Program-made: the position numbers and the translations under genes
In this document: in pieces, positions 1 through 64,000 of the stretch
Layout: each line of letters opens with the position of its first letter
How positions within the stretch are numbered: the stretch's first letter is position 1
The notes under the pieces: generated by a model
What the model was told of the DNA's origin: nothing
The model's input: only the letters and a program-made list of their open reading frames with translations
Databases searched by the model: none
Assembly: GCA_019912885.1 (NCBI GenBank)
Contig: JAIOHV010000149.1
Location: forward strand, 33,441-97,440
DNA length: 64,000 bases
Direction of reading: 5' to 3'
Source: a bacterium
GTDB lineage: Bacteria; Lernaellota; Lernaellaia; JACKCT01

Positions 1-2280
1 AGTGACACGGTGTCCGGGCCGGACGACGACGATGCGTTTGACGATGACTACGCCGACGACGATCGATTCGATGACGACAGCGACGACGACAGCGACGACG
101 ATACCGATGATTCCATCTTTCCCTTTACCTGTACTCCGATTTCTGATCCGCAACCGTCGCTCGGAATCTGTTCCTCCTACATGCAAAGAAGCGGGTCGCC
201 ATTTCCGGGGGAGCATTGCGCCATCGCCGCGCGGAGTGGAAGCGATCTGGGCGCGGAAATTCAGCAGGCGCCGGACGGTACACTCTATGCGCTCGTAAAT
301 AGCGGCGGCGAGCTCCGTCTATATGAAATTGAGTCTGAAACGAAATCCGCGGCACCCGGCGCCTTCGAACCTCGCAAGTTCGAAATTCTTGCGTCGAACG
401 TCGTCGTCGCCCGCTTTGCGATAAGCGACAACGGTTTGTTTCATGTCGTTTACAGCGGCGCCGCACGCGAATTGAAGTATGCCGTCGGTTGTTTTGGCGG
501 CCAATGGGACACATTCGAGATATCCAAAAACGGGCCCGTTTACCAATACAATTTGGCGATCGCGGTAGGACGCGATGGCATTCCGCACATCGCTTGGCAG
601 AGCAGTAGCGGCTTCGATCTTCGGTACGCAACCCCGACTCCGCCTGATTTCGATTCCTGGCCAGTCGAAGTTCTGAGGGATTTCCAAGGGTGGTCGCCAT
701 TTTTTGCAGCGTTCGCGGGAGTCCATATCGACATCGCCATTAACGCTGGTGGCGACGTTCACATCGCATCTTTGTCGGACTTCGGTTTTTGGGTAAACCT
801 GGAACACCTTTCGAAATCAGATGCGAACTGGACGAACGAAACGATCGATTTCGGGGCGATCTCTCATCCGAAAATGCTGCTCGGAGACAAACAAGGAGAG
901 ATCGCGCTCGTCTACGTATCGGGTTGGGGCGCTTCGGACGCAAGAAGCTGGATCGCTGTATTTCAAAATGGAACGTGGCGCCGTTTCGGTATCGACCGCT
1001 TTTTTTACGACCGCGATCTCGACAATATCGGCACGGCTGAGTGGGGAAGCGCTACGGCCGCCATCGCCTACCTGGACGAACAGTCCGGGGCGCAGCTGGG
1101 TTCGCGACTTTGGAAAACGGAATTTGGTCCCTCGGGCAAAGCAAAGACGTTAGTTCGCGAATGGCCGGTCGGAACGGATCCGAACTTTCTTTTTTATGCG
1201 GGCGATCTCTCGGGCGACTGGGCGGTGAGCTACTTCGAGTGGATCGAAGGGCCGATGTTGTTGCGTTCCACGGGCTCGGGAACGTCGGTGAACTCGTTGA
1301 CCGATCAGCCGTTCTACCAAACCATTGATTTTGCTTTCGGTCCGTCGGGCGAGATCATGCTCGCGGCCGTCGCGGGTGACGACACGATTCGATATATCGG
1401 CAATCCGAACGACGAATGGATCGGCCAGATCGTCGGATACGCCGATTCAACGCAGCTTGATCGAATCTCGATTGCGGCGGACCAAGGCGGAAATGCACAC
1501 ATCGTATACAGGGACGGGGAGCACCTCGTCTATTCGACAAATTCCTCAGGTGACTGGCAAGGCGAATCCATTAATTCGTCTCTCGAACACCCGGTCGCGT
1601 CGCAAGGCTTCGTCGCCGTGGACTCGCATGACGAGATCTATGTCGCGTTTTCCGATGATGCCGCCGGCGCCTGGCACATGGCGCATCGACAGGCCGGCAA
1701 CTGGAGCTATGAACCGATCCCGCATGTCGGAACGGGACTCGTCGCGGATTTCGTTTTCGGTCCGGACGACGTCGCGTACATCGCTTACAAACGATACGAT
1801 GACGCAAACTTGGGCTCATATCTCATTGCGAAAACCGGTTCACGGTGGCCGCCGTTGTTCCGCTACCCGAAGGCTTTCGGACGCGCACATCTGGCGACGG
1901 ACGAACATGGGCACATTCATCTCGTCTTCAACGCCGTCACGGCATCGGGTTTCGGCGAACACATGTTTTATGCGTCTAATCGAACCGGCGCCTTCACGCT
2001 TCAGTCTTTCGATAATGCCACTGAGTCTTTTGTCGCGTGGGATTCCAACCGTAGTGTCGCCGTCATCTACCGCGAATGTCTGGACAGACTCGAAATCGAC
2101 GATGCGCTCAACGTCGTCGCCGATTCGGCGCCTTGCCCGTTCCGTTCGACTTATTTTCGCGACGAAATAAACGGGGTCGCCGTCGACTCCACCGGCACTC
2201 AGCACGTGATCGTCGGGGGGCCTGCTGGAGAAGCGCCCGGAATCGGGTATGTCCGCGTGTATCCCCCGACGGCGCCGTGA
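1..2280 (+). CDS. Exported beta-propeller-like repeat protein with N-terminal poly-Asp (DDDxx)n region; 5' partial, open to window start
   Basis: Reading frame is open from nt 1 (SDTVSGPDDDDAFDDDYADDDRFDDDSDDDSDDDTDD...). It is followed by about 12 repeated ~45-aa units with recurring Y/H-[IV]-[AV]-[WY]-x-x-x-G motifs typical of propeller blades. No catalytic motif recognised. Confidence 0.5.
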   Translation, partial: SDTVSGPDDDDAFDDDYADDDRFDDDSDDDSDDDTDDSIFPFTCTPISDPQPSLGICSSYMQRSGSPFPGEHCAIAARSGSDLGAEIQQAPDGTLYALVNSGGELRLYEIESETKSAAPGAFEPRKFEILASNVVVARFAISDNGLFHVVYSGAARELKYAVGCFGGQWDTFEISKNGPVYQYNLAIAVGRDGIPHIAWQSSSGFDLRYATPTPPDFDSWPVEVLRDFQGWSPFFAAFAGVHIDIAINAGGDVHIASLSDFGFWVNLEHLSKSDANWTNETIDFGAISHPKMLLGDKQGEIALVYVSGWGASDARSWIAVFQNGTWRRFGIDRFFYDRDLDNIGTAEWGSATAAIAYLDEQSGAQLGSRLWKTEFGPSGKAKTLVREWPVGTDPNFLFYAGDLSGDWAVSYFEWIEGPMLLRSTGSGTSVNSLTDQPFYQTIDFAFGPSGEIMLAAVAGDDTIRYIGNPNDEWIGQIVGYADSTQLDRISIAADQGGNAHIVYRDGEHLVYSTNSSGDWQGESINSSLEHPVASQGFVAVDSHDEIYVAFSDDAAGAWHMAHRQAGNWSYEPIPHVGTGLVADFVFGPDDVAYIAYKRYDDANLGSYLIAKTGSRWPPLFRYPKAFGRAHLATDEHGHIHLVFNAVTASGFGEHMFYASNRTGAFTLQSFDNATESFVAWDSNRSVAVIYRECLDRLEIDDALNVVADSAPCPFRSTYFRDEINGVAVDSTGTQHVIVGGPAGEAPGIGYVRVYPPTAP

Positions 2281-2398
2281 CTTAGAAAAAATTCGACACG
2301 GCGACAACGATGATGGCACATCGTGAACCTTGTGCGGCTTCCTTTGCACTTCGCGCCGCACATGGAAGGCTTGCGCCGCAAATCGTGGTTCGCTATTC

Positions 2399-3067
2399 AT
2401 GATCCGAAATGTCGGCGAGCGGCAAACCATGATTCGGCTGGTCATGCGGGACGCGGAGGGCGGCGAGGCGTCGTTCCCCGTCGTGGCGGAGGTGACGATC
2501 GGCCGCAGCTCCGAGTGCGAGGTGCGCGTCAATGACGCGGCCGTTTCGCGAAAGCACGCGCGCGTCTCGATCGACATCGAGGCCGGTGGCGGGCTTGTCA
2601 TCGAAGACCTCGGCAGCCCGAACGGCACCTTTGTGAACGGCGCGCGCATTCAGGGCGCGACGCCGCTGAATCCGGGCGACACCATCCAGGTCGTCGCGCA
2701 GAAGATCCGCGTGGTCGAAACAAGTCCGCTCGAGGACTACGCCTCCACGACGCGCATCGACTTCAAGGGCGCCCCCAGGGCCACCGCCCCCGGCGGCGCC
2801 GAAAGCGGCCTTTCGTCCGCGCGCGACGCGGGGCTGGCGATCGACGAGAACTCGCTCGTATCCGCCGCGGCCCGCGCCGAGCGCCTGGAGCGCGCGATCC
2901 GCAAACAGAACCCTGAAAACAAGTGGAACCACACCATCGCGCCGGGCACGTACCGGAACAACACGCCGATCGCGCCGCGCGCGGGCGGCTCGAATCGTTC
3001 GTTCTTGTGGATCGGGCTGGCCGTCGTCGCCGGTATCGCCGTCATCATCTGGCTTCTGGCAAGATGA
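2399..3067 (+). CDS. FHA domain-containing protein with C-terminal transmembrane anchor
   Basis: FHA core motifs (TIGRSSECEVRVND...VSRKHARVS...GSPNGTFVNG) and a C-terminal hydrophobic helix (LWIGLAVVAGIAVIIWLLA). Start chosen at the internal ATG 2399 (MIRNVGER...). Confidence 0.7.
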   Translation: MIRNVGERQTMIRLVMRDAEGGEASFPVVAEVTIGRSSECEVRVNDAAVSRKHARVSIDIEAGGGLVIEDLGSPNGTFVNGARIQGATPLNPGDTIQVVAQKIRVVETSPLEDYASTTRIDFKGAPRATAPGGAESGLSSARDAGLAIDENSLVSAAARAERLERAIRKQNPENKWNHTIAPGTYRNNTPIAPRAGGSNRSFLWIGLAVVAGIAVIIWLLAR

Positions 3068-3098
3068 CGGGCGCGCCGCGATCCCCTGGAGTCAGGCG

Positions 3099-3479
3099 AT
3101 GAGCGAGAAGGAAACCGACGTCACGATCATCCACCAGACGCCGGAGGGCGGCGCCGTGCCGCGCTCGCGCGCGTTCGATTCGCCCGAGCCGTTCCTCGTC
3201 ATCATGAACGGCGACGAAAAAGGCAAGAAGATCGTACTTCTCGCGGCTACGACCACGATCGGCCGCGGCAGCCGCAACCACATCCGCCTGAAAGACCCGC
3301 TCGTCTCCGGCAGCCACGCCGAAATCCTCCGCGACGGCGCGAATCTCACCATCCGCGATCTCGAATCCACCAACGGCACCCTCGTCGAGGGTGGGCGCGT
3401 CACGACCGCGCCGCTGTTCACCGGCGCGCGGATTCAGATCGGCGGAACGCACCTCGAACTCGTTATCCCGGAATCGTAA
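3099..3479 (+). CDS. FHA domain-containing protein
   Basis: TIGRGSRNHIRLKDPLVSGSHAEI...STNGTLVEG is a canonical FHA fold signature. 126 aa. Confidence 0.75.
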   Translation: MSEKETDVTIIHQTPEGGAVPRSRAFDSPEPFLVIMNGDEKGKKIVLLAATTTIGRGSRNHIRLKDPLVSGSHAEILRDGANLTIRDLESTNGTLVEGGRVTTAPLFTGARIQIGGTHLELVIPES

Positions 3480-3521
3480 ACGTTTCATTTCACCGCGAAG
3501 ACGCGAAGGACGCGAAGTCGG

Positions 3522-4544
3522 TTATTCTTTCGGCCTTTGCGGTAAAAAACTATTCACACGCCCCCAGCCGATCGCAAGCCGCCGTAGATAAAGCAGCGAC
3601 GGCGTCGCGATGAATGTCGCGACATCTCCGCGCCTCGCGGTGAGGTACAGCGCGCGCGTCGTGGTGCGATCCTCGAAAATTAGATACGCGATACCGGCGG
3701 CAAATGGCAGCCAGAACACCGGATGCCAGGCGAACGCGCCGGCGGCGTACAGCGGCAGCGCAGCAATGAGCGCGAAGCGGATCGTGTAGAACAGCTTTTG
3801 CCACCCGCCCGACAATCCGCGCCAACGAGCCGCGACCACGCCGGAGTGCAGCGCGCCGCGATACGCGCGTCGCATGTACGCGCGCAGCGTGTCCGGGTCC
3901 TTGTGGTAGAGCGTCGATCGCCCGCCGACGACGGTGCGTCCGCCGCGCGCAAGCAAGCGCAGCACGAGATCCACGTCCTGACCGATGCGGCACACCGGGT
4001 CGTAGCCGTTCACCGAAAAGAACGCGTCGCGCGTGAAAGCCCAGGCGCCGGTGCCGCGCTTTCCCGCAAGCACGAGATCACCCGCCGCTTCGAGAAGATC
4101 ATTCTGATGACGCACCAGCACGTTGTCGCGATCGGTCCACACGCGCCGGCCGACGTTCGTCGCGCCGACGACATCGGGCAGATGCAGATGACGCACGATC
4201 TTTTCGACGTAGTCCGCGTCGTAGTAGCCGTCGGCCTCGGCGAAAAAGAAGATGTCGCCTTTCGCCGCCCGCGCGCCTTCATTCCGCGCGACGGCCGCGC
4301 CGGCGTTTTTCTCCTGCCGCAGATACGTGAGGCCAAGCGCGCACACGACGCGCGCCGTGTCGTCGGTCGAGGCGTCGTCGCTGACGATGATCTCCGTGCG
4401 CGGATACGTCTGCGCCTTCAGCGACGCGATCGCGCGTGGCAGCGTCGCGGCGCAGTTGTACGTGGGAATGATGATCGACACGAGGCCGGGATCGGGATTC
4501 GGCGGCGTGTCCTCGGGAGGAATATACGGATAGGGCAGCTTCAT
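3522..4544 (-). CDS. Family 2 glycosyltransferase (membrane-associated)
   Basis: Motif VSIIIPTYNCAATL...SDDASTDDT (GT-A DXD region) and C-terminal TM helices. Start set at MKLPYPY (ATG 4544); the upstream 214-aa Arg-rich ORF extension looks non-coding. Confidence 0.8.
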   Translation of the reverse strand: MKLPYPYIPPEDTPPNPDPGLVSIIIPTYNCAATLPRAIASLKAQTYPRTEIIVSDDASTDDTARVVCALGLTYLRQEKNAGAAVARNEGARAAKGDIFFFAEADGYYDADYVEKIVRHLHLPDVVGATNVGRRVWTDRDNVLVRHQNDLLEAAGDLVLAGKRGTGAWAFTRDAFFSVNGYDPVCRIGQDVDLVLRLLARGGRTVVGGRSTLYHKDPDTLRAYMRRAYRGALHSGVVAARWRGLSGGWQKLFYTIRFALIAALPLYAAGAFAWHPVFWLPFAAGIAYLIFEDRTTTRALYLTARRGDVATFIATPSLLYLRRLAIGWGRVNSFLPQRPKE

Positions 4545-5656
4545 CGGCTTGCCGCCACGCGCCGGTAGATGTCCTCGAGGCGTTCGATCTGGCGGTCGAT
4601 GTCCCACGTCTTTTCGACCAGCCGCCGTCCCAGAAGCCCCAGCCTCCGGCGAAGCTCCGCGTCCGCCACCAGCCGCCCAAGCGCGGTTGCGAGCGCGTGC
4701 GTATCGCGCTCCGGCACGAGCAGGCCCGTTTGCCCGTCGGTGATGACCTCGGGAATGCCCGCGTGGATGGTCGTGACGATCGGCATCGCGGTCGCCATCG
4801 CCTCCTTCAGGACCATGCTGATTTCGTCCTTGCCGCCGAACTGGTCGGTCACGCTCGGCAGGCAGAAAATATCCGCGTTTTCCATCTCGCCGGGCAGGCG
4901 ATCGAACGGCAGCACTCCAGCGAATTCCACTTGATCGCCAAGCCCAAGCTCCGCGACAAGCGCCTCCAGCCGTCCGCGCAGCGGCCCCTCGCCGATGATC
5001 CGAAGCGGCACCGTCTTCCCGCGAACGTTCAGGATACCGACCGCACGAATGAGAAATTCGAGCCCCTTTTTTTCGACAAAGCGCGCCACGGTCAGGATGC
5101 GCGGCGGCCGTTCCGGGCGCGCGGTGACGCGAAAATCGCGAAGATTGATGCCGAGGCGATAGATTTCGATTTTTTCCTCCGGACAACCCAGGCGGACAAG
5201 GTCACGGCGCATGTCTTCGGATAGCGCAAGGACAAGGTCGGTGCCGGCGAACATGGCCGCATAACGATTTTTCCACTTCGGAACCGACGGCACCTCGAAG
5301 ACATCATGTCCGTAAATGCTGGTGATGAGCGGAATGCCGAGTTTCCGTTTTGTGGCAAGCGCGTAATAACCCGTTTGCCCGAAGTGCGCGTGCAGCAGCG
5401 TGGCCCGGAGGCTTCGCGCCGACCCGGTGTAGAATGGAATCTCACCGAGGATCCCGCGCTGAAGGTCGTTGAGGCGGCGCCGCCAGGAAGGCTCATTGCC
5501 CAGCGAATAGACGTTCGCCGTGGGGAAGTTGCTCTCGTTCGCGGTGCGTTCGCAGAGGAAAACCGCCTCCACCGTTTTGTGGCGCGTGTAGATATCGTAG
5601 ATGAATGTTTCCGTGCGGCGCAGGAACGTATCGCGCAGGTGGGCGACGCGGATCAA
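4541..5656 (-). CDS. Family 4 (GT-B, group 1) glycosyltransferase
   Basis: C-terminal EGPLRGRLEALV...FCLPSVTDQFGGKDEISMVLKEAMATAMPIVTT...GIPEVI matches the GT4 EX7E region. 4-nt overlap with the downstream GT2. Confidence 0.8.
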   Translation of the reverse strand: MIRVAHLRDTFLRRTETFIYDIYTRHKTVEAVFLCERTANESNFPTANVYSLGNEPSWRRRLNDLQRGILGEIPFYTGSARSLRATLLHAHFGQTGYYALATKRKLGIPLITSIYGHDVFEVPSVPKWKNRYAAMFAGTDLVLALSEDMRRDLVRLGCPEEKIEIYRLGINLRDFRVTARPERPPRILTVARFVEKKGLEFLIRAVGILNVRGKTVPLRIIGEGPLRGRLEALVAELGLGDQVEFAGVLPFDRLPGEMENADIFCLPSVTDQFGGKDEISMVLKEAMATAMPIVTTIHAGIPEVITDGQTGLLVPERDTHALATALGRLVADAELRRRLGLLGRRLVEKTWDIDRQIERLEDIYRRVAASR

Positions 5657-5660
5657 ACGT

Positions 5661-6770
5661 TCATCCGAAAAACGAGCGTACGCCCGCGATGACGCGCTCG
5701 ATCTCGCCGTCGGTCATCTCCGGGAACAGCGGCAGGCTCAGAATCTCGCGCGAAAGCCGCTCGGCAACGGGAAAGGCGCCGTACCGATAGCCAAGCTCCG
5801 CGAACGCGGGCTGCCGATGGATCGGAATGGGGTAGTGGACCTGCGTTCCGATCGCGTGCGTACGGAGATGTTCGGCGAGCCGGTCGCGCTCCGGCGTCGC
5901 GACAACGTACAGATGGTAAACGCTCGTCGCGCCGTCGGGATCGGCCGGGCGGCGAAGCGGCAGTTCGGCAAACGCCGCATCGTATCGCGCCGCGATCTCA
6001 CGGCGTTTCGCGTTCCATGCGCCGAGATGGCGAAGTTTGACCGAAAGGATCGCCGCTTGTATTTCGTCGAGCCGGCTGTTGATGCCCGGCACGGCAGCCT
6101 CGTAACGCGAGGTCTGTCCGTAGTTACGCAGATAGCGTACGTCGCGCGCCACCACATCGTCCCGTGTCGTCACGGCGCCGGCGTCGCCCGCGGCGCCGAG
6201 ATTCTTGCTCGGGTAAAAGCTGAACGCGGAAGCGCGGCCGAAGCCGCCGGCCGGTTTATTCGCGATTCGCGCGCCGTGCGCCTGGGCGCAATCCTCCACC
6301 ACCGTCAGATCGCGAGCGTCCGCAATTGCCATGATGGCCGGCATATCCGCCGGCCGGCCGTAGAGGTGCACCGGCACGATCGCCTCGGTCCGATCCGTCA
6401 CGGCCGACCCGAGCAACTCCGCGTTCATGTTCCACGAGCGTTCGTCGACATCGACGAAGATCGGGCAGCAGCCCATGTCCGCGATCGCCATCGCCGTGGG
6501 GATCGCCGTGTTCGGCACGGTTAAAACGTCCGCGCCGCGGCGCACGCCGCAAGCCTCGAGCGCGAGACGGATCGCGTCGGTGCCGTTTGCGACTCCGATC
6601 GCGTGGCGCGCTTCGGCAAATTTGGCGAACGCCGCTTCGAAATGCTCGAGGCGCTCGCCAAGGATGTACCGGCCGCCGGCGAGACACTCGGCGACCGCCG
6701 CGTCGATCTCTTCGCGGATCGCGGCATATTGCCGGGCCGCGTCGAAAATCGGGATGATCGGCTCGCTCAT
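5661..6770 (-). CDS. DegT/DnrJ/EryC1/StrS-family PLP-dependent sugar aminotransferase
   Basis: MSEPIIPIFD...AIGVANGTDAIRLAL...FSFYPSKNLGAAGDAGAV is the typical WecE/ArnB-like signature including the PLP lysine context. Start at ATG 6770. Confidence 0.85.
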   Translation of the reverse strand: MSEPIIPIFDAARQYAAIREEIDAAVAECLAGGRYILGERLEHFEAAFAKFAEARHAIGVANGTDAIRLALEACGVRRGADVLTVPNTAIPTAMAIADMGCCPIFVDVDERSWNMNAELLGSAVTDRTEAIVPVHLYGRPADMPAIMAIADARDLTVVEDCAQAHGARIANKPAGGFGRASAFSFYPSKNLGAAGDAGAVTTRDDVVARDVRYLRNYGQTSRYEAAVPGINSRLDEIQAAILSVKLRHLGAWNAKRREIAARYDAAFAELPLRRPADPDGATSVYHLYVVATPERDRLAEHLRTHAIGTQVHYPIPIHRQPAFAELGYRYGAFPVAERLSREILSLPLFPEMTDGEIERVIAGVRSFFG

Positions 6771-7123
6771 CTGTCTTCCGCCCCAGCATCGTCGGCCGAC
6801 TCGACAAGCGCGACGCCGATCGCGATGCCGCCGTCGTGCGCGATCGACAGTTGAACGACATCCGACGACGGCGCGCCGAGGTGCCGTGCCGTGGGTGCGC
6901 CGGATGCGTCGATGGAAATCTCGACGTGGAAGGGGTCCGTGTCGCTTCGTCCGTAAGCCGCAAGCACCGCGCGCCGCGCCGCCGCGCGCCCGGCGAGAAA
7001 CGCGGCGGAATCCGTGCGCGTCTTCGCGATCCGGCGCTCCGCGTCGCTGATCGACTCCCACGGGGTATCGCCCGGCACATTGGGGATCGGCACGATGCGG
7101 ATGCCGACACCGCGAATCCGCAT
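6767..7123 (-). CDS. AcpS-like 4'-phosphopantetheinyl transferase family protein (degenerate motifs)
   Basis: 118 aa with the AcpS-like pattern GVGIRIV...FLAGRAAARRAVLAAYG...QLSIAHDGGIAIGVALV. The canonical Asp/Glu/Lys catalytic residues are replaced, so activity is uncertain. Confidence 0.4.
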   Translation of the reverse strand: MRIRGVGIRIVPIPNVPGDTPWESISDAERRIAKTRTDSAAFLAGRAAARRAVLAAYGRSDTDPFHVEISIDASGAPTARHLGAPSSDVVQLSIAHDGGIAIGVALVESADDAGAEDR

Positions 7124-7959
7124 TACGATCCGGGCGTGCGGACGCTGACCGCGGATTCCGCGAAGGAAATGACGCTGCGTTTCGGGTAAAGGCCCGAAGG
7201 CGGATTGACGCACGGCATGATCCACGACGACGGGCCGAGCAGCGTGCCGGGAGAGGTCACGGCGTTGCAGCCGGTTTCGCATCCGTCGCCGAGGATGGCG
7301 CCGAGCTTGCGCCGCCCGGTGTCGTGCCGCTCGCCGTCCGGCGTCCGGACGCGAACGCTGCCCGGCGTGATCTTCAGGTTGGCGAGCTTGGTGCCCGCGC
7401 CAAGATTGACGCCGCGTCCGAGGATCGAGTCGCCGAGATACGCGAAATGACCGGCCTTGGCGCCGTTCAACATGATCGAATTCTTGATCTCCGTCGCGTG
7501 CCCCACGAGCGCCTCGTCGCCGACCAGGCAATCGCCGCGAAAATACGCGCCCTGGCGAACCTCGGCGCGCGCGCCGATGACGGTCGGCCCCTTGATGAGC
7601 GCGCCCGACTCCACCACGGTTCCCGGCCCGATGATGACACGGTCGTCAAAGAGGTACGCGCCCGCCTGGATCACGGCCGCCTCGGGCTTGGGCTCGTCGT
7701 CGATGTGTACGGTGACCGAACCCTTTTTCGTCGGCACGAGCGCGATATTTCCCTCGAGTACGACCTCGCCGTTCAGGATGACAAGCGGTTCCTGAACAAG
7801 GCCGACAAATCCCTTCAGCGCCCAATCGCCCTCGAACAACGCCGCAAGGTAGCCCGAAAGTCGATCGAGCGCGGTCCACACGGGCGCGTCGCCGTCGAAA
7901 AGCGCGCGGTGTTCGAATTCAGCGAGATCGAAAAACGCGGATGCGGAAAACATCGTCAT
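7123..7959 (-). CDS. Hexapeptide-repeat (left-handed beta-helix) transferase family protein, putative sugar N-acyl/acetyltransferase
   Basis: Multiple imperfect [LIV]-G-x-x-x-x hexapeptide repeats (VIGARAEV, VGDEALVG, LGDSILGRGVNLGAGT). Confidence 0.6.
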   Translation of the reverse strand: MTMFSASAFFDLAEFEHRALFDGDAPVWTALDRLSGYLAALFEGDWALKGFVGLVQEPLVILNGEVVLEGNIALVPTKKGSVTVHIDDEPKPEAAVIQAGAYLFDDRVIIGPGTVVESGALIKGPTVIGARAEVRQGAYFRGDCLVGDEALVGHATEIKNSIMLNGAKAGHFAYLGDSILGRGVNLGAGTKLANLKITPGSVRVRTPDGERHDTGRRKLGAILGDGCETGCNAVTSPGTLLGPSSWIMPCVNPPSGLYPKRSVISFAESAVSVRTPGS

Positions 7960-7969
7960 TCCGGCCGCG

Positions 7970-9268
7970 TCATCCGGCCTGCATCGCCTTGAGCGCCGAC
8001 TCGCCGTGATTCAGCGTCTCGTCGATATCGGCCTCGGTGTGCACGGCGGACAAGAACCAGTTGTGATGCGGATGCAGATAGCTGCCGCGCCGCGTCGCCT
8101 CGGCGCAGAATCGCTGCACCTTATAGAGATCCGCGTCGTCCTCGAGCACGAGATACGGCATCGACGCCGGGCCAGTGAGTTTCATCGGATATCCGTAGCG
8201 GTCGCCAAGTTCGGAAAGCCCCTTGCCGAGCCGCTCGCCCATCGCGAACATCGCCGCGATGCCCGCGTCGCGCTCCAGGATTTCCAGCGTCTTCAAGCCG
8301 GCGGCCATGCACATCGATCCGTTCCAGTAGCTGCCTGTGAGGAACACGCGGCTCGCCGCCGCCTTGAGCTCCGGTTTGCCAACCGCCGCTGACAGCGGAA
8401 AACCGTTGCCGATCGCCTTGCAATACACGGCGATGTCCGGCACGAAACCGAAAAAGTCGTGCGAGCCGTGAATCGACAGCCTCCAGCCCGCGCGCACATC
8501 GTCGAGGATCAAAAGCGCGCCGTTCTTGTCGCAAAGCTCGCGCACCTCGCGCCAGAAACCCGGCGCGGGCAGCACGCTCTCGCCGAACGCGGGGTGGTGG
8601 TAGGGCGTCATGATGACGGCGGCGATTTGGCCGCCCTGCGTCTTGAAGAGGTCCGCGAGCTGGTCGGCGCGGTTCCAGTCGAAAAACAGCATGTTGCTGC
8701 GATCTTCCGGAATGACGCCGCCGTGCCCCGGCGTGCACCACGCGTGCGCGCCGTGATACGTACCGCGAACCATCGCGATCTTCGAGCGATCCGTGTGCTC
8801 GCGCGCGACCAGCGTCGCCCATGTCGTCAGGTCGCTTCCGTTTTTTGCGAAGACCGACCACCCAGCAAAGGGCACGAGCGTCGTCAGCCGCTCGGCGAGC
8901 TTCAACATGCGCGGGCCCGGGTGGTTGAAGCAGTCGCCTTCTTGCAACGCTTCGATCGCCGCCGCGTTCACTTCGTCGTTCGCGTAACCGATGACCATTG
9001 GCCCGTACGCGCACATGTAATCGATGAACGTATTGCCGTCGATGTCCGTGTAACGCGCGCCTTTGCCCCAGGCGGCATAATAAGGAAACGACCCCGGCAC
9101 CATCAGGGCGGGGCTCTGGTGGCCGTAGATGCCCTGGGGGATGAGCCGGGTCGCCTTGACGAAGGTTTCGATGTTCTTGTCGAAGGTGCGCAGCTTTTCC
9201 ACCGGCGCCGCGATCGTGGCCGCGGCCCTGGTTTCGATCTCGTCCACGTGGGAGGGTTCGGTCGCCAT
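7970..9268 (-). CDS. Class III PLP-dependent aminotransferase (glutamate-1-semialdehyde aminomutase-like)
   Basis: 432 aa; AT-III motifs GPMVIGYANDEV, ILDDVRAGWRLS, and the lysine region CKAIGNGFPLSA. Confidence 0.8.
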   Translation of the reverse strand: MATEPSHVDEIETRAAATIAAPVEKLRTFDKNIETFVKATRLIPQGIYGHQSPALMVPGSFPYYAAWGKGARYTDIDGNTFIDYMCAYGPMVIGYANDEVNAAAIEALQEGDCFNHPGPRMLKLAERLTTLVPFAGWSVFAKNGSDLTTWATLVAREHTDRSKIAMVRGTYHGAHAWCTPGHGGVIPEDRSNMLFFDWNRADQLADLFKTQGGQIAAVIMTPYHHPAFGESVLPAPGFWREVRELCDKNGALLILDDVRAGWRLSIHGSHDFFGFVPDIAVYCKAIGNGFPLSAAVGKPELKAAASRVFLTGSYWNGSMCMAAGLKTLEILERDAGIAAMFAMGERLGKGLSELGDRYGYPMKLTGPASMPYLVLEDDADLYKVQRFCAEATRRGSYLHPHHNWFLSAVHTEADIDETLNHGESALKAMQAG

Positions 9269-9277
9269 GATCGTCTC

Positions 9278-10081
9278 CTAACTCAGATAGACCGGCAGGC
9301 GGTCCAGAGCAGCGTTCAACTTGTCCGCGATTGGCACGAAGCCCTTGATTTTGAGACGGCAGGAGCCGACAAGCGCCATTGCGTCGCCCTCGCCGCCGAA
9401 GAGCTCGAACGCCGTGTCGTGATCGGCGATCTCCATGATCATGCTCGGATTTTCGACGATGCCCTTTTGCGGGAAGAGCCGTCCACCCTTAATGACCACG
9501 TGCGCCGCGGGACCGTTCGGGATGTGGATCAGGCCGATGCCGTCGCGGATCGACGCGGCCGCCAGGCGCGCCTTTTCATCGTGCTCCGCGACGGGCGAAA
9601 GCCCGAACGTCACCGTGTTCAGCAAGAGGCCGACATGAAATTCGAAAACCTTACGGTCCTTGAGCATTTCCGGCGTCGGCTTGAGGTAATGCTCCATCCG
9701 CTTGGCGAGCTTGTCAAAACCCTTCAGCACTTTCAGGCGCGTCAGCCCGCGCAGCGGGATCGGCATGCTGAAACCGCCCGTTCCGGCGAACGTCCGGTTG
9801 AGATGCTCGGCGGACAGGAAATGCAGGTGCACCGTCGGGCGCTTCGTGCGTCCGGCATGCCAGCGCACGCGGCCGTCGCCGATCTCCAGATGCGCCGCGA
9901 TGCCGCCGGGGCAGGAAAACTGCAAGACCTCGTTCCAGCCCCGGATGATGTCCCGGGCCTCGTCGTCAAACGCGACGACGTCCTCGAGATTCTGGAGCAC
10001 GGCCGACAAATGCAGCCGCGCGAGCACGTTTTGGTCGATCATGGGATAAGCACCTGAAATGACGGAACTTGGCGAAAGCAT
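9278..10081 (-). CDS. SCP2 (sterol-carrier-like) domain-containing protein, first gene of the minus-strand operon
   Basis: C-terminal GEGDAMALVGSCRLKIKGFVPIADKLNAAL resembles the SCP2 lipid-transfer fold; the N-terminal half may hold a second SCP2-like unit. Weak assignment. Confidence 0.4.
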   Translation of the reverse strand: MLSPSSVISGAYPMIDQNVLARLHLSAVLQNLEDVVAFDDEARDIIRGWNEVLQFSCPGGIAAHLEIGDGRVRWHAGRTKRPTVHLHFLSAEHLNRTFAGTGGFSMPIPLRGLTRLKVLKGFDKLAKRMEHYLKPTPEMLKDRKVFEFHVGLLLNTVTFGLSPVAEHDEKARLAAASIRDGIGLIHIPNGPAAHVVIKGGRLFPQKGIVENPSMIMEIADHDTAFELFGGEGDAMALVGSCRLKIKGFVPIADKLNAALDRLPVYLS

Positions 10082-10183
10082 AGGTCAGATGAGGGGGCGC
10101 TTCAAGCGAGGGCGCGTCGTCTTATTTGCATTCACCGGGGGCGTTGCTATCGTTCGCGCCTTGTTAACACTCGTCGCCGGTCC

Positions 10184-11254
10184 ATGAAAGAAACGCTCGG
10201 TATCGGAATCGTCGGCTGCGGCCGCATCGCGGATATGCATGTCCCGGGTTACCGGCGGCGCGCCGATGCGCGCGTCGTTGCGATTTGCGACACGGACGAG
10301 GCGCTTCTCGAACGCCGGCGCGTTGAGTGGGACGTGCCGCGCGCGTACACGCGATACGACGAGCTGCTCGCCGATCCCGCGGTGGACGCCGTGGAGATTC
10401 TCACGCCGCACGATACGCACGCCGCGCTCGTCGTCGCCGCCGCGCGGGCGAAGAAGCACGTCAGCGTGCAAAAGCCAATGGCGGTCACCGCCAAGCAATG
10501 CGACGAGATGGCGCGGGCGTGCCACTATGCCGGGGTGACGCTGCGCGTTTTCGAGAACTTCATTTTCTATCCGCCGTTCGTGCGTCTGAAACAGCTCGTC
10601 GAAGCCGGCGAGATCGGCGAGGTGTTGACCGCGCGCGCCAGACTCGGCGCCGCGTCGGGCGGTTGGCGCGTGCCGCTTTCCGCGTGGCTGTGGCGGCTTG
10701 ATCCCGTGCGCGGCGGCCCTGGCGCGACGATCTACGACGACGGTTATCACAAATTTTCGATGCTGGTGGACCTGTTCGGACCGATCGCGGGCGTGAAGGC
10801 AAACGTCGATCGCTCGCTTGCGGTCATCGACGCGCCGGCGGTCATCAACATCACATTCCGCGACTCGCCCGCGCTCGCCACGTTCGACGCCGCCTTTTTA
10901 CCGAACCTGCGCGTGCGTTCGAAGTATTACGGCGCGGACGAGCGGCTGGAGCTTGTCGGAACGCGGGGGACGATCCGCCTGACGCGCTGCACCGCGCGTC
11001 TTTTCGACGAGCCGGCGGTCGTGCTCGAACGCGACGGCCGCACCTACGGTTTCGACGACGTTTCCGACGACTGGCTCGAAAGCTTCATCGGCAGCACGCA
11101 CGATTTCATCGACGCGCTACGGGCGTTTCGTGCGCCACGCCTGGAGCCGTCGGTGGGTAAGCATCTTGTGCAAGCCGCACTCGCCGCGTACGTCTCGAAC
11201 GCAACCCGGCAGGTCGTCGATCCCGCCACCGTTACCGGCGAGGAAGCGATTTGA
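10184..11254 (+). CDS. Gfo/Idh/MocA family NAD(P)-dependent oxidoreductase
   Basis: N-terminal Rossmann GIGIVGCGRIA...VAICD plus a C-terminal alpha/beta domain. 356 aa. Confidence 0.8.
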   Translation: MKETLGIGIVGCGRIADMHVPGYRRRADARVVAICDTDEALLERRRVEWDVPRAYTRYDELLADPAVDAVEILTPHDTHAALVVAAARAKKHVSVQKPMAVTAKQCDEMARACHYAGVTLRVFENFIFYPPFVRLKQLVEAGEIGEVLTARARLGAASGGWRVPLSAWLWRLDPVRGGPGATIYDDGYHKFSMLVDLFGPIAGVKANVDRSLAVIDAPAVINITFRDSPALATFDAAFLPNLRVRSKYYGADERLELVGTRGTIRLTRCTARLFDEPAVVLERDGRTYGFDDVSDDWLESFIGSTHDFIDALRAFRAPRLEPSVGKHLVQAALAAYVSNATRQVVDPATVTGEEAI

Positions 11255-11303
11255 ATTGGGAATTGCGAATGGCGAATTGGGAATGCCGCCGAAAGGCTCA
11301 TCA

Positions 11304-11579
11304 ATGAGTCCGGCGGGTGCGCGTATTCGGGCGTCGATCGCCTATTCCGTCATGCGCGCAGGGCTTGCCTTGCCGGACGCCTTTGTCGGGCGGCTGGTCG
11401 GGTTTGCTTCGTTCGTCTTTCGGCTGTTTGGCGGCGACGAACGCGCCTATGAGGCCATGCGTGACGCGCGCAGCGTTTTTCTCACCGATCCGCGCGGCGC
11501 GATGTTGGTGCGGCGCATGGTGCGCGATGTCGATCGTCGCCGTCTCGTGATGATCCTTCGCGGGCGGTTTTTGCCGTGA
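11304..11579 (+). CDS. Small hypothetical protein (doubtful)
   Basis: 92-aa ORF between two oxidoreductase genes, high GC3, no recognisable domain. The upstream part of the listed ORF overlaps the preceding gene. Confidence 0.2.
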   Translation: MSPAGARIRASIAYSVMRAGLALPDAFVGRLVGFASFVFRLFGGDERAYEAMRDARSVFLTDPRGAMLVRRMVRDVDRRRLVMILRGRFLP

Positions 11580-12607
11580 GCGCACGCGACGATATGCGCG
11601 TGGCGCTCTGGGGCCTTGGCCGGGCGGCCGAGCGCTGGATCGCCGCCTACAAGACCGCGGGCGTTGCCGTTGTGGGCGCCGGCGATCCCGGCGACGCCTT
11701 GGACGAATTCGCGGCGACGCACGGACTGGCGCGCCGATTCGCAAGCGTCGAGGAGATCATCGACGACGAGAGCATCGGTCTTGTGGAAATCGACATCCCG
11801 GCGCCGCAGGCGGTGAAGGCCGCGTCGCTCCTGCTCGAGGCCGGTGTGCCGGTCGGTCTGCGTGCGTCGGCGGTGACATCGGAGGCCGATGCGCAGGCGC
11901 TCGAGGAGGCGCGCAAGCGCCGTGTGCCGCTGCGACTCCATTCCCCCGTGTTTTATGCGACGCCTGCCGAACGTGCGCGGGACGACCTCGATCGGGATGC
12001 AATCGGCGATGTCCAGACGCTCTTCGCGCGGGCGATCGCGACGGCAACCATCGGCGTCGCGTCCGCGTGGGAAGACGTGTTCGACGCCCTGCCGCTCATG
12101 CACCTGATCGGCCCCGTGCGTTCGTTGCACGTAACGCATGGGAGAGATGACGCGATGCTTATCGCGTGGGCCTCGAATATCGAGCGCGGCGCCGGGCGGT
12201 TCGGATGTTTTGAGGCGATCGTTCGCGCGCGCCCGCCGCTCGACGCGTCCGCGCTCGCCGCTTACGCGACGACGCCGGCGACAGAGGCGGCCATCAATCC
12301 GGCCCCGGACATTTCGTTCGAGGTTTCGGGAACGGACGGTTATTTGTTCGGCGCGCATCTCGCGGGAGGCGAGGGCCGCGCGCCGTATTCGCGCTACATT
12401 CGCGGTACTCTCGACGCGCCGCTCGGAGATCTGCCGCTTGGGGTGGAGGCGATGTTCGCCGCGAGCGCGGCCGATATCGTGCGCGCCGTCCGCGCGCGCA
12501 CCGCGCCTCGATTCGGCATCGAATGGGCGCACGAGATCGGGCGGATACGGTCGGCCATCAACGCGTCGCGCGAAAGCGGTCAGGAAGTGTTGATCGAACC
12601 GGATTGA
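11576..12607 (+). CDS. Gfo/Idh/MocA-like oxidoreductase
   Basis: N-terminal MRVALWGLGRAAERWIAAYKTAGVAVVGAGDP dinucleotide-binding region. 343 aa. Confidence 0.65.
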   Translation: MSARDDMRVALWGLGRAAERWIAAYKTAGVAVVGAGDPGDALDEFAATHGLARRFASVEEIIDDESIGLVEIDIPAPQAVKAASLLLEAGVPVGLRASAVTSEADAQALEEARKRRVPLRLHSPVFYATPAERARDDLDRDAIGDVQTLFARAIATATIGVASAWEDVFDALPLMHLIGPVRSLHVTHGRDDAMLIAWASNIERGAGRFGCFEAIVRARPPLDASALAAYATTPATEAAINPAPDISFEVSGTDGYLFGAHLAGGEGRAPYSRYIRGTLDAPLGDLPLGVEAMFAASAADIVRAVRARTAPRFGIEWAHEIGRIRSAINASRESGQEVLIEPD

Positions 12608-12616
12608 TCGGCGCGA

Positions 12617-13051
12617 TCACTTCCACAAAAACAGGCCGGTCTTCTCGTCTAACTCGCGCTCAAGCGGCGGGGCGTGGTAGGGGGTGATGACAAACTCCAG
12701 CGCGTAAACCGTCGCCGACAGCAAGTGCCCGGCGACGATTTTCGTGCGATCGTTTTCGAGTGCGCCCGCCGTGACGTGGCAGTGCCAGAACGGCTCGCCG
12801 TCGCGCCGGGAGAGGTTGCCGTAGAGCATCAGCACCTCGTGCAGGCCCACGCCGTTGAGCGGATCGCGGTAGGTCTTGCGTTCGTGGTCCCATTCGGTGA
12901 CGGCGACGCGCGTCAGCGCGCCCAACGCGCGAATCTCCGCGGCTTGGAGTTTTCGCTCGCGCGCGACTTGATCGAGCGCGTCGAAAAGGTCCTCGCCGTA
13001 TTCGATCCGGCCGATGATCGCGGGCTTGGCCGTGGCGTCGTAGAGTTTCAT
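12617..13051 (-). CDS. PPC (PCC/DUF296) domain DNA-binding-like protein
   Basis: 144 aa; GALTRVAVTEWD...WHCHVTAG...GHLL pattern of the plants-and-prokaryotes-conserved PPC domain. Confidence 0.65.
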   Translation of the reverse strand: MKLYDATAKPAIIGRIEYGEDLFDALDQVARERKLQAAEIRALGALTRVAVTEWDHERKTYRDPLNGVGLHEVLMLYGNLSRRDGEPFWHCHVTAGALENDRTKIVAGHLLSATVYALEFVITPYHAPPLERELDEKTGLFLWK

Positions 13052-13156
13052 GGAAGTCCTCCGTCAATGCGAATTCGGTGGACGCGATTCGTGCAGACAC
13101 GGAACCGCCCGCTCCCTTGCGGTCGCGGCTCTGACATGGCGATTATCGTAGTCGCA

Positions 13157-15190
13157 TCAGCATCCGCAGCCGCTGTCGTTATCATCGTCGTCGCCGAAAT
13201 CATCGTCGTCGTCCGCGATATCGTCATCCGGGTCGTCGTCCGCGCCGGGCTCGAGAACGATGACCGCGACGCTCGAGGATGCGCTACCGCGCGGTCCGGT
13301 TGCCGTCAGCGTCGCGACGTATTCGCCGGGCTGGTCGTATATGTGCATCGTGTTTTGTTCGTCGCTTGTCGAGGCGTCACCGAAATCCCATTCAAAGCCG
13401 GTAAGACACGCCGCGTCCACGACGATGTGCCCGGTGAACGAAACGGACAGCGGCGCCACGCCGTTACGCGGATCGGCTTCGGCGTGAACGCCGGGCGCCA
13501 GGCAATGTTCGGCCAGCACGACCGCGTCGATATCCGCGCCGGGGCTCTCGCCGGCGATGCGATCTCCGTTGTCGCGGATCAGCACGTATCGGAAACCGGA
13601 CTTGAGAACTGGCGTAAAATTCGACGTCCCCGTGCCGTTTCCGAGCGACGTGAACGGGCTGTCGCGATTGGGCGAGGCGAGGACCTCGTAGTCGTCCGCG
13701 CCATCGGATTCGTCCTCGAAGACGGTCAGATCGATCTCGGGCGAAGTGGAGAGGCTCTCACCGAGATCGAGCATCAGCGCGCCGCCGCCGCCGATCGAAT
13801 ACGAACGCCCGTCCGGAAGAAACAGCGCATCGTGCGGCAGCGTCGTGTTGTCGAAATCGGCGAAGGGCCGGTTCATGTCCGTCATCATCACGCGGATCGC
13901 CGATCGCTCCGGCTCATGCTCTTGTGCCGGCAACGCAATTTCCAGGTCGTCCACCGGGCCGCTTGCGGTGTCGATCGAGAGCACGCGGCTCGCGTGCCCG
14001 TTCGCATGAACGAATACGCGATGTTCGCCCGGCCCGACGACGCGCGCGAACGTGCCGGCCTGGGCGGAGCTGTACGCCGGCCACAGGCCGTCCACCACGA
14101 GGACCGCCTCGAGCGGATCGCCTTTTGCGTCCGTGACGCGGCCGCGAATTCCCTCGCCCGAGCTTCGGATCGCGTCGAGCATCGCGGCGATGTTGCGATC
14201 GATATAACCGGGGATCTTCGCGGCCGCGGGGTTTTTCGGCACGGAGAGCTCGAGAATCACCGACAGCGCGCCACCGGCCTCGTAGCTTGTTTCCTCCGAG
14301 ATTCCGTTGACCATGTACCAGTCGTAACCGTTGATGATCGGATAACCCGACAACTCCGAATAGCGATCGGACATGGCGATCAACAACGCCTCGTCGGGCG
14401 TGGGTTGCGGCGTCGAATCGAACGGGTAGTTCACGACCTCGGCGCCCGAATGAAGCTGCATCGCGATCGCGGGCGCGGTTTCGATGTAATACGCCGACAG
14501 CGCGCGCGTCTCGCTTTCGCTCAAGGCGGTGTCCGAGCCGCCGGCCGGCACGTGGTTGATCGCGAAGTTGCGGTTGAGATCGACGCCGTTTCCGTTGGCG
14601 CGACGGTGCGCCGCATGGCCGTCCGGGTTCGCGATCGGGATGACGCGCACATCGAATGCGTCGAGGATCGCATCGGCTTCCGCGCTACCGGACACGAGCT
14701 CGCCAACGAGCGCCATCAGCACCTCGGTGCCGATTTTCTCGTCGCCGTGGATCGCGGCATCGAACACGACGCGCGGCCCGTCGCACGGCGCGCGGCAAAG
14801 GCGCGCGGCGAAAATATCGCGGCCAGTCTCGGATGAGCCGATCGCGCCGACGCTGACCGAGTCGGGGTGCGTCGCCGCGAGGTCGAAAAGGGCGTCCACC
14901 ACGTCGTCGTAGCCGTAGTAGCCGGTCGGCGCTTTTGGACTTGCTTTCGATTCGACGGCAAAACCCCACGCGGCAAGCCGGGGAATTTCCGAGGCATCGA
15001 CCGATAACGTCACGACATCGCCGTGCCGCGAAGCGATATCGAACCCCGCATACGCGAGAAAATCGAGCCTCGCGCGATCCGGCACGCGCACGTCGATTTC
15101 CATCGCTTCGGCGCGGGCCGCGCGGGGGATCGCCGCGCAAAGAAAAAACACCGCGATGGCGGCGAATCGTGAAATCGTCTTGCGTCCCAT
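13157..15190 (-). CDS. Secreted M14 zinc carboxypeptidase with PKD domain and C-terminal poly-Asp tail ending in ...GCGC
   Basis: Signal peptide MGRKTISRFAAIAVFFLCAAIPRAARA. M14 motifs HGDE(zinc)...NPDG...NRNF. PKD-like FEWDFGDASTSDEQN...YDQPGEYVATLTATG. C-terminus DDDPDDDIADDDDDFGDDDDNDSGCGC then stop. Start ATG at 15190. Confidence 0.8.
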   Translation of the reverse strand: MGRKTISRFAAIAVFFLCAAIPRAARAEAMEIDVRVPDRARLDFLAYAGFDIASRHGDVVTLSVDASEIPRLAAWGFAVESKASPKAPTGYYGYDDVVDALFDLAATHPDSVSVGAIGSSETGRDIFAARLCRAPCDGPRVVFDAAIHGDEKIGTEVLMALVGELVSGSAEADAILDAFDVRVIPIANPDGHAAHRRANGNGVDLNRNFAINHVPAGGSDTALSESETRALSAYYIETAPAIAMQLHSGAEVVNYPFDSTPQPTPDEALLIAMSDRYSELSGYPIINGYDWYMVNGISEETSYEAGGALSVILELSVPKNPAAAKIPGYIDRNIAAMLDAIRSSGEGIRGRVTDAKGDPLEAVLVVDGLWPAYSSAQAGTFARVVGPGEHRVFVHANGHASRVLSIDTASGPVDDLEIALPAQEHEPERSAIRVMMTDMNRPFADFDNTTLPHDALFLPDGRSYSIGGGGALMLDLGESLSTSPEIDLTVFEDESDGADDYEVLASPNRDSPFTSLGNGTGTSNFTPVLKSGFRYVLIRDNGDRIAGESPGADIDAVVLAEHCLAPGVHAEADPRNGVAPLSVSFTGHIVVDAACLTGFEWDFGDASTSDEQNTMHIYDQPGEYVATLTATGPRGSASSSVAVIVLEPGADDDPDDDIADDDDDFGDDDDNDSGCGC

Positions 15191-15277
15191 TTCGCAACCA
15201 TCATACGCACGGCGCGCCTGGTGCGCCACGCCGCGCCTTGCTTGCGGCGCATCGCATTTCGGGCATGATGCCGCCGC

Positions 15278-16576
15278 ATGTCGAGCGCGCGAGTTCTCAG
15301 GATCAGCCTCGTGACGACCGTCTTTCTGGCTGTCGCGCTCGGGATCATTGTGTCGCCGGCCGCCGCGCTTATCCTGCCGGCCTTCGTATCGGGCGCGTAC
15401 CTTTCCGCGGTCACATGGCGGCGCATCACGCTGACGCGCGCCGCGATGCGCCGACGCGAACGCGAGCCGATCCCGGCCGTCGCCCACAAGAATCTGCTGA
15501 TCCTCATCCCCGCGCGCAACGAACAAGACGCGATCGGCGGCTGCCTGAAAAGCCTGACGCATCTGAACTGGCCGGCGGACAAGCGGCGCGTGATCGTGAT
15601 CGATCATGCGTCAAACGACGACACCGGCGATATCGCGCGCGTATTTGCCGAAAAGCGGCCGGGGCACGCCGTCGTGCCTTGCGAGGACGGGGGCGGAAAA
15701 GGTGCGGCGCTGAACGCCGGGCTCGCCGCCGCGCGCGCGGACGGATTTGAACCGGCCTACATTTATGTATTGGACGCCGACGCGAGAGTGGCGCCGGATG
15801 CCGCCGCGTGGCTTTCCCGCGCGATGGACGCGCCCGGCGTTTTTGCGGCACAGGGTTCGATGCATGTCCGCAACGCGGGCGCGAGCCTGGCGGCGACGTA
15901 CGCATCGATCGAGGCGCTCGTACATCAAGGCATCACGCTATGCGGCGCGTCCCGCCTCGGCCGCGTCGTGTCGCTTCTCGGCAGCAATGATCTTGTTTCG
16001 GCCCGGTGGATCGACGGGCACGGCGGCTTTCCGCAAGACACGCGCCTTGAGGACGTGGAGATGACACTCGCGATCCATGACGGCGGCGGGCGCGTGGCGT
16101 TCGAACCACGCTCGGTCGCCACGATCGAGGCCGCGCGGCGCGCAACGAGCGCGTTTGGCCAGCACCGTGCGTGGGGGCGGGGATTTCTGGACGCAGCGGC
16201 GCGCGCCGATGCGAAGGCCGATGATTTCGCGTCCGGCGAACGGGCCGAGCGACACTCGCTCGCCTTCCGCCTCGACCGCGCGTTGTTTGAACTCGGTTAT
16301 CTCGATCGCCCCGCGTTGCTGGTGTTCGCCGCCTGCGCCGCGTGGGCGTCCGTCGCATACGAAACGCATGCGCTCTGGATCGCGCTCGTGGCGTATCTTC
16401 TCGTTCCGGCGTATCAAATTCTCGCCGCGCTGTGGCGATATCAACGCCCGCTTGCCGACTATCTCAAACTTCCGCTTTTGCCGTTCGCGTTTGCGTTTGA
16501 CCTGTTGGCGCAGTCCCTCGCCCTCGTCGACTTTTTTCGCGGCGGCAAGGCGGCATGGCGGCGGACCAGGCGATGA
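15278..16576 (+). CDS. Membrane-integrated family 2 glycosyltransferase (processive synthase/PgaC-like topology)
   Basis: N-terminal TMs, GT-A motifs LLILIPARNEQDAIGG...IDHASNDDTGD...YIYVLDADA, and C-terminal TMs. Confidence 0.75.
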   Translation: MSSARVLRISLVTTVFLAVALGIIVSPAAALILPAFVSGAYLSAVTWRRITLTRAAMRRREREPIPAVAHKNLLILIPARNEQDAIGGCLKSLTHLNWPADKRRVIVIDHASNDDTGDIARVFAEKRPGHAVVPCEDGGGKGAALNAGLAAARADGFEPAYIYVLDADARVAPDAAAWLSRAMDAPGVFAAQGSMHVRNAGASLAATYASIEALVHQGITLCGASRLGRVVSLLGSNDLVSARWIDGHGGFPQDTRLEDVEMTLAIHDGGGRVAFEPRSVATIEAARRATSAFGQHRAWGRGFLDAAARADAKADDFASGERAERHSLAFRLDRALFELGYLDRPALLVFAACAAWASVAYETHALWIALVAYLLVPAYQILAALWRYQRPLADYLKLPLLPFAFAFDLLAQSLALVDFFRGGKAAWRRTRR

Positions 16577-17490
16577 CCGGCACAAGCTCCGATGCGCGCG
16601 ATCTTTTCGAGGCCACGTACGCGCTCGTCATCGCGCACAATTCGGGCGAGGCGCTTGTGCGTTGCGCGGAGCGGCTCGCCGCGATTTTTCCCGGGCGCGT
16701 CATCGTTTTTGACAACGCGTCGGCGGATGACGCGCCGTCGTGCCTTCCCGATGGCATCCGCCGCTTCAGGAGTCCGATAAACGTCGGCTATTGCGCGGCC
16801 GTAAACGAATTGGCGGACCGCGCCTTGAACGCCGGCGCGCGGGCGATCGTCGTCGTCAATCCGGATGCCGCGATCGACGAGGCCTCGGCGCGAAATCTCG
16901 TCGCGCCGCTTGCGGGCGCGGGCGTCGCCGCGGTTTACGGCAAGGTCGTGCGCGCGGACGATCCGTCGGTCCTGGAGGGAGCGTGGGGGGAGGCGACCTT
17001 CCGCCACCGCGCGGTACGTTTGCGCGGGGAGGGCGCGCGCGACGGACCGCGCTGGAATACGCCGCGCCGCGTCCTTTCCGGTCATGGCGCGGCGTTCGCG
17101 GCGCGGGTCGATGCGTTTTTGGCGGCGGGCGGCCTTGCGCCGGAGTTGTTCGCGTATCAGGACGAAGCTGAATTTGGGCTGCGCCTTGCGAAAGCGGGCT
17201 ACGCCAGCGTTTACGAGCCCCGCGCCGTGATTCGTCACGATCGTCCGAGTGACGCCGCGTACCGCGCGCGAAAGGCGTATTTTGTCGCACGCAACAGCGT
17301 ATTCATCGTCACGCGGCACGGCGGATTCGCGCAGCGCGCGAAGTTCGCGTTATTCCTATTGGCTGGGGCGTTGCTATACTACCTCCCTCGCGCCATCTTC
17401 GCGGATGCCGAGGCCCGCGCTTCGCTTGGTGGCTGGATGGACGGCCTGCGCGGGCGTTTCGGTCCACGGCACGACGGAAGTCCCATTTGA
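16555..17490 (+). CDS. Family 2 glycosyltransferase
   Basis: YALVIAHNSGEAL...VIVFDNASADD...VVVNPDA GT-A signature. Overlaps the neighbouring genes by a few nt, so it is operonic. Confidence 0.7.
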   Translation: MAADQAMTGTSSDARDLFEATYALVIAHNSGEALVRCAERLAAIFPGRVIVFDNASADDAPSCLPDGIRRFRSPINVGYCAAVNELADRALNAGARAIVVVNPDAAIDEASARNLVAPLAGAGVAAVYGKVVRADDPSVLEGAWGEATFRHRAVRLRGEGARDGPRWNTPRRVLSGHGAAFAARVDAFLAAGGLAPELFAYQDEAEFGLRLAKAGYASVYEPRAVIRHDRPSDAAYRARKAYFVARNSVFIVTRHGGFAQRAKFALFLLAGALLYYLPRAIFADAEARASLGGWMDGLRGRFGPRHDGSPI

Positions 17491-18797
17491 CGCATCGATA
17501 CATCATTCTCGGCGGCGGGCTCGCCGGCCTGACCATGGCCGACGAGCTTCTCGCGAGGGGCAACGAGGCGACGGTCCTTGAGGCGGCGCCCGAGGTGGGC
17601 GGCCTTGCGCGCAATATCGAGGTGCGCGGGCATCTGTTCGACATCGGCGGCCATCGCTTCTTTTCCGACAAGCAGGAGATCAACGACTGGTTCCGCGCAC
17701 TGATGGAAGGCGAAATCGTCGAGGTCATCCGCAAAAGCCGCATCCTCATGAACGGCCGTTTCGCGGATTATCCCCTGCGGCCGGTCAACGCATTTTTCGG
17801 CATGGGGCCGATGCAGTCGCTGAAAATCGTTCTCGGCTACCTGAATGTCGTCGGACGAAACGGCGGGCCGCAGGAGAATTTCGAGGATTGGGTCGTCGCC
17901 CGGTTCGGACGGCCGCTATACGACATCTATTTCGGCCCGTATACGGAAAAGGCGTGGGGCGTCGATCCGACGCGCATCAGCGCCGAATGGGCCGCGCAGC
18001 GCATCCAGCTCGTTTCCCTGACCGAGGCGGTCCGCAAGGCGGTGCTGCCGTCGAAGGATTCGCCGCGCACCTACGTCTCGCGCTTCATGTATCCGCGCCG
18101 CGGCATTGGCCGAATCACGCAACGACTGGCCGAACGCGTCCGTTCGCGGGGTGGCGACATCCGCCTGAAACACGCCGTCGAAGCGATCGAAAAGCGCGGA
18201 TCGCAATACGCGGTTTCCGCGGGCGGCGCGACCTTCGAGGGCGACCGCATTGTCTCCACGATTCCCGTGCCTCTTCTGGCGAACTTTCTTGGTGAGCCGA
18301 TGGGCGAGGGCGCGCTGGAATACCGCTGCCTGCGTTGCGTCTTCTTGCTCCTGAACCGGCCGCGCGTCACCGACGATACGTGGATCTACGTGCCTGACCG
18401 CAACGTGACGTTCGCGCGCATCCACGAGCCGAAGAACTGGTCTCGCGAGATGGTGCCCGGCGACGGCACGAGCCTGTGCCTGGAGGTCTTTTGCACCGAG
18501 GGCGACGAGATCTGGAACATGCCCGGCGACGAGTTGCATCGGCTCTGCGTCGACGATCTGGCGCGCCTGAAGTTCATCGATCCCGGCGACGTCGCGCACG
18601 CGCACGACATCCGCGTGCGGAATGCGTATCCCGTGTTTCTTGTCGGATACCGGCCGATCCTCGATGACGTTTTGCGTCGCGTCGCGGCGCACGAAGGCGT
18701 TTATACCGTGGGGCGCACCGGGTCGTTCACCTACACCAACATGGATCAGGTCGTCGACCAGGCGTTACGTCTGACCGAACGGATCGTCGGCGCGTAG
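17487..18797 (+). CDS. FAD-dependent oxidoreductase (amine-oxidase/UDP-galactopyranose-mutase-like fold)
   Basis: N-terminal GXGXXG (IILGGGLAGLTMADEL) followed by a flavin-binding fold. Precise substrate unknown. Confidence 0.55.
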   Translation: MTHRYIILGGGLAGLTMADELLARGNEATVLEAAPEVGGLARNIEVRGHLFDIGGHRFFSDKQEINDWFRALMEGEIVEVIRKSRILMNGRFADYPLRPVNAFFGMGPMQSLKIVLGYLNVVGRNGGPQENFEDWVVARFGRPLYDIYFGPYTEKAWGVDPTRISAEWAAQRIQLVSLTEAVRKAVLPSKDSPRTYVSRFMYPRRGIGRITQRLAERVRSRGGDIRLKHAVEAIEKRGSQYAVSAGGATFEGDRIVSTIPVPLLANFLGEPMGEGALEYRCLRCVFLLLNRPRVTDDTWIYVPDRNVTFARIHEPKNWSREMVPGDGTSLCLEVFCTEGDEIWNMPGDELHRLCVDDLARLKFIDPGDVAHAHDIRVRNAYPVFLVGYRPILDDVLRRVAAHEGVYTVGRTGSFTYTNMDQVVDQALRLTERIVGA

Positions 18798-18801
18798 GCG
18801 T

Positions 18802-20145
18802 ATGGGGCGCATCCTCGGCTCCCCGCATCCGGCCCGATTCCTCGTCGTCGCCTCGAGCGGTTTTGCTTGCGCGCACCTCACCGGACTTGTCTTGTGGTCG
18901 GGCCTCGGGGGCATGGACGCGCCGGAATGGCGCGCGCTCGCCATCGCGCTTGGCGCGGTGATCGCCTGGACAATGGCGATTCTCTTTGCCGTTGACCGTT
19001 CCGGCCGCGGTGGCGAACTCGTCACGCGGATCGCGCCTTCCCGGCTTGCGCGGATGGCCGGGTTTGCCACCGTTGCCGCCGCCCTCACGGCGGTGGCGGT
19101 GACGATGATTTTCTGGAACGACGAGTCAAGCAACGTCGCCGCCGCGAACTTCCTGATCGAAAAGGGGTTCGCGAATTACTTCGCCTCCTACGCGACGATC
19201 AACGACTGGCTTGGCCCGCATCATCCACCGGTGCTGCCGGTGATCTACGCGTCGTATTACGCCGTCTTCGGCGCAAGCGTCGGCCTGGGCCGCGTCCTTG
19301 CCGTTGTTTGCTCGCTTCTGGCGCTCGGTGTCGGATATCAGTGGATCACGCATCGCGCCGGTGGGCGCGCGGGTTTTCTTGCCGTCGCGGGCGCGCTATC
19401 GATTCCGATGACGCTATTCGCCGGCACGGCCGCGATCCTCGACGCGCCGTTTTTTCTTTTTTTCACGCTCGCCGTCATCGCGTGGGAGCGCTTTCTCGAA
19501 AGCCGAACCTATCGCGACGCCATCGTCTGCGGCTTTATCGTCGGCCTCGCGATGCTTTCGCGATACAACGGCGTGCTTTTGCCCGTGCTGTTTTTCGCAC
19601 AGCTCGTCCTCCTTGGCGAAGAGCGCTCGCGGCTTCGCGACCCGCGCACCTGGGTCGCGCTTGCGACGCCGGCGATCGTCGCGCTGCCGTGGATTCTCGT
19701 CGCGGCGGCGAGCGGCACGCTGATGCCGCAGGTCGAGCGCATTCTTTCGTTCGTGCTTATCGCCGTCGTTCCGCCCGGCGGAGCGTTTTATCTGAAACAA
19801 ATGATCGTCCCGCTATTGCCGTTCATGATCGGCATCTGGAATCTGCCGGTCTGGATTCACGGCGGCATGGCGGCGTGGCGCGATCGCGACGGCGCGCTCG
19901 GACGGCGGCTTGTCGTGCTCGCGGCGGTGTACGTGGTCATTCTCGCGGCGACGTTGCCGAATCCGCGCTACATTCTCTCGATCGCGATCCCGCTCGGATA
20001 TCTGGCCGCGCGCTCGATCGAGGCGGTCGAAATGCGCGAGGGTCGCGGGTTTGCGTACGCGGCGCACCTTCTGGGCCTTACGGCCATTCACGTCGTGTTT
20101 GTTCTACATCAAACGAGCGACCGGACGATCTACCTTTTCTATTGA
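18802..20145 (+). CDS. Polytopic membrane glycosyltransferase of the GT39/GT83 (PMT/ArnT-like, lipid-linked sugar donor) family
   Basis: More than 10 predicted TM helices, with N-terminal loop motifs typical of ArnT/PMT-type transferases. 447 aa. Confidence 0.6.
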   Translation: MGRILGSPHPARFLVVASSGFACAHLTGLVLWSGLGGMDAPEWRALAIALGAVIAWTMAILFAVDRSGRGGELVTRIAPSRLARMAGFATVAAALTAVAVTMIFWNDESSNVAAANFLIEKGFANYFASYATINDWLGPHHPPVLPVIYASYYAVFGASVGLGRVLAVVCSLLALGVGYQWITHRAGGRAGFLAVAGALSIPMTLFAGTAAILDAPFFLFFTLAVIAWERFLESRTYRDAIVCGFIVGLAMLSRYNGVLLPVLFFAQLVLLGEERSRLRDPRTWVALATPAIVALPWILVAAASGTLMPQVERILSFVLIAVVPPGGAFYLKQMIVPLLPFMIGIWNLPVWIHGGMAAWRDRDGALGRRLVVLAAVYVVILAATLPNPRYILSIAIPLGYLAARSIEAVEMREGRGFAYAAHLLGLTAIHVVFVLHQTSDRTIYLFY

Positions 20146-20223
20146 CCGCCGATCGCGCGTTTCTTGAAGCGGCGAAATTCGGGTGCTAACGTTTTCCGGT
20201 CACGCCGCGCCAGGGAGGAACGC

Positions 20224-21777
20224 ATGCCCTCCGAATTTCGAAACGAGACCTACACCGACTTCACGGACGCCGAAAACCAGAGGGCGTTTCGCGACGCGCT
20301 CGATTCGCTGCCGCTTGGCGACGAGCAGGGGCTTGTCATCGCCGGGCGCGAGGTCAAGGCGCGGCGGCGGATCGAAAGCGTCAATCCGTCGCGTCCCGCC
20401 GAAATCGTCGGCCGCTTTCCTGTTGCCGAAGCCGCCGAGGCGCGTGCAGCGCTCGACGCGGCCTGGGACGCATTTTCCGCATGGGCCGCGACGCCCGTCG
20501 AAATCCGGGCGCAGGTTCTTTTTGATGCGGCCGCGCTCATACGTAAAAACAAGCATCTCTATTCCGCCGCGATGGTCGTTGAGGTCGGAAAGCCCTGGGG
20601 CGAGGCCGACGCGGACACCGCGGAGGCGATCGATTTTCTGGAATTCTACGGGCGCCAGGCGCTTGCGCTCCAAGGCAGAACACATGCGTTGACACCGTAT
20701 CCGGGCGAGCGGCCCGAGCTCTTCTACATTCCGCTCGGCGCCGGCGTCGTGATTCCGCCGTGGAATTTCCCGATGGCGATCGCGCTTGGGATGACGGCCG
20801 CCGCGATCGTCGCCGGCAACACGGTCGTCCTCAAACCGTCGAGCGACGCGCCCTTCATCGGCCGGCTGTTTTTCGACGCTCTCGTGGCGTCGGGCATGCC
20901 GCCGGGTGTCGTCAACTACCTGCCGGGCGAAGGGCGCACCGCCGGCGAAGAGCTTGTCACGAACGCGCGGACGCGGTTCATCGCCTTCACAGGTTCGCGC
21001 GAGGTCGGTCTTGGCATCGTCGAAAAAGCGGGGCGCACCGCCGCCGGCCAGGTGTGGATCAAGCGCGTCATTGCGGAGATGGGCGGCAAGAACGGCATCG
21101 TGGTGGACGAGTCGGCCGATGTGGATAGCGCCGCGGCGGGAATTGTGGCGTCCGCGTTCGGGTACGCGGGGCAAAAGTGCTCCGCGTGCAGCCGGGCGAT
21201 CATCCACCCCGCGGTGTACGATCGCGTGCGCGATGCGGTGGCCGAGCGCGCATCGGCCTTGCGCGTCGGCGATCCGCGCCGCGTCGATACGCAGATGGGG
21301 CCGGTCATCAACCGAAATGCCCATGCCAAGACGATGCACTACATCGACATCGGAAAACGCGAGGCGAAGCTGCTCGCCGGCGGCGAGGCCATCGACAACG
21401 ACGGCGGCTATTACATCGCGCCGACCGTTTTCGAAAACGTCGCGCCGGGATCGACGCTCGATCAGGAAGAAATCTTCGCGCCGGTACTCTCGATCATCAA
21501 GACGGACGCAACGGCGTTCGAGGATCTCGTCGCGCTTGCGAATGCGACGGAATACGGCCTGACGGGTGCGGTTTATTCGGCCGATCGGAAACATCTGAAT
21601 TACGCGCGCGATCACTTTCACGTGGGCAATCTCTACTTCAACCGCAAGTGCACCGGCGCGCTCGTGGACGTGCATCCGTTCGGCGGATTCAATATGAGCG
21701 GCACGGACTCCAAGGCCGGCGGGCGCGACTATCTCCTGCTTCTGACGCAAGCCAAATCCGTTTCCGAAAAGATCTGA
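20224..21777 (+). CDS. rocA: L-glutamate gamma-semialdehyde (1-pyrroline-5-carboxylate) dehydrogenase
   Basis: ALDH superfamily with the P5CDH-specific GQKCSACSR catalytic Cys context and EMGGKNGIVV Glu motif. RBS AGGAGG precedes ATG 20224. Confidence 0.85.
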   Translation: MPSEFRNETYTDFTDAENQRAFRDALDSLPLGDEQGLVIAGREVKARRRIESVNPSRPAEIVGRFPVAEAAEARAALDAAWDAFSAWAATPVEIRAQVLFDAAALIRKNKHLYSAAMVVEVGKPWGEADADTAEAIDFLEFYGRQALALQGRTHALTPYPGERPELFYIPLGAGVVIPPWNFPMAIALGMTAAAIVAGNTVVLKPSSDAPFIGRLFFDALVASGMPPGVVNYLPGEGRTAGEELVTNARTRFIAFTGSREVGLGIVEKAGRTAAGQVWIKRVIAEMGGKNGIVVDESADVDSAAAGIVASAFGYAGQKCSACSRAIIHPAVYDRVRDAVAERASALRVGDPRRVDTQMGPVINRNAHAKTMHYIDIGKREAKLLAGGEAIDNDGGYYIAPTVFENVAPGSTLDQEEIFAPVLSIIKTDATAFEDLVALANATEYGLTGAVYSADRKHLNYARDHFHVGNLYFNRKCTGALVDVHPFGGFNMSGTDSKAGGRDYLLLLTQAKSVSEKI

Positions 21778-21785
21778 CGGGACGT

Positions 21786-23186
21786 ATGCGACCGCTTGAC
21801 GCGAGCCCGACGCCGATAAACGCGGCGGCGCGGGGCGAGCCGGTGACGATCACCTTCAACGGGCGCGCGTATCCCGCCTGGGCGAACGAATCCGTCGCGG
21901 CGGCGCTTCACGCCAACGGGGTGCTGCGCCTTTCGCGGAGCCTCAAATATCACCGGCCGCGGGGATCGTTCTGCTTCTCGGGCTCGTGCGCCGGCTGCTA
22001 TCTGACGATCGACGGGCGCGCGGCGGAACCGGCGTGCCTGACAGCGTGCCGCGCGGGCTTGGCGGCTCACGGCGACGGCGCATCGATCGACCCCAAGCGC
22101 GGAGCGGATCTGATGTTTCCGCGTTTCATCGATCACCACCACCTGTTCGCGACGAATCCAGCCGCCAACCGCGTGCTTCGCGAGATCGTGCGACGCACGC
22201 CTGACGGTATCGCGTTGCCGGATGTGCCTCGCGAACCCGCGTCCCCGGCGCGGCGCGTCGCGTGCGATGTCCTGGTCGTCGGCGCGGGCGCGTCGGGCCT
22301 CGCGGCGGCGACGCAAGCCGCAAGCGCGGGGCGACGCGTGATCCTCGTTGACGAAAACGATCGGCCCGGTGGGCGGTTGCTCGACGACGATCGTGCCGAG
22401 GCGGCGTCGTATCTTGCCGACGCGCTCTTACGTATCCGCGAAAGTGCGGCGAGCGTGCGGCTCGCGACGCGCGTCTTCGGGCGCTACAAGGAAGGCAACA
22501 TTGTGGCGCGAGACGCCCAGGGACTGCTTTCGATCGAGGCGTCCGCCGTGATTTTCGCCAACGGTGCGAACGATGAGCCGGCGTTGATCGGGAACAACGA
22601 TCGGCCCGGCATCATCGCCATGCGCGGAGCGCGGCGCCTGTTCTATGGCTACGCGATATTGCCGGGACGCCGGCCGGCGATCGTCGTTCGCGATGCGCGT
22701 TCGGTCGCTTTCGCGCGCGCGCTTTCGGCTTCCGGTGCGACGCTCGAAGCGCTCATCGTTGAAGACAGGGGTGCCCCTATCGAATTCGAGCAAGACAGCG
22801 ATTATCACGCCGTCGTTTATCGCGGCTATCGCATCGCGCGCGCGACCGGGTTTGGGCGCGTAACTGGACTGCTTGTGCGTTCGACTGACGGCCGCGAGAC
22901 GAGTATCGACGCGGATGCGATCGTCATCGACCAGCCGCCGGTGCCCGCGTACGAGTTGGCCGCGCAGGCTGGGGTGGCGGTGGAGTTTGATGCCCGGGCT
23001 GGGCATTTCGCGATCGTTTCCGACGAAGCAGGGCAAACCGGATCGCCGGGAATGTTCGTCGCGGGCGAACTTGCCGGAATCGACGGCGCGAATGTCGCCG
23101 CGTTAGGCGAATCGGGGGAGAGGGCCGCGCGCTCGGCCATCGAATATCTCGCGACGCGCGCCGGCCACGTGGAGATCGACGAATGA
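21786..23186 (+). CDS. Proline/hydroxyproline (opine-oxidase/HcnB/PdhA-like) dehydrogenase alpha subunit: N-terminal 2Fe-2S domain plus FAD/NAD(P)-binding oxidoreductase
   Basis: N-terminal ITFNGRAYPAW...HRPRGSFCFSGSCAGCYLTIDG (SoxA/HcnA-type 2Fe-2S) followed by VLVVGAGASGLAAATQAASAG (pyridine nucleotide-disulfide oxidoreductase). Confidence 0.7.
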   Translation: MRPLDASPTPINAAARGEPVTITFNGRAYPAWANESVAAALHANGVLRLSRSLKYHRPRGSFCFSGSCAGCYLTIDGRAAEPACLTACRAGLAAHGDGASIDPKRGADLMFPRFIDHHHLFATNPAANRVLREIVRRTPDGIALPDVPREPASPARRVACDVLVVGAGASGLAAATQAASAGRRVILVDENDRPGGRLLDDDRAEAASYLADALLRIRESAASVRLATRVFGRYKEGNIVARDAQGLLSIEASAVIFANGANDEPALIGNNDRPGIIAMRGARRLFYGYAILPGRRPAIVVRDARSVAFARALSASGATLEALIVEDRGAPIEFEQDSDYHAVVYRGYRIARATGFGRVTGLLVRSTDGRETSIDADAIVIDQPPVPAYELAAQAGVAVEFDARAGHFAIVSDEAGQTGSPGMFVAGELAGIDGANVAALGESGERAARSAIEYLATRAGHVEIDE

Positions 23187-23473
23187 TGGCCAAGGTCTTT
23201 GTCTGCCGCTGCGAAGACGTGACCGAAGAGGAAATCCGCGCCGCGGTGCGCGCGGGACGGCGCGATCTGGAGAGCCTGAAGCGTTATCTCGCCGCGGGCA
23301 CCGGGCCGTGTCAGGCGCGGCATTGCATGTCCGCGATCGCGCGCGTGCTCGAGGACGAACTCGGTGCGCCGCTTGACGGCACCGCGCCTTTCGTGAGCCG
23401 CCCGCCGTTTGCCGCCGCGACGATAGGCGAATTCGCGGCGACCGGCGCGGGCGACGACGGGGATTCACAATGA
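23183..23473 (+). CDS. BFD-like [2Fe-2S]-binding small subunit (gamma)
   Basis: CRCEDVTEEEIRAAVRAG...GTGPCQARHC is a BFD-like Cys4 motif. 4-nt overlaps with both neighbours. Confidence 0.65.
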   Translation: MMAKVFVCRCEDVTEEEIRAAVRAGRRDLESLKRYLAAGTGPCQARHCMSAIARVLEDELGAPLDGTAPFVSRPPFAAATIGEFAATGAGDDGDSQ

Positions 23474-24606
23474 ACGCGCGCGTCGTCATCATCGGCGGCG
23501 GCGTCATCGGACTTGCGATCGCGTATCACCTCACACGCGGCGGCGCGAAAAACGTCGTCGTCCTGGATCGCGAACATCTGAACGCCGGGGCGACGGGCCG
23601 TTGCGGAGGCGGCGTGCGCCAGCAGTGGTCGAGCGGTTTGAACGTGCGCATCACGCGGCGCGCGGTCGAACTGTTCAAGGCCTTGCCGATCGAGACGGGG
23701 CACAACGTCTGGTTTCGCCAGGGCGGCTACCTGTTTCTTGCGAAGTCGCCGGCGCAGCTAGCGAGCCTCGAGACAAACGTGCTTGTCGAGCATGAGTACG
23801 GCGCGAAAACGCGCGTTCTCGATGTGCACGAGATCGGCCGCCGCTGGCCGTTCCTGAATCTCGACGGCGTCGCCGGCGGATCGTTCAACGCGGAAGACGG
23901 CGTGCTGTTTCCGTTTTCTGTCGTTTGGGCGCTTGCGGAAGGCGTGCGCCAGCACGGCGGCGAGGTGCGAACGCACGTGGAGGTGACGGGACTCGACACG
24001 GCGGGCAACCGCGTCACCCGCGTGCGCACGAACGCGGGCGATATCGACGCTGACATCGTCATCAACGCGGCGGGGGCGTGGTCGCCGGCGATCGCATCGA
24101 TGGCCGGCGTTAGACTTCCGAACTACGCCGAAAAACACGAGGCGATCGTCACCGAACCGCTGCGCCCGTTCCTCGATCCGAATGTCGTGCCGATGGACAG
24201 TGGCGTTTGGATTTCCCAGACGATGCGCGGCGAAATCTACGCGTGCCTTGGCGTCGACAAGGGCCCCGCGAACGATTACGACCCGACGTGGAAATTCATC
24301 CGCACAATCAGCCGGCGCCTCGTGGAACTCATCCCGCGCCTTTCCGGCGTGAAGGTCTTGCGCCAGTGGGGCGGTTTCTACGACGTGACGCCGGACGCCA
24401 ACCCGATCGTCGGCCACGCCGCGCCGTACGAAAATTTCTGGCAGTGCCACGGATTCGTCGGGCACGGATTCATGATGGCGCCGGCGGTCGGCGAGATTGT
24501 CGCCGCGCGCATCCTTCGCGGCACGGACGACGAAATCTTTTGGGCGTGGCGGCTTTCGCGGTTTGAAGAGGGCGAAACGCGGCGCGAGACGATGATCATC
24601 GGTTAG
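23470..24606 (+). CDS. FAD-dependent oxidoreductase beta subunit (SoxB/DadA/HcnC-like)
   Basis: VVIIGGGVIGLAIAYHL...GRCGGGVRQQW... is a DAO-family fold. 378 aa. Confidence 0.75.
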   Translation: MNARVVIIGGGVIGLAIAYHLTRGGAKNVVVLDREHLNAGATGRCGGGVRQQWSSGLNVRITRRAVELFKALPIETGHNVWFRQGGYLFLAKSPAQLASLETNVLVEHEYGAKTRVLDVHEIGRRWPFLNLDGVAGGSFNAEDGVLFPFSVVWALAEGVRQHGGEVRTHVEVTGLDTAGNRVTRVRTNAGDIDADIVINAAGAWSPAIASMAGVRLPNYAEKHEAIVTEPLRPFLDPNVVPMDSGVWISQTMRGEIYACLGVDKGPANDYDPTWKFIRTISRRLVELIPRLSGVKVLRQWGGFYDVTPDANPIVGHAAPYENFWQCHGFVGHGFMMAPAVGEIVAARILRGTDDEIFWAWRLSRFEEGETRRETMIIG

Positions 24607-24703
24607 CGGCGCCGCGTTTTCTCGGGCGTCTTTCGCGCGCTTGATTTACACCGCGCGCGTTTTTGCCTACGTTTTGCGCGCAACCCGCTCCCGGATTCGC
24701 CCC

Positions 24704-25438
24704 ATGCAACGCACCGTGTCTTTCGCCGCCTTCCTGGTTGTTGTACTCGCGTTTTCCGCCTTCGCCGCGGACGACATCCACATCGAGGAGTCGCTCGAGA
24801 CGACGACGACCGACGCGCAGCCGACGTTGAGCGGCACGATCGAGACCTGGATTTCCGGCGACAAGATGCGCGTGGAGAGCTTCGGCCGCGACGTCGTGAT
24901 CTACCGCGCCGACAAGAAATTGATCTATCGCTTCCATGAGCCGTCGAAAACCTATGTCGAGTTGCCGATGCACGTCGCGCGCAAGCAGGCCGAAACGGAG
25001 ATGCAGGGGTTCGTGGGCCTGGACGACAGGCCGGCGTCGGCGATTTTTCGCGCGACCGGGCGCGATTTGAAACTAGGTAAATTCGACTGTAAGGAGCTTG
25101 AACTTCAGGTGACGCAGGTCGTCGGACCCGGCATCACAAAGCAGGAGCGCCGGTGCGTTTCCGAAAAAGCGGCGGGCGGCGTCGCGACGCTGGAGCGCGT
25201 CTTTCGCATCTCGATGGGCGGCGAATTGCCGCCATCGGCGCAAAAGATCCTCGACGGCCTGCGCGCGGCGGGCGGATATCCCGTGCAGCAGGTCAGCGTG
25301 ACGGACGACGGCGCGCGCCGGATCACATCGACCAAGACGCTGCGCGGCTACCACGAGCAGAAGCTCGATCCGGTGCTGTTTGAAGTCCCGAACGGCTACC
25401 GAAAGGTCGAACTGCCGCCTGGGGTCGTGACGCGTTGA
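24704..25438 (+). CDS. Secreted hypothetical protein
   Basis: Signal peptide MQRTVSFAAFLVVVLAFSAFAADD. No recognised domain. Confidence 0.4.
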   Translation: MQRTVSFAAFLVVVLAFSAFAADDIHIEESLETTTTDAQPTLSGTIETWISGDKMRVESFGRDVVIYRADKKLIYRFHEPSKTYVELPMHVARKQAETEMQGFVGLDDRPASAIFRATGRDLKLGKFDCKELELQVTQVVGPGITKQERRCVSEKAAGGVATLERVFRISMGGELPPSAQKILDGLRAAGGYPVQQVSVTDDGARRITSTKTLRGYHEQKLDPVLFEVPNGYRKVELPPGVVTR

Positions 25439-26673
25439 TCGCCCGGGCGACCGCGCTTGCGCTGATTCTCGCCGCAAGCGCCTGTGCGTCCGTTCAATGG
25501 GGCTACTACCGCACGAGCGTCGCGGTGAAGGATCCGGCCTTTCCAACGATCATGGCCGCGCTTGCCGACGGGCCGATGACCGGCGGCAATGATGTGCGCA
25601 TTCTCGTCAACGGCGACGAAATTTTCGACGCGATGCTCGAGGCGATCCGCGGGGCGACGCAAACCGTTCACCTGGAGTCGTACATCATCAAGGAAGACGC
25701 AATCGGACGCCGCTTCATCGACGCGCTCATCGAGCGTGCCAGGGCCGGCGTGCGCGTGCGCGTCATCACCGATCCGTTCGGCGACGATCTGAGCCCGGCC
25801 ACCAAGGAGCGCATGCGCGCGGCCGGCGTCGAGATCGTGGTATTCAATCCCTTCAACTGGTTTCATCCCCTCGAAAGCAACCTGCGTTCGCACCGCAAGA
25901 ATCTTGTCGTGGACGGGCGCATCGGGTTTGCCGGCGGCGTCGGCATCGACGAGCGTTGGGCGGGCAATGCCGAAAAGCGCGGAGAATGGCGAGAGACGCA
26001 TGTGCGCGTCGAGGGCCCCGTCGTCGCCCAGATGCAGCGCCTTTTCGCGGAGACCTGGCGCATGCAGACGGGGGAGCTCCTGGACGATCCAGGTTTGTAT
26101 CCACGCCTTGAGCCGGCCGGGCACGCGATGGCCGCGGTCGTCGGCGAATGGCGCGCGGACAACTGGTCCAATATCCGCGAGATGTTCTTGCTGGCGCTGG
26201 CCGCCGCGCGCGAGCGGTGCTGGATGAATATCGCCTATTTCAGCCCCGACCCCGACTTCATGCGGGCGCTTCGCGAAACGGTCGAACGCGGCGTCGACGT
26301 GCGGCTTATCACCACCGGCACGGAATCGGATATGTACGCGAACTGGCTTCTCGCACAGAAAAACTACGGCCGCCTTCTGGAGACCGGTCTGCATATCTAC
26401 GAGTACACCGGTACGAACATGCACGCGAAATCCGTCGTGGCCGACGGGCTGTTTTCGACGATCGGTTCGGCGAACTTCGACAACCGGACATTCAATTACA
26501 ATCTCGAGATCAATCTGGTCTTTCTCGACGAAAAGGTCGCGGGCGAACTCGAGGAGCTGTTCCTTCGCGACCTCGCGCGTTCCGTGGAGGTCAGCTATCA
26601 CGACTGGAAGCGCCGGCCGGTTTCGCGGCGCTTTTTTGAACAAATGGTCGGCGTCATCGAGGGATGGATGTGA
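25435..26673 (+). CDS. cls: Cardiolipin synthase / phospholipase D family protein (lipoprotein-type signal)
   Basis: Two HKD motifs (HRKNLVVDG and HAKSVVADG). Probable TTG start overlapping the upstream stop. N-terminal LAASACAS lipobox-like segment. Confidence 0.8.
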   Translation: MIARATALALILAASACASVQWGYYRTSVAVKDPAFPTIMAALADGPMTGGNDVRILVNGDEIFDAMLEAIRGATQTVHLESYIIKEDAIGRRFIDALIERARAGVRVRVITDPFGDDLSPATKERMRAAGVEIVVFNPFNWFHPLESNLRSHRKNLVVDGRIGFAGGVGIDERWAGNAEKRGEWRETHVRVEGPVVAQMQRLFAETWRMQTGELLDDPGLYPRLEPAGHAMAAVVGEWRADNWSNIREMFLLALAAARERCWMNIAYFSPDPDFMRALRETVERGVDVRLITTGTESDMYANWLLAQKNYGRLLETGLHIYEYTGTNMHAKSVVADGLFSTIGSANFDNRTFNYNLEINLVFLDEKVAGELEELFLRDLARSVEVSYHDWKRRPVSRRFFEQMVGVIEGWM

Positions 26674-27482
26674 CAACCCCCATCACCCCCGCGTTGCTGA
26701 TCCCGCGCGTCGTCGCCATCGCGAAAGAAGCGGGCGCGTTTCTCGCCTCGCGCGCGGGAATCAGCCGCATCGAGCACAAGGGCGAGATCAACCTCGTCAC
26801 CGAGGCCGACATCGCCTGCGAGCGGCTGTTGCGGGACCGCCTGCTCGCGCTTGTTCCCGGTAGCTCGTTTTTCGCGGAAGAAGAGGGCGGCGAGCGCACC
26901 GGCGAGTGGCAGTGGGTCGTCGATCCGCTCGATGGCACGAACAACTTCGCGCACGGCATCCCGATCTGGTGCGTTTCGATCGCGCTTCGAAACGGCGGCG
27001 AGGTGGTGCTGGGCGTCGTCCACGTGCCGCCGTTTGGCGAGACCTTCACGGCGACCAAGGGCGGCGGCGCGTACTTAAACGGCGAGCCGATCCGCGCGAG
27101 CGCGACAGGGCGTCTGATCGAAAGTGTCGTCGCGACGGGGTTCGCGTATGACAGGCGCACGAACCCGCAAAACAATCTCGATCACTTCCGCGAGATGGCG
27201 CTTGAGGTGCAGGGCCTGCGCCGATGCGGCAGCGCCGCGATCGACCTGTGCTGGCTTGCCGCCGGGCGGTTCGACGGCTTCTGGGAGCTTCGCCTGGGAA
27301 CGTGGGATGTCGACGCGGGCATCCTCATCGTTCGCGAGGCCGGCGGGCGCGTGACGGATTTCGGAGGGGAGCCTCCGGCGGACCCGCCGCCACACCTCCT
27401 GGCCACGAACGGCCATTTGCACGACGAGATGATGTCCGTACTCGCCCGCCATCCCGCCTGGAAAAGAGGGACGCCGCCATGA
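26664..27482 (+). CDS. suhB: Inositol monophosphatase family protein
   Basis: FAEEEGGE...WVVDPLDGTNNFAHGIP...WDVDAG are IMPase signature motifs. Confidence 0.8.
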   Translation: MDVTTPITPALLIPRVVAIAKEAGAFLASRAGISRIEHKGEINLVTEADIACERLLRDRLLALVPGSSFFAEEEGGERTGEWQWVVDPLDGTNNFAHGIPIWCVSIALRNGGEVVLGVVHVPPFGETFTATKGGGAYLNGEPIRASATGRLIESVVATGFAYDRRTNPQNNLDHFREMALEVQGLRRCGSAAIDLCWLAAGRFDGFWELRLGTWDVDAGILIVREAGGRVTDFGGEPPADPPPHLLATNGHLHDEMMSVLARHPAWKRGTPP

Positions 27483-27862
27483 TGGATGTCGTGGTCAAAT
27501 ACGTGGAAGCCTGCCGCGACGACCTCGACGCGGCGCGCGCGCTCATCGACGCGAATCGCGCGTTTTACGCGCCGTTCTTGTGCCACCAGGCGCTCTATAA
27601 GGCGCTGCGTGGGCTGTATCTGGAGCGCCGGAACTCGTACCCGATTGCGGAGCCGCGCCTCGATCGGCTGGCTGACGCCGCCGGCGCGGGCGACCTGGTG
27701 TCCGGCGCGGATCGGGAATTCCTGCGCGAGCTCTCGATGTATCCGGAGGTCGTGGAGCACCCGGTGTATCGCGTCAAGCTGTTGGAACACGCGAAAAATG
27801 CTGGCGAAATCGAGAAAAGGGCGCGAGATCTGGCCGAGCGCGTTGTCGCGGCGCTGGGGTAG
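27479..27862 (+). CDS. HEPN domain protein (standalone, no adjacent nucleotidyltransferase)
   Basis: 127 aa; FLCHQALYKALRGLYL matches the HEPN (PF05168-like) Q-A-x-E/Y-K-x-L-K core. ATG overlaps the suhB stop (ATGA). Confidence 0.55.
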   Translation: MMDVVVKYVEACRDDLDAARALIDANRAFYAPFLCHQALYKALRGLYLERRNSYPIAEPRLDRLADAAGAGDLVSGADREFLRELSMYPEVVEHPVYRVKLLEHAKNAGEIEKRARDLAERVVAALG

Positions 27863-27988
27863 CGCGACCGAGGCACCGGCCCGGCCGATGTCGCGGAATC
27901 GTTTGTGCGCTGACGGCAATCCTGGCCGCCCGGCGAATCATGTTGCAGTGCGTCAAAATGGCTTGTCGCCGGGCGGGGGGCATGCTAT

Positions 27989-28020
27989 TGAATGAAGGCT
28001 CATTCATGACGTGGGTCATG
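27989..28020. promoter_or_regulatory. Putative FadR(YsiA)-box operator: TGAATGA-aggc-TCATTCA palindrome (27989-28006), overlapping a second CATGAC-gtgg-GTCATG palindrome (28005-28020)
   Basis: Perfect 7-bp inverted repeat seen directly, about 145 bp upstream of the fadN start. The motif matches the published Bacillus FadR (TetR-family) box core TGAATGA...TCATTCA. Confidence 0.45.
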
Positions 28021-28163
28021 CGTGAGCCCTTGCCGCGGCGATCGCCGCGGGCCACGGTCGGGGTGAGATTTCCTCGCAGGTTCTCCATCAACTCAAAGCC
28101 GCCGCGAGCCGCGACTTTTTCGCGCGGACACATCGCCGGCATCGTCATGGAAGGAGTGAGCGC

Positions 28164-30539
28164 ATGGGTCGCACGATCGGAAAGGTCGCCGTGTTGGGAT
28201 CGGGCGTCATGGGCTCGGGTATCGCCGCCCATCTCGCCGGTTGCGGTTATCCCGTCCTGATGCTCGACATCACGCCCTCAAAGGCCGGTGAAACGCCCGC
28301 CAAGACGCCCGCCGAACGCAATCGGATCGCGGCGGCGAGCGTCGAGGGCATGAAAAAGGCGCGCCCGCCAAAACTATTCTCGAAAAACGACCTCGCGCGG
28401 ATCGAGATCGGCAACTTCGAGGACCACATCAGCCGTATCGCCGAGTGCGACTGGATCATCGAGGCGATCGTCGAGGACCTCGCACCCAAGAAGGAAATCC
28501 TCGCCCTTGTCGATAAACATCGCCGCAAGGATGCGATCGTCACGACGAACACCTCCGGCATCTCCGTCGAGAAGATGGTCGAGGATTGCTCGGACGACAT
28601 GAAGAGGCATTTCCTCGGAACGCACTTTTTCAACCCCGTCCGCTTCATGAAGCTGCTCGAAATCATTCCGCATCCGAAATCGGATCCGGAGGTGGTCAAA
28701 TTCGCGGCGGACTTCTGCGCGAACGAGCTCGGAAAAGGCGTCGTCTGGTGCAAGGACACGCCGAATTTCATCGCCAACCGCATCGGGATGCACGCGATCT
28801 GCGTCACGATGAACGAAATGGTCGAGCGCGGCCTGCGTATCGAGGAGGTCGACGCGATCGTCGGCGAGCCGCTTGGCCGCCCCCGTTCCGCCGCCTTCCG
28901 AACCTCCGACCTCGTCGGCCTGGACACAATGAATCACGTCGCGGCCACGGTTTACAACAATTGCGCGGGCGATGAGGAGCGCGAGGTTTTCCGGATGCCG
29001 GCGTTCGTCGGCAAGCTCATCGAGCAGGGCAAGCTCGGCGACAAGACCGGCTCGGGCTTTTACGGGCGCAAGGGTAAGGAAAAGCTGGTCGTCAACCCGC
29101 AAACGCTCGAATACGAACCGGTGCAACAGGTGGAGCTTGCGTCCGTCGCCTCGGCGATGGAGGTGAAAAAGCTGCCCGATCGCGTCAAGCGCGTCGTGTT
29201 CGGCGACGACAAGGCGGCCGAATTCGCGCGTGCCGTGGCTTTTCGCGGCCTGATCTACGCGGCCAATCGCATCCCGGAGATCGCCGATTCGATCGTCGAG
29301 GTCGATAACGCGATGCAGTGGGGCTTCAACTGGCAGGCCGGGCCGTTCCGCACGTGGGACGCGATCGGGCTTGCGGAATCGGTCGCGCGCATGAAGGCCG
29401 AGGGTTACAACGTTCCGGCGAAGATCACGGAGATGCTCGCCAAGGGCAACACCGTCTTCTACAAAACCGAGGGCGGCAAGGACTTCGCCTACGACCTGCT
29501 GGAACACCGCTACGTGGAAATCGCGAAGGATCCGCAGGTCATCATCCTCAAGGATCTGCCGAAAGAATCCGTCTTCGAAAAGAACGACGGCGCGACGATT
29601 CGCGACATCGGCGACGGCATCGCTTGCCTCGAGTTCCACACGAAAATGAACTCGATCGACCCGGACATCATCGCCATGATGGAGCGTTGCGCCGACCTGC
29701 TCGACGAGGGTCGATTCGAGGGGCTCGTCGTCGCCAACGACGCGACGGACTTTTGCGTCGGCGCCAATCTTTTCATCGCGCTTGTCGCGGTCAACAACGG
29801 CGAATACGGCCAAGTCGAGGAAGGGCTCAAGCGGTTCCAGGACGCGACGATGCGCCTGAAGTATTCGCCGCGCCCGGTCGTCGTCGCGCCCACCGGCAAG
29901 ACGCTCGGCGGCGGCGCGGAGCTTTGCCTCATGGCCGACCGCATCGCGGGTCACGCGGAGACATACATGGGCCTCATCGAAGTCGGCGTGGGCCTCATCC
30001 CCGCCGGCGGCGGCACGAAAGAAATGACGTTGCGCGCCACCGAGAATCTGCCGGGCAACCCCGTGCCGCTTCTGCCGTACGCGCAAAAGGCGTTCGAGGC
30101 GATCGCCATGGCAAAGGTCTCGGTCGGCTTCAAGGAAGCCGTCGATATCGGTCTCGCGCGGCCCTCCGACGTGTTTATCCCGAGCCGCGACCTGCTGATC
30201 CACGAAGCGAAAACCATCGCGAAGTCGTTGCTCGCCGCGGGCTACCAGAAAGGCCAGCCGCGCACGGACATCGTCGTCGCGGGCGAGTCCGCCAAGGCCG
30301 CGTTCCTCATCGCGGTGGACGGCATGAAACGCGCGGGCTGGGTGTCCGACCACGACGTGAAGATCGCGGGCAAGGTCGCGCACATCGTCGCGGGCGGAAA
30401 GCGCGCCGAGGGTCAGACAATCTCGGAGCAGGAGTTGCTCGACATGGAGCGCGAGGCGTTCATGAGCTTGATCGGCGAAGAAAAGACGCAGGCGCGCATG
30501 CAGCACATGCTGATGAACGGAAAGCCGCTGCGTAACTAG
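28164..30539 (+). CDS. fadN: Bifunctional 3-hydroxyacyl-CoA dehydrogenase (N-terminal) / enoyl-CoA hydratase (C-terminal), FadN-type
   Basis: N-terminal VAVLGSGVMGSGIAAHLAG (3HCDH Rossmann) and C-terminal crotonase fold (GGGAELCLMAD). 791 aa, Bacillus FadN-like domain order. Confidence 0.85.
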   Translation: MGRTIGKVAVLGSGVMGSGIAAHLAGCGYPVLMLDITPSKAGETPAKTPAERNRIAAASVEGMKKARPPKLFSKNDLARIEIGNFEDHISRIAECDWIIEAIVEDLAPKKEILALVDKHRRKDAIVTTNTSGISVEKMVEDCSDDMKRHFLGTHFFNPVRFMKLLEIIPHPKSDPEVVKFAADFCANELGKGVVWCKDTPNFIANRIGMHAICVTMNEMVERGLRIEEVDAIVGEPLGRPRSAAFRTSDLVGLDTMNHVAATVYNNCAGDEEREVFRMPAFVGKLIEQGKLGDKTGSGFYGRKGKEKLVVNPQTLEYEPVQQVELASVASAMEVKKLPDRVKRVVFGDDKAAEFARAVAFRGLIYAANRIPEIADSIVEVDNAMQWGFNWQAGPFRTWDAIGLAESVARMKAEGYNVPAKITEMLAKGNTVFYKTEGGKDFAYDLLEHRYVEIAKDPQVIILKDLPKESVFEKNDGATIRDIGDGIACLEFHTKMNSIDPDIIAMMERCADLLDEGRFEGLVVANDATDFCVGANLFIALVAVNNGEYGQVEEGLKRFQDATMRLKYSPRPVVVAPTGKTLGGGAELCLMADRIAGHAETYMGLIEVGVGLIPAGGGTKEMTLRATENLPGNPVPLLPYAQKAFEAIAMAKVSVGFKEAVDIGLARPSDVFIPSRDLLIHEAKTIAKSLLAAGYQKGQPRTDIVVAGESAKAAFLIAVDGMKRAGWVSDHDVKIAGKVAHIVAGGKRAEGQTISEQELLDMEREAFMSLIGEEKTQARMQHMLMNGKPLRN

Positions 30540-30583
30540 GAATCACCATCCGCGGCGGATGCGTCGCGTAAGGAGAAAAAATC

Positions 30584-31783
30584 ATGAGAGAAGCGCTGAT
30601 TGTTTCCGCCTGCCGGACGGCCGTGGGGCGCGCCAAGCGCGGATCGCTCGTGGATACGCGGCCGGACGACATGGGCGCGGTGGTCATGAGCGAGGCGATC
30701 AAGCGGGCCGGCGTCGATCCGGAAATCGTCGAGGACGCGCACATCGGCTGCGCCATGCCGGAAGGCGAGCAGGGCATGAACGTCGCCCGCATCGCGGTGC
30801 TGCGCGCGGGCTTGCCGCACACGGTTTCCGCGGTGACGGTCAACCGGTTCTGCGCGTCCGGGTTGCAGGCGGTGTGGGGCGCGACCAATGCGATTCAGTC
30901 GGGCTCATGCGACGTGAGCCTCGCCGGCGGTACGGAGTCGATGTCGATGGTGCCGATGGGCGGCAACAAGATCGTGCCGAATCCGTGGCTCGCCGAAAAC
31001 TATCCCGCCGCATACATCAGCATGGGACAGACGGCCGAAAACGTGGCGGCCAAGCGCGGCATCACGCGTGAGGAGCAGGACCGGTTCGCCCTGCGCTCCA
31101 ACGAAAATGCGCTCAAGGCCAACGCGTCAGGTGCGTTCAAGGAGCAGATCGTTCCGCTTAAGACCTTCAAGTACGACGGCCTTGGCGGCGTGAAGGAATT
31201 CACGTTCGACGTCGACGAAGGACCGCGCGAATCCACGCTCGAGGGGCTTTCGTCGCTCAAGCCCGCGTTCGTCAACCCGGCGCTCGCGGACCAGGGATTC
31301 GGTACGGTCACGGCGGGTAACTCGTCGCAGATGTCCGACGGCGCCGCGGCGCTGCTGCTTGTCGAGGGCAAGAAGGCGGCGGCGCTGAACCTTTCGCCGC
31401 TGGCCGCGCTGCGCGGATTTGTCGTCGCGGGACTCGATCCGGAGTACATGGGCGAGGGGCCCGCGTTCGCGATCCCCAAGCTCATCGAACGCTACGGCAA
31501 GCAGTTTGGCATCAAACTCGATGACATCGACGTTTTCGAGATCAACGAGGCGTTCGCCTCGCAGGCCGTGTACAGCGTGAAACACGTCGGCATCGATCCG
31601 GACAAGGTCAATCCGAACGGCGGCGCGATCGCGCTTGGGCATCCGCTCGGTTGCACCGGCGCCAAGCTCTCGACGCAGGTCGTTTACTGGCTTCGCGACA
31701 ACAAGAAAAAGTGGGGCGTCGTCTCGATGTGCATCGGCGGCGGCATGGGCGCCGCGGGCCTGTTCGAGAACCTTACGCTCTAG
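30584..31783 (+). CDS. fadA: Acetyl-CoA C-acyltransferase (3-ketoacyl-CoA thiolase)
   Basis: Thiolase motifs VNRFCASGLQAV (active Cys), GNSSQMSDGAAA, and CIGGGMGAA at the C-terminus. Confidence 0.9.
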   Translation: MREALIVSACRTAVGRAKRGSLVDTRPDDMGAVVMSEAIKRAGVDPEIVEDAHIGCAMPEGEQGMNVARIAVLRAGLPHTVSAVTVNRFCASGLQAVWGATNAIQSGSCDVSLAGGTESMSMVPMGGNKIVPNPWLAENYPAAYISMGQTAENVAAKRGITREEQDRFALRSNENALKANASGAFKEQIVPLKTFKYDGLGGVKEFTFDVDEGPRESTLEGLSSLKPAFVNPALADQGFGTVTAGNSSQMSDGAAALLLVEGKKAAALNLSPLAALRGFVVAGLDPEYMGEGPAFAIPKLIERYGKQFGIKLDDIDVFEINEAFASQAVYSVKHVGIDPDKVNPNGGAIALGHPLGCTGAKLSTQVVYWLRDNKKKWGVVSMCIGGGMGAAGLFENLTL

Positions 31784-31807
31784 TCATTCGACCAGACGCG
31801 AACGCAG

Positions 31808-31846
31808 ACGGCGGCGCCGCAAGGCCCCGCCGTTTTGTTTTCATCG
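31808..31846 (+). terminator. Putative rho-independent terminator after fadA
   Basis: GC-rich dyad GGCGGCGCCGCAAGGCCCCGCC followed by GTTTTGTTTT. Confidence 0.45.
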
Positions 31847-31867
31847 GGAAATTCACGCCGGAAATTG

Positions 31868-33197
31868 GGTTCATCGCGGATTCCCGTACGTCATCATCCG
31901 ACCATCTCGTAGCGTGACTCGTGGAGGGCGAGGATTTTCAGCTTGAAAAACTCGCGGTCGCGGAATCCGTAGGCTTGTCGTTTGAGCGTTTTGATTTTGT
32001 TGTTGGTCCCTTCGAGGGCGGCGGTGGAGATGGGGTGGTCGTACCAGGCGAGGAGGCCGAAGCGATGGTAGGCCAGGGTGCGGGCCATGTCTTTGAGGGT
32101 TTTCACGTCGGAGCCGTCGGCCCATCGCACCCACTGGTCGAGGAAGCGGGCGGCGGCCTTTTTGTCCTGTTGCTCCCAGAACAGTCGCAGTTGCTCTTTC
32201 AGGTAGTACGCCCGGGCCAGCGGCTCATTGAATTTCAGCGCGTCTTCCAGGCGGCGGGCTTCCTGCCGCGTCGGGTTCAGATTCTCGGGGTTTTTCATCA
32301 GGAGCCAACGCACCCCTTTGAGCATTTGCCGGCCCATCGCGTCGGCTTCCCGCGCGAGTTTCCGCCGAAGCTCCGAGAGTTTCTCGTTGAACAGCTTCAC
32401 GACGTGAAAGCGGTCAAAGACGATGGCTGCGCCGGGAAGGTGCGTCATGGCCGAAGCCCAATACGCCGGGGCCAGGTCCGTCGCGACCGCCTTGATCCGC
32501 GCGCCGGCGCGTTTGAGCCTGGCCCAGAAGGGCGCAAGCGCATCGGCGCCTTTCCCGTCCCCGACAAACACCACCGCTCCCGTATCCAGGTCGAGCACCA
32601 CCGTCAGGTACTTGCGTCCCTTCCGCTCGGCGATCTCGTCGATCGCGATCCGCTTGAGCTTCCGCAGCGGAATGCGCCGGAATCGCCGCCGCAGGTAGCG
32701 CTTCTGGATGTCCTTCACCACGTGCCATCCGATGGAAAGGTGACGGGCGACCGACTGGATCGTCATGTGCCGGGAGAGCTCCAGCACGAAGCGCTCGAAG
32801 CTCCGCGTGAAGCGGCGATGCTCATCCGCGAAAGACAGACGGACCTGCCGAACCGCGCCACACGCCCGGCATTCCAACCGAGGTACCGCGTAACGCAGAA
32901 CGATCACCTGCCTCCCGATCGGAGGCGCCAGAAATTCCCGCGGCACATTCCCGCGACGGATCACCGCCCGAGACCCGCACAACGAACATCCAAGACGAAT
33001 CGTCGTCGCCTCCATCTCCATGACGCAGCGACCCCCGTGAAATCGAAGCCCACTTACCCGATAGCCCCACACCCCAAGACCGTGGTACAAGAAATCGTCG
33101 GACATCGCCCACCCCTTTCGGTTCGAGTTTCTGCAACCCGAAAGGTAAGCCTTGTCCGACTTTTTCGCTCTTCACGTACGGGAATCCGCGAAGAACC
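31868..33197 (-). mobile_element. ISL3-family insertion sequence (~1.33 kb) with 24-bp imperfect terminal inverted repeats and 8-bp imperfect target duplication
   Basis: Left IR GGTTCATCGCGGATTCCCGTACGT (31868-31891) pairs with the reverse complement of the right IR ACGTACGGGAATCCGCGAAGAACC (33174-33197), 22/24 matches. The IRs start GGTTC, like the ISL3 GGCTCTTCG consensus. Flanks are GGAAATTG (left) and GGAATTTT (right). Encloses the transposase ORF. Confidence 0.75.
31894..33105 (-). CDS. ISL3 family transposase
   Basis: 403 aa with an N-terminal zinc-finger-like Cys pairs (CSLCGSR...CRACG) and a DDE domain. Strong resemblance to ISL3 transposases. Confidence 0.85.
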   Translation of the reverse strand: MSDDFLYHGLGVWGYRVSGLRFHGGRCVMEMEATTIRLGCSLCGSRAVIRRGNVPREFLAPPIGRQVIVLRYAVPRLECRACGAVRQVRLSFADEHRRFTRSFERFVLELSRHMTIQSVARHLSIGWHVVKDIQKRYLRRRFRRIPLRKLKRIAIDEIAERKGRKYLTVVLDLDTGAVVFVGDGKGADALAPFWARLKRAGARIKAVATDLAPAYWASAMTHLPGAAIVFDRFHVVKLFNEKLSELRRKLAREADAMGRQMLKGVRWLLMKNPENLNPTRQEARRLEDALKFNEPLARAYYLKEQLRLFWEQQDKKAAARFLDQWVRWADGSDVKTLKDMARTLAYHRFGLLAWYDHPISTAALEGTNNKIKTLKRQAYGFRDREFFKLKILALHESRYEMVG

Positions 33198-33246
33198 GGA
33201 ATTTTGCAAGTTTAAGTACCGGAGATATTGCGAGAGGATTTCGCGA

Positions 33247-33654
33247 TTGGACACGCTGTCATTGAAAGAGCGCTCGGAACGCATGGCGCGTGTGCGTGCC
33301 AAGGATACGAAACCGGAAATGCTCGTCCGAAGTCTTGCGCACTCTCTTGGATATCGATACCGTCTCCATGCTCGCGATTTGCCTGGATGTCCTGATCTGG
33401 TTTTCAGACGACGACGAAAAGTTATTTTCGTAAACGGTTGCTTTTGGCATCGCCACGCTCGTTGCGCTCTAGCGCGATTGCCGAAATCCCGACGTGAGTT
33501 TTGGGTGCCCAAGCTCGAAGCCAACAAAGCACGCGACAGGCGTATTAGACGCGCTCTTCAAAGAAACGGTTGGAAGGTATTGACGATTTGGGAATGTCAG
33601 ATTAAGGACATTGAGAAGCTGAGCCGAAATTTACGGAGATTCCTCGATGCGTAG
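33247..33654 (+). CDS. vsr: Very-short-patch-repair (Vsr) endonuclease
   Basis: RSERMARVRAKDTKPE...GCPDLVFRRRRKVIFVNGCFWHRH...GWKVLTIWEC are Vsr family motifs. Start is ambiguous (TTG 33247 or ATG 33283) and lies 50 bp from the IS right end. Overlaps the MTase gene by 8 nt. Confidence 0.8.
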   Translation: MDTLSLKERSERMARVRAKDTKPEMLVRSLAHSLGYRYRLHARDLPGCPDLVFRRRRKVIFVNGCFWHRHARCALARLPKSRREFWVPKLEANKARDRRIRRALQRNGWKVLTIWECQIKDIEKLSRNLRRFLDA

Positions 33655-34825
33655 CGTCGAACTGTTCGCCGGGGCGGGCGGGCTCGCCCTTGGAATGAAA
33701 AACGCCGGATTTAACCACGCGCTACTTGTCGAACGCGACCATAGTGCATGCGAAACATTTCGCCAGAATAGGGCACACTATTCCGGTCAAAAATCAAGGT
33801 GGCCTCTTAGGGAACATGACGTAAGTGAGATCGACTATGCGAAATTGCGGAATATTTATGTCGTTTCCGGCGGCCCTCCATGCCAGCCATTCTCTCTTGG
33901 CGGAAAACATCGCGGCTTTATGGACAAGCGCGACATGTTCCCCGAGGCTGTCAGAGCCATCCGAGAGCTTCGGCCACGGGCGTTCATCTTCGAAAATGTC
34001 AAGGGACTTTTAAGGCAAACATTCGCAAGTTATTTCGAATATATACTTCTACAGCTTACGCATCCAAGTTTCAAAAGGCGAGCTTCCGAGGGCTGGTCGG
34101 AACACCGTGACCGCCTAGAAAAGCATCAAACTTCGCGTCGTGGCCGCTCGGAGTACAATGTCGTATTCCGATTGCTGAACGCCGCCGACTTTGGGGTACC
34201 GCAACGTCGCGAGCGCGTTTTTATTGTCGGATTTCGCTCGGATTTGGGCATCCGATGGAGTTTTCCCGAAGGCACGCATTCCGAAGCGGTGCTTTTTCGA
34301 TCACAATGGATTAGCGGCGAGTATTGGGAGAATCATCGAATACCGGGCAAATTTCGTCCAACCTTAACCGATCGCATTCGAATTCGTGTTGAGAAGCTGT
34401 CGCGCAATCCGGCGCTTGAATTTGGGAAGAAGCCATGGCGCACCGTCCGAGACGCGATACACGATCTGCCAGACCCCGAAAAAACTTCTCGTAACGATTA
34501 TCTAAATCATACATTCGTGCCCGGGGCGCGTATTTACAGAGGGCATACCGGAAGCCCATTCGATGAGCCGGCAAAGACGCTAAAAGCTGGCGATCATGGT
34601 GTACCTGGCGGTGAGAATATGTTAGCTCGCGCGGATGGTTCGGTTCGCTATTTCACGGTTCGCGAGGCGGCACGTTTGCAGACGTTCCCGGACACGTACG
34701 AATTTCCAGTCGTTTGGACAGAATCCATGAGGCAACTTGGAAATGCCGTTCCGGTTGCGTTAAGCGAAACGATAGCAACATCAGTCGCAAAGACCCTCAA
34801 GTCTCAGACAGTCTGCGAAGAGTGA
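33647..34825 (+). CDS. DNA (cytosine-5)-methyltransferase, type II R-M system
   Basis: C5-MTase motifs I (ELFAGAGGL), IV (GGPPCQPFS), VI (ENVKGL), VIII (QRRERVFIVG) and X (GNAVPVAL). Confidence 0.9.
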   Translation: MRSVELFAGAGGLALGMKNAGFNHALLVERDHSACETFRQNRAHYSGQKSRWPLREHDVSEIDYAKLRNIYVVSGGPPCQPFSLGGKHRGFMDKRDMFPEAVRAIRELRPRAFIFENVKGLLRQTFASYFEYILLQLTHPSFKRRASEGWSEHRDRLEKHQTSRRGRSEYNVVFRLLNAADFGVPQRRERVFIVGFRSDLGIRWSFPEGTHSEAVLFRSQWISGEYWENHRIPGKFRPTLTDRIRIRVEKLSRNPALEFGKKPWRTVRDAIHDLPDPEKTSRNDYLNHTFVPGARIYRGHTGSPFDEPAKTLKAGDHGVPGGENMLARADGSVRYFTVREAARLQTFPDTYEFPVVWTESMRQLGNAVPVALSETIATSVAKTLKSQTVCEE

Positions 34826-34833
34826 CGCCTAAA

Positions 34834-35664
34834 ATGTCACGCGAAATTGAAAACATAGCTGCGCAGCTTCGGGACCTTTCGGAACGGCTCGCTGCGGAAG
34901 AAACCACGAGCCTAACCGCGCCGCGCGCCCGTAAAGCTCGCAGGACGATTGCCGCAGCTTATGAAAAAATCCGCATTGTTCTAGACGATCTCGATCCCAT
35001 TAAGCACCCCGGGTACGTATTCAAACCATCGAATCCGGAGGTTGCTGGACGAATTATTGGAGTCGCATTGATCGCTCAACCACGCAAACCCATGGAGGCG
35101 ATCGCGAGATTTTACGGATCCGGTGTCTATGCTCTTTATTATCGCGGTAATTTTCATGCGTATAAACGAATTTCAGGAATGGAACATCCCATTTATATTG
35201 GAAAGGCAGACCCTGCTAAACCAAACAGTGAAACAGCGCTTGAACAGGGTGATCGCCTTGCGAGGCGACTTAAAGAACATAGTAAAAATCTTGTGAAAGT
35301 GAGTACGACGCTCAATCTGAACGATTTCGAATATCGCGCCCTAGTGGTGCAAACTGGCTATCAATCGGCTGCGGAAGAGTATTTGATCAATCTTTTTAAG
35401 CCCATTTGGAATAAAGAGATCGAAATATGTTACGGCTTTGGTAAACACGGGGACTCTCCGGATACGCGCGCAAATTTACGTTCTCCTTGGGACACGCTCC
35501 ACCCCGGACGCGAATGGGCTCACCGAGATCCGAACATGAAGGATGCTCGTTTGCAATCAACTTTGATACAAGCGATTGCGGCACATTTCGCGAAATATCC
35601 ACCGCTGCGGTCGGTTGACGAAATTCTGCGAAGATTTCTCGATGAAATGCGCGAGATTTCTTAG
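34834..35664 (+). CDS. GIY-YIG family type II restriction endonuclease (Eco29kI/NgoMIII-like)
   Basis: GVYALYYRGNFHAYKRISGMEHPIYIGKA...R...EH is a GIY-(x10-11)-YIG core with downstream Arg/Glu. Lies immediately 3' of the C5-MTase, 8-nt gap, same low GC. Confidence 0.6.
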   Translation: MSREIENIAAQLRDLSERLAAEETTSLTAPRARKARRTIAAAYEKIRIVLDDLDPIKHPGYVFKPSNPEVAGRIIGVALIAQPRKPMEAIARFYGSGVYALYYRGNFHAYKRISGMEHPIYIGKADPAKPNSETALEQGDRLARRLKEHSKNLVKVSTTLNLNDFEYRALVVQTGYQSAAEEYLINLFKPIWNKEIEICYGFGKHGDSPDTRANLRSPWDTLHPGREWAHRDPNMKDARLQSTLIQAIAAHFAKYPPLRSVDEILRRFLDEMREIS

Positions 35665-35707
35665 GACCTTATTTTGCAGACGTAAGAAATCAGATCGGCG
35701 ACGTCGC

Positions 35708-35733
35708 GACGGCATGCCGATTTTTTTGGCGGT
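35708..35733 (+). terminator. Rho-independent terminator after the restriction endonuclease gene
   Basis: CGGCATGCCG palindrome followed by TTTTTTT. Confidence 0.5.
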
Positions 35734-35836
35734 TGATACGTGTGTGACGGCTGGATTTTCCGAACGCGCGGCGCTAACAGTATTCGATGTAAGCCTTTTA
35801 TATTATGTGCGAGCGTTACGCTCCCCGGAGGAGCCC

Positions 35837-36919
35837 ATGCGTGTTAATCGGCTGTCGATGTTGGCGCTATGCGTAGCCTTGTTTGCTTGCTCGCTGGGCT
35901 GCGGTTGCGGATGCGGCGATGACGACGACGATTCCTCCGGCGATGACGCGGACGACGACGCAGGCGACGACGATTCGGGCGATGACGATGACAATGCGGG
36001 CGATGACGACGACGCGACGGATGACGATGCGGACGACGACGCTACGCCGGTATTTACATCAATCCCCTCCGGTTCGTTCACCATGGGAAGCCCCGTTTCC
36101 GAAGCGGGACGATACGACAACGAGACGCAACACACCGTGACGCTGACGCGGGGATTCGAGATCGCCGTTCACGAAACGACGCAGGACGAATACGCGGCGC
36201 TGATGACCTGGAATCCGAGCAAGTTCGGTCCCGAATGGCCGTACGACGAATATCCGGAATGCGGGGGCGATTGTCCGGTCGAAAACGTGAGCTGGTTCGA
36301 TGCCCTGTCTTACGCGAACGAGCTTTCGGAGCAGGCCGGTTACGATCCGTGTTTTCTCATCGGCGAAATCGCGTGCGCGGATGGTTCGCTCGTCGGCTCA
36401 AACGCCGCAAGTTGCCGCAACCAGGTTCAGCGTGGCATCGCTGACGCGCAGGTCACTCTGCACGCAGTGACGTCGGTCTACGATTGCGAAGGCTATCGCC
36501 TGCCGACGGAGGCCGAGTGGGAGTACGCGGCGCGGGCGGGCGCCCTTTCGGCCTATCACGACGGCACGGACAGCGACGGAACGCACCTTCTATGCGAGAC
36601 GCCGTTCCCCCTGACGGATATCGCCTGGTATTGCGCGAACGGGAACGACACGACGCACCCCGTCGCGAGCAACACGCCTAACGCCTGGGGGCTGTTCGAC
36701 ACGAGTGGCAACGTCTTTGAATGGACGTGGGACTGGTTCGGCGACTACCCCGGTTCGGTGATCGATCCGGAAGGCGGATGGCCCGCAAACGACAGGGTCA
36801 GCCGCGGAGGTCATTTCGGCGCGGATGCCGCGGCCGTACGTTCCGCGTATCGCGGTGGCATCGGTCCAGGGGCGCAGGATCGTTTTCAGGGATTTCGTCT
36901 CGTTCGAACCGAGCCCTGA
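35837..36919 (+). CDS. Lipoprotein with poly-Asp linker and FGE-sulfatase (SUMF1/formylglycine-generating-enzyme family) domain
   Basis: Signal peptide plus lipobox MRVNRLSMLALCVALFACSLGCGCGCGDDDDDSSGDDADDDAGDDDSGDDDDNAGDDDDATDDDADDDA. Then FTMGSPVSEAGRYDNETQHTVTLTRGFEI...HETTQDEY...NVFEWTWDW of the FGE-sulfatase fold. RBS GGAGGAG upstream. Confidence 0.75.
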   Translation: MRVNRLSMLALCVALFACSLGCGCGCGDDDDDSSGDDADDDAGDDDSGDDDDNAGDDDDATDDDADDDATPVFTSIPSGSFTMGSPVSEAGRYDNETQHTVTLTRGFEIAVHETTQDEYAALMTWNPSKFGPEWPYDEYPECGGDCPVENVSWFDALSYANELSEQAGYDPCFLIGEIACADGSLVGSNAASCRNQVQRGIADAQVTLHAVTSVYDCEGYRLPTEAEWEYAARAGALSAYHDGTDSDGTHLLCETPFPLTDIAWYCANGNDTTHPVASNTPNAWGLFDTSGNVFEWTWDWFGDYPGSVIDPEGGWPANDRVSRGGHFGADAAAVRSAYRGGIGPGAQDRFQGFRLVRTEP

Positions 36920-36984
36920 TCGCGTCGTTCAAGGCCGGCGTCACGCGTCGATCACGGGGTCAACGCGCGTTCATCGAGCGCGTG

Positions 36985-37743
36985 TCAATATTTCTTGTCG
37001 AAGAAAATTTTCCCGGTCTCGCGATCCCCGAGGATCAGCCGCGGCTGCGAGCCCACGAGAATATTCGTCTCCACCGTCTTCCAGAATCGTTCGTTACCCT
37101 TGATGACAAACGACTTGTATTGGACGGACTTGAGATCCACAACCTTGAAGAAAACATAGAGCCGAACATTTTCGCGGTTCCGCTCGATGGACAGTCCGTC
37201 CTCCTCGCTTGCCGGGATGACGATGTACTCTTGAACGACGCCCGGCTCCTGGGCGTCGATTTGCGTGTAAGGCCGCGTGTAGAACGGGATCGAATCGAAC
37301 AGGATGCCGTTGACCGTGTGCGGCGCGCCGACGAGCATCTGCGCGCGGTTGATGTTCTCGCGCACGACGAAAACGAAGCCCTGCTGACCGATGTCGTAGT
37401 TCGGGACGTCGAGTTCGAAATAATAGGTCGCGTCCTTCGCTTCGTCGCGAACCGCCTTCAGCTCCCTGAGCTTTTGCTGATACTCGTCGGATTTCATGTA
37501 GAACTTCCGCTCAAGCGGCGTCATCGCCGAGGTTTTCAAACCGTAGTACGCGATGGCGTCCAGGTCGAAGATCGGCATCAGTTTTGACGGATCGGTTCCC
37601 CGGCTCGTCGTAAGCAATTCCCGGAGCTCCGATTCGCCCTCGGCAAAGGATACGGGCGCGAACGCCATGACGGCCGTCGCGATGAGGACCGCGATGCATA
37701 CGAGCGCGCTTCGCCGACATTCCGTTGTTCGGTTCGGGATCAT
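36985..37743 (-). CDS. Secreted hypothetical protein
   Basis: Signal peptide MIPNRTTECRRSALVCIAVLIATAVMAFAPVSFA. No recognised domain. GC somewhat below local average. Confidence 0.4.
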   Translation of the reverse strand: MIPNRTTECRRSALVCIAVLIATAVMAFAPVSFAEGESELRELLTTSRGTDPSKLMPIFDLDAIAYYGLKTSAMTPLERKFYMKSDEYQQKLRELKAVRDEAKDATYYFELDVPNYDIGQQGFVFVVRENINRAQMLVGAPHTVNGILFDSIPFYTRPYTQIDAQEPGVVQEYIVIPASEEDGLSIERNRENVRLYVFFKVVDLKSVQYKSFVIKGNERFWKTVETNILVGSQPRLILGDRETGKIFFDKKY

Positions 37744-37979
37744 GAGGATGTCCTTTCGATTCTTTTATCGGACGTCAGCGTAGCACGAAGAACGGGCGAA
37801 TCGCCAACGAAATGAACGCTGCGAATCAACCCATTGGGCGAACAAGCTTGATCCGGAGCGTTTGACTCCCATATCTTTCGCGCGACCGGGGCCGTCCCTG
37901 CCGCCGACGCTTGTCCGCCCGCGCGTGTCTGCTACGATCTATCAGCGCGGCGCGATCAAGCGCGCGCGACGGGAAAAAT

Positions 37980-39032
37980 ATGGGAGTGACGTCCATGGTC
38001 ATCGTGATGGATCGCTTCGCCACCGAAGAGCAAATCGAGGCGATTACGGAGAAGGTCCACAGGCTCGGGCTCGACGTGCACCGATCCGACGGCGTCGAGC
38101 AGACCGTTCTCGGTATCGTCGGGCAGGGCGGAAGCCTTTCGCGCGAGGACTTTCTTGTCATGGACGGGGTCGCGGACGTCGTCCGTATCTCCTCGCCCTA
38201 TAAACTGACGAGCCGCACGTTTCAGAAGGATAACACCATCGTCGATGTCGGCGGCGTGCCGATCGGCGGCGAAGAGGTCGTCGTCATGGCCGGCCCGTGC
38301 TCGGTGGAGTCCGAGGAGCAGATCGAGACGATCGCCCGCGCGGTTGCCGCGGCCGGCGCGCGCATCCTGCGAGGCGGTGCCTTCAAGCCGCGCAGCTCGC
38401 CGTATTCCTTCCAGGGCCTCGGCGAGGACGGACTGCGTTTCATGCGCCAGTCCGCGGACCGGCACGGCCTGAAAGTGGTTAGCGAGGTGATGGCCGCGGA
38501 GCAGATTCCGCTTCTTCTCGAATACGTGGACATGCTTCAGGTCGGTGCGCGGAACATGCAGAATTTTTCGCTGCTCACCGAACTCGGCAAGGCGCGCGTT
38601 CCGGTGCTTCTCAAGCGCGGCCTCTCCGCGACGATCGAGGAATGGCTGATGTCCGCGGAGTATCTTATGGCCGGCGGCAACGCCGGCGTCGTGCTGTGCG
38701 AGCGCGGCATCCGCTCGTTCGACTCGCAGACGCGCAACATCCTCGACCTCTCGTCGATTCCCGTCGTCAAGCGGCTCTCGCACCTGCCGATCGTCGCGGA
38801 CCCCAGCCACGGCACCGGTATCCGCGATTACGTCGCACCGCTCGCGCGCGCGTCCGTCGCGGTGGGCGCCGATGGCCTGATGGTCGAGGTGCACAACGAT
38901 CCGGACAACGCGCTCTCCGACGGCCCGCAATCCCTGTATCCGGATCAGTTCCGCACGCTGATGCGCCGTTGCCGCATCATCGCGACGACGCTCGGCCGGC
39001 GCGTGACGCCGGAAAGGGACGATGGCGTTTAA
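37980..39032 (+). CDS. aroG: 3-deoxy-7-phosphoheptulonate (DAHP) synthase, type I-beta with N-terminal ferredoxin-like regulatory domain
   Basis: KDO8PS/DAHPS I-beta motifs ([36 protein letters not shown]) preceded by a ~70-aa N-terminal extension, as in Thermotoga-type DAHPS. Confidence 0.85.
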
Positions 39033-39912
39033 CACCGTCGCCATCGCGGGGCTCGGGCTTGTCGGCGGTTCCGTCGCGCTCGCGCTGCGCCAAGCGGCGC
39101 CGAACACCCGCATCCTCGGTTTCGATCTTCCCGCCCGACTCTCGCTTCTGCAAAACGCCCACGTCGCCGACGAGGTGGATGCCGTCGAGCATTTGCCCGA
39201 AAGGGCCGGCGACGCCGACCTTGTCTTCGTCGCCGTGCCGGCGGAGCACGTCGCGGAAGTCGTCGGCGCGCTTTCCGGCCGCGTGAAGGATCGCGCGATC
39301 GTCACGGACGTGGCGGGCGTGAAATCCGCGATTTGCGAGGCCGGCGGGCGCGCGCTCGGGCCGAAGATCTTCATCGGCGGCCATCCGATGGCGGGCGCCG
39401 AGGGGCAGGGCGTGCGTCGCGCGGATCCGCTCCTTTTTCGCGGGCGGCCCTGGCTATTATGCCCGCTTGCGGGTGTGAACCCCGAAAGCCTGCTCGATCT
39501 CATGGCGCTCGTCGAAAAATTCGGCGCGAAGCCCATGACGCTCGATCCGCCCGATCACGATCGACTGGTCGCGCTTGTGAGCCATTTGCCGCAACTTGTC
39601 GCGACCACACTGATGGCGGTTGTCGAGCGCGCGGGCCCGGATCGCGAAAACGCGCTGAAAATCGCCGGCCCGGCGTTTCGCGAGATCACGCGCGTGGCGG
39701 CCTCGGACTACTCGCAGTGGGAAGGAATATTGCGCCTGAACCGCGCGCCGATCTCCAAGGCGCTGGACGAACTCGAGGCCGCGCTGTCGGAATTGCGCAA
39801 GCGCCTGGCGGATGATGATCTTGCCCCGATGTGGCGCGAGGCCTCGGGGCGGCGGCGCAAGATGGTCGACCAGGGCTTCCGGCCGGCGACGCGCGCGCCG
39901 CGCGGCGAATAA
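39022..39912 (+). CDS. tyrA: Prephenate (or arogenate) dehydrogenase
   Basis: VAIAGLGLVGGSVALAL Rossmann fold plus the TyrA family core (GGHPMAG, HDRLVALVSHLPQL). Confidence 0.75.
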   Translation: MAFNTVAIAGLGLVGGSVALALRQAAPNTRILGFDLPARLSLLQNAHVADEVDAVEHLPERAGDADLVFVAVPAEHVAEVVGALSGRVKDRAIVTDVAGVKSAICEAGGRALGPKIFIGGHPMAGAEGQGVRRADPLLFRGRPWLLCPLAGVNPESLLDLMALVEKFGAKPMTLDPPDHDRLVALVSHLPQLVATTLMAVVERAGPDRENALKIAGPAFREITRVAASDYSQWEGILRLNRAPISKALDELEAALSELRKRLADDDLAPMWREASGRRRKMVDQGFRPATRAPRGE

Positions 39913-39929
39913 AACGCGAGGAGGAAAAC

Positions 39930-41270
39930 GTGTCGATCTCCGACCGGCTCTACGACATCGATCTTGACGCGGCGTCGCCCGTTCGTCGGCGCGTGGTGTT
40001 GATCGGGCAGGGGCTTGTCGAGGTCGGCCGCGAATTCAACAAGGACAACGTCGTCATCCGCGCGTCGGGCCTTGCGTACACGACGTTGCTGGCGCTCGTT
40101 CCTCTTTTGACCATCGTGTTTTCGATGTTCACCGCGTTTGCCGCGTTTCAGGACATTCGCGAAAACCTCCAGGCGACGCTGTTCAGCTATTTCATGCCCG
40201 CGCAAAGCGACCAGATCATGGAGTACATGAACAGCTTCATGTCGAACACGACGACGCTGACGCTGTTCGGCACGATCGGTCTCCTTGTCACGACGATCAT
40301 GCTGTTTCAGAACATCGAAAAAACGATCAACGCGCTCTGGCACGTGACGGACACGCGCAGCCTCGTGCAACGATTCATCGTCTTTACGGCGGTGCTCGTG
40401 TGGGGAACCGCCTTTATCGGCGCCGGATTTTACATGACCGGCAAGATCCGCGCGTCGCTGCACCTGGACGTGGCCGGTCAGATCGGGTTTTTCGGCGTGA
40501 CGTTCGCCTCTCTCGCGCCGCTCCTGCTTTCCGTTTTCGCGTTCGCGATGTTCATGATCGTCGTTCCTTCCGTGAAGGTGCGTTTCAGGAGCGCGCTCGT
40601 CGGCGGCGTGACGGGCGCGGCGCTCTGGGAGATCGCCAAGGGATTTTTCGCCAACTGGGCCACCGGCGCGGTGAACTATTCCGTCATCTACGGATCGCTC
40701 GCCCTGATTCCGATCTTCCTGATTTGGCTCTACCTCACCTGGATCATCGTGCTGTTCGCGACGGAAGTGACCTACGTGCATCAGAATTTCAATGCGCTGA
40801 TGCGGCGGCGAGAACAAAAGGATTGCTCGCTGCGCGAGCGGATCTATTACGCCCTGCGAACCTACCTTTTCATCGCGGCGCGGTTCAAACGCGGTGACGG
40901 TCCGGCGTCCATTGACGAAATCCAGGAAGACGTACCGGTGGCGGTCGAGGTTCTGCACGACACGCTCGACAAGTTCGTCGCCGCGAAGATCATCGCGCCG
41001 GTCGAGCATCCGGCGGGCTCGTATCTGCCCGCGCGCGATCTGGCCGACGTGCGCGTGCACGATGTGATCGCCGCGGTTTACACCCCCGAGGGCGAGGAGG
41101 AATCGATCGACGGCGACGGCGAACTTGGCGCACGCGAGTCGATCGAACTCATGCGCCGATTCGAGGCGGCGGGCTTCGGCGCGGTCGGCGAAGTCTCCAT
41201 CGCGCGCGCCATCGAGGACGCTCGCGGCGCGAGCGCGTCAAACCCGCCCCCCGCGGGGACCCGCGCCTAG
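39930..41270 (+). CDS. YihY/BrkB (ribonuclease BN-like) family inner-membrane protein
   Basis: GTG start after GAGGAGG. Six TM helices with the YihY signature region LAYTTLLALVPLL...IWLYLTWIIVLFATEV. Confidence 0.7.
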   Translation: MSISDRLYDIDLDAASPVRRRVVLIGQGLVEVGREFNKDNVVIRASGLAYTTLLALVPLLTIVFSMFTAFAAFQDIRENLQATLFSYFMPAQSDQIMEYMNSFMSNTTTLTLFGTIGLLVTTIMLFQNIEKTINALWHVTDTRSLVQRFIVFTAVLVWGTAFIGAGFYMTGKIRASLHLDVAGQIGFFGVTFASLAPLLLSVFAFAMFMIVVPSVKVRFRSALVGGVTGAALWEIAKGFFANWATGAVNYSVIYGSLALIPIFLIWLYLTWIIVLFATEVTYVHQNFNALMRRREQKDCSLRERIYYALRTYLFIAARFKRGDGPASIDEIQEDVPVAVEVLHDTLDKFVAAKIIAPVEHPAGSYLPARDLADVRVHDVIAAVYTPEGEEESIDGDGELGARESIELMRRFEAAGFGAVGEVSIARAIEDARGASASNPPPAGTRA

Positions 41271-42409
41271 TTCGACAAAGTCTCGTCGTAATAAACGATC
41301 GCGTGGAAGAGCGCGTTGGCGATCTCGTCCTGCACGGCGGGATTGGCGAGTGCCGCGGCCTCGTACGGATTGCTGACGAAACCGACCTCGACAAGAATCG
41401 CGGGAATCTTCGACCCCACCAGAACGAAAAACGGCGCCTGTTTCACGCCGCGATTCGGTAGACGCAGCGTCTGCACCATGCGCCGCTGCACCGCGGCCGC
41501 GAGCTTTTCCGAAGCCTTCATGTTTTCGGCCGATACGAGGTCGATGAGGATGCGTTTCAGATCGTCGCCCTCGGCCAGCGCGGCAAACGGTGACGTGGGA
41601 TCGAGCGACGCGACGCGGTTTTCCTCCGCGGCGATGCGCGCGGCCTGACGATCCGTTGCCTCGAACGCGAGGAAATACGTCTCGAGCCCCGTCGCGGCGC
41701 GGTTGGTCGATCCATTGGCGTGGATGCACAGGAACAGTTCGGCGCCGGCGCGGTTGCCGATCGCGGTCCGTTCGCCGAGGGGGATGAAAACGTCCGTTTC
41801 GCGCGTCATGACGACATCGATTTCAAAATCCTCGACGAGGCGATCGCGCACCTTTTTCGCGATCGCGAGGTTGATGTCCTTTTCGTTGATCCCCGTCGGC
41901 GAGCGCGCGCCGGTGTCGTGCCCGCCATGACCGGCATCGACGACAACGCGCCGGATGTTGCGCGCCTGAAAAAGATTCGCGGCAAGATCCGGCACCGGCG
42001 TCGGGCGGATCGACGCGAGCGTCAGCGGCTTGCCCAAAAGCTCCGGCAATGCGCGCTCGATTAGTTCCGTCGGCGCGAAGAGCGTCCCGTTGATGTAGCG
42101 CGGCGGCGTTTGCATGCGATACGTGCGCGTTCCGGCGAGCACGAACGGCGTCCCCGGCGCGACGACAAGAAAGGCGTCGGCAAGGCGGGCGGTGAGTTTC
42201 TCGTTGCGGGCCTGCCAGTCAAACGACAGTTCCAGCGCGTTCAATAACTCCGGCACCGAAACGTACGTCGTGCCGTCAAGCGCGTGCACGTCGGCAAGCG
42301 TCACCGCCTCGCCGCCGTCGATCGAAAGGCGCGCGCCGGCGTGGGCGATCGGTGGATTGAAGCCTGGAGCGGCAATCGCCACAAGAAAGGCAAAAACGAA
42401 TTTTTTCAT
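41267..42409 (-). CDS. N-acetylmuramoyl-L-alanine amidase (Amidase_3, AmiC-like), secreted
   Basis: Signal peptide MKKFVFAFLVAIAAP. Amidase_3 motifs VVVDAGHGGHDTGA...ELFLCIHANGS...ILVEVGFVSN. Confidence 0.8.
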   Translation of the reverse strand: MKKFVFAFLVAIAAPGFNPPIAHAGARLSIDGGEAVTLADVHALDGTTYVSVPELLNALELSFDWQARNEKLTARLADAFLVVAPGTPFVLAGTRTYRMQTPPRYINGTLFAPTELIERALPELLGKPLTLASIRPTPVPDLAANLFQARNIRRVVVDAGHGGHDTGARSPTGINEKDINLAIAKKVRDRLVEDFEIDVVMTRETDVFIPLGERTAIGNRAGAELFLCIHANGSTNRAATGLETYFLAFEATDRQAARIAAEENRVASLDPTSPFAALAEGDDLKRILIDLVSAENMKASEKLAAAVQRRMVQTLRLPNRGVKQAPFFVLVGSKIPAILVEVGFVSNPYEAAALANPAVQDEIANALFHAIVYYDETLSN

Positions 42410-42603
42410 TCCACTGGTGCGGATTCTCCGTCTTTCGCGAGACTACCCAAATAGCAGCGAATGGCATCTTGCGCCATCTCGCGCGCCTCATCCAAGGAAT
42501 CGCCTTCCGTGACGCAGCCTGGTAGCGCCGGCACCGTGACGGTGTATCCGCCTTCCTCGGCGGGTTCAAAAACGACGCTATATGAAAGAATCTTTTCAAC
42601 CAC
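42406..42603 (-). CDS. HicB-like (UPF0150) antitoxin-family small protein, no HicA partner detected
   Basis: YSVVFEPAEEGGYTVTVPALPGCVTEGDSLDEAREMAQDAIRCYL is a classical HicB N-domain. Probable GTG start at 42603. Stop overlaps the amidase start. Confidence 0.5.
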   Translation of the reverse strand: MVEKILSYSVVFEPAEEGGYTVTVPALPGCVTEGDSLDEAREMAQDAIRCYLGSLAKDGESAPVE

Positions 42604-42783
42604 CTGCTTGGCTCCGTATGGATGCTGAATCGAATACGAGTCCGCGCGCGAATCCACCGCAGTATCGGAAACGGGAAGGCGGACAGCAAGGAGGGAGCCG
42701 GCAACTCCGCGCAATCCTCGATCCTCCCCCCTTCGTTGTGTTTCGAAGTTCCGTTGATATAATCCGCGCCGATTTTTCGCCCC

Positions 42784-44391
42784 ATGAAAAAACTTTCTCC
42801 CGAATCGATCGACGCGATCAAAAAGAGCTGGCCGGCCGCGCTTGGCGGATTGGCCTATTTGCTCGCGTTTCCGACGTTCAATCTCTGGCCGCTCGCGTTT
42901 ATCGCCATCGCGCCGACCATCGGTCTCGTGGACCGCGCGGCGACGAACAAGCGGGCGTTCTGGTTCGCCTTCGTCGGCGGATTCGTCGCGAACGCCGGCA
43001 AGCTCTACTGGCTCGTCTACACGATCAACCATTACGGCCACTTCCCGCTGCCTGCCGCGCTGCTTGTCTTCGGGCTGTTATGCGCGACACTTGGCTCGTT
43101 CTGGGGCGGCGCGTTTGTCGCGGGCCGCTTTCTGGTCCGATCCGGCAACGTGCCACGCTTCGCCGCGTATGCCCTGGCGTGGATGTTCCACGAGTGGTGG
43201 CTGACCTGGTTCCTGACGGGTTTTCCATGGGAGCTGCTCGGCCACGTTTTCATCGCCGCGCTCCCGTTCGCACAGATCGCGGACGTTTTCGGCGGTATCG
43301 CGCTTTCGTTCCCCGTCATCTTCGGAAACGCGCTCGCCTACGAAATCTGGCGCGCGTGGAAAGGCGAGCGTGCCTGGCCGATCGCCCAGGCGGGCGTGCT
43401 TGCCGCCATGCTGGCGATCATGGCGGGATACGGCTTTTGGCGCATGCCGCAAATCGATCGCCTGATGGCCAAGGGCGACGTCATTCGCGTCGGCATGTTG
43501 CAGGGCAACACGGACCAGAACGCGAAATGGAACGCCGACTATCGCAACGACATCCTGCGCACCTATCGCGTGCAGGCCACGCAGGTCGTGAGCGAGGGTG
43601 CGGACCTCGTGCTGATGCCGGAAACGGCGCTTCCGAACTGGCAGGAGCAGGGCCGCCGCTTCCGAAGCCCCCTGAGGCGCTTTCTCAAGGACCTCGATAC
43701 GCACCTGCTTCTCGCGGTGCCGACGCGCGTGGAGAATCCGGAGGACCGCGACTGGCCGTACAAATACAACTCGACGGTCCTTGTCGGTCCGGACGGCGAG
43801 ATCGCCAGCGATTGGTACAACAAACACCGGCTCGTGCCATTCGGCGAGTACCTACCGCTGAAAAAGCTGTCCGTTCCGCTTGTGAAGTGGCTTCGTTCGT
43901 GGAAGGCGCTCGCGGGGCTCCGGCTGTCCGCCGGGTTTTACAAGGGTGAGGAATACATCGTCTTTCCACATCCGAAGGGGCGCTTTGGCCTTGCCATCTG
44001 CTACGAGATCATCTACCCGGGCATCGTCCGCACCATCGCCGGGATGGACACCGCGTTCATGGCGACGATCACGAACGACGCGTGGTTCGGCGATACGACC
44101 GCGCCGCACCAGCATTGGGCGCAGGTGCAAATGCGCGCCATCGAGACGCGCCGCTGGTTCGCGCGCTCGGCGAATACGGGCATCTCCGGCATCGTGGACG
44201 CTAACGGCCGCACCATTTCGCAGACCCCGACCTACGTCGCCACGACGCACATCGGCGAGGTGACGACGATGGACACGATTTCGCCGTATTTGCGGATCGG
44301 GGACGCGTTCCTGTATCTTTGCGTGGCGATATTTTTCGCGCTGTTCGTCAAGACCTTACTGGGCTCGCGCCGAGCCCCCCGGAGCGCATAA
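42784..44391 (+). CDS. lnt: Apolipoprotein N-acyltransferase
   Basis: N-terminal polytopic membrane domain plus C-terminal nitrilase-like CN-hydrolase domain (LVLMPETA...GLAICYEIIYP...NDAWFG). 535 aa. Confidence 0.85.
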   Translation: MKKLSPESIDAIKKSWPAALGGLAYLLAFPTFNLWPLAFIAIAPTIGLVDRAATNKRAFWFAFVGGFVANAGKLYWLVYTINHYGHFPLPAALLVFGLLCATLGSFWGGAFVAGRFLVRSGNVPRFAAYALAWMFHEWWLTWFLTGFPWELLGHVFIAALPFAQIADVFGGIALSFPVIFGNALAYEIWRAWKGERAWPIAQAGVLAAMLAIMAGYGFWRMPQIDRLMAKGDVIRVGMLQGNTDQNAKWNADYRNDILRTYRVQATQVVSEGADLVLMPETALPNWQEQGRRFRSPLRRFLKDLDTHLLLAVPTRVENPEDRDWPYKYNSTVLVGPDGEIASDWYNKHRLVPFGEYLPLKKLSVPLVKWLRSWKALAGLRLSAGFYKGEEYIVFPHPKGRFGLAICYEIIYPGIVRTIAGMDTAFMATITNDAWFGDTTAPHQHWAQVQMRAIETRRWFARSANTGISGIVDANGRTISQTPTYVATTHIGEVTTMDTISPYLRIGDAFLYLCVAIFFALFVKTLLGSRRAPRSA

Positions 44392-45544
44392 ATGGAATAC
44401 GAAACCCGCGAACGCCTGGACGACCTGACCCGCCGCATCGAAGACATCCGGGGGTATCTTTGACGTCGCGGCGCTGACCCGCGAGTTGGAGGACATCGAC
44501 AAGCGAACGCTCGTCGAAGGGTTCTGGCAAGACGTAACGACCGCCAACCAGGTCATGAAACGCAAAAAGGAAGTCGAAGGTTCGCTCAAGCGCGCCGAGA
44601 CGCTTGTCGCGAAGCTCGACGACGTGCGCACCGCATTCGAACTCATCGAGGAGGCGCCCGACCGCGAATTGGCCAGGGAAGCCGAGTCGAGCCTGAACGC
44701 GCTTGAGACCGCGGTCACCGACGCCGAGATCGCCATGCTCTTCGACGAGCCGGCCGACAGCTCGGATGCGATCTGTGAAATCAACGCGGGCGCCGGCGGC
44801 ACCGAGGCGCAGGATTGGGCGTCGATGCTCCTTCGCATGTACACGCGCTGGGCGGAGCAGCGCGGGTTCGCGGTCGAGATGTTCGACACGCAGCCCGGCG
44901 AAGAGGCCGGCATCAAATCGGCCACGTTCAACATTCGCGGTCCGAACGCCTACGGTTTGCTGAAAGCGGAGGCGGGCGTGCATCGCCTGGTGCGTATCAG
45001 CCCGTTTGACGCCAACGCGCGCCGTCACACGAGCTTCGCGAGCTTTTTCGTCTTCCCCGATATCGAGGAAGACATCGACATCGAGATCGAGGACAAGGAC
45101 CTTCGGATCGACACGTTCCGCGCGTCGGGCGCGGGCGGCCAGCACGTCAACAAGACCTCGTCGGCCATCCGCATCACGCACTTCCCGACGGGCATCGTCG
45201 TGCAGTGCCAGAACGAACGCAGCCAGCACAAGAACAAGGCGTTCGCGATGAAGGTGCTGAAAGCGCGCCTGTATCAACTCGAGGAGCAGAAGCGCCAGGC
45301 GGAGCGCGCCAAACTTGCGTCCGACAAGATGGAGATTGGCTTTGGCAGCCAGATTCGCTCGTACGTGCTGCAACCGTATCGCCTGGCCAAGGACCACCGC
45401 ACCAACCGCGAAATCGGCGACGTGACAAGCGTACTCGACGGACGGCTCGACGAGTTCATCTACGAATATCTGATGTCGCGCAAGAAGGGCTCATCGACGC
45501 CCGCGCCTCCGACGAAAAACGGGGCGGAAGCACGCCCCTCGTAA
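44392..45544 (+). CDS. prfB: Peptide chain release factor 2, with programmed +1 ribosomal frameshift at codon 24 (CTT TGA C, nt 44458-44464)
   Basis: ORF0 MEYETRERLDDLTRRIEDIRGYL-stop; internal SD-like GGGGG then CTT TGA C. The +1 frame continues DVAALTRELEDIDKRTL... with SPF and GGQ motifs (RASGAGGQHVNKT). Confidence 0.9.
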
Positions 45545-45567
45545 GCTTCATATTCGTCGTGGCGCCG

Positions 45568-47292
45568 TTAGCAAGCCCCACTTGATTGCGGCACCAGGAT
45601 GAGCGCGTCGCCGCTGTTCATCCACACGGTCGCCGGCGCGGCGGAAGCGTCGCCGTTAGCATCAAGCGCGCACCAACCGCTTCCGACGCTGTAATCCACG
45701 CCGCCGCGCTGGCCGTCCATGCGCACGACCACCTCGGCGGTCGTGCCGTGCAGGCCCTCGAAGCGCCGGCGGAAGATGCCGTCGTGCTGCTCCCACGCCG
45801 GGCCGGCCGGTTCGCCGATATTCTTTTCGAAGATCCCGAACCACACCGAGTCCTTCAGCGGCTCGTACGGATTCCACGCGGGTTTGATGACGAATACATC
45901 GCGGCCGTTGCGGAACATGTAATACGCGGCGAGATAAAACATCAGCTCGTCAGCGTCCGGGTTCGAACTGCCGCCGTTATAGAACGTCTCGAGCGCGAGG
46001 AAGCTGCCCTCGGCCGCGAGCTTCTCCGACGTGTCGATGATTGAACGCATGCGATCCGGCGTGTTGAGATTACCCCAGTCCGGGTGATGCAACGCCGACT
46101 CGCACCACGGGCCGACGTCCTTGCTCGCCAGGTCCGCGACCATATCGACCGAGCCGTCCCACGAGCAATACGCGCCGCTGTTGAAGACGAAGCGCGCCTC
46201 GGAGTGCGTCTTTTGGACTTCGAATCGGATGTGGGCCATCAGGTCGCGCACGCCGCCAAGCCACCAGTCGTTCATCTTGTCCCAGTTCGCCTCGACATCG
46301 TTTGGGATCTCCAGGACGTCATTCGGCGTCAGGAAGTTCGGCAGGTAATAGCTGTCCTCTTCCTCGATCGGGCCGCCGATGTTGTCGTAGCCGACACCGC
46401 CGAAGCCTTCGACCTCCACGGCGCGTTTTGCGCGCCACGCGTTGTAATCCTTGCCGCAGCCGCTGGTGATGTCGATGAGCCAGACGTATTCGTCCCAGAC
46501 GAGCGTCTTGATGCGCGCGTCCGTCATGGTCGCGGCGCTGCCCTGGTAACCCTTTTGCCAGAGCTCCACCCAGCATCCGTGTGCGTGCCAGCGCGCCTCG
46601 ATCAGGCCGTCGTTTTTCGCATGGAGAAAACAGCTCTCGCCGTCTCCGTGCTGCGGGTAGGCGTTTAGAAATTCGCCGAACTCCGCCACGCGCGCGTCGA
46701 ACGTCTGGTCCTTCTCGCCGATGATGGGATCGGCGCAGCTTCCGCTGCTCTCGTTCGTAAGGAACAAATGCGCGAGGTCCCACTTGAGCCAGGACCCCTG
46801 GGGATTCGCGTTACGCAGCGCTTCCCAGGCCATCTCGGTGCCTTCGTCGTTGTAATTGATGATGGCCAGATCGACGTTCTCGGCCGCCCAGGCGGTGTCT
46901 TCCTGGAAGATTTCGCCTTCGTAGCCGCCGAGGTCGTAGTAGTAGTGGAAATGCACGATGCCGTAGTTCAGGGCGTCGGCGTTTTCCTCCCAGGGCGGAA
47001 TCACGTCGTCATCGTCGTCGCCGAAATCGTCGTCATCCGGGACATCGTCGTCATCGCCGCTGTCGTCGTCATCGCCGGCATCGTCATCGTTTCCCTGCGA
47101 AGCGTCATCGTCTCCGGAGGTGGTGTCGTCATCCGCGGGGGAATCGTGGCCGGGGTCAACGCCGGCGGAATCGTTTCCCGATCCGTCGGAGCCCCGTGAC
47201 GCGGACGATTCCTCTCCGGAAAAGCAGCTGGTTGTTGCGAGGAGAAAAACGGCAAGAAGCGCGACGGGGACGAACAAGGACAGGCGTTGCAT
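45568..47292 (-). CDS. Lipoprotein with ~60-aa poly-Asp linker and C-terminal hydrolase-like (possible TIM-barrel glycoside-hydrolase-like) domain
   Basis: MQRLSLFVPVALLAVFLLATTSC lipobox, then DDDTTSGDDDASQGNDDDAGDDDDSGDDDDVPDDDDFGDDDDD, then a ~470-aa domain without a confident family match. Confidence 0.5.
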   Translation of the reverse strand: MQRLSLFVPVALLAVFLLATTSCFSGEESSASRGSDGSGNDSAGVDPGHDSPADDDTTSGDDDASQGNDDDAGDDDDSGDDDDVPDDDDFGDDDDDVIPPWEENADALNYGIVHFHYYYDLGGYEGEIFQEDTAWAAENVDLAIINYNDEGTEMAWEALRNANPQGSWLKWDLAHLFLTNESSGSCADPIIGEKDQTFDARVAEFGEFLNAYPQHGDGESCFLHAKNDGLIEARWHAHGCWVELWQKGYQGSAATMTDARIKTLVWDEYVWLIDITSGCGKDYNAWRAKRAVEVEGFGGVGYDNIGGPIEEEDSYYLPNFLTPNDVLEIPNDVEANWDKMNDWWLGGVRDLMAHIRFEVQKTHSEARFVFNSGAYCSWDGSVDMVADLASKDVGPWCESALHHPDWGNLNTPDRMRSIIDTSEKLAAEGSFLALETFYNGGSSNPDADELMFYLAAYYMFRNGRDVFVIKPAWNPYEPLKDSVWFGIFEKNIGEPAGPAWEQHDGIFRRRFEGLHGTTAEVVVRMDGQRGGVDYSVGSGWCALDANGDASAAPATVWMNSGDALILVPQSSGAC

Positions 47293-47646
47293 GGGCTTCC
47301 TTCGTGCCGGGATCAAACACCGCGCGTCGCTCGCGGCCCTGCGCCCGCAGGTTGGGATTCCAATCTATTCTAATTAGCGATTCTCGCCCCGAAGGGCAAA
47401 CAAGCCAACATAGCATAAATCGACATCGCGCGCGAAATATTTAGCGGAATTCGGCGAATTTGCGTTAGCAGGGGGGCATATTTATGCCGCGATCGCAGTA
47501 CGAGTCCTTTTCGAAACGTTATACCGGGCCGCCGAATCGTACATTCCTACCGGGATGATACTTTCTCCCGCCGGCCGGATCGGCTGCGATTGCGCGCCTT
47601 CGGCGGCGCGCCTATATTCAGGTTCGCCACAAAATGGAGTTCGGTT

Positions 47647-48846
47647 ATGCACAGGCCGGCCGGTTTTGCCGTCGTTTTTCTGCTCCTGGCGTTCGTGACG
47701 ACGGCGTTCACCGCCGGCTGCACTTGCGGCGATGACGACGATGACGGCAGTGGATCGCCGCCCGACGACGACGCTCTCAATGACGATGCGACGGATGACG
47801 ATACGGGCGATGACGATTCCCTGGACGACGATTCGATGGACGACGATGCGGCTGACGACGACACGGTGGACGACGACGCCGGGGATGACGATTCCCTGGA
47901 CGACGACATGACGGACGACGATACGGCTGACGACGATTCGGCTGACGATGACATCGCCGATGACGATACGGGCGACGACGACACCCTGGATGACGACACG
48001 GCGGACGACGATACCGGCGACGACGACACGTCGGACGACGATACCGGCGACGACGACATCGCCGACACGACAATCACGATCATGACGATGAACCTGCAGA
48101 CGCCGTTTCTGAACTTCGCCGATCCCGACGATCGCCTGCAAATGGTCGCCGATGTCATCAATGACCGGCAGCCGGATTTCGTCGGCGTGCAGGAAGCCGC
48201 GGAACTTTTATTCGTGCCGAACCGGGCGCCGGAACTCGCGGCGCTCACCGGCTACGACTACATTTATAAGGAAACGCACAACTTCCCGCTGCTGTTCAAG
48301 GAAGGCATCGCGATCTTTTCGCGCTGGCCGATCCTTTGGGATCAGGACCAATGGCTGCCGCACCCGGAATTCCTGACGGTTCTGCGCCGCGCCGTCCTCG
48401 GCGTTCGCGCCGACACGCCCTGGGGCGAGATGTATTTTTACGACTCGCATTTCACGATCGATGACCGCGACGTCATCAAGGCCGATCAGGCGCTGACCGC
48501 GTTCGAATTCATCGAGCAATACCCGTCGCCGATCCCGTCGTTTTTCGCCGGCGATCTCAATTGCGAGCCCGACCGCCTGGCGATGGAATTCCTGCGCGGC
48601 GAGACGATTTATCAGGGGCGGTACGGCAACTTCGTCGATGCGTGGCTCGAACTGTATCCGCATGACGTGGGCTACACCTATCCCGCGGACGACCCGGAAA
48701 AGCGCATCGATTACGTGTACGCGATTCCGGGCAATCTCGGCGAAGCCGTTGCGATGGAATGCGAACACGTACTCGACGCGCCCGACGCGGGGCTATGGGC
48801 TTCCGACCACATCGGCGTGATCTGCGAATTCGAGTGGGCGCCGTAG
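47647..48846 (+). CDS. Lipoprotein with ~110-aa (DDDxx)n poly-Asp linker and endonuclease/exonuclease/phosphatase (EEP) family domain
   Basis: MHRPAGFAVVFLLLAFVTTAFTAGCTCGDDDDD, then ~20 tandem DDDxx units, then EEP motifs (TIMTMNLQ...FVGVQEA...DHIGV). Confidence 0.7.
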   Translation: MHRPAGFAVVFLLLAFVTTAFTAGCTCGDDDDDGSGSPPDDDALNDDATDDDTGDDDSLDDDSMDDDAADDDTVDDDAGDDDSLDDDMTDDDTADDDSADDDIADDDTGDDDTLDDDTADDDTGDDDTSDDDTGDDDIADTTITIMTMNLQTPFLNFADPDDRLQMVADVINDRQPDFVGVQEAAELLFVPNRAPELAALTGYDYIYKETHNFPLLFKEGIAIFSRWPILWDQDQWLPHPEFLTVLRRAVLGVRADTPWGEMYFYDSHFTIDDRDVIKADQALTAFEFIEQYPSPIPSFFAGDLNCEPDRLAMEFLRGETIYQGRYGNFVDAWLELYPHDVGYTYPADDPEKRIDYVYAIPGNLGEAVAMECEHVLDAPDAGLWASDHIGVICEFEWAP

Positions 48847-48853
48847 GCTTCTT

Positions 48854-49627
48854 TCAAGAAGCTTGCCGCTCGACATCCGCGCGCGCGGCCTGCGCCGGCG
48901 CGAACAAGGGATCGCGCCGCAAGCCCCATCGGTGGGCGAAGTATCGCGCGAGCGTCCAAAGCGTCTCGAGGCCGTAGCGCATTGACCGGCGGAAATTGAT
49001 GCTTGACGCCTCGGCCATGTAACGCACCGGCACGGGGATCTCCGCGATGCGGAATCCGTGGTGCACCGCTTGCACCAGGAACTGCGTGTCGAAGACGAAA
49101 TCGTCGGAGTTATTCAGCCAGTCGATCGTCTCCAACACCTTGCGCGAGTAGCAGCGATAACCCGTGTGGTATTCGCCGAGGTTTTGCCCCAGCGCCACGT
49201 TTTCGGCGATCGTGAGGAACCGGTTCGACACGTATTTGTAAACCGGCATGCCGCCCTCAAGCGCCTCGCGCCGCGTGCGGATGCGGCTTCCGAGCATGAT
49301 GTCGAAATAGCCGTCGGCCACGAAGCGGATCATGTGCGGCGCGAGCGCCGAATCGTACTGGTAATCCGGGTGGATCATGATGACGACATCCGCGCCGGCG
49401 TCGAGCGCGGCCCGGTAGCACGTCTTCTGGTTGCCGCCGTATCCGACGTTTTTTTCGTGCACGATGACCGTCAGGCCCAACTCGCGCGCGATCTTTACCG
49501 TGTCGTCGGAACTGGCGTCGTCGACGAGGATGATTTCGTCGGCCGTGCCCGGGGGAATGTCGCTCACCGTGCGGGCGAGCGTCGCCGCCGCGTTGTACGC
49601 CGGCATGACGACGACGGCGCGCGGCAA
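48854..49627 (-). CDS. Family 2 glycosyltransferase (polyprenyl-phosphate sugar transferase/DPM-synthase-like)
   Basis: [13 protein letters not shown]...[11 protein letters not shown]...GSR. Start ambiguous: TTG 49627, GTG 49651 or ATG 49606. The listed ORF is N-extended into the upstream gene. Confidence 0.65.
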
Positions 49628-49629
49628 CG

Positions 49630-50037
49630 TCAGGCCTTGAGCGTCGCGGACGCGTTCTTGATGACCTCGGCGCCGTCGGGCGTAACGCAAACAAAAGACG
49701 TCACGGCTTCGCCGCCGCGGACCGATTCGACGCGGGCGCGCGTGGTGACGTCATCGCCGATGCGGACCGGGCGCGAGAAACGCACCTTGATTTTTTTCAG
49801 CGCGCGCGGATCGCCGCCGGCCGCGTCGATATGCGCGCTCGCGGCGAACGCCATCGTGCAAAGCCCTTGCAGGATCGCGCCGCCAAGGCCCACCATCCTT
49901 GCGAACTCGTCGTCGATGTGGATCGGATTGAAATCACCCGACGCGCCGCCGTAGTAAATCGCCTGGTATTTACCGACGGACTGCGTCGCCTCGAAGGTGT
50001 CCCCCACAGCGAGTTTCGTTTTTTCCACCATCGTCAT
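49630..50037 (-). CDS. MaoC-like (R)-specific enoyl-CoA hydratase, hotdog fold
   Basis: [20 protein letters not shown]...G is the MaoC dehydratase active-site motif. 135 aa. Confidence 0.75.
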
Positions 50038-50465
50038 CCCCTCACCACGAACGTGTACACGCCTGACGTCACCAGTCGGCCCTCCACCTCGGCTGTCACC
50101 TCGAAGCGGTAGATCGTCTTCTCGTCCTTTTGGTCGATGCCAAGGAGCGTTCCCGTCGAGCGGACCACGTCGCGCGGCCGGACGACGTCGTGGAACTCGA
50201 ACTCCTGCTCGCCGTGCACGAGCATGGCGAAATTGATGTCGAGATCGCGGTCAAAGAGCATCTTGCCCGCGAGGTCCTTCAGATAGACGACGGCGAACAT
50301 CGGCGGCGCGACGATGCCGGCAAGGCCCATCGCCTTCGCGGCGTCCTCGTCATCATAAACGGGGTTGCCGTCGTTGGTCGCGCGCGCGTATTCGCGGATT
50401 TTTTCGACGCCGATCTCGTAGGTCACGGGGCCGTACGTCTTCCCGATGAGCTCCTGCCCGGACAT
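50034..50465 (-). CDS. MaoC_dehydrat_N-like hotdog protein (partner subunit of the adjacent hydratase)
   Basis: 143-aa hotdog fold lacking the catalytic His/Asp motif. 4-nt overlap with the downstream MaoC gene, suggesting a HadAB-like heterodimer. Confidence 0.6.
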   Translation of the reverse strand: MSGQELIGKTYGPVTYEIGVEKIREYARATNDGNPVYDDEDAAKAMGLAGIVAPPMFAVVYLKDLAGKMLFDRDLDINFAMLVHGEQEFEFHDVVRPRDVVRSTGTLLGIDQKDEKTIYRFEVTAEVEGRLVTSGVYTFVVRG

Positions 50466-50539
50466 GAAATCTCCCTGCGTGAGCGGAGTCCGAATTTGCC
50501 CGACGCACGCGGCGGGGTCAACGCGAAATCGGGCGCGCG

Positions 50540-51301
50540 CTACTTGTTCAGCGCCTTTTTCTTGAGCTTCGGGTTCGCCTCGAGAAGCCGCTCCATGTTG
50601 CCGCGCGTGGGAGCAAAGGTGGGGTCGATGCGCAGGGCGCTCTCGTAGGCGCGAAGCGCTTCTTCTTTTTGTCCCTCGGCTTGGTAGACGAGGCCGAGGT
50701 TGTTGTTCGCATCGCGCGCGATCTCGCTGTAGGGGGAAAGCTCGATCGCCTTCAGATACGACGCGATCGCCTCATCCTCCTGCCCGAGATTGTCCTGACA
50801 GGTGCCGAGATTCAGCCAGCCCGAGGCGTTTTGCGGCGCAAGTTTCGTGACCGTCTCGAACTCGTTTTTCGCAGCAATCAGGCGATCGCGACCCTTCACG
50901 TACGCCTTCACGTATTTGGACGCCGGCGCCTCGACGCCCCAGCTCCGGATTTCCAGGCGATTCTCCTCCGCCGCGCGATAGAGGTGCACGCGGCCTAGAA
51001 GGTAGTGGTATTCCGGATTTCGAGGGTCAAGCGAAATCGCCGCGCGCGTGGCTTCCTCCGCGCGGCGCAGGTCGCCAATCTGAAACGCGCCGACGGCCTC
51101 TCCAAAGAACTCTTCCGTGGTCATCGGGCGCGTATCGGGCGTCGGCGCCGGAGTCGGGTCGTTTTTTCCGTACTTGTTGTCGGTGCGTGCCGCCAAGGCG
51201 CCGCTTGCCACAAAAAACACAATCGCCCCCGCAAGGAGGGCGCCGATCGCACTCATTCGCATTCGTTTATTCGCTCCCCGCCGTTTTCGTTCCAACGGCA
51301 T
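50540..51301 (-). CDS. Secreted/membrane-anchored tetratricopeptide-repeat protein
   Basis: At least 4 TPR units (AISLDPRNPEYHYLLGRVHL..., WLNLGTCQDNLGQEDEAIASYLKAIEL..., NNLGLVYQAEGQKEEALRAYESALRIDP). True start probably at the internal MRMSAIG (about 51262). Confidence 0.6.
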   Translation of the reverse strand: MPLERKRRGANKRMRMSAIGALLAGAIVFFVASGALAARTDNKYGKNDPTPAPTPDTRPMTTEEFFGEAVGAFQIGDLRRAEEATRAAISLDPRNPEYHYLLGRVHLYRAAEENRLEIRSWGVEAPASKYVKAYVKGRDRLIAAKNEFETVTKLAPQNASGWLNLGTCQDNLGQEDEAIASYLKAIELSPYSEIARDANNNLGLVYQAEGQKEEALRAYESALRIDPTFAPTRGNMERLLEANPKLKKKALNK

Positions 51302-51380
51302 GCCAAAATTGCCACAAAGCGCGCAACATTGCTAATATCCGCGCCGCCGCGCCTGCCGCGCCGGCGGAGATCCGCTTGCC

Positions 51381-53369
51381 TTGAACCACCTTGTCCATCG
51401 ATTTCTCAATGTCTGGCTCGCCCTGACCGCGATGGCCGTCGTCGTCGCGCTAGGACTCGCCCTGCGCGAGGCTCGCGCGCAGGGCTACGTGGGCAAGGCG
51501 CTTGATAACACGTACAAATTCACGATCAACCGAGCCGTGCGCGAGTCCCGCGCCGCCGGCGCCGCGGCCGCCTTTTTCATCGCCGCGGCGTACGTGCTTG
51601 CGCGGCGGCGTTCCGTCACGCGCCGGCGCTTCGCGCGGTCGCTCGCGATTGGCGGCGGAATCGCCCTGTTGTTGCTGTTTGTCGCGGCCTTCCTGTTTCA
51701 ACGGGAACTCGCGGCCGGCCACAACAAGCTCTACGGGCAATATGTCGATATCGAAACCTTTGCCTTTCGCGCGCTGTTTTCCTCCGTATTGACCGTTCCG
51801 CCGCCCGGAAGGTTCATTTTGATCTTCATTTTTGGAGCGGTGCTCGTGGGGCTCGCCTTTGCCGCGACGGCCGCGGAAAAGCGGTTATTCGCAAATGGCG
51901 GCGAGTCGGCGTTCGGCGCGGCGCATCCGGCGATCTGGATCGCCTCGGCGATCGTGCTGGCCGTCGCGTCGATCGTCGGCGCGGCCAACAAACCGGCGGC
52001 GGCGCGGCACGATCCGCCGGACATCATCCTCATCAGCATCGACACGCTGCGCGCCGATCATCTGCCGACGTACGGCTACGAGCGCGACACCTCGCCCGCG
52101 CTTGGCGAACTGGCCGCGAACGGCGTCGTTGTCGAACGCCATATCGCGCACGCGCCGTGGACGCTTCCGTCCCACATGTCGATGTTCACCGGCGTCATTC
52201 CGAGCCGTCACGGCGCGACGCAGCCCATCGCCGCCATCGCCGACGACATGACGACGTTTCCGGAACTGCTCAAGAACGCCGGATACGCGACCGGCGGTTT
52301 CGCGACGAACATCCTTCTTGGCGCAAGCTACGGCTTTGCGAGCGCGTTCGATACGTACGCGCTGAATCCGAACTGGAACGCGGGTGCCGTCGCGGGCGGC
52401 GCGGCCTCGTGGTTCGTGAAGCAGCGCAAACCCGCGTTCCTGTTTTTGCACATCTTCGATCCACACTTTCCGTACGATCCGCCGCCCGCGTTTCGCGGCC
52501 GGTTCGGACCCGAGGACGAAGCCGTGGCGCGCGCGCAGAAATTGGACTTCTACGACTTTTTCCGCTTCATGGAAGGCGAGGGTGCATCGCGCGTGGCGGC
52601 CGTGCGGGATCGATACGACGAGGAAATCCTGGCGACGGATGCCGCACTCCGAACCTTTTTCGAGAGGCTCGCGGAGCACCGCCGCCTGGGCGATGCGCTC
52701 ATCATCGTCACCTCCGACCACGGGGAGGAATTCGGCGAGCACGGCATGTGGGGCCACGGCCTCACGCTCTACGCCGAAATGCTGAATGTGCCGCTCATCG
52801 TCAAGATGCCGCGCGGCGCGTGCGCCGGGTCGCGCCTTCGCGATCGGCTCGTGCCGCAAAAGGCGCTTTTCGATCTCATCGTTTCGGCATCGGCCACGCC
52901 GCTTTCGGATGCACGCTGGTCGCTGTGCGACGAATCCGGCGCGCCCGCGTCCGTCGCGGCGCTTGCCGTCGACGATCCCGTCATCGCGGAAGACTCGATG
53001 CTCGGCCCGTTGCGCTACGCGGCGAACGGCCGGGAACGCAAACTCATCGAGCCGACAAGCGTCCACGTCGAGGGCTTTGTCGATTTCGAAACCGGCTTTG
53101 AGCTATACGATTTCGCCGCCGATGCCCTCGAAAAAAACAATCTTCTTGCCGGCGAGGAAAACGTCGTGGACGCGATTCGAACGAAGGCGCCGGCGCTGCA
53201 TCAGGAAATTTGCCGCACGCGCCTGGCGTACGCCGGAAGCACCGAAGGCGGCGCGGTGACGCTCGACGTGCAAACGCGCGAGCGCTTGAAGAGCCTTGGC
53301 TATCTCACGGGCGAATCGTCGGGCGGCGACGCGGCCTTCGACGAATTCTGCGCGCCGGTGGCGCCGTGA
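51381..53369 (+). CDS. Membrane-anchored sulfatase-fold transferase (phosphoethanolamine-transferase/EptA-like, alkaline-phosphatase superfamily)
   Basis: Five N-terminal TM helices, then ISIDTLRADHLP...APWTLPSHMSMFTG with Thr in the nucleophile position, as in EptA/LtaS. 4-nt overlap with the downstream GT2. Confidence 0.6.
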   Translation: MNHLVHRFLNVWLALTAMAVVVALGLALREARAQGYVGKALDNTYKFTINRAVRESRAAGAAAAFFIAAAYVLARRRSVTRRRFARSLAIGGGIALLLLFVAAFLFQRELAAGHNKLYGQYVDIETFAFRALFSSVLTVPPPGRFILIFIFGAVLVGLAFAATAAEKRLFANGGESAFGAAHPAIWIASAIVLAVASIVGAANKPAAARHDPPDIILISIDTLRADHLPTYGYERDTSPALGELAANGVVVERHIAHAPWTLPSHMSMFTGVIPSRHGATQPIAAIADDMTTFPELLKNAGYATGGFATNILLGASYGFASAFDTYALNPNWNAGAVAGGAASWFVKQRKPAFLFLHIFDPHFPYDPPPAFRGRFGPEDEAVARAQKLDFYDFFRFMEGEGASRVAAVRDRYDEEILATDAALRTFFERLAEHRRLGDALIIVTSDHGEEFGEHGMWGHGLTLYAEMLNVPLIVKMPRGACAGSRLRDRLVPQKALFDLIVSASATPLSDARWSLCDESGAPASVAALAVDDPVIAEDSMLGPLRYAANGRERKLIEPTSVHVEGFVDFETGFELYDFAADALEKNNLLAGEENVVDAIRTKAPALHQEICRTRLAYAGSTEGGAVTLDVQTRERLKSLGYLTGESSGGDAAFDEFCAPVAP

Positions 53370-54121
53370 CGCGCAAGCTCACCGCCACGATCATCACGAA
53401 AAACGAGGAATCGAATATCGAGCGGTGCGTTCGCGCGCTGGCGTTCGCCGACGAGGTGCTGGTGCTCGATTCGGGCAGCACCGACCGAACGGTGGAGATC
53501 GCGCGTTCGCTCGGCGCGCGCGTCGAAGTGACGGACTGGCCGGGGCACGTCAAGCAGAAGCAGCGCGCCGTCGATCGCGCGACGCACGACACGATCCTCG
53601 CGATCGACGCGGACGAGGTCGTGACCGACGAGCTGCGGGCTTCGATTCAGCGCGTGCTGAACGCGAGCGATCTCGCGGCGGGCTATGAACTGACGCGCAA
53701 GACTTTCTATCTCGGCCGTTGGATCGAGCATTGCGGATGGTACCCCGAGTGGCGCGTACGCCTGTTCGATCGCCGCCGCGCGCGCTGGACGGGCTTCGAT
53801 CCGCACGACCGGGTCGCGTGCGACGGGAAGCCGGGCCGGCTAGCGGGCGATCTGCTGCACTACTCCTACCGCGACATCGCGCATCATCTGACGCGCATCA
53901 ACGAATACACCACGACCATGGCGCACGAGCATCGCGCGGCGGGAAAGCACGCCCGCGTCCGCGACGTGCTCATCCGCCCGTGGTGGAATTTCTTGAAGAA
54001 ATATTTTTTGCAGCGCGGATTTCTGGACGGCGTTCCGGGGCTTATCGTGTGCGTTTTGGCGGCGTATTACGTTTTCTTGAAGTACGCCAAGCTGTGGGAG
54101 CTTTCGCGCCGCGATGCCTGA
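53366..54121 (+). CDS. Family 2 glycosyltransferase, LPS core type (KdtX/WaaE-like)
   Basis: GTG start overlapping the upstream stop. LTATIITKNEESNIERCV...LVLDSGSTDRT...IDADE. Confidence 0.7.
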   Translation: MTRKLTATIITKNEESNIERCVRALAFADEVLVLDSGSTDRTVEIARSLGARVEVTDWPGHVKQKQRAVDRATHDTILAIDADEVVTDELRASIQRVLNASDLAAGYELTRKTFYLGRWIEHCGWYPEWRVRLFDRRRARWTGFDPHDRVACDGKPGRLAGDLLHYSYRDIAHHLTRINEYTTTMAHEHRAAGKHARVRDVLIRPWWNFLKKYFLQRGFLDGVPGLIVCVLAAYYVFLKYAKLWELSRRDA

Positions 54122-55136
54122 GCGCATCCTCATCTTCCAGACCGCGTACCTCGGCGACGTTGTGTTGACGACGTCGCTTGTCGGCGCGGTTGCCGCGCGC
54201 TTCCCCAACGCGAAAATCGACCTGGTTGTCCAGCCCGCGTGGGCGCCCATCGTTGCGCATCATCCTCGCGTCTCGCGCGTCATCACGTTCGACAAACGCG
54301 GCGCCGAGCGCGGCGCGGCGGGCACCTGGCGATTCGCGCGGCGGATCCGCAAGGAGGCGTACGATCTTGCGCTGTGCCCGCACCCGAGCTTTCGCAGCGG
54401 CCTCATCCTGCGTCTTGCGCGCATTCCTGAGCGCGTCGGGCATGCGGGCGTTCCTTCCTCGATCTTCATGACGGCGCGCGCGCCGCGCGACAAATCGCGA
54501 CACGAGGTGATCCGGCAATTGGCGCTGATGGCGCCGCTTGGCGGATCGATCGACGATCCGCCGCCGCTTCGCATTGAAGTCGATCCGTCGATTGACGTCA
54601 CAAGCCTGCTGCTTCGGTTTGGCGTTCCCGCCGACGCGAGGCTCGCCGGCTTGCATCCGGGTTCCGTCTGGGCAACCAAGCGCTGGTTGCCGGAGCGTTT
54701 CGCGGAAGTAGGGCAAGAGTTATCCCGGCGCGTGGATCGCGTGCTGGTCTTCAGCGGCCCGGGCGAAGAGGCGCTTTCCGCGTCCATCGCGCACGAGATC
54801 GGCGACGCGGCAATCGACCTTGGCGGCCGGCTGAAAATCGCCGAGCTTTGCGCCGTGATGTCGCGCCTTTCGCTTTTGGTCACGAACGATTCGGGGCCGA
54901 TGCACATCGCGGCGGCACTCGGCGTGCCGATCGTCGCCGTCTTCGGCTCGACCGTGCCGGCTCTTGGATACGGACCGTGGACCGAACGAAAACGCATTAT
55001 CGAGACCGAGCTCATCTGCCGCCCCTGCGGTCCGCATGGCCGCGATCGTTGCCCCCTTGGCCATTTTCGATGCATGCGCGAGATTGCAGCCGCGGATGTC
55101 GTGCGCGCGTGCGATGAGTTGCTGGAAGCGTCGTGA
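54114..55136 (+). CDS. ADP-heptose:LPS heptosyltransferase (GT9)
   Basis: MPERILIFQTAYLGDVVLTT...NDSGPMHIAAALGVPIVAVFG GT9 signature. Confidence 0.8.
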   Translation: MPERILIFQTAYLGDVVLTTSLVGAVAARFPNAKIDLVVQPAWAPIVAHHPRVSRVITFDKRGAERGAAGTWRFARRIRKEAYDLALCPHPSFRSGLILRLARIPERVGHAGVPSSIFMTARAPRDKSRHEVIRQLALMAPLGGSIDDPPPLRIEVDPSIDVTSLLLRFGVPADARLAGLHPGSVWATKRWLPERFAEVGQELSRRVDRVLVFSGPGEEALSASIAHEIGDAAIDLGGRLKIAELCAVMSRLSLLVTNDSGPMHIAAALGVPIVAVFGSTVPALGYGPWTERKRIIETELICRPCGPHGRDRCPLGHFRCMREIAAADVVRACDELLEAS

Positions 55137-56185
55137 GCGTCGATCCCGCGTCCATCCTTATCGTCAAGCTCGGCGCGGTCGGCGACTGCGTTCACACGCT
55201 GCCGATTCTCGTCGCGCTGCGCGATCGCTTTCCCGACGCGCGCATCGGGTGGGTTGTCGAGCCGAAATCGAGGGGCGTTGTCGAGGATCATCCCGCGCTC
55301 GACGAGACGATCCTCTTTCCGCGCCCGGAGATTCAGCGCCTTTGGCACGATGGACGCGCGCGCGATGCCTATCGTCTCTGGCGCACGTTCGCGCGAGATT
55401 TGGCGCGACGCCGCTATGAAATCGCGATCGACTTTCAAAATCTTTTTCGCAGTGGCCTTGTCGCTTACGCGTCGCGCGCGCCGCGCCGCATCGGGTTCCG
55501 GCGCCTTCGCGAGGGCAATTTCGCGTTCATGAATGAACACATTGTGCCGCCGGATACTGCGAAACACGCGGTCGAAAAATACGCCGCCCTCATCGCGCCG
55601 CTCGGCGCGCGATCGATTCCCGACCGCATTTCGATTCACGTGCCACCGGACAAAAAGGCAACGGTCGACCGATTTATCGACGCGCAACTCCCGCACGGCG
55701 CGGCCGTCGTGGCGATCAACCCGGGCGCGAGCTGGCCGAACAAGCGCCTGGACCCGGCGCGCTACGGAACGCTCGCCGCTCGCCTCGCGGAACTGGGCGC
55801 CGCTCCGATCGTGATCTGGGGGCCGGGCGAGGAGGCGCTGCGCGATGCCGTCGTCGCGGCATCGAATGGCGCCGCCGTCGCCGCCCCGCCGACGGACCTG
55901 AAGGAACTTGCGCAATTGCTTTCACGATGCCGGCTCTACGTCGGCAACGATAGTGGCCCGATGCACATCGCCGCAGCGATGGGCTGCGGCGTCGTTGCCG
56001 TATTCGGGCCGTCCGATCCGCGACGCGTCGGACCTTACACGCCGGCACGGCGCGTCGTCGCCGTGCCGGTGCCGTGCGCGCCTTGCTGGAAGCGGCGATG
56101 CCCCCTGCCGCGCGTGTACTGCATGGACCGCGTGAGCGCGGACGATCTCTACGTCGCCGCGGCCGAGCTTCTGGAGCACGCGTGA
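55133..56185 (+). CDS. ADP-heptose:LPS heptosyltransferase (GT9), second paralog
   Basis: ILIVKLGAVGDCVHTLP...NDSGPMHIAAAMGCGVVAVFG. Confidence 0.8.
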   Translation: MSVDPASILIVKLGAVGDCVHTLPILVALRDRFPDARIGWVVEPKSRGVVEDHPALDETILFPRPEIQRLWHDGRARDAYRLWRTFARDLARRRYEIAIDFQNLFRSGLVAYASRAPRRIGFRRLREGNFAFMNEHIVPPDTAKHAVEKYAALIAPLGARSIPDRISIHVPPDKKATVDRFIDAQLPHGAAVVAINPGASWPNKRLDPARYGTLAARLAELGAAPIVIWGPGEEALRDAVVAASNGAAVAAPPTDLKELAQLLSRCRLYVGNDSGPMHIAAAMGCGVVAVFGPSDPRRVGPYTPARRVVAVPVPCAPCWKRRCPLPRVYCMDRVSADDLYVAAAELLEHA

Positions 56186-57315
56186 GGATCGTCGAGATGC
56201 TGGCGTCACGGCACTTCACCGGGCCGGCCGAGCGCGTCTTGCAGACGGCGACGGGGCTCGCGGAGCGCGGGCACGACGTCGCCATCGCGCATACCGTCGT
56301 GCCGCCCGGAACGCTCGCGGCGCACGGGGAGCGCGTCGGCATCAAACGCCTGCCCGATGTCGCGCTTCGCCGCAAAGGGATCGCCGTTTTCAAGGTCGTT
56401 TCGGATGCCAGGCATCTTGCGCGCCGGGCGGCGTCGGGAGATGGTCGCCTCATCCTGCACACGCACACGAGCCACGACCACTGGACGGCGCTTCTCGCGA
56501 AACGGCGCGCGGGCGGGCGCATCGCGATCGTCCGCACCGTGCACGAAACGCGGCAGGCGCGCCGCCGCGCGTTCGACGCACCGCTGTTCGCCGCGTGCGA
56601 CGGCGTCATCGCGATCACCGAAGCGATGCGCACGGAATTGACGGCGTCGTACCGGCTGTCGCCCGATCGCGTTGCCGTCATTCCCGGCGCGGTCGATACA
56701 GACCTGTATCGTTCGGGGCTCGATACCGGGGAGATTTTGCGCGAAATCGGCGCGGGCGAGGAGCCCGTCATCGGCATCGTCAGCCGCATCAAAGGCGGGA
56801 GAGGGCACGACGTCCTGTTGCGCGCGTTTCGCCAGGCGCTCGACACGGGGATGAACGCGCGGCTTGCGATCGTCGGGCGAGGCGAGGGGCGCGAAGCGAT
56901 CGAATCGCTTGCGCGCGAGCTTGGCCTCGGGGAACGCACGGCGTTTCTCGGCTATCGCCGCGACGATCTGCCGCGTATTTATAACGCCATGACCGTGAAG
57001 GTGCTGCTCGGCGAAGGCAGCGACGGCACCTGCCGCGCGGCACTCGAGGCGATGGCCTGCGGCGTGCCGGTGATCGCCGCGCCGGTCGGCGCGCTGCCGG
57101 AAATTGTTCGCGATGGCGAAACGGGCACGCTGCTGGCAAGGCTCGATACGTCGGAGCTGGCGCGCGCGTTGGCGTGGTATGCCGAACATCGCGAAGAGGC
57201 CGCCGTGCGCGGACGATTCGCGCGGACCCATGTCGAGACGCATCACGCGATCGCGGCGCTCGTCGATCGGCACGAATCGTTCCTTGAGCGGATCATGGGT
57301 GGAGGCGGAGCATGA
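56182..57315 (+). CDS. Family 4 glycosyltransferase
   Basis: GT-B C-terminal EGSDGTCRAALEAMACGVPVIAAPVGALPEIVRDGETG motif. GTG start overlaps the upstream stop. Confidence 0.8.
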   Translation: MRIVEMLASRHFTGPAERVLQTATGLAERGHDVAIAHTVVPPGTLAAHGERVGIKRLPDVALRRKGIAVFKVVSDARHLARRAASGDGRLILHTHTSHDHWTALLAKRRAGGRIAIVRTVHETRQARRRAFDAPLFAACDGVIAITEAMRTELTASYRLSPDRVAVIPGAVDTDLYRSGLDTGEILREIGAGEEPVIGIVSRIKGGRGHDVLLRAFRQALDTGMNARLAIVGRGEGREAIESLARELGLGERTAFLGYRRDDLPRIYNAMTVKVLLGEGSDGTCRAALEAMACGVPVIAAPVGALPEIVRDGETGTLLARLDTSELARALAWYAEHREEAAVRGRFARTHVETHHAIAALVDRHESFLERIMGGGGA

Positions 57316-58553
57316 ACGTGCCCCGTTTTCTTCCGCACATCGAGCGCGCTGCGCTTTTTCTTTTCGCGGCCGCGGCGCCGATCAGTATCACTCTGACGCA
57401 GACCGCGTTGGCCGTGTTGCTACTCGCCGCCGCGTTCCGGTTTTCGCGAAACGCCGCGTGGGAATATACGGAGATCGACGTCGCGCTGTTGCTGTTTCTG
57501 GCGTGGATGTTCGTCGCGGCAATAATGTCGGAGCACCGCCTGACCGCTCTGACGAGCTTTGCCGGAATGTGGGTGCATCTGGCGTGGTTCGCCCTGCGTT
57601 CAGCGAATTTTTCGCGGCGCGACATGAAGACCGCGCTCGTCATTCTTGCGGCGGCGGGCGCCCTTGCCGGCGCTTACGGCGTCGCCCAGGCTTTTTTTGG
57701 CGAAGCCGTGCCGCGCCCGCTGGCGCCGAGGGTGCCTCTGTGGCAGCCGCACGGCGGATATTTTCACGCGGTGGGCCTTTTCGATCATCACCTGACCTTC
57801 GGCAATACGCTCCTTTTGGTTGCCGGCGCGGCGATGGGTGTCATCGCCCTTTCGGGGCGGCCCTGTCGGAAATTTCTGGGCGCCGCTTTCCTCCTCACGC
57901 TCGCGGGCATCGTCGCCAGTTACGCGCGCAGCGCGTGGATCGGCCTTGCCGCCCTGGCGCTCGTCCCGGCGTTTTATCGTGGGCGCGGCGTCCTTCGGCG
58001 CGCGGGAATCGCGGCGGCCGTAGCGGTGATCGTATCCGTCGTGGCCGTTTTTGCCGCGCCCGGGTTGCGGCATCGGGTCGCGTCTTCCCTGTCCGCGGGC
58101 GGCAATCTCGAACGCTGGTACATCTGGCAAACCTCCGCCGACGTCGTGCGCGAACATCCCGTCGCCGGCATCGGCCCCGGCGCGTACCGCGAGACGATCG
58201 ACGCCTATCGCGCGGGCTATAACATCAAGTGGACGACCGCGAGCCATGCGCACAACTCGTTCATGATGGCGGCGGTGGAAGGTGGCCTTCCGGGTCTCTT
58301 CCTTTTCGTGACGCTGCTTTTGACCGTGGCCGCGCCATTTTTTTTCGCGCTTGACCGCGCGCCGCCGGGCTCGCCCGAGCGCGGCATGGCGGTCGCGTTC
58401 CTGGCGACCGTGGCGGCCTTTACGATAGCGAGCGTGTTCCAGCATAATTTCGGCGACGCCGAGGTTGTGATGGCTTTCTGGCTCGTGGCCGCGGCCGGGC
58501 GAAATCTGGCCGTCGATCGACCTTCGGACCAAGGATCCGGTTTCAACGTATGA
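57312..58553 (+). CDS. O-antigen ligase (WaaL/Wzy_C) family membrane protein
   Basis: More than 10 TM helices, with the periplasmic loop AHNSFMMAAVEGGLPGL (H-x-N/...-E-GG) typical of Wzy_C. Confidence 0.75.
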   Translation: MNVPRFLPHIERAALFLFAAAAPISITLTQTALAVLLLAAAFRFSRNAAWEYTEIDVALLLFLAWMFVAAIMSEHRLTALTSFAGMWVHLAWFALRSANFSRRDMKTALVILAAAGALAGAYGVAQAFFGEAVPRPLAPRVPLWQPHGGYFHAVGLFDHHLTFGNTLLLVAGAAMGVIALSGRPCRKFLGAAFLLTLAGIVASYARSAWIGLAALALVPAFYRGRGVLRRAGIAAAVAVIVSVVAVFAAPGLRHRVASSLSAGGNLERWYIWQTSADVVREHPVAGIGPGAYRETIDAYRAGYNIKWTTASHAHNSFMMAAVEGGLPGLFLFVTLLLTVAAPFFFALDRAPPGSPERGMAVAFLATVAAFTIASVFQHNFGDAEVVMAFWLVAAAGRNLAVDRPSDQGSGFNV

Positions 58554-59551
58554 TCAGCCGCGAACGCTTTTTGGAGACGATCAAGAATTTTCCCCACCGG
58601 AACATCCTCGTGGTGGGGGATCTCATCATCGACCGCTATTTCTGGGGCAACGTCTCGCGAATAAGCCCCGAGGCGCCGGTGCCGGTCGTCGAGGTCGAGC
58701 GCCAGGAAAACCGCGCCGGCGGCGCCGCCAACGTCGCCATGAACCTCGCCGGGCTCGGCGCGAACGTCTATCTCGCGGGCGTCGTCGGCGACGACGGCGG
58801 CAAGGAGATCCTCGCCGCGACGCTCGCGGGGGGCGGCGGGAACATCTCCGGCGATTTCTTCGTCGGCGAAAATCATCGGCCGACCACGATCAAGACGCGC
58901 ATCATCGGGCACAGTCAGCAGATCGTGCGTTTCGACATGGAGCGCGACGGACCGATCGCGGCCTCGACACGAAACGAAATCGTCGACCGCATCTCCAGAC
59001 GCGCCCGGGAATTTCACGCCATCGTCGTCTCGGACTACGCCAAGGGCGTCATCAGCCGCGTCCTGATCGACCGGCTCAAGGAAATCGCCCGGGACAACCG
59101 CATCCCGATCGCCGTCGATCCGCGCCTTCAGCACGCGAATTTCTACAAGGGCGTCGACCTCATCACGCCGAACCACATCGAGGCGGGGCAGTTTCTGGGC
59201 ATCGAATTGCGCAACGAGGACGGGGCCGTCGAGTCCGCGGGCGCGAAAATCCTCAAGCGCTGGAACCTCAAGAACCTGCTCATCACGCGCGCCGGCCTCG
59301 GCATGACGAGCTTTGAACCCGGGCGCAAACCGCGTCACATTCCCACGGTCGCGCGGCAGGTTTACGATGTCACGGGCGCGGGCGATTCCGTGATCGCCGC
59401 GGTCGTCCTGGCGCGCGCCGCAGGCGCGACGTGGGAAGAGGCGGCATCGATCGCCAACCACGCCGCCGGCATCGTGGTCGGGAAGATCGGCACGGTGCCG
59501 GTAACGATTCGTGAACTGCGCGACTACATGCGCCGGCGCTCCGCCGTCTGA
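58550..59551 (+). CDS. hldE: D-glycero-beta-D-manno-heptose-7-phosphate kinase (RfaE/HldE domain I, ribokinase fold)
   Basis: ILVVGDLIIDRYFWGNVSRISPEAPVPVV...DVTGAGDSVIAAV. Confidence 0.8.
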   Translation: MISRERFLETIKNFPHRNILVVGDLIIDRYFWGNVSRISPEAPVPVVEVERQENRAGGAANVAMNLAGLGANVYLAGVVGDDGGKEILAATLAGGGGNISGDFFVGENHRPTTIKTRIIGHSQQIVRFDMERDGPIAASTRNEIVDRISRRAREFHAIVVSDYAKGVISRVLIDRLKEIARDNRIPIAVDPRLQHANFYKGVDLITPNHIEAGQFLGIELRNEDGAVESAGAKILKRWNLKNLLITRAGLGMTSFEPGRKPRHIPTVARQVYDVTGAGDSVIAAVVLARAAGATWEEAASIANHAAGIVVGKIGTVPVTIRELRDYMRRRSAV

Positions 59552-59572
59552 CGCAGGAGGATCCGACACGGC

Positions 59573-60454
59573 ATGGCCGTATTCAGCATGACCGGTTACG
59601 GACGCGGCGCCGCGAAAAAGGGCGGCTCCTCGGCGACCTGCGAGGTGAAGTCCGTCAACAATCGCTATCTCGATGTCAACGTGCGCGCGCCCCGCGGCGT
59701 CCTGGCGTTCGAGCCGCGCCTGCGTGACCTCGTTCAGCAGACGCTTTCGCGCGGGCGCGTGGATTTGTTCATCGAACTGCAAACGCGCGAGGCGCACGGC
59801 GCCGACGTTCACGTGGACGAGCAGCTCGCCAGGCGTTATCTGCGCCGCGTGCGCGCGCTGCAAAAGTCGCTCAACGTCCCCGGCGCGGTCGAGATCCGCG
59901 ATGTCCTCGCGTGGCAGGGCGTTTTGGTTTTCACGGAAAGCGAAACAGACGCGGAAGTCGTCTGGCCGCTTGTCGAGGAAGCCGCGAAAAAGGCGCTCAA
60001 GGGCCTTGTCGCGACGCGCAAGCGCGAGGGCGAGGCGTTGCGCAAGGAGCTGTCCGGCCGCCTGCGGCTGTTACGCACGACCGTCCGCGACATGGAAGAA
60101 GAAATCCCCCGCGTCGCCAGTTCGATCGAGGACCGCGTTCGCCTGCGTATCACGACGCTTCAGACCGTGCCGAACGTCGATGCGGACAGACTCGCGCAGG
60201 AGGTCGCGTTCCACGTCGCCCGCGCGGACGTGACCGAGGAGATGGTGCGTCTGACCGCGCACATCGACCACTTCGAGTCCGCGCTCGCCGAGCCCCGCGC
60301 GGAGGGCAAGCGCCTGGACTTCCTGCTTCAGGAGATGCACCGGGAGATCACGACGTACGCGAACAAGCTCCAGGGCACGGCGGTGAGCCGCCACGTGATC
60401 GAGGCCAAGTCGCTCGCGGAAAAACTGCGCGAGCAGGTGCAGAACATCGAATGA
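59573..60454 (+). CDS. yicC: YicC family stress-induced protein (putative endoribonuclease)
   Basis: MAVFSMTGYGRG...SVNNRYLDV...LDFLLQEMHREITTYANK is the conserved YicC N- and C-terminal domain pattern. Confidence 0.8.
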   Translation: MAVFSMTGYGRGAAKKGGSSATCEVKSVNNRYLDVNVRAPRGVLAFEPRLRDLVQQTLSRGRVDLFIELQTREAHGADVHVDEQLARRYLRRVRALQKSLNVPGAVEIRDVLAWQGVLVFTESETDAEVVWPLVEEAAKKALKGLVATRKREGEALRKELSGRLRLLRTTVRDMEEEIPRVASSIEDRVRLRITTLQTVPNVDADRLAQEVAFHVARADVTEEMVRLTAHIDHFESALAEPRAEGKRLDFLLQEMHREITTYANKLQGTAVSRHVIEAKSLAEKLREQVQNIE

Positions 60455-61077
60455 CCGCCGAACGACCCGGATCCGGCCGCCTGTTCGTGGTCACCGCGCC
60501 GTCCGGCGCGGGCAAGTCTTCGCTTTGCAAGGAGTTGATCGCGTCCGTGCCCGGCCTTCGCTTTTCGACAAGCCATACGACACGCGGCCCGCGGCCGCTG
60601 GAGGCCGACGGGCGGGATTACCACTTCATCTCCCGGGACGAATTCCGCGCGCAGGTTGACGCGGGGCGATTGGCCGAATGGACGGAAATCCACGGCAACC
60701 TTTATGGAACGAGCATGGACGAGCTCGAAAGCGCCCGCGCCGAAGGGTTTGACCTGATCCTCGACATCGAGGGCCGGGGCGCGGCGCAAATCCGCGCCAA
60801 GTGGCCGAATTCGGTCTTCATCTTCGTCATCCCGCCAAGCCTCTCCGAGCTGCGCGAGCGGCTTTACGGGCGCGATTCCGATCCCCGGGAGGAGATCGAA
60901 ATGCGCTTGAAGAGCGCGGCGGAAGAAATCACTTATCTGCCGAACTATGATTATATTATTATCAACGAAGATTTCGACGAGGCGGTCTTTCGCCTTGTTT
61001 CGATCGTGGTCGCGGAACGGAGCCGGCGCGATAGCCAGATCGATCGCCTGCCCGAGGAGTTCCGGCCGCGACGCTAG
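60451..61077 (+). CDS. gmk: Guanylate kinase
   Basis: P-loop SGAGKSSL, then TTRGPRPLEADGRDYHF (GMP-binding). ATG overlaps the yicC stop. Confidence 0.9.
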   Translation: MTAERPGSGRLFVVTAPSGAGKSSLCKELIASVPGLRFSTSHTTRGPRPLEADGRDYHFISRDEFRAQVDAGRLAEWTEIHGNLYGTSMDELESARAEGFDLILDIEGRGAAQIRAKWPNSVFIFVIPPSLSELRERLYGRDSDPREEIEMRLKSAAEEITYLPNYDYIIINEDFDEAVFRLVSIVVAERSRRDSQIDRLPEEFRPRR

Positions 61078-61083
61078 AATTCG

Positions 61084-63249
<2,166 letters not shown>

Positions 63250-63293
63250 CGAGAGAGGCTGCAGACCACAGTCCACAGGGAACGCAGAAGGGC

Positions 63294-63386
63294 GTGATCC
63301 AGGGATCGGGCGCGAAGTCATCCACGGGTCGGGCGCAAGTCATCCAGGGATCGGGCGCTTCGTCATCCTGAGCGAAGCGAAGGATC
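63294..63386. repeat. Three imperfect direct repeats of ~22-23 bp (GTSATCCAGGGATCGGGCGC...), then a degenerate fourth copy forming a 7-bp-stem hairpin CGCTTCG-n11-CGAAGCG
   Basis: Seen directly. Copies at 63294-63316, 63317-63338 and 63339-63361; hairpin at 63355-63379. Located in the convergent rel/rpmB intergenic region. Confidence 0.45.
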
Positions 63387-63456
63387 TGGCTCGCCCCGGC
63401 TGACGGCTCCGCGTTTTCCACAACGATGCGATCCGTCAACCGCGTCGCCCGAACGC

Positions 63457-63487
63457 AAAAACGCCCGGTGGCATGGGCCTCCGGGCG
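63457..63487 (-). terminator. Rho-independent terminator of rpmB
   Basis: On the minus strand: CGCCCGG-loop-CCGGGCG followed by TTTTT. Confidence 0.55.
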
Positions 63488-63507
63488 GTCGTTTCGCGGA
63501 TTCGCGT

Positions 63508-63705
63508 TCAGCGCGCGGCTTTTTTGATCTTGCCGCCGGAGATGCAGGTCGTGCAAACGCGCATGCGCCGCGCGATGCCGGCCGACACCGCGACGCGGAC
63601 TTTCTGGAGGTTCGGCCGCCAGACCTTCTTGGTGCGATTGTTCGCGTGGCTGACGTTCATACCGACCTGGCGGCCCTTGCCGCAGACTTCACAGATTTGT
63701 GCCAT
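63508..63705 (-). CDS. rpmB: 50S ribosomal protein L28
   Basis: [38 protein letters not shown]...[19 protein letters not shown], 65 aa. The listed ORF is spuriously N-extended; ATG at 63703-63705. Confidence 0.9.
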
Positions 63706-63800
63706 GGTCTTCCTGCTCGTTCCCGGGACGATTTGCCGCGCCGCGCGCGGCCTCCCGAACCCCCGAAATCGGCCCTCCGAGGGTGATTGGAGGCGGTCTG

Positions 63801-64000
63801 TTAGCATACAGCGGCCAAAGGCGCAAGATGGGTGGCGAAATCGTCGTCCCCCGGCGGATCGATGTCCGGGCACTGCGGGTCGAGTTCGTCCACGAAGCCG
63901 TCGCAGTTGTTGTCGATGCCGTCGGCGCAGTCTTCCGCGCGGCTGGGATTCATGAAGGCATTGTGATCGTTGCAGTCTTCCGGAGCGCACCAGCCGTCGG
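63801..64000 (-). CDS. C-terminus of a Cys-rich repeat protein with MopE-like putative metal-binding motif (3' partial, continues beyond window)
   Basis: Reverse-strand translation ...[65 protein letters not shown]-stop matches the C-x-D-x-D-...-NP-x-A-x-E-x-C-DG-x-DN-x-CDG repeat common in Myxococcota. Confidence 0.5.

Follow-up and report, generated by a model that had tools for sequence, protein, structure and literature searches.

The DNA analysed here, a 64-kb stretch referred to as the window, contains a single tagged gene, which lies on the minus strand and encodes an M14 carboxypeptidase with a PKD domain (Table 1). Its product of 677 residues, which probably starts at the ATG at position 15190 (MGRKTISRF...), is identical to the NCBI entry MBZ0272898.1 and comprises, from the N to the C terminus, a signal peptide, the M14 peptidase domain, a CarboxypepD_reg domain, a beta-sandwich, a PKD domain and a disordered tail. 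The N-terminal region does not contain a lipobox. It reads ...FFLCAAIPRAARA directly before EA, with a leucine at position -1 of its sole cysteine and an AxA site further downstream, and the signal peptide is predicted to be cleaved before EA. In the AlphaFold2 model, the signal peptide forms a helix at residues 3-19, the CarboxypepD_reg region is all-beta with high pLDDT, and the middle domain (residues ~428-565) consists of beta strands (pLDDT 72-88). Residues ~648-677 show pLDDT values of 43-51 and no secondary structure.

A first-pass annotation of this DNA had placed a poly-Asp/Cys-Gly module at the extreme C terminus of the protein, ending in DDDDNDSGCGC directly before the stop codon. 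The minus-strand reading frame bears this out, as it reads ...VIVLEPGADDDPDDDIADDDDDFGDDDDNDSGCGC* and terminates with TGA. Among the plausible coding ORFs of the 64-kb window, the M14 ORF is the only one with a two-cysteine ending. The same annotation described mirror-ordered GCGC/poly-Asp modules beside the lipobox in "other family members". Such N-terminal modules are real and occur in two lipoproteins of the window, reading ...SLGCGCGCGDDDDD... in the product of 35837-36919 (+), which has an FGE-sulfatase domain, and ...TAGCTCGDDDDD... in that of 47647-48846 (+), which has an Exo_endo_phos domain. However, these proteins are unrelated to the peptidase, so that the notion of a common family does not hold. 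A third lipoprotein with a poly-Asp linker is encoded by 45568-47292 (-) and has no Pfam match. The window also encodes Lnt.

Table 1. Positions of the tagged gene, its parts and the poly-Asp lipoprotein modules in the window.
Feature	Positions	Strand	Basis or remarks
M14 carboxypeptidase-PKD gene, 677 aa, tag carrier	13157..15190	-	ORF list, translation; 100% match to P0001
Signal peptide, signal-peptidase-I type, MGRKTISRFAAIAVFFLCAAIPRAARA before EA, residues 1-27	15110..15190	-	Read from sequence
Peptidase_M14 zinc carboxypeptidase domain, residues 101-333	14192..14890	-	Pfam PF00246, E=5e-32
CarboxypepD_reg beta-sandwich, residues 348-420	13931..14149	-	Pfam PF13620, E=6e-6, under gathering score
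Beta-rich middle domain, residues ~428-565	13496..13909	-	No Pfam match; conserved in all orthologs
PKD domain, residues 571-645	13256..13480	-	Pfam PF18911 and PF00801
Poly-Asp tether, residues 651-673, DDDPDDDIADDDDDFGDDDDNDS	13172..13240	-	Predicted disordered; acidic run in all orthologs
Terminal Gly-Cys-Gly-Cys, residues 674-677, GGC TGC GGA TGC	13160..13171	-	xCGC/xCCG in orthologs
TGA stop directly after the last Cys	13157..13159	-	No membrane helix downstream in any frame
Mirror module, FGE-sulfatase lipoprotein: lipobox Cys22, GCGCG, poly-Asp, residues 22-68	35900..36040	+	
Mirror module, Exo_endo_phos lipoprotein: lipobox Cys25, T-C-G, 112 residues of periodic DDDx	47719..48066	+	
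Third lipoprotein: lipobox Cys23 (TTSC), Ser/Gly-rich stretch, poly-Asp linker residues 54-96	47005..47226	-	

Conservation and spread of the C-terminal tag

In all 12 full-length orthologs (30-37% identity), the C terminus consists of an acidic stretch and a final -xCGC or -xCCG, with two cysteines within the last three to four residues. The syntenic ortholog in GCA_020845895.1, for instance, has the C terminus ...DDDDDNGACCG. Among the orthologs whose DNA was fetched, the contigs span a GC content of 45-72%, and the codons differ while the tail residues are kept. The N terminus is of the signal-peptidase-I type in 10 of the other 11 orthologs and ambiguous in P0077 (...LLAC...). When a genome collection was searched with a two-sequence alignment, only the organism encoding P0002 and two distant M14 genes were recovered. 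Given that the M14 ORF is the sole ORF in the window with a two-cysteine ending and that both the acidic run and the two cysteines are found in 12 of 12 orthologs, the pattern lies far beyond chance. The last ~30 residues are a genuine, conserved C-terminal tag that is under selection.

The first-pass annotation had pointed to orthologs as a way to find out whether the C terminus continues into a membrane helix, and to a sequencing error or frameshift hiding a canonical MYXO-CTERM or PEP-CTERM tail as the finding that would overturn its view. All 12 orthologs keep the tail and none runs on into a helix; in the M14 gene, no frame leads to a helix or basic tail. On a broader scale, translation of the 150 nt past 46 tagged stops in all three frames did not reveal any contiguous hydrophobic segment, and the hydrophobic stretches that were flagged apparently belong to the signal peptide of the following gene or to other ORFs further downstream. 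Frameshifting, readthrough or recoding into a membrane helix was thus rejected. The tagged genes use all three stop codons (TGA 23, TAA 10, TAG 13), and independent assemblies from many samples agree with each other, so that the probability of a sequencing or assembly error, a frameshift or stop recoding masking a canonical membrane helix and basic tail is negligible.

The tag is not specific to M14 peptidases. A metagenome scan detected it on ~40 secreted proteins of the signal-peptidase-I type, and those that are complete have AxA-type signal peptides rather than lipoboxes. Of 120 metagenome loci matched by the DNA pattern, 32 contain in-frame ORFs ending in poly-Asp plus GCGC or GCCG, and in the collected loci a cysteine is present within the final six positions of 49 of 60 ORFs with D-rich C termini. 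The other 11 mostly appear to have unrelated acidic tails. As the metagenome sample was seeded by a pattern that demands the motif, motif frequencies are biased. Additional, untargeted copies of the tag were found in flanking DNA (four in L001 and two each in L005 and L132). The cargo includes peptidases of families M14, C25, C1, M28 and S8, as well as PAD_porph, GH2/10/18/84/172, Metallophos, FG-GAP, PKD, BNR and adhesin-like repeat proteins, and there are small proteins that contain, besides the signal peptide, only poly-Asp and the Cys motif (L001:113-430 and L076). A query of pure poly-Asp protein sequence yielded only three matches from 125 candidates. The tag is general across cargo families, and its hosts form a group of uncultured diderms that includes at least one representative of Ca. 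Lernaellota. For the bacterium of the window, the best RelA match reaches 62%.

Relation to MYXO-CTERM and other sorting signals

The ending GCGC is the published signature of MYXO-CTERM, in which one cysteine is invariant, often as part of GCGC and in TraA as a CC variant, and a second cysteine is frequent and unexplained (Haft 2023 preprint, 10.1101/2023.06.07.544157; mBio 2025, PMC11980579). In published models, the proposed cleavage site of myxosortase lies directly behind the Cys motif, and MYXO-CTERM lipidation likewise has the status of a model in this work (10.1101/2023.06.07.544157; PMC11980579). Similar to MYXO-CTERM, the tag is located at the C terminus of Sec-exported, putative surface proteins, is preceded by a disordered region and has many substrates per genome. 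In the M14 protein, it occupies the extreme C terminus of a protein with a signal peptide, follows a region with pLDDT <51 and ends in ...SGCGC. By contrast, the transmembrane helix and the Arg-rich cluster that follow the motif in MYXO-CTERM are missing, with the helix also being absent from 12 of 12 orthologs, and the protein stops at the Cys motif. An intramembrane protease would consequently have no segment to remove, and no element keeps the motif at the inner membrane. The two systems also differ in that the spacer of the tag is almost pure poly-Asp and that its hosts are uncultured non-myxobacterial lineages.

The two architectures are connected by the protein encoded at L111:8630-9340, which ends in DDDDDDNDDGCGC-SANPYAAGFPLTALMLVIGLAPLLFSRRKR and features a membrane helix and RRKR after a poly-Asp-GCGC prefix. 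This tripartite tail scores 22.4 bits against the NCBIfam model TIGR03901 (cutoff 20), a model that matches neither P0001 nor its 35-aa tail at E<=10. Further tripartite tags are present in the product of a neighbouring gene and in P0297, a second example obtained with the poly-Asp query. Proteins from L018 and L022 end with DDDDDDNDDGCGC, identical to the L111 prefix, and then stop. The resemblance to MYXO-CTERM without membrane helix or basic tail, already noted in the first-pass annotation, is therefore substantiated by the GCGC signature and by a tripartite form that has an identical prefix and passes TIGR03901, which together indicate that the tail in the window is the same module, ended after the Cys motif. 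Its relationship to MYXO-CTERM is well supported, and the tail looks like a MYXO-CTERM cut off exactly at the proposed cleavage point.

One consequence of losing the helix could be the free secretion of the enzymes, with the poly-Asp run serving for solubility or for binding to Ca2+, minerals or polymers and GCGC being a remnant or minor metal ligand. Poly-Asp binds strongly to Ca2+ and mineral surfaces, and the tripartite and helix-less forms coexist in L111. The T2SS of M. xanthus releases a TraA variant without MYXO-CTERM (10.1101/2023.06.07.544157; PMC11980579). However, a remnant would decay, yet the two cysteines and the exact end are kept in all 12 orthologs and on many unrelated cargo families. 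Moreover, flanking DNA contains about 11 helix-less and 2 tripartite tags, and the Cys motif almost always follows C-terminal poly-Asp, which makes release of the enzymes quite unlikely.

The tail has no match among the curated models of NCBIfam or Pfam, and our literature search, which included the description of Lernaellota, found no prior report of a poly-Asp or Cys C-terminal tag. The CPBP-processed JDVT-CTERM and Synerg-CTERM domains share an invariant cysteine in a short C-terminal signature, but all of them have a membrane helix and basic residues, and their motifs feature a single cysteine, a DP motif or an invariant proline (Haft 2023), whereas the tag lacks the helix and basic residues and has a different motif. 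For PEP-CTERM, GlyGly-CTERM, LPXTG and PGF-CTERM, the M14 protein contains neither such a motif nor a helix and has no NCBIfam match. At the same C-terminal position, Por_Secre_tail, FlgD_ig or Dockerin domains are found in homologous M14+CarboxypepD_reg enzymes, the distant homologs P0009 and P0011 having Por_Secre_tail, and the cargo spectrum of the tag resembles that of the T9SS (C25 gingipain-like, PAD_porph, M14). However, T9SS sorting domains and dockerins are folded and comprise 55-80 residues, as opposed to a disordered acidic run plus four residues, and P0001 does not match the T9SS sorting domain (PF18962, TIGR04183).

Possible functions of the terminal cysteines

We consider it about evenly balanced whether the tag, as a helix-less MYXO-CTERM-type domain, retains proteins at the surface through its cysteines and without cleavage, the poly-Asp run serving as the tether. 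The tag consists of a disordered poly-Asp tether ending in Gly-Cys-Gly-Cys-COOH, or x-Cys-Cys-Gly-COOH as a variant; it retains the spacer and GCGC of MYXO-CTERM and stops at the point at which the helix and Arg cluster of the latter start. Upon export by Sec, mediated by signal peptides of the signal-peptidase-I type, the terminal thiol or thiols may serve as the attachment point, most likely through S-lipidation or else through another thiol-based covalent link, so that the enzyme would stay attached to the cell surface by a long anionic spacer, without intramembrane cleavage. While we infer that tagged enzymes are retained at the surface, there is no obvious way in which a cysteine could be presented to an Lgt-like, membrane-embedded lipid transferase without a membrane helix. 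No sorting or modifying enzyme was identified: a CPBP/myxosortase-like ORF (MrtX, MrtC, MrtP) emerged neither from a coarse motif search across 837 kb of collected loci, which is a weak test, nor from the ~40 window ORFs scanned with Pfam. Supplying MrtX enables E. coli to process MYXO-CTERM.

It is doubtful that a lipid or other covalent thiol link is made directly on the free C-terminal CxC or CC of already-exported proteins, without helix or protease. In sequence only, the termini -CGC and -CCG of the orthologs resemble the -CXC, -CC and -CCX motifs of Rab proteins, which are lipidated on cysteine without proteolytic trimming. The helix-less tag would then relate to MYXO-CTERM as Rab CXC does to CaaX (Rce1), extending the analogy between CaaX/Rce1 and MYXO-CTERM drawn in published work (10.1101/2023.06.07.544157; PMC11980579). 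However, the substrates of the eukaryotic enzymes are cytosolic, in contrast to the tagged proteins, which are exported with a Sec signal peptide. Rab-type prenyltransferases or escort enzymes were not seen in the window, and no prenyltransferase was linked to the tag. If true, direct attachment would represent an extracytoplasmic, cleavage-independent counterpart of Rab-type cysteine lipidation and a third bacterial way of surface anchoring besides lipobox and sortase-like systems.

The genomes that carry the tag also place a poly-Asp tether after the lipidated cysteine of lipoproteins, often as C-x-C-G, mirroring ...D5-G-C-G-C, although there it is located at the opposite end of the protein, and the tag lacks an adjacent signal-peptide helix or lipobox. 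An acidic surface-export signal is known from Bacteroidota lipoproteins, and N-terminal lipoproteins (Lgt/Lsp/Lnt) can have disordered or acidic linkers. Among the 13 N termini with lipobox and poly-Asp that were found, four have C-x-C-G-D5, with a second cysteine two residues after that of the lipobox. The terminal CxC or CC could therefore be unlipidated and form a disulfide or share a metal with the spare cysteine of these lipoproteins or with tripartite-tag proteins, thereby tethering secreted enzymes to lipid-anchored partners. L076 and P0297, which combine lipobox and poly-Asp with a C-terminal Cys motif, could be adaptors, and the frequent second cysteine of MYXO-CTERM would fit as well. 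Moreover, CGC peptides are redox-active mimics of PDI, and the H. influenzae adhesin HMW1 uses a C-terminal cysteine pair as a tether. Nevertheless, we regard such docking as unlikely, because the spare cysteine is limited to roughly one third of the lipoproteins, partner specificity is not evident, and the Ca. Lernaellota members described so far are inferred to be fermenting anaerobes, in which stable extracytoplasmic disulfides are less expected.

Gene neighbourhoods suggest yet other cysteine modifications. In L001, a UbiA gene directly follows the ortholog, the vicinity also contains one radical SAM/SPASM gene and two of the B12-radical-SAM type, and two GT2 genes flank the tagged gene both in the window and in L128. 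The cysteines could thus undergo prenylation of the UbiA type, S-glycosylation by GT2 enzymes or ranthipeptide/QhpC-like thioether formation with aspartate by radical SAM enzymes, and Cys-Asp thioethers are known chemistry. However, UbiA adjoins the gene only in L001 and L002 and is absent beside it in the window, L005, L006, L127, L128, L129 and L132, which led us to reject it as the cognate enzyme. The neighbourhoods with radical SAM/SPASM and GT2 genes are likewise not conserved beyond close relatives, with none of these neighbours being shared across L005, L006, L127, L129 and L132. In addition, the site of action of all these enzymes is the cytoplasm, from which Sec exports the cargo, and the low-complexity acidic run of variable length is unlike a defined crosslink scaffold, making modifications of this kind very improbable.

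To our knowledge, every prokaryotic C-terminal sorting signal described so far has three parts, namely motif, membrane helix and basic tail, and each is paired with a membrane-embedded processing enzyme. Here, the motif alone, ending a poly-Asp tether, is found on dozens of secreted hydrolases across a group of uncultured bacteria, and the complete three-part signal is used by organisms of this kind as well. Provided that the short form is anchored, cysteine modification needs neither a helix nor a cleavage step, which bears on the question of which enzyme modifies the cysteine of MYXO-CTERM and what it recognises. If it is not anchored, GCGC has a function of its own, which would explain the second cysteine of MYXO-CTERM. 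The tag is also a very short candidate for display or immobilisation purposes, and in metagenomes it marks the set of extracellular degradative enzymes of these uncultured bacteria, Ca. Lernaellota included.

The C-terminal tail of the M14 peptidase

Translation of the minus strand down to the stop codon bears out the first-pass annotation in that the M14 peptidase ends in poly-Asp and GCGC, followed by an immediate stop. No other plausible coding ORF in the window ends with two cysteines. The protein is identical to MBZ0272898.1 in NCBI, which is encoded on a 98-kb contig and annotated as 'DUF2817 domain-containing protein [bacterium]', and comprises the Pfam domains Peptidase_M14 (residues 101-333), CarboxypepD_reg (348-420) and PKD (571-645), preceded by an N-terminus (MGRKTISRFAAIAVFFLCAAIPRAARA|EA) whose sequence suggests a signal-peptidase-I-type signal peptide rather than a lipobox. 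An AlphaFold2 model built with a 12-ortholog alignment (mean pLDDT 79.5) predicts confident domains, including the middle domain (pLDDT ~72-88), which is kept in all orthologs, and a tail that is unstructured from about residue 648 (pLDDT 43-51).

Features of the M14 gene and of the poly-Asp lipoproteins in the window
Feature	Position	Strand	Details
M14 gene	13157-15190	-	start ATG at 15190; product 677 aa
Stop codon TGA of the M14 gene	13157-13159	-	C-terminus reads ...VIVLEPGADDDPDDDIADDDDDFGDDDDNDSGCGC*
Middle domain of the M14 protein (residues ~428-565)	13496-13909	-	beta-rich, between CarboxypepD_reg and PKD, no Pfam match
FGE-sulfatase-domain lipoprotein	35837-36919	+	SLGCGCGCG-D5...
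Exo_endo_phos-domain lipoprotein	47647-48846	+	TAGCTCG-D5..., then 112 residues of periodic DDDx
Third lipoprotein, 574 aa	45568-47292	-	lipobox TTSC, poly-Asp linker, no Pfam match

The nearest homolog, P0002, has the same architecture at 36% identity and ends in ...EEDDGGNGCCG*. Beyond it, a profile search over 1.84 billion representative proteins yielded ten further intact full-length orthologs and an eleventh, P0094, whose C-terminus appears frameshifted. The orthologs' C-termini, which the first-pass annotation had singled out as informative, do not continue past the Cys motif: all ten intact sequences carry an acidic low-complexity run and then xCGC or xCCG as the very C-terminus (NCCG, GCGC, ACCG, ACGC, GCGC, GCGC, GCGC, GCGC, ACCG and GCCG). 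Among orthologs with DNA compared, the tail residues are kept even though codons vary and the contigs range from 45 to 72% GC. One ortholog, P0077, derives from Candidatus Alcyoniella australis of the phylum Ca. Lernaellota; the paper describing this phylum does not mention such tails. Another, in MAG GCA_020845895.1, ends in ...DDDDDNGACCG and has a gene neighbourhood whose synteny with the window is conserved, sharing two GT2 genes, an amine oxidase and PMT_2 on one flank and GFO/IDH/MocA, SCP2, aminotransferase and hexapeptide transferase genes on the other; this MAG also provides the window's best RelA match (62%).

The alternative of a sequencing error or frameshift hiding a canonical C-terminal sorting tail, also raised initially, has a negligible probability. 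For 46 tagged genes, the 150 nt past the stop codon were translated in each of the three frames; the Cys motif never runs on into a hydrophobic segment, and the hydrophobic stretches flagged there seem to belong either to the next gene, as its signal peptide, or to a separate ORF further on. All three stop codons are used (TGA 23, TAA 10, TAG 13), so that specific recoding plays no part. The tail is thus neither an error nor private to the M14 gene.

Cargo and distribution of the tag

On the 12.5-kb contig of P0002 (L001), four proteins bear the tail: a tandem pair of M14-PKD paralogs, a GH172 protein whose end reads ...DDDNDDDDDYDGGGGPFPCCKVSGGCCGCDI, and a 103-aa protein (L001:113-430) that has no parts other than a signal peptide, some 40 Asp residues and ...GGVCGC. 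Two similar proteins without a cargo domain are that of L076 (ORF ending at 3501) and the tripartite-tag protein P0297. All three combine a signal peptide (of the lipobox type in the latter two) with 40-60 residues of poly-Asp and a Cys motif (VCGC, GCCG, or GCEC plus membrane helix and RRRR), and may represent surface polyanions or adaptors. Tandem pairs of tagged M14-PKD paralogs occur on three unrelated contigs (L001:1-2531, L005:7909-12097, L132:7650-12685), with the upstream copy in L005 ending in GCGCS, one residue past the motif. In L018, readthrough past the minus-strand stop at 2819 gives RRLNEAKSRQRRDDGCGC and a second stop; this second DDGCGC-stop, 18 codons beyond the first, is possibly a remnant of duplication or recombination between tag-coding segments.

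A metagenome scan with the pattern GACGAYGAYGAYN{0,15}GGNTGYKGNKGNTRR matched at least 120 loci. Among the matches listed, the pattern closes a D-rich ORF tail in frame at 32 of 120 loci, GCGC predominates over GCCG, and several contigs contain two tagged genes. Nearly all complete tagged proteins start with AxA-type signal peptides, and some have poly-Asp at both termini. In the loci analysed, a Cys falls within the last six residues in 49 of 60 ORFs whose C-terminus is rich in D; the other 11 mostly look like unrelated acidic tails, from loci matched by chance. The tag has a wide distribution within at least one candidate phylum and related MAGs.

Pfam analysis of 31 tagged proteins identified peptidases (M14, C25 of the gingipain family, C1, M28, S8), other enzymes (PAD_porph, NAGidase (GH84), GH18, GH2, GH10, GH172/DUF2961, Metallophos/purple acid phosphatase) and adhesin-like repeats (FG-GAP, PKD, BNR/sortilin), which is the kind of cargo that surface-sorting systems typically carry. 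In distant homologs sharing the M14+CarboxypepD_reg core, the C-terminal position is taken by Por_Secre_tail (the T9SS sorting domain), FlgD_ig or Dockerin, which puts the poly-Asp-GCGC tail where a sorting or anchoring module would otherwise sit.

Relation to MYXO-CTERM and to N-terminal modules

In MYXO-CTERM tags, a signature built around an invariant Cys precedes a membrane helix, which an Arg cluster follows. The in-silico study and the experimental one alike call this signature a 'GCGC motif' in which a second Cys is frequent, and that of TraA contains adjacent CC (10.1101/2023.06.07.544157; PMC11980579). In the working model, the protein is exported by Sec and held in the inner membrane by its helix, its Cys is lipidated, possibly by an Lgt-like enzyme, and the myxosortase MrtX, a CPBP/Rce1-family protease, cuts distal to the Cys before T2SS-dependent transfer to the surface (PMC11980579). 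The tag shares the spacer and signature, and tripartite forms occur in the same kind of organism. In L111, three tandem genes have tag-type ends. The first (7304-7960) ends in ...DDDNDDGCG-TGA-TGA, as though the last Cys codon had mutated from TGC to the nonsense codon TGA, and adjoins two genes with full tripartite poly-Asp MYXO-CTERM tails, ending in ...DDDDDSGC-SVGRYSTAVPLTVIMLVLGIMPMLIGRMIKR and ...DDDDDDNDDGCGC-SANPYAAGFPLTALMLVIGLAPLLFSRRKR, the latter passing the cutoff of NCBIfam TIGR03901 (22.4 bits; cutoff 20). In P0297, a further tripartite case, a lipobox and poly-Asp are followed by GCEC, then a spacer, and finally a membrane helix with RRRR. Since the 13-mer DDDDDDNDDGCGC recurs identically in L018 and L022, where a stop follows, the window tail represents the same module as in poly-Asp MYXO-CTERM proteins, and stops exactly where the model puts the mature C-terminus. 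The proposed likeness to MYXO-CTERM thus holds for the signature, whereas the helix and basic tail are absent, as the first-pass annotation had stated, and the window tail matches none of the NCBIfam models. Because it lacks these three defining features (helix, Arg cluster and HMM score), we class it as a helix-less variant rather than a member.

The N-terminal modules of the window lipoproteins (FGE-sulfatase, Exo_endo_phos and the third one) are real, but these proteins are unrelated to the M14 peptidase and not members of its family. Among 13 lipobox+poly-Asp N-termini in the window and the loci analysed, four show C-x-C-G-D5 (CDCG twice, CTCG, CGCGCG), the reverse order of the tag's D5-G-C-G-C. 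Mature lipoproteins carry their lipidated Cys at the terminus, beside the tether, and in the MYXO-CTERM model it is likewise terminal, beside a disordered spacer; the helix-less tag would directly encode this end state. The window encodes Lnt, two heptosyltransferases and O-antigen ligase, indicating a diderm with a standard lipoprotein pathway. The third lipoprotein ends in ...VPQSSGAC, with a lone Cys as last residue, and its linker has DDDDFGDDDD in common with the M14 tail. An ORF cut at the window start (1-2280, +) opens within a poly-Asp region (..DDDDAFDDDYADDDRFDDDSDDDSDDD..), runs into a ~700-aa protein and probably encodes another poly-Asp-tethered lipoprotein. Just upstream of the FGE-sulfatase gene, an ISL3-family transposase (31894-33105, -), a C-5 cytosine DNA methylase (33647-34825, +) and one adjoining ORF may form a small mobile or restriction-modification island (31894-35664).

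Proposed surface retention and its alternatives

The tag is conserved, disordered and helix-free, and occupies the sorting-domain slot of Sec-exported hydrolases. Its terminal cysteine(s) may hold the enzyme at the cell surface, with poly-Asp serving as a long anionic tether; we give this cysteine-based retention an even chance. S-lipidation without cleavage is the leading chemistry for such retention, though itself less likely than not overall; the tail offers no helix for a membrane transferase to capture. The main weakness is that no modifying or sorting enzyme was found: Pfam analysis of ~40 window ORFs and a crude motif scan of 837 kb of loci gave no CPBP/myxosortase-like ORF. Thiol or metal docking onto Cys-bearing lipoproteins appears unlikely, and less probable still is release of the enzyme, with poly-Asp binding cations or minerals while GCGC plays a secondary role. 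Another Cys modification, hinted at by UbiA, radical SAM/SPASM and GT2 neighbours, is improbable, as these neighbours are not conserved. In the P0002 organism, a UbiA-family prenyltransferase gene (L001:2538-3437) begins 7 nt past the tagged M14 gene, with genes for one radical SAM/SPASM protein and two B12-binding radical SAM proteins a few kb beyond (L001:9069-12531); this adjacency, tempting for a Cys-terminal tag, is missing from every other ortholog locus examined. In the window (15278-20145 (+) and 7123-12607) and in L128, a conserved block of envelope-glycan genes encloses the M14 gene. It comprises two GT2 genes, a flavin amine oxidase/UDP-galactopyranose-mutase-like gene, PMT_2, GFO/IDH/MocA, an aminotransferase and a hexapeptide transferase; its synteny extends to GCA_020845895.1, whereas the more distant orthologs do not share it.

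No description of the tail was found in curated family libraries or the searchable literature; it belongs, as a helix-less form, with the Cys-containing C-terminal sorting signals, a known kind. As such, it bears on what modifies the Cys of MYXO-CTERM proteins and on whether helix and cleavage are needed.

What the first reader, a model, noticed from the sequence alone, without database searches (positions are those of the whole stretch)
33247..35733. Low-GC (~50%) horizontally acquired R-M island: vsr, C5-methyltransferase and GIY-YIG endonuclease, inserted between fadA and downstream genes
Three co-oriented, overlapping or tightly spaced genes have GC about 18 points below the flanks. They are bounded on the left by the IS and on the right by a clean terminator. 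Vsr is placed upstream of the cognate C5-MTase, the reverse of the E. coli dcm-vsr order. The restriction enzyme is of the rare GIY-YIG class rather than PD-(D/E)XK. In B. subtilis fadN-fadA is followed by fadE, which is absent here, so the island may have displaced part of the beta-oxidation operon.
Basis: partly seen in the sequence, partly recalled or inferred. Interest (0 to 1): 0.55.

Follow-up and report, generated by a model that had tools for sequence, protein, structure and literature searches.

The report
Acquired Eco29kI-type restriction-modification cassette with Vsr
This is an ordinary, intact-looking three-gene bacterial defence cassette (a repair nuclease, a DNA methylase and a DNA-cutting enzyme) picked up from another organism; its kind is already known and widespread.

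Summary
Window 33247-35664 carries three co-oriented genes: vsr (TTG start at 33247, ends 33654), a C5 cytosine methyltransferase (33647-34825) and an Eco29kI-family GIY-YIG restriction endonuclease (34834-35664). A hairpin with a T7 run (35692-35727) closes the unit. GC is 50.8% against 64.1% for the host DNA, a gap of 13 points, not 18. GC3 is 44-51% against 72-86%. No other 2.5-kb stretch of the window falls below 57% GC.

An ISL3 element (31868-33197) lies 50 nt upstream of vsr. The active-site residues checked are conserved in all three proteins. The methylase is 47% identical over its full length, and 43% in the target-recognition domain, to the methylase of an Eco29kI system. The predicted site is therefore CCGCGG.

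The vsr-M-R order is the standard layout of a large cassette family. The endonuclease has more than 2000 homologues, and the same order was found in four other contexts. This endonuclease is already named in NCBI.

The idea that fadE was displaced has no positive support. fadA has its own terminator, no fadE remnant exists, and the two nearest relatives lack fadE there. More distant relatives often do have it. This is a new member of a known kind and of low interest.

The parts
31806..31843 (+). Intrinsic-terminator-like hairpin and T-run directly after the fadA stop (31783). It marks the end of the fadN-fadA unit, upstream of the IS and the island.
   Evidence: Inverted repeat arms 31808-31818 / 31823-31833 (I13). 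Folds as a 9+3 bp hairpin followed by UUUUGUUUU.
31860..31867 (.). Left flanking 8-mer GGAAATTG. Probable imperfect target-site duplication of the IS.
   Evidence: Read from the sequence. Matches the right 8-mer GGAATTTT at 6 of 8 positions.
31868..33197 (-). ISL3-family insertion sequence, 1330 bp, 62.1% GC (host-like). Transposase gene at 31894-33105 on the - strand.
   Evidence: NF033550 ISL3 transposase 318 bits (cutoff 180); PF01610 1.4e-72. Terminal inverted repeats 31868-31891 / 33174-33197, 24 nt, 96%. Single copy in the window. Short-read contigs from the same samples break inside it.
33198..33205 (.). Right flanking 8-mer GGAATTTT.
33198..35727 (+). Low-GC island as a whole (50.8% GC).
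33247..33654 (+). vsr: very-short-patch repair endonuclease, 135 aa, TTG start preceded by GAGAGGA.
   Evidence: Pfam and TIGR00632 hits. Aligns with E. coli Vsr 1cw0 at 7e-28. The equivalents of D51, F67, W68, H69, D97 and of the zinc ligands I recall for E. coli Vsr (C66, H71, C73, C117) are kept. The H64 equivalent is Asn, as in 15 of 149 diverse Vsr representatives.
33647..34825 (+). C5 cytosine DNA methyltransferase, 392 aa. Its ATG overlaps the vsr stop (ATGCGTAG).
   Evidence: PF00145 2e-63. PADLOC MTase_II model PDLC03307 matched across residues 1-390 at 426 bits. Motifs read in the sequence: FAGAGG 7-12, PCQ with Cys79, ENV 116-118, QRRER 186-190, GNAVP 365-369. 47% identical over the full length and 43% in the target-recognition domain (197-333) to the methylase of an Eco29kI system.
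34834..35664 (+). Eco29kI-family GIY-YIG Type II restriction endonuclease, 276 aa, starting 8 nt after the M stop.
   Evidence: PF09517 122 bits (cutoff 30.8). PDB 3mx1 1.5e-25. The six Eco29kI active-site residues Y49, Y76, R104, H108, E142, N154 (PMC1952068) align with Y99, Y121, R145, H149, E181, N193. The identical protein is in NCBI as 'Eco29kI family restriction endonuclease [bacterium]'.
35692..35727 (+). Terminator-like hairpin (ATCGGC...GCCGAT) followed by T7. It closes the three-gene unit.

Best explanation
A self-contained Type IIP restriction-modification operon with a Vsr repair gene (order V-M-R) was acquired horizontally from a lower-GC donor. It sits in the spacer between the fadN-fadA unit and an FGE-sulfatase-like lipoprotein gene.

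Inferred mechanism:
- The methyltransferase puts 5-methylcytosine on its target, predicted to be CCGCGG, throughout the host genome (66 sites in the 61 kb of host DNA here).
- The GIY-YIG endonuclease cuts unmethylated copies of the same site (CCGC/GG) in incoming phage or plasmid DNA.
- Vsr nicks next to the T of T:G mismatches left by deamination of 5-methylcytosine. This starts very-short-patch repair and offsets the mutagenic cost of methylation.
- The three genes are probably transcribed together, given the 8-nt overlap, the 8-nt gap and the single terminator. M lies ahead of R.

The ISL3 element 50 nt upstream of vsr is a separate, later insertion of host-like GC.

Shown: gene identities, intact reading frames, conserved catalytic residues, atypical composition, and conservation of the cassette and its order elsewhere. 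Inferred: the specificity, the enzymatic activities, co-transcription, and the direction and timing of the transfer.
For: - Family assignments and conserved catalytic residues.
- Composition: 50.8% against 64.1% GC, GC3 0.44-0.51 against 0.72-0.86, the only such stretch in 64 kb.
- Low GC is not intrinsic to the cassette. Homologous cassettes in other hosts have 61-64% GC.
- The flanks are housekeeping genes: DAO, PLD-type synthase, inositol monophosphatase, fadN and fadA on one side; DAHP synthase, prephenate dehydrogenase, amidase and Lnt on the other.
- The cassette is conserved as a unit in unrelated contexts, with 66-71% identical R and 71% identical M. The neighbours are often defence genes: Piwi+SIR2, FRG+GmrSD, DEAD/MZB.
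- Specificity:
  - M is 47% identical, with no break across the target-recognition domain, to the methylase next to an R that is 149/152 identical to crystallised Eco29kI.
  - Every characterised family member named in the papers read cuts CCGC/GG: Eco29kI, Cfr42I (only 32% identical to Eco29kI) and DraR1. MraI and NgoMIII, also specific for CCGC/GG, were assigned to the family by sequence analysis (PMC2241918; PMC4081073; PMC10855626).
- The IS came later. The 8-mers flanking it match at 6 of 8 positions (my binomial estimate puts the chance of 6 or more matches at about 0.004), so its two flanks were contiguous before insertion. The right flank is island DNA.
Against: - No activity or methylation data exist.
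- No promoter was recognised upstream of vsr. The IS has cut off anything further upstream, so the operon could be silent.
- No closely related genome with an empty site could be found, so the acquisition rests on composition and patchy distribution only.
- No flanking direct repeats of 8 nt or more, no integrase and no tRNA explain how it inserted.
- CCGCGG is under-represented in the host DNA (66 observed, 100 expected, z -3.4). Most palindromic hexamers are too, so this says little about specificity.
- The small RHH gene found upstream of several related cassettes is absent here.
Confidence: 0.85

Rival explanations
1. The cassette belongs to the Eco29kI family but recognises a site other than CCGCGG.
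For: R is only about 39% identical to Eco29kI over the core and has a longer N-terminal part: residue 89 here aligns with residue 60 of the tagged chain. The target-recognition domain of M is 43% identical, not near-identical. The 279-aa subfamily has no characterised member that I found.
Against: Cfr42I is 32% identical to Eco29kI and still cuts CCGC/GG. The M alignment runs through the target-recognition domain without large gaps, and blocks such as GHTGS, KTLKAG.HGVPGGENM and VRYFT are conserved. The 310 REBASE systems assembled in that survey were all CCGCGG-recognising m5C systems; they were collected by that recognition site, so this is only weak evidence.
Confidence: 0.2
2. The cassette is silent or decaying. 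The IS insertion separated it from its promoter or regulator, and R, or the whole operon, is not expressed.
For: The IS end lies only 50 nt before the vsr start. No sigma-70-like promoter was found on the + strand in that gap. Related cassettes often have a small RHH gene upstream that is missing here.
Against: All three reading frames are full length compared with relatives: 135, 392 and 276 aa against 123-137, 390-392 and 279 aa. The active-site residues checked are conserved, apart from the recurrent H64-to-Asn variant in Vsr. The promoter scan covers only one promoter type. L003 and L171 also lack the RHH gene. The near-matching 8-mers indicate a simple insertion with no adjacent deletion.
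Confidence: 0.15
3. One reading: the arrival of the island removed fadE from a fadN-fadA-fadE operon.
For: In 54 of 80 genome loci with a FadA homologue (52-63% identical), a FadE-type acyl-CoA dehydrogenase lies within 5 kb downstream on the same strand. In 30 of these it is directly adjacent. The window has none anywhere.
Against: A GC-rich hairpin with a T-run follows fadA immediately, on the host side of the IS and the island. No FadE-like fragment is detectable even at E=10. The two closest loci (L007 at 63%, L012 at 61%) have a ferredoxin plus methyltransferase, or ribosomal protein genes, after fadA and no FadE within reach. An insertion does not by itself delete neighbouring genes.
Confidence: 0.1
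4. The ISL3 element delivered the cassette as part of a composite or one-ended transposon.
For: The IS abuts the island on the left.
Against: There is only one IS copy in the window and none on the right side. IS GC (62%, GC3 0.79) is host-like and unlike the island. The flanking 8-mers fit a simple insertion into sequence that already contained the vsr leader. Related cassettes elsewhere carry no such IS.
Confidence: 0.05

Closest known systems
Eco29kI R-M system (E. coli plasmid pECO29; the near-identical system on Salmonella Enteritidis plasmid pC, NC_003457)
   Same: GIY-YIG endonuclease of family PF09517 with all six active-site residues, paired with a C5-MTase that is 47% identical over its full length. 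Predicted site CCGCGG.
   Different: The gene order there is R then M, partly overlapping, with no vsr (PMC3113576 abstract). Here the order is vsr-M-R. R here is 276 aa against 214 aa, with a longer N-terminal part. The system here is chromosomal, not plasmid-borne.
The (RHH)-Vsr-M-R cassettes of Acidobacteriota and other soil metagenome contigs (L003-L006, L172/L173)
   Same: Same three genes in the same order with the same tight spacing. R is 66-69% identical in those loci (up to 71% among the listed homologues), M 71% and Vsr 62-74%. DNA similarity of 65-68% is confined to the coding part.
   Different: Those copies have 61-63% GC, above their flanks, whereas this one has 51%, below its flanks. 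Several have a small RHH gene upstream and sit in defence islands. This one has neither and sits between housekeeping genes.
Xanthomonas plasmid RHH-M-R systems (for example NZ_CP022265)
   Same: M-then-R order. M is 52% and R 47% identical.
   Different: They have no vsr and have an RHH gene instead. They are plasmid-borne.
E. coli dcm-vsr
   Same: A C5-MTase coupled to a Vsr endonuclease through overlapping genes. Vsr is homologous (1cw0, 7e-28).
   Different: The order is dcm then vsr (established knowledge). There is no restriction enzyme. The site is CCWGG.

Membership tests
Eco29kI-family GIY-YIG Type II restriction endonuclease (PF09517) | Match to the family profile above the curated cutoff | tested here: met
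   122.3 bits against a cutoff of 30.8, covering profile positions 2-160 of 164. Eco29kI crystal-structure chains match at 1.5e-25.
Eco29kI-family GIY-YIG Type II restriction endonuclease (PF09517) | Active-site residues Y49, Y76, R104, H108, E142, N154 of Eco29kI (PMC1952068) | tested here: met
   They align with Y99, Y121, R145, H149, E181 and N193 in the alignment.
Eco29kI-family GIY-YIG Type II restriction endonuclease (PF09517) | Adjacent cognate C5-MTase homologous to M.Eco29kI, including the target-recognition domain | tested here: met
   47% identity overall and 43% across residues 197-333.
Eco29kI-family GIY-YIG Type II restriction endonuclease (PF09517) | Cleavage of CCGC/GG, blocked by the cognate methylation | not testable with these tools
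   Needs enzyme assays or methylome data.
C5 cytosine DNA methyltransferase (PF00145) | Conserved motifs I (FxGxG), IV (PCQ, catalytic Cys), VI (ENV), VIII (QRR) and X (GNAV) | tested here: met
   FAGAGG 7-12, PPCQ with C79, ENV 116-118, QRRER 186-190 and GNAVP 365-369, read in the translation. PF00145 2e-63. The motif definitions come from established knowledge of the family.
Vsr very-short-patch repair endonuclease (TIGR00632 / PF03852) | Profile match above cutoff, plus catalytic D51, H69 and D97 and intercalating F67 and W68 (PMC2677866) | tested here: met
   142 bits against a cutoff of 97.9. The residues are kept in the alignment with 1cw0. The H64 equivalent is Asn, which also occurs in 15 of 149 diverse representatives.
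Vsr very-short-patch repair endonuclease (TIGR00632 / PF03852) | Nicking 5' of T in a T:G mismatch within the methylase's sequence context | not testable with these tools
   Needs a biochemical assay.
ISL3-family insertion sequence | ISL3 transposase, terminal inverted repeats and an 8-bp target duplication | tested here: inconclusive
   Transposase and 24-nt repeats are met. The flanking 8-mers match at only 6 of 8 positions. The 8-bp duplication rule is from my own knowledge of the family.
Horizontally acquired genomic island | Composition atypical for the host | tested here: met
   4.4 sd below the window mean. GC3 is 21-42 points lower than in the flanking genes.
Horizontally acquired genomic island | Empty site in a close relative | not testable with these tools
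   The closest FadA in 185,579 species genomes is 63% identical. The closest relative of the downstream gene in the metagenome collection is 39% identical. Exact look-ups return only contigs from the same two samples.
Horizontally acquired genomic island | Integration signature (flanking direct repeats, integrase or a tRNA target) | tested here: not met
   No shared word of 8 nt or more between the two junctions. No tRNA in the window. No integrase in the island.
fadN-fadA-fadE operon (B. subtilis type) | A FadE-type acyl-CoA dehydrogenase downstream of fadA | tested here: not met
   No FadE-like sequence anywhere in the window. A terminator follows fadA directly.

The most novel reading that the evidence does not exclude
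The 276-279-aa subfamily with an extended N-terminus, always in M-then-R order and usually led by vsr, is a functionally distinct branch of the Eco29kI family. It might differ in oligomeric state, regulation or specificity. This low-GC copy would then record a recent jump of that cassette from a donor lineage not yet sampled, later cut off from its upstream region by an IS. Nothing measured here excludes this, but nothing points to it either.
Probability: 0.1. Interest if true: 0.3.

Novelty: new member of a known kind. Interest (0 to 1): 0.12.

Why it matters
It matters little beyond annotation. It gives a clean example of a compact V-M-R defence cassette dropped between housekeeping genes in an uncultured, poorly sampled, high-GC bacterium. 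It also predicts that this genome carries 5-methylcytosine at CCGCGG, roughly once per kilobase, which can be checked in methylome data. Finally, it shows that GIY-YIG restriction enzymes of the Eco29kI type are common in environmental genomes, even though few have been characterised.

Tried and rejected
- **Empty site or same-site copies in relatives.**
  - The FadA scan of genome contigs gave a best hit of only 63% identity.
  - The metagenome scan with the downstream FGE-sulfatase-like protein gave a best hit of 39%.
  - Exact-sequence look-ups of R, FadA and the FGE protein returned only short contigs from the same two runs, SRR15662000 and SRR15662001, which break at the IS.
  - The test could not be done.
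- **RHH controller remnant.** tblastn with four upstream proteins from related cassettes found nothing credible near the island.
- **Attachment-site repeats at the island ends.** None of 8 nt or more.
- **tRNA or known RNA families in the window.** None.
- **CCGCGG avoidance as a specificity test.** It was the second most depleted palindromic hexamer (ratio 0.66), but palindromes are depleted in general, so this is not diagnostic.
- **Possible inactivation of Vsr by the H64-to-Asn change.** Rejected, because Asn is a recurrent natural variant.
- **IS-mediated delivery.** Rejected; see the rival explanations.
- **The Eco29kI crystal-structure paper (PMC2955809) is not held.** Base-contacting residues could therefore not be compared.
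- **The generic terminator scan missed both hairpins.** They were checked by folding instead. The energies of the whole 91-nt fragments are not significantly better than shuffles (z -1.1 and -0.8), so the terminator calls rest on the stem-plus-T-run shape.
Full report
**What is in the sequence**

Between the thiolase gene fadA (30584-31783) and an FGE-sulfatase-like lipoprotein gene (35837-36919) there are two inserted elements.

The first is an ISL3-family insertion sequence at 31868-33197.
- Its transposase gene (31894-33105, minus strand) scores 318 bits on NF033550, cutoff 180.
- It has 24-nt terminal inverted repeats that are 96% complementary.
- Its GC is 62.1% (GC3 0.79), like the host.

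The second is a block of three co-oriented genes.
- vsr, 33247-33654: TTG start with GAGAGGA about 8 nt upstream; TIGR00632 142 bits against a cutoff of 98.
- A C5 cytosine methyltransferase, 33647-34825: PF00145, 2e-63.
- An Eco29kI-family endonuclease, 34834-35664: PF09517, 122 bits against a cutoff of 31.
- vsr and M overlap by 8 nt (ATGCGTAG). M and R are 8 nt apart.
- A hairpin at 35692-35723 runs into seven T's ending at 35727 and closes the block.

**Composition**

- The block 33198-35727 has 50.8% GC. The rest of the window, without the IS, has 64.1%.
- Among all 2.5-kb stretches the mean is 63.6% and the sd 2.9%. This is the minimum, and only stretches overlapping it fall below 57%.
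- Third-position GC is 0.50, 0.51 and 0.44 for the three genes, against 0.85, 0.86 and 0.72 for fadN, fadA and the downstream gene.
- The drop is real and large.
- Low GC is not a property of the cassette itself. Homologous cassettes elsewhere have 61-64% GC, which is higher than their own flanks.
- Together with the housekeeping character of both flanks, this fits horizontal acquisition from a donor of lower GC.

**Are the genes intact?**

- R aligns with crystallised Eco29kI at 1.5e-25.
- The six active-site residues defined for Eco29kI are Y49, Y76, R104, H108, E142 and N154 (PMC1952068). They correspond to Y99, Y121, R145, H149, E181 and N193 here.
- M carries the standard motifs, including catalytic Cys79 in PPCQ.
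- Vsr aligns with E. coli Vsr (1cw0, 7e-28). It keeps D51, F67, W68, H69, D97 and the equivalents of the zinc ligands I recall for E. coli Vsr (residue roles from PMC2677866 and PMC4081097).
- The equivalent of H64 is Asn, whereas four cassette relatives have His. Among 149 diverse Vsr representatives the position is His in 129 and Asn in 15. It is therefore a normal variant and not a sign of decay.
- Lengths (135, 392 and 276 aa) match those of relatives.

**Predicted specificity**

- The R gene on Salmonella plasmid pC is 149/152 identical to the Eco29kI crystal sequence. One of the three differences is the E142Q change in the crystallised protein.
- The methylase next to that gene is 47% identical to the window's M from end to end, and 43% identical across the target-recognition domain, residues 197-333.
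- Every characterised enzyme of this family named in the papers I read cuts CCGC/GG: Eco29kI, Cfr42I (only 32% identical to Eco29kI) and DraR1. MraI and NgoMIII, also CCGC/GG-specific, were assigned to the family by sequence analysis.
- I therefore predict CCGCGG, with roughly 0.7 confidence.
- The host part of the window holds 66 such sites against 100 expected from a maximal-order Markov model (ratio 0.66, z -3.4). That makes it the second most depleted palindromic hexamer. Palindromes are depleted in general, so this is not diagnostic.

**Is the arrangement unusual?**

No.
- R has more than 2000 homologues at E<=1e-5.
- The identical protein is already in NCBI as 'Eco29kI family restriction endonuclease [bacterium]'.
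- The nearest relatives are 66-71% identical and mostly 279 aa. Those with a source name are mostly Acidobacteriota.
- In four distinct contexts (L003, L004, L005/L006, L172/L173) the order is vsr-M-R with the same tight spacing. A small RHH gene often precedes it, and defence genes such as Piwi+SIR2, FRG+GmrSD and DEAD/MZB are often next to it.
- One locus has M-R only.
- Xanthomonas plasmids have RHH-M-R.
- A Sphingomonas plasmid has vsr upstream of a fragmentary R, with no M annotated between them.
- The Eco29kI prototype has R-M.
- A published REBASE survey of CCGCGG systems already notes variants that carry Vsr and controller elements (PMC10855626).
- GIY-YIG enzymes are a small class among characterised restriction enzymes (PMC4081073), but they are plainly common in sequence databases.

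**The IS and the left boundary**

- The 8-mers flanking the IS, GGAAATTG and GGAATTTT, match at 6 of 8 positions.
- This fits a simple insertion into a once-continuous AT-rich spacer. The right part of that spacer is the vsr leader.
- It leaves only 50 nt upstream of vsr, and no sigma-70-type promoter was recognised there. How the operon is transcribed is open.
- No RHH remnant, no junction repeats, no tRNA and no integrase were found. The insertion mechanism of the cassette is unknown.

**The fadE idea**

- A GC-rich hairpin with a T-run follows fadA at 31806-31843, on the host side of both insertions.
- No FadE-like sequence exists anywhere in the window, even at E=10.
- The two closest FadA loci in 185,579 species genomes (63% and 61% identical) are followed by a ferredoxin and a methyltransferase, or by ribosomal protein genes.
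- Linkage is nevertheless common further away. A FadE-type dehydrogenase lies within 5 kb downstream in 54 of 80 loci, and directly adjacent in 30.
- Displacement therefore has no positive support, but it cannot be excluded without a close relative. None is available in the collections searched.

**Verdict**

The finding is real and correctly identified. It is an ordinary horizontally acquired Type II R-M cassette with Vsr, a new and uncharacterised member of a known and widespread kind. Interest is low.

Noticed in passing
window 31868-33197: ISL3 insertion sequence with host-like GC. It is single-copy in the window, but independent short-read contigs from the same samples end inside it, which suggests several copies in the genome. 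Its flanking 8-mers match at only 6 of 8 positions.
   Followed up: partly
window 27503-27832 (within ORF 27224-27862, + strand): A small HEPN-domain ORF (PF05168, 6e-7) lies between the inositol-monophosphatase-like gene and fadN. No partner nucleotidyltransferase was looked for.
   Followed up: no
window 35837-36919: The FGE-sulfatase-like protein has a lipoprotein-like N-terminus followed by a long Asp-rich low-complexity linker (CGCGCGDDDDD...). A sulfatase-family gene lies at 51381-53369.
   Followed up: no
L004 6865-9915; L005/L006 6879-9936: In acidobacterial contigs the homologous vsr-M-R cassette is immediately followed by a 652-654-aa Piwi-domain protein and a 361-aa SIR2_2 protein. 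A large DEAD/Helicase_C/MZB protein is nearby. This looks like a defence island.
   Followed up: no
L003 6871-8684; L172 6837-8673: In two other contexts the cassette is followed by an FRG-domain gene and a GmrSD_N gene. The latter is a modification-dependent nuclease family.
   Followed up: no
L004 4261-4416; L005 4213-4416; L088 1901-2185: A small ribbon-helix-helix gene lies directly upstream of many M-then-R cassettes of this family and may be a controller protein. It is absent from the window, L003 and L171, and has no PADLOC match.
   Followed up: partly
L003-L006 cassettes: In those hosts the cassette is 61-63% GC, which is 3-9 points above its flanks (largest in L004). The cassette is compositionally foreign there too, but in the opposite direction.
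   Followed up: partly
window, whole (host part): Palindromic hexamers are broadly under-represented. GTCGAC has 17 against 43 expected, ACGCGT 20 against 40, GGATCC 10 against 22, and CTAG 9 against 25. This hints at past or present pressure from other restriction systems.
   Followed up: no
window 1-64000: There are no tRNA genes and no Rfam family at gathering threshold in 64 kb. The large ORFs 10-2280 (756 aa, GC3 only 0.65) and 45568-47316 (582 aa) have no Pfam match.
   Followed up: no
window 33247-33654, residue 63 of Vsr: Asn replaces the His that corresponds to E. coli Vsr H64, whereas four cassette relatives keep His. Asn occurs in 15 of 149 diverse Vsr representatives.
   Followed up: yes

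Follow-up and report, generated by a model that had tools for sequence, protein, structure and literature searches.

Lipoprotein sorting in E. coli depends on long disordered N-terminal linkers, segments of more than 22 residues whose sequence is exchangeable provided that they stay equally long and disordered (El Rayes et al., 10.1101/2021.01.05.425367). Short acidic motifs beside the anchor cysteine have also been described. The lipoprotein export signal (LES) reads C-X-K-(D/E)2-X in Capnocytophaga and C-SDDDD in B. fragilis, and SDDDD behind the Cys+1 is functional as such a signal (Lauber et al. 2016, PMC5080379), and G/D-rich P2'-P4' motifs mark type II secretion system-dependent lipoproteins, with GDD a Lol-avoidance signal in Pseudomonas (PMC12802150). 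At the opposite end of the chain, MYXO-CTERM features "a generic GCGC motif" and is paired with the myxosortase MrtX (TIGR03901; Guo, Haft and Wall 2025, PMC11980579).

In the bacterial lineage studied here, many predicted exported enzymes are joined to a terminal Cys motif by a patterned Asp string, at either end of the protein, and no description of this module was found in the searchable literature. Like Gram-negative lipoprotein tethers, the module is a predicted disordered segment between the Cys and a folded domain, and its linkers are swapped among orthologs; unlike E. coli tethers, it is 50-70% Asp, has a five-residue period, reaches up to 100-200 residues and has a C-terminal mirror form. 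To our knowledge, no E. coli linker has such a composition, period, length or mirror form. The start of the module resembles that of the Bacteroidota LES, with a small polar residue at +2 and then an acidic run (C-G-DDDDD here, C-S-DDDD there), but the labels of the carriers are not Bacteroidota, the block is absent in about 40% of carriers, and an LES comprises 4-5 residues without the 100-residue Asp repeat that stands behind it in the module. G/D-rich P2'-P4' positions after the lipobox Cys are likewise shared with type II-dependent lipoproteins, whose known motif is short.

The window, the whole 64,000-nucleotide stretch of DNA that was analysed, holds five ORFs with (DDDxx)n tracts (p1 to p5), and on re-reading both ORFs and tracts lay where the earlier note had placed them. 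The pattern (GAY)3-N6-(GAY)3-N6-(GAY)3 matched 19 times in the window vs 0 times in 100 shuffles. Measured tract lengths are 20, at least 30, 41, 43 and 109 residues, rather than the 40 to 110 first reported, and the strict periodicity originally claimed is true of p5 only, in which perfect pentads make up 17 of 20 junctions; in the other four tracts the counts are 2/3, 3/6, 3/7 and 4/6. The five proteins had been described as a paralogous family, but their domains are unrelated and their common part is the low-complexity module only, which recurs in the lineage on unrelated proteins numbering in the hundreds. What stands from that description is modularity, the element being attached to exported proteins whose catalytic domains are unrelated.

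In p5 (47647-48846, plus strand; ...FTAGCTCG-DDDDD...), the signal peptide and lipobox (aa 1-28, 47647..47730) end in ...FTAG-C25-T-C27-G, and the lipobox T-A-G-C agrees with the logo from 185 related proteins. The Asp stalk that follows (aa 29-137, 47731..48057) is made up of a D5 block, a GSGSPP spacer and about 20 DDDxx pentads; it is 59% Asp and was modelled by AF2 without secondary structure (pLDDT ~47-59). The remaining domain (48058..48846, including the stop codon) was modelled at pLDDT >90, scored 46.6 bits (4.5e-12) against Pfam PF03372 (Exo_endo_phos; cutoff 24.5) and had 4ruw, TDP2 and CNOT6L as its best Foldseek matches (E ~1e-17 for 4ruw and TDP2), and by HMM score and predicted fold p5 is a putative phosphodiesterase of the EEP superfamily. 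TRF detected a 15/30/45/75-nt tandem structure in p5, with units that match each other at 71-79%. In distant p5 orthologs, also lipoproteins, the linker is DG-, GS- or E-rich.

A Cys-Gly-extended lipobox directly before the tract had been claimed for three proteins; of the five, only p5 and p3 show it. In p3 (35837-36919, plus strand; ...FACSLGCGCGCG-DDDDD...), the signal peptide and extended lipobox (35837..35917) read ...ALFA-C18-SLG-C22-G-C24-G-C26-G, the lipobox being either L-F-A-C or S-L-G-C, and the Asp tract (aa 28-68, 35918..36040) leads into an FGE-sulfatase-fold domain (36041..36919; Pfam PF03781, 2.3e-42). p4 (45568-47292, minus strand) departs from the Cys-Gly form: its signal peptide ends in an atypical lipobox, T-T-S-C (MQRLSLFVPVALLAVFLLATTS-C23; 47224..47292), there is no C-x-C, and a 30-residue Ser/Gly-rich spacer (aa 24-53, 47134-47223) precedes the Asp tract (aa 54-96, 47005..47133), with residues 18-106 modelled by AF2 at pLDDT <50. 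A charged n-region and a hydrophobic h-region with the lipobox Cys at its end were seen in p3, p4 and p5, as called by eye and a simple hydrophobicity rule, the procedure used for all signal peptides and lipoboxes here; on these features the three are predicted bacterial lipoproteins that would follow the Lgt/Lsp/Lnt pathway.

An N-terminal signal peptide and Cys recur in 15 of 15 members of the p4 family, whereas the Asp segment ranges from ~5 to ~100 residues among orthologs and is Thr-rich there in two of them (P0128 and P0132). The catalytic part (45568..47004), hydrolase-like in the earlier note, had no match in Pfam or NCBIfam and represents a small unannotated family of which only 15 homologs were found. 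Its AF2 model is good and, with Foldseek, suggests a GH-like (beta/alpha)8 barrel plus a C-terminal beta-sandwich. Best matches were GH168 endo-1,3-fucanases and PbFucA, then GH66 and GH13; the similarity to GH168 is one of fold alone (E 5e-11, target-normalised TM 0.6, 12-14% identity). One p4 ortholog adjoins two sulfatases.

The spacer between the divergent p4 and p5 (47293..47646) had been regarded as an AT-rich control region serving both genes. Its 56% G+C (lowest 100-bp stretch 46%; window 63.5%) is ordinary for an intergenic region, no sigma-70-like site or Rfam match was found in it, and the p4/p5 pairing is absent from three related genomes; co-regulation of the pair is not supported. 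At the window edge, p1 (1..2280, plus strand), whose N-terminus lies upstream, carries its Asp tract at aa 8-37 (nt 22-111) ahead of a 720-residue repeat protein. It had been called a beta-propeller, a label for which p1 gave no Pfam or PDB match. It contains internal repeats and is weakly similar to Asp-linker lipoproteins of 750-870 residues. The window also encodes Lnt (apolipoprotein N-acyltransferase; 42784..44391, plus strand; Pfam LNT_N 8e-29, CN_hydrolase 2e-28), consistent with a lipoprotein pathway in the organism, and together with a GT9 heptosyltransferase and an O-antigen ligase this gene points to a two-membrane envelope with LPS. Lgt, Lsp, myxosortase, GspN and type II secretion system genes were not seen in the sampled DNA.

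A mirror form of the module, left uninterpreted in the earlier note, consists of a cleavable signal peptide, a C-terminal stalk and an end in ...DDDD-x-GCGC. It is represented in the window by p2 (13157-15190, minus strand), whose ending, ...DDDDNDSGCGC and stop, mirrors the C-G-C-G of the N-terminal form. The p2 body (13241..15190) comprises an ordinary signal peptide of the signal peptidase I type (MGRKTISRFAAIAVFFLCAAIPRAARA-EA, cleaved between AARA and EA) and M14 carboxypeptidase, CarboxypepD_reg and PKD domains by Pfam; the C-terminal Asp tract follows (aa 651-670, DDDPDDDIADDDDDFGDDDD; 13181..13240), and then the tail N-D-S-G-C-G-C and a TGA stop (13157..13180). Nothing hydrophobic is encoded downstream, the frame past the TGA being hydrophilic, as it is in L012, L014, L044 and L086. 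About 20 further examples of the C-terminal form were found, whose N-termini, where visible, read as ordinary cleavable signal peptides, apart from the ambiguous L033, which may have a lipobox. A Cys lies within the last 5 residues in 10 of 12 C-terminal-tract proteins vs 20 of 184 N-terminal-form proteins (Fisher 9e-8). The tail is kept at 36-40% identity in the M14 orthologs L044 and P0137, the latter being the closest and ending ...GNGCCG, while more distant M14 homologs have a T9SS C-terminal domain, dockerin or FlgD-Ig in its place.

This form shares with MYXO-CTERM a C-terminal GCGC, a disordered region before it and an ordinary N-terminal signal peptide, and the ...SGCGC end of p2 meets the short MYXO-CTERM signature with its invariant Cys. 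In a Myxococcales MAG, poly-Asp leads straight into a genuine MYXO-CTERM, in the order poly-D, GCGC, membrane helix and RRRR (29 bits on TIGR03901; cutoff 20). Unlike MYXO-CTERM, however, the p2 tail ends at the GCGC, with neither a membrane helix after it nor a terminal Arg-rich cluster, and so would leave nothing for an intramembrane protease to remove. TIGR03901 gave no match at E<=10 to the p2 or the P0057 tail (cutoff 20 bits; the positive control L074 scored 28.6-29.8 bits).

Beyond the window, the tract characterises a lineage made up of uncultured MAGs, of which two bear the label FEN-1099. All carriers are uncultured MAGs or metagenome contigs, and the taxon restriction that had been raised as a possibility is upheld, the tract being confined to certain uncultured lineages. 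Within the window it occurs in 4 of ~10 signal-peptide proteins vs 0 of ~37 others (Fisher 0.0012), both gene counts being approximate, taken from crude ORF calling with N-termini assigned by eye. In related genomes, 4 of 17 genes of L122 and 4 of 11 of L124 carry it; seven of these eight have a lipoprotein signal peptide, and the eighth is an L124 gene of the C-terminal form with an uncertain start. Consistent with a module of exported proteins, as first proposed, the tract was found on none of the cytoplasmic proteins that the sampled DNA encodes. The mature domains of carriers have a pI of 4.2-4.7, compared with 5.5-9.3 for other exported window proteins. Some carriers are TlpA-type thiol-disulfide reductases (P0062, P0110), enzymes that act in the periplasm of known bacteria, which makes a module confined to surface proteins less likely.

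The make-up of the module was profiled in 185 N-terminal-form proteins, the set found through p5 pooled with an exhaustive search. Their lipobox logo is canonical (L/V/A/I at -3, A/V/L/T at -2, G/A/S at -1 and C at +1), followed by G/S/D at +2 and ~60% Asp from +5 to +8. The tract comes after the lipobox Cys in 109 of the 117 Asp-tract proteins found through p5, at a median gap of 3 residues. At least two Asp fall within +2 to +6, where an LES has its polar or basic residue and two or more acidic ones, in 107/185, most commonly as C-G-D-D or C-x-C-G-D-D; C-x-C is present in 34/185 (18%) and C-x-C-G in 30/185, and in ~40% of the N-terminal-form proteins no D4+ block lies 12 residues or less from the Cys. 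Of at least 1403 junctions, 1097 consist of three aspartates and a two-residue spacer. Thr dominates the first spacer position (59%), ahead of Ala (16%) and Ser (11%); the second is most often Ala (26%), Val (20%) or Gly (19%), and Lys, Arg, Glu and Pro are nearly missing from spacers.

Two repeat families were tried as matches and rejected. Pentapeptide-repeat proteins (PF00805) build a right-handed quadrilateral beta-helix from A(D/N)LXX repeats; for this Rfr beta-helix the tracts gave no Pfam hit and no AF2 strands, and their central residue is Asp, not Leu/Phe. RTX proteins carry a GGxGxDxUx nonapeptide and use type I secretion without an N-terminal signal peptide, whereas the tracts have a period of 5, no Gly pattern and N-terminal signal peptides. 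Poly-Asp tracts also occur in eukaryotic proteins that bind minerals or buffer Ca2+, such as calsequestrin, in its tail, and the Asp-rich shell-matrix proteins; these too have a very high Asp content, but are not known to have a terminal Cys anchor or a DDD-T-x pentad; no homology is claimable for low-complexity sequence of this kind.

On balance, we lean toward a lineage-wide envelope-tethering module composed of a terminal Cys anchor, an acidic sorting block and a polyanionic spacer. In the N-terminal form the anchor would be the Cys of the lipoprotein lipobox, often extended to C-x-C-G; in the C-terminal form, whose proteins have ordinary cleavable signal peptides, it would be the chain end ...G-C-G-C-COOH. 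The sorting block would be the 4-8 aspartates adjoining the terminal Cys, and the spacer the DDD-[T/A/S]-[A/V/G/T] pentads, which over 20 to more than 100 residues would link the anchor to an acidic catalytic domain. In this model the Cys would be lipid-modified and hold the protein in the membrane, while the Asp block beside it may direct sorting, whether by Lol avoidance or towards surface export; it cannot be an obligatory signal, since so many carriers do without it and p4 has 30 neutral residues ahead of its tract. Counting against the model, the C-terminal tail has no hydrophobic segment with which to reach a membrane-embedded lipidating enzyme, and the sampled DNA showed none of the type II secretion, myxosortase or Lgt-like genes. 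Nor does the model account for the strictness of the five-residue period or for the preference for Thr, both beyond the needs of a pure spacer.

The tract could alternatively be a plain low-complexity spacer, the flexible linker of this lineage, generated by 15-nt slippage and tolerated as soluble, with incidental Cys motifs. Flexible Pro/Thr- or Gly/Ser-rich linkers are common in secreted multidomain enzymes of other organisms, and the module is, like Pro/Thr/Ser-rich CAZyme linkers, a low-complexity spacer of variable length (two p4 orthologs are Thr-rich there), although it is charged and periodic and adjoins an anchor Cys. Freely varying tract length among orthologs, Thr-rich or DG/GS-rich linkers at the same position, predicted disorder, the tandem structure of p5, Asp codon usage equal to that of the rest of the window (67% GAC) and the lipoproteins of the related genome L125, which manage without Asp linkers, all agree with such a spacer. 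We nonetheless find it unlikely, because spacer residues are restricted (T/A/S, then A/V/G/T) and units within a protein differ. This restriction and the differences between units suggest selection on the pattern rather than recent slippage. A plain spacer also predicts neither a D block beside the Cys in both orientations nor a Cys end on C-terminal tracts, and the cargo domains are co-adapted to acidity.

A cation or mineral tether, as put forward in the earlier note, would have the carboxylates bind Ca2+/Mg2+/Fe or positive mineral or polymer surfaces; the Cys pair would add affinity for soft metals or sulfide minerals, and the enzymes would be held on particles or in a cation-bridged layer. 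Poly-Asp binds Ca2+ and hydroxyapatite, E. coli SlyD has a Cys/Asp/His-rich metal-binding tail ending ...GGCGCH, and the Asp content of the tracts is in line with this role, as are, by name alone, two carrier MAGs with fen or FEN-1099 names. Such a tether is quite improbable, however: nothing computed bears directly on binding, the tract sits between anchor and domain, unlike a free-end binding tag, uncharged Thr- or Gly/Ser-rich linkers substitute for it in orthologs, and it matches neither RTX nor any other Ca2+-binding repeat family. The predatory lifestyle suggested alongside is not supported, nothing in the analysed data bearing on lifestyle. A glycosylated, mucin-like stalk, stiff and protease-proof through O-glycosylation of the first-spacer Thr/Ser in the periplasm, strikes us as very doubtful. 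The Bacteroidota O-glycosylation sequon is D-[S/T]-[A/I/L/V/M/T], and mycobacterial lipoprotein linkers are mannosylated by Pmt. T or S occupies 70% of first spacer positions, and D-[ST]-[AILVMT] fits 46% of pentads, giving 6 sequons per 100 linker residues vs 0.3 elsewhere; a GT-C enzyme of the PMT_2 family (18802-20145) lies beside two GT2 genes, and a Dpm1/GtrB-like GT2 gene adjoins p5. Yet the commonest spacer, TG, is outside the sequon, the spacer positions are not coupled (sequon fit 46% observed vs 48% expected), Ala takes 16% of first positions, GT-C and GT2 genes are common in LPS/glycan loci and prove nothing, and nothing ties the lineage to Bacteroidota or Actinobacteria.

Taken as an envelope-tethering device, the module resembles known lipoprotein tethers and sorting tags and is apparently a variant of them that has not been described. 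Its pentad run would form a disordered, strongly charged and probably protease-resistant spacer that keeps hydrolases off the membrane, and repulsion by the acidic cargo and the cell surface may serve to keep this spacer extended.

Dense Asp tracts lie in exactly five open reading frames in a six-frame scan of the window, and all five had been placed correctly in the earlier note. The repeat protein p1 (1-2280, + strand), whose N-terminus lies upstream of the window, has a tract of at least 30 residues and no Pfam match; p2 (13157-15190, - strand) pairs Pfam M14, CarboxypepD_reg and PKD domains with a C-terminal tract of 20 residues; p3 (35837-36919, + strand) has an FGE-sulfatase domain and 41 tract residues; p4 (45568-47292, - strand) has 43 and no Pfam match; and p5 (47647-48846, + strand) has an Exo_endo_phos domain and 109. 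These lengths replace the 40 to 110 residues given earlier, and the strict DDDxx periodicity described for the linker holds for p5 and for none of the other four. Likewise, the tract had been said to follow a lipobox extended by Cys-Gly directly in three proteins; p3 (...FACSLGCGCGCG) and p5 (...FTAGCTCG) do continue at once with DDDDD, and there is no third. In p4 a T-T-S-C is followed by a 30-residue Ser/Gly spacer ahead of the tract, and p2 has an ordinary signal peptide (...AARA/EA) and a C-terminal tract ending ...DDDDNDSGCGC-stop. At the nucleotide level, (GAY)3N6(GAY)3N6(GAY)3 matches the window 19 times and is absent from 100 dinucleotide-preserving shuffles. Tandem Repeats Finder reports periods of 15, 30, 45 and 75 nt in p5 with matches of just 71-79%, which argues that the units have diverged and are not freshly slipped. 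Asp codon usage in the tracts is not special, with 67% GAC both there and in the rest of the window.

The five cannot be the paralogous family that they had been taken for, as their Pfam domains are unrelated and the tract is common to hundreds of unrelated proteins. The p5 query matched about 30 EEP orthologs, and a further set of about 90 proteins through the N-terminal module alone, that is, the tract following the lipobox Cys. A Pfam domain is absent in about 65 of these 90, and the domains seen among them are LamG, chlorophyllase/PETase-like, metallophosphatase, C25 peptidase, GH5, TlpA-type redoxin and FGE-like. An exhaustive phmmer search of 1.84 billion cluster representatives with the 148-residue module (E<=1e-3) gave 300 matches, and the same N-terminal architecture was present in 76 of 122 new sequences. 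A canonical lipobox logo could be built from 185 pooled proteins of the N-terminal form, with G, S or D at +2, D, C or G at +3 and about 60% Asp from +5 to +8; C-x-C occurs in 34 of the 185, and in 30 of those 34 it is C-x-C-G. Within the tracts, three Asp are followed by two other residues at 1097 of at least 1403 junctions. At the first spacer position T stands in 59%, A in 16%, S in 11% and V in 6%; the second position takes A, V, G, T, S or I, and K, R, E and P are nearly missing. The tract is a lineage-wide module and does not mark a paralogous family.

Scanning the collection for (DDDxx)4DDD yielded at least 120 loci, which give a taxonomic sample and not a census. Among the matches listed, many are unrelated acidic tails from Actinomycetota, Rhodobacterales, Bacillota and others, and the combination of lipobox and tract recurs in a handful of metagenome-assembled genomes (MAGs). 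Two of these have FEN-1099 names ('FR-FEN-1099-1', locus L032, and 'fen_1099', L084), in several the label is 'bacterium', 'Deltaproteobacteria' or 'Myxococcales', and one group, labelled 'uncultured Rickettsiales', has a G-C-P lipobox. One protein of the window genome (locus tags K8I61_) shares 52% identity with the corresponding protein of a FEN-1099-labelled MAG, which makes it plausible that the window belongs to FEN-1099 (Lernaellota). The published description of the FEN-1099 phylum (Lernaellota) makes no mention of an Asp module, the searchable literature held nothing relevant on Asp-rich lipoprotein linkers or on the lineage, and neither the Asp-rich linker nor the helix-free tail of the C-terminal form is described there, in Pfam or in NCBIfam.

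In the DNA sampled, the module is restricted to exported proteins. In a rough tally of the window, made with a crude ORF call, N-termini read by eye and p1 left out, 4 of about 10 signal-peptide proteins carry the tract compared with 0 of about 37 others (Fisher P = 0.0012). The flanks of orthologs in related genomes agree in kind: the tract occurs in 4 of 17 genes at L122 and 4 of 11 at L124, and seven of these eight carriers have a lipoprotein signal peptide, the eighth being a C-terminal-form gene of L124 with an uncertain start. Occurrence in cytoplasmic proteins, which the earlier note had held to count against its reading, was seen neither among the approximately 37 other window proteins nor among the cytoplasmic neighbors in the L122 and L124 flanks. 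A proteome-wide acidity of the salt-in halophile type is ruled out as the source of the tract, since cytoplasmic window proteins have ordinary pI values of 5-10. The tract is frequent but not universal, because a PLD-family lipoprotein with two HKD motifs (25435-26673; signal ...LAASAC/ASVQ) has no Asp linker and L125, from a more distant genome, encodes lipoproteins that lack the tract. Although the Asp module is otherwise in use in its genome, L124 also encodes a small lipoprotein-like ORF (400-1002, ENA ERZ27264001) whose lipobox has three Cys (...LSALAPGCCCLEG...) and which is without an Asp linker. Genes for Lnt, a GT9 heptosyltransferase, an O-antigen ligase and an RfaE-like kinase in the window point to an envelope with two membranes, LPS and triacylated lipoproteins.

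The tract behaves as a linker. In AlphaFold2 (AF2) predictions, p4 residues 18-106 have pLDDT <50 and the p5 tract has pLDDT of about 50 without secondary structure; neither model gives the pentads a beta-helix or any other fold. Tract length spans about 5 to about 100 residues across the 15 p4 orthologs, two of which have long Thr-rich stretches in its place, and the distant orthologs of p5, lipoproteins as well, have low-complexity linkers rich in Asp/Gly, Gly/Ser or Glu. In each of the five proteins the mature domain, too, is strongly acidic (pI 4.2-4.7, net charge -27 to -54, Lys 0.3-2.9%), compared with pI 5.5-9.3 for other exported window proteins; such cargo would fit a design in which neither cargo nor cell surface collapses onto a polyanionic stalk.

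As for the enzymes p4 and p5, the EEP domain of p5 is modeled with pLDDT >90 (AF2, 29 orthologs), Foldseek places it closest to uncharacterised bacterial EEP proteins, TDP2 and CNOT6L, and p5 is a predicted phosphodiesterase of the EEP fold. The p4 family comprises 15 homologs; Pfam and NCBIfam have no model for it, and PDB gave no match by sequence. AF2 predicts that p4 combines a (beta/alpha)8 barrel with a beta-sandwich (pLDDT 78 overall, high in the domain), closest in Foldseek to GH168 endo-1,3-fucanases and PbFucA and then to GH66 and GH13. This GH168-, GH66- and GH13-like barrel makes the earlier label 'hydrolase-like' a reasonable one for p4, whose likeness to GH168 is one of fold. One p4 ortholog, P0125, lies next to and divergent from two sulfatase genes (L125 2924-7863, JGI 3300023207), and these neighbors together with the predicted GH168-like fold hint at degradation of sulfated glycans. 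Both P0125 and P0123 have an additional Cys-rich N-terminal module ahead of a D/N-rich tract. In an alignment of the family (A1), the domain has six invariant Cys besides a terminal one, and most members end in G-x-G-(x)2-3-C with the Cys within the last 1-4 residues (for example ...SSGAC and ...GTGGVTCE; 45571-45600 in the window).

Co-regulation of the divergent p4 and p5 from one AT-rich control region, as had been suggested, finds no support. The spacer is 354 bp of 56% G+C, a sigma-70-like site and an Rfam element were looked for in it and neither was found, and the pairing is absent in L122-L125: EEP orthologs at L122 and L123 have neighbors that differ from those of p5, yet are again Asp-linker lipoproteins, and no EEP gene adjoins the p4 orthologs at L124 and L125.

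Several features lie near these genes or elsewhere in the window. The RF2 gene prfB (44486-45544) shows an ordinary, classical programmed +1 frameshift, its upstream short frame (44392-44480, MEYETRERLDDLTRRIEDIRGYL) ending CTT TGA C (44458) and continuing in the +1 frame. Directly upstream of p3 is a low-G+C island (31894-35664; 0.51-0.59 vs 0.635), probably horizontally acquired, with an ISL3 transposase (31894-33105, - strand), a C5 cytosine DNA methyltransferase (33647-34825) and an Eco29kI-type restriction endonuclease (34714-35664). A 22-nt tandem repeat (63297-63358; 2.7 copies, 87% matches) lies just downstream of a RelA/SpoT-like gene, and a Cys-rich protein is represented at 63801-63998 (- strand) by its C-terminal fragment, which has putative metal-binding repeats of the 'CxDGxDNNCDG' type and ends ...PPGDDDF...

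The p2 arrangement, an ordinary signal peptide with the tract and a Cys motif at the C-terminus, mirrors the N-terminal form. Among 12 proteins with a tract within 30 residues of the C-terminus and no N-terminal form, 10 have a Cys in the last five residues, compared with 20 of 184 N-terminal-form proteins (Fisher P = 9e-8), many of the 20 being explained by the G-x-G-(x)2-3-C ending of the p4 family. Endings include ...DGCGC, ...SSCCGC, ...GGGGCSGC, ...NGNGCGCS, ...GGCGGCGV and ...GNGCCG, and further cases occur at L012, L014 (two genes), L033, L044, L079, L083, L086 and L124; where the N-terminus is visible it is an ordinary cleavable signal peptide without a lipobox, L033 being ambiguous. 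The Asp block stands beside the Cys motif both ways round, as C-G-C-G-DDDDD... and as ...DDDD-x-G-C-G-C. The tail is kept in the M14 orthologs P0137 and L044 (36-40% identity), and M14 homologs further off have a T9SS C-terminal domain, a dockerin or a FlgD-Ig domain in its place. No sorting-domain model in NCBIfam matches the tail (E<=1 to 10). TGA read-through or recoding into a hidden membrane helix is ruled out, the downstream frame being hydrophilic or closed by double stops; since nothing hydrophobic follows, the stop after GCGC is genuine.

A 'generic GCGC' is also the published signature of MYXO-CTERM, a C-terminal sorting tag (TIGR03901) processed by myxosortase, in which a Cys-containing signature, a membrane helix and an Arg cluster follow in that order and the enzyme that lipidates the cysteine is still unknown (Guo, Haft and Wall 2025, PMC11980579). 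The p2 tail shares only the GCGC signature; it lacks the helix and the Arg cluster, falls short of the HMM cutoff and is therefore not a member. Poly-Asp beside a GCGC anchor does occur with the full tag, as L074 (Myxococcales bacterium FL481, QKPP01000185.1) has >55 consecutive Asp followed by ...DEDGCGC, a helix and RARRRR (TIGR03901 29 bits, cutoff 20). Nearly pure Asp runs of >55 directly precede MYXO-CTERM at both L074 and L028, and a second gene in the same MAG has a similar run; no tripartite MYXO-CTERM was found elsewhere in the small sample of lineage DNA. A phmmer match of 261 residues, P0260, has an Asp tract at 163-238 and then ...SPGFELAIIIPVILFLVVLAGVWGRKRN, which looks like a putative PGF-CTERM-type archaeal sorting tag and, if so, would be another Asp-rich stalk beside a C-terminal membrane anchor. 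We entertain, as a doubtful but possible reading, that ...(DDDxx)n-D4-8-x-G-C-G-C-COOH is a new helix-free C-terminal anchoring signal evolutionarily tied to MYXO-CTERM. The protein would be synthesised already in the state expected after cleavage by myxosortase, its Cys would be lipidated or otherwise covalently attached without intramembrane proteolysis, and GCGC-COOH and the N-terminal C-G-C-G-D5 would form a two-orientation system of Cys anchor, Asp block and poly-Asp stalk, through which a large part of the hydrolases that the lineage secretes would be displayed at the cell surface.

For the module as a whole, we lean slightly toward reading its architecture, restriction to exported proteins, linker behavior and mirror symmetry as a Cys anchor with an adjacent acidic sorting block and a polyanionic disordered spacer; the proteins would then be lipidated, sorted through the acidic block and exposed at the surface. 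On the N-terminal side the precedents are resemblances of mechanism. C-G-DDDDD resembles the Bacteroides fragilis lipoprotein export signal C-SDDDD, which works when transplanted (PMC5080379), and the G/D-rich P2'-P4' motif of lipoproteins that need the type II secretion system and GspN, in a study that also cites GDD as the Pseudomonas example of a signal for Lol avoidance (PMC12802150). In Escherichia coli, correct lipoprotein sorting needs long disordered N-terminal linkers (10.1101/2021.01.05.425367). Against the anchor and sorting model stand the roughly 40% of carriers without a block of four or more Asp near the Cys, the TlpA-type periplasmic enzymes among the carriers, a C-terminal tail without a hydrophobic stretch that could bring it to an enzyme in the membrane, and the strict period and Thr preference, which the model leaves unexplained.

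That the tract is a low-complexity spacer without function is unlikely, and the tether to cations or mineral surfaces proposed in the earlier note is, in our estimate, quite unlikely. An O-glycosylated stalk would draw on the 46% of pentads that fit D-[ST]-[AILVMT] and on the GT-C PMT_2 and GT2 genes within the window, but the two sequon positions are uncoupled and the Bacteroidota-type sequon fits in part only; we consider this explanation improbable. The glycosyltransferase genes comprise a group adjoining p2 (15278-20145), with two GT2 genes, a GLF/amine-oxidase-like flavoenzyme and an ArnT/Pmt-like GT-C PMT_2 membrane glycosyltransferase, and a Dpm1/GtrB-like GT2 gene (48854-49690) convergent with p5; they may encode periplasmic glycosylation machinery, and to connect them with the Thr-rich pentads would be speculation. 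Considered on its own, the Cys pair of the C-G-C unit may bind metal or have a redox role.

Finally, the module is best classed with known kinds of element, namely lipoprotein tethers, acidic sorting signals and Cys-based C-terminal tags, but a specialist would be surprised by how regular it is, by its scale and by the mirror symmetry. The GCGC-COOH ending may yet prove to be a new sorting signal, and the helix-free form offers a natural experiment on MYXO-CTERM: genes common to Myxococcota and these MAGs and absent elsewhere would be candidates for lipidation of the MYXO-CTERM Cys. In dark-matter genomes the module also serves as an easily read sequence mark of 'exported, probably anchored' proteins, and a soluble, genetically encoded polyanionic spacer of tunable length could serve engineering. 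Were it a mere linker, it would be a tidy and far less important case of lineage-specific low-complexity usage. If it works as proposed, a whole uncultured lineage would have standardised the mounting of its extracellular hydrolases: peptidases, phosphodiesterases, glycosidase-like enzymes, esterases and C25 proteases alike would be carried by a charged stalk, anchored via a terminal cysteine at either chain end.
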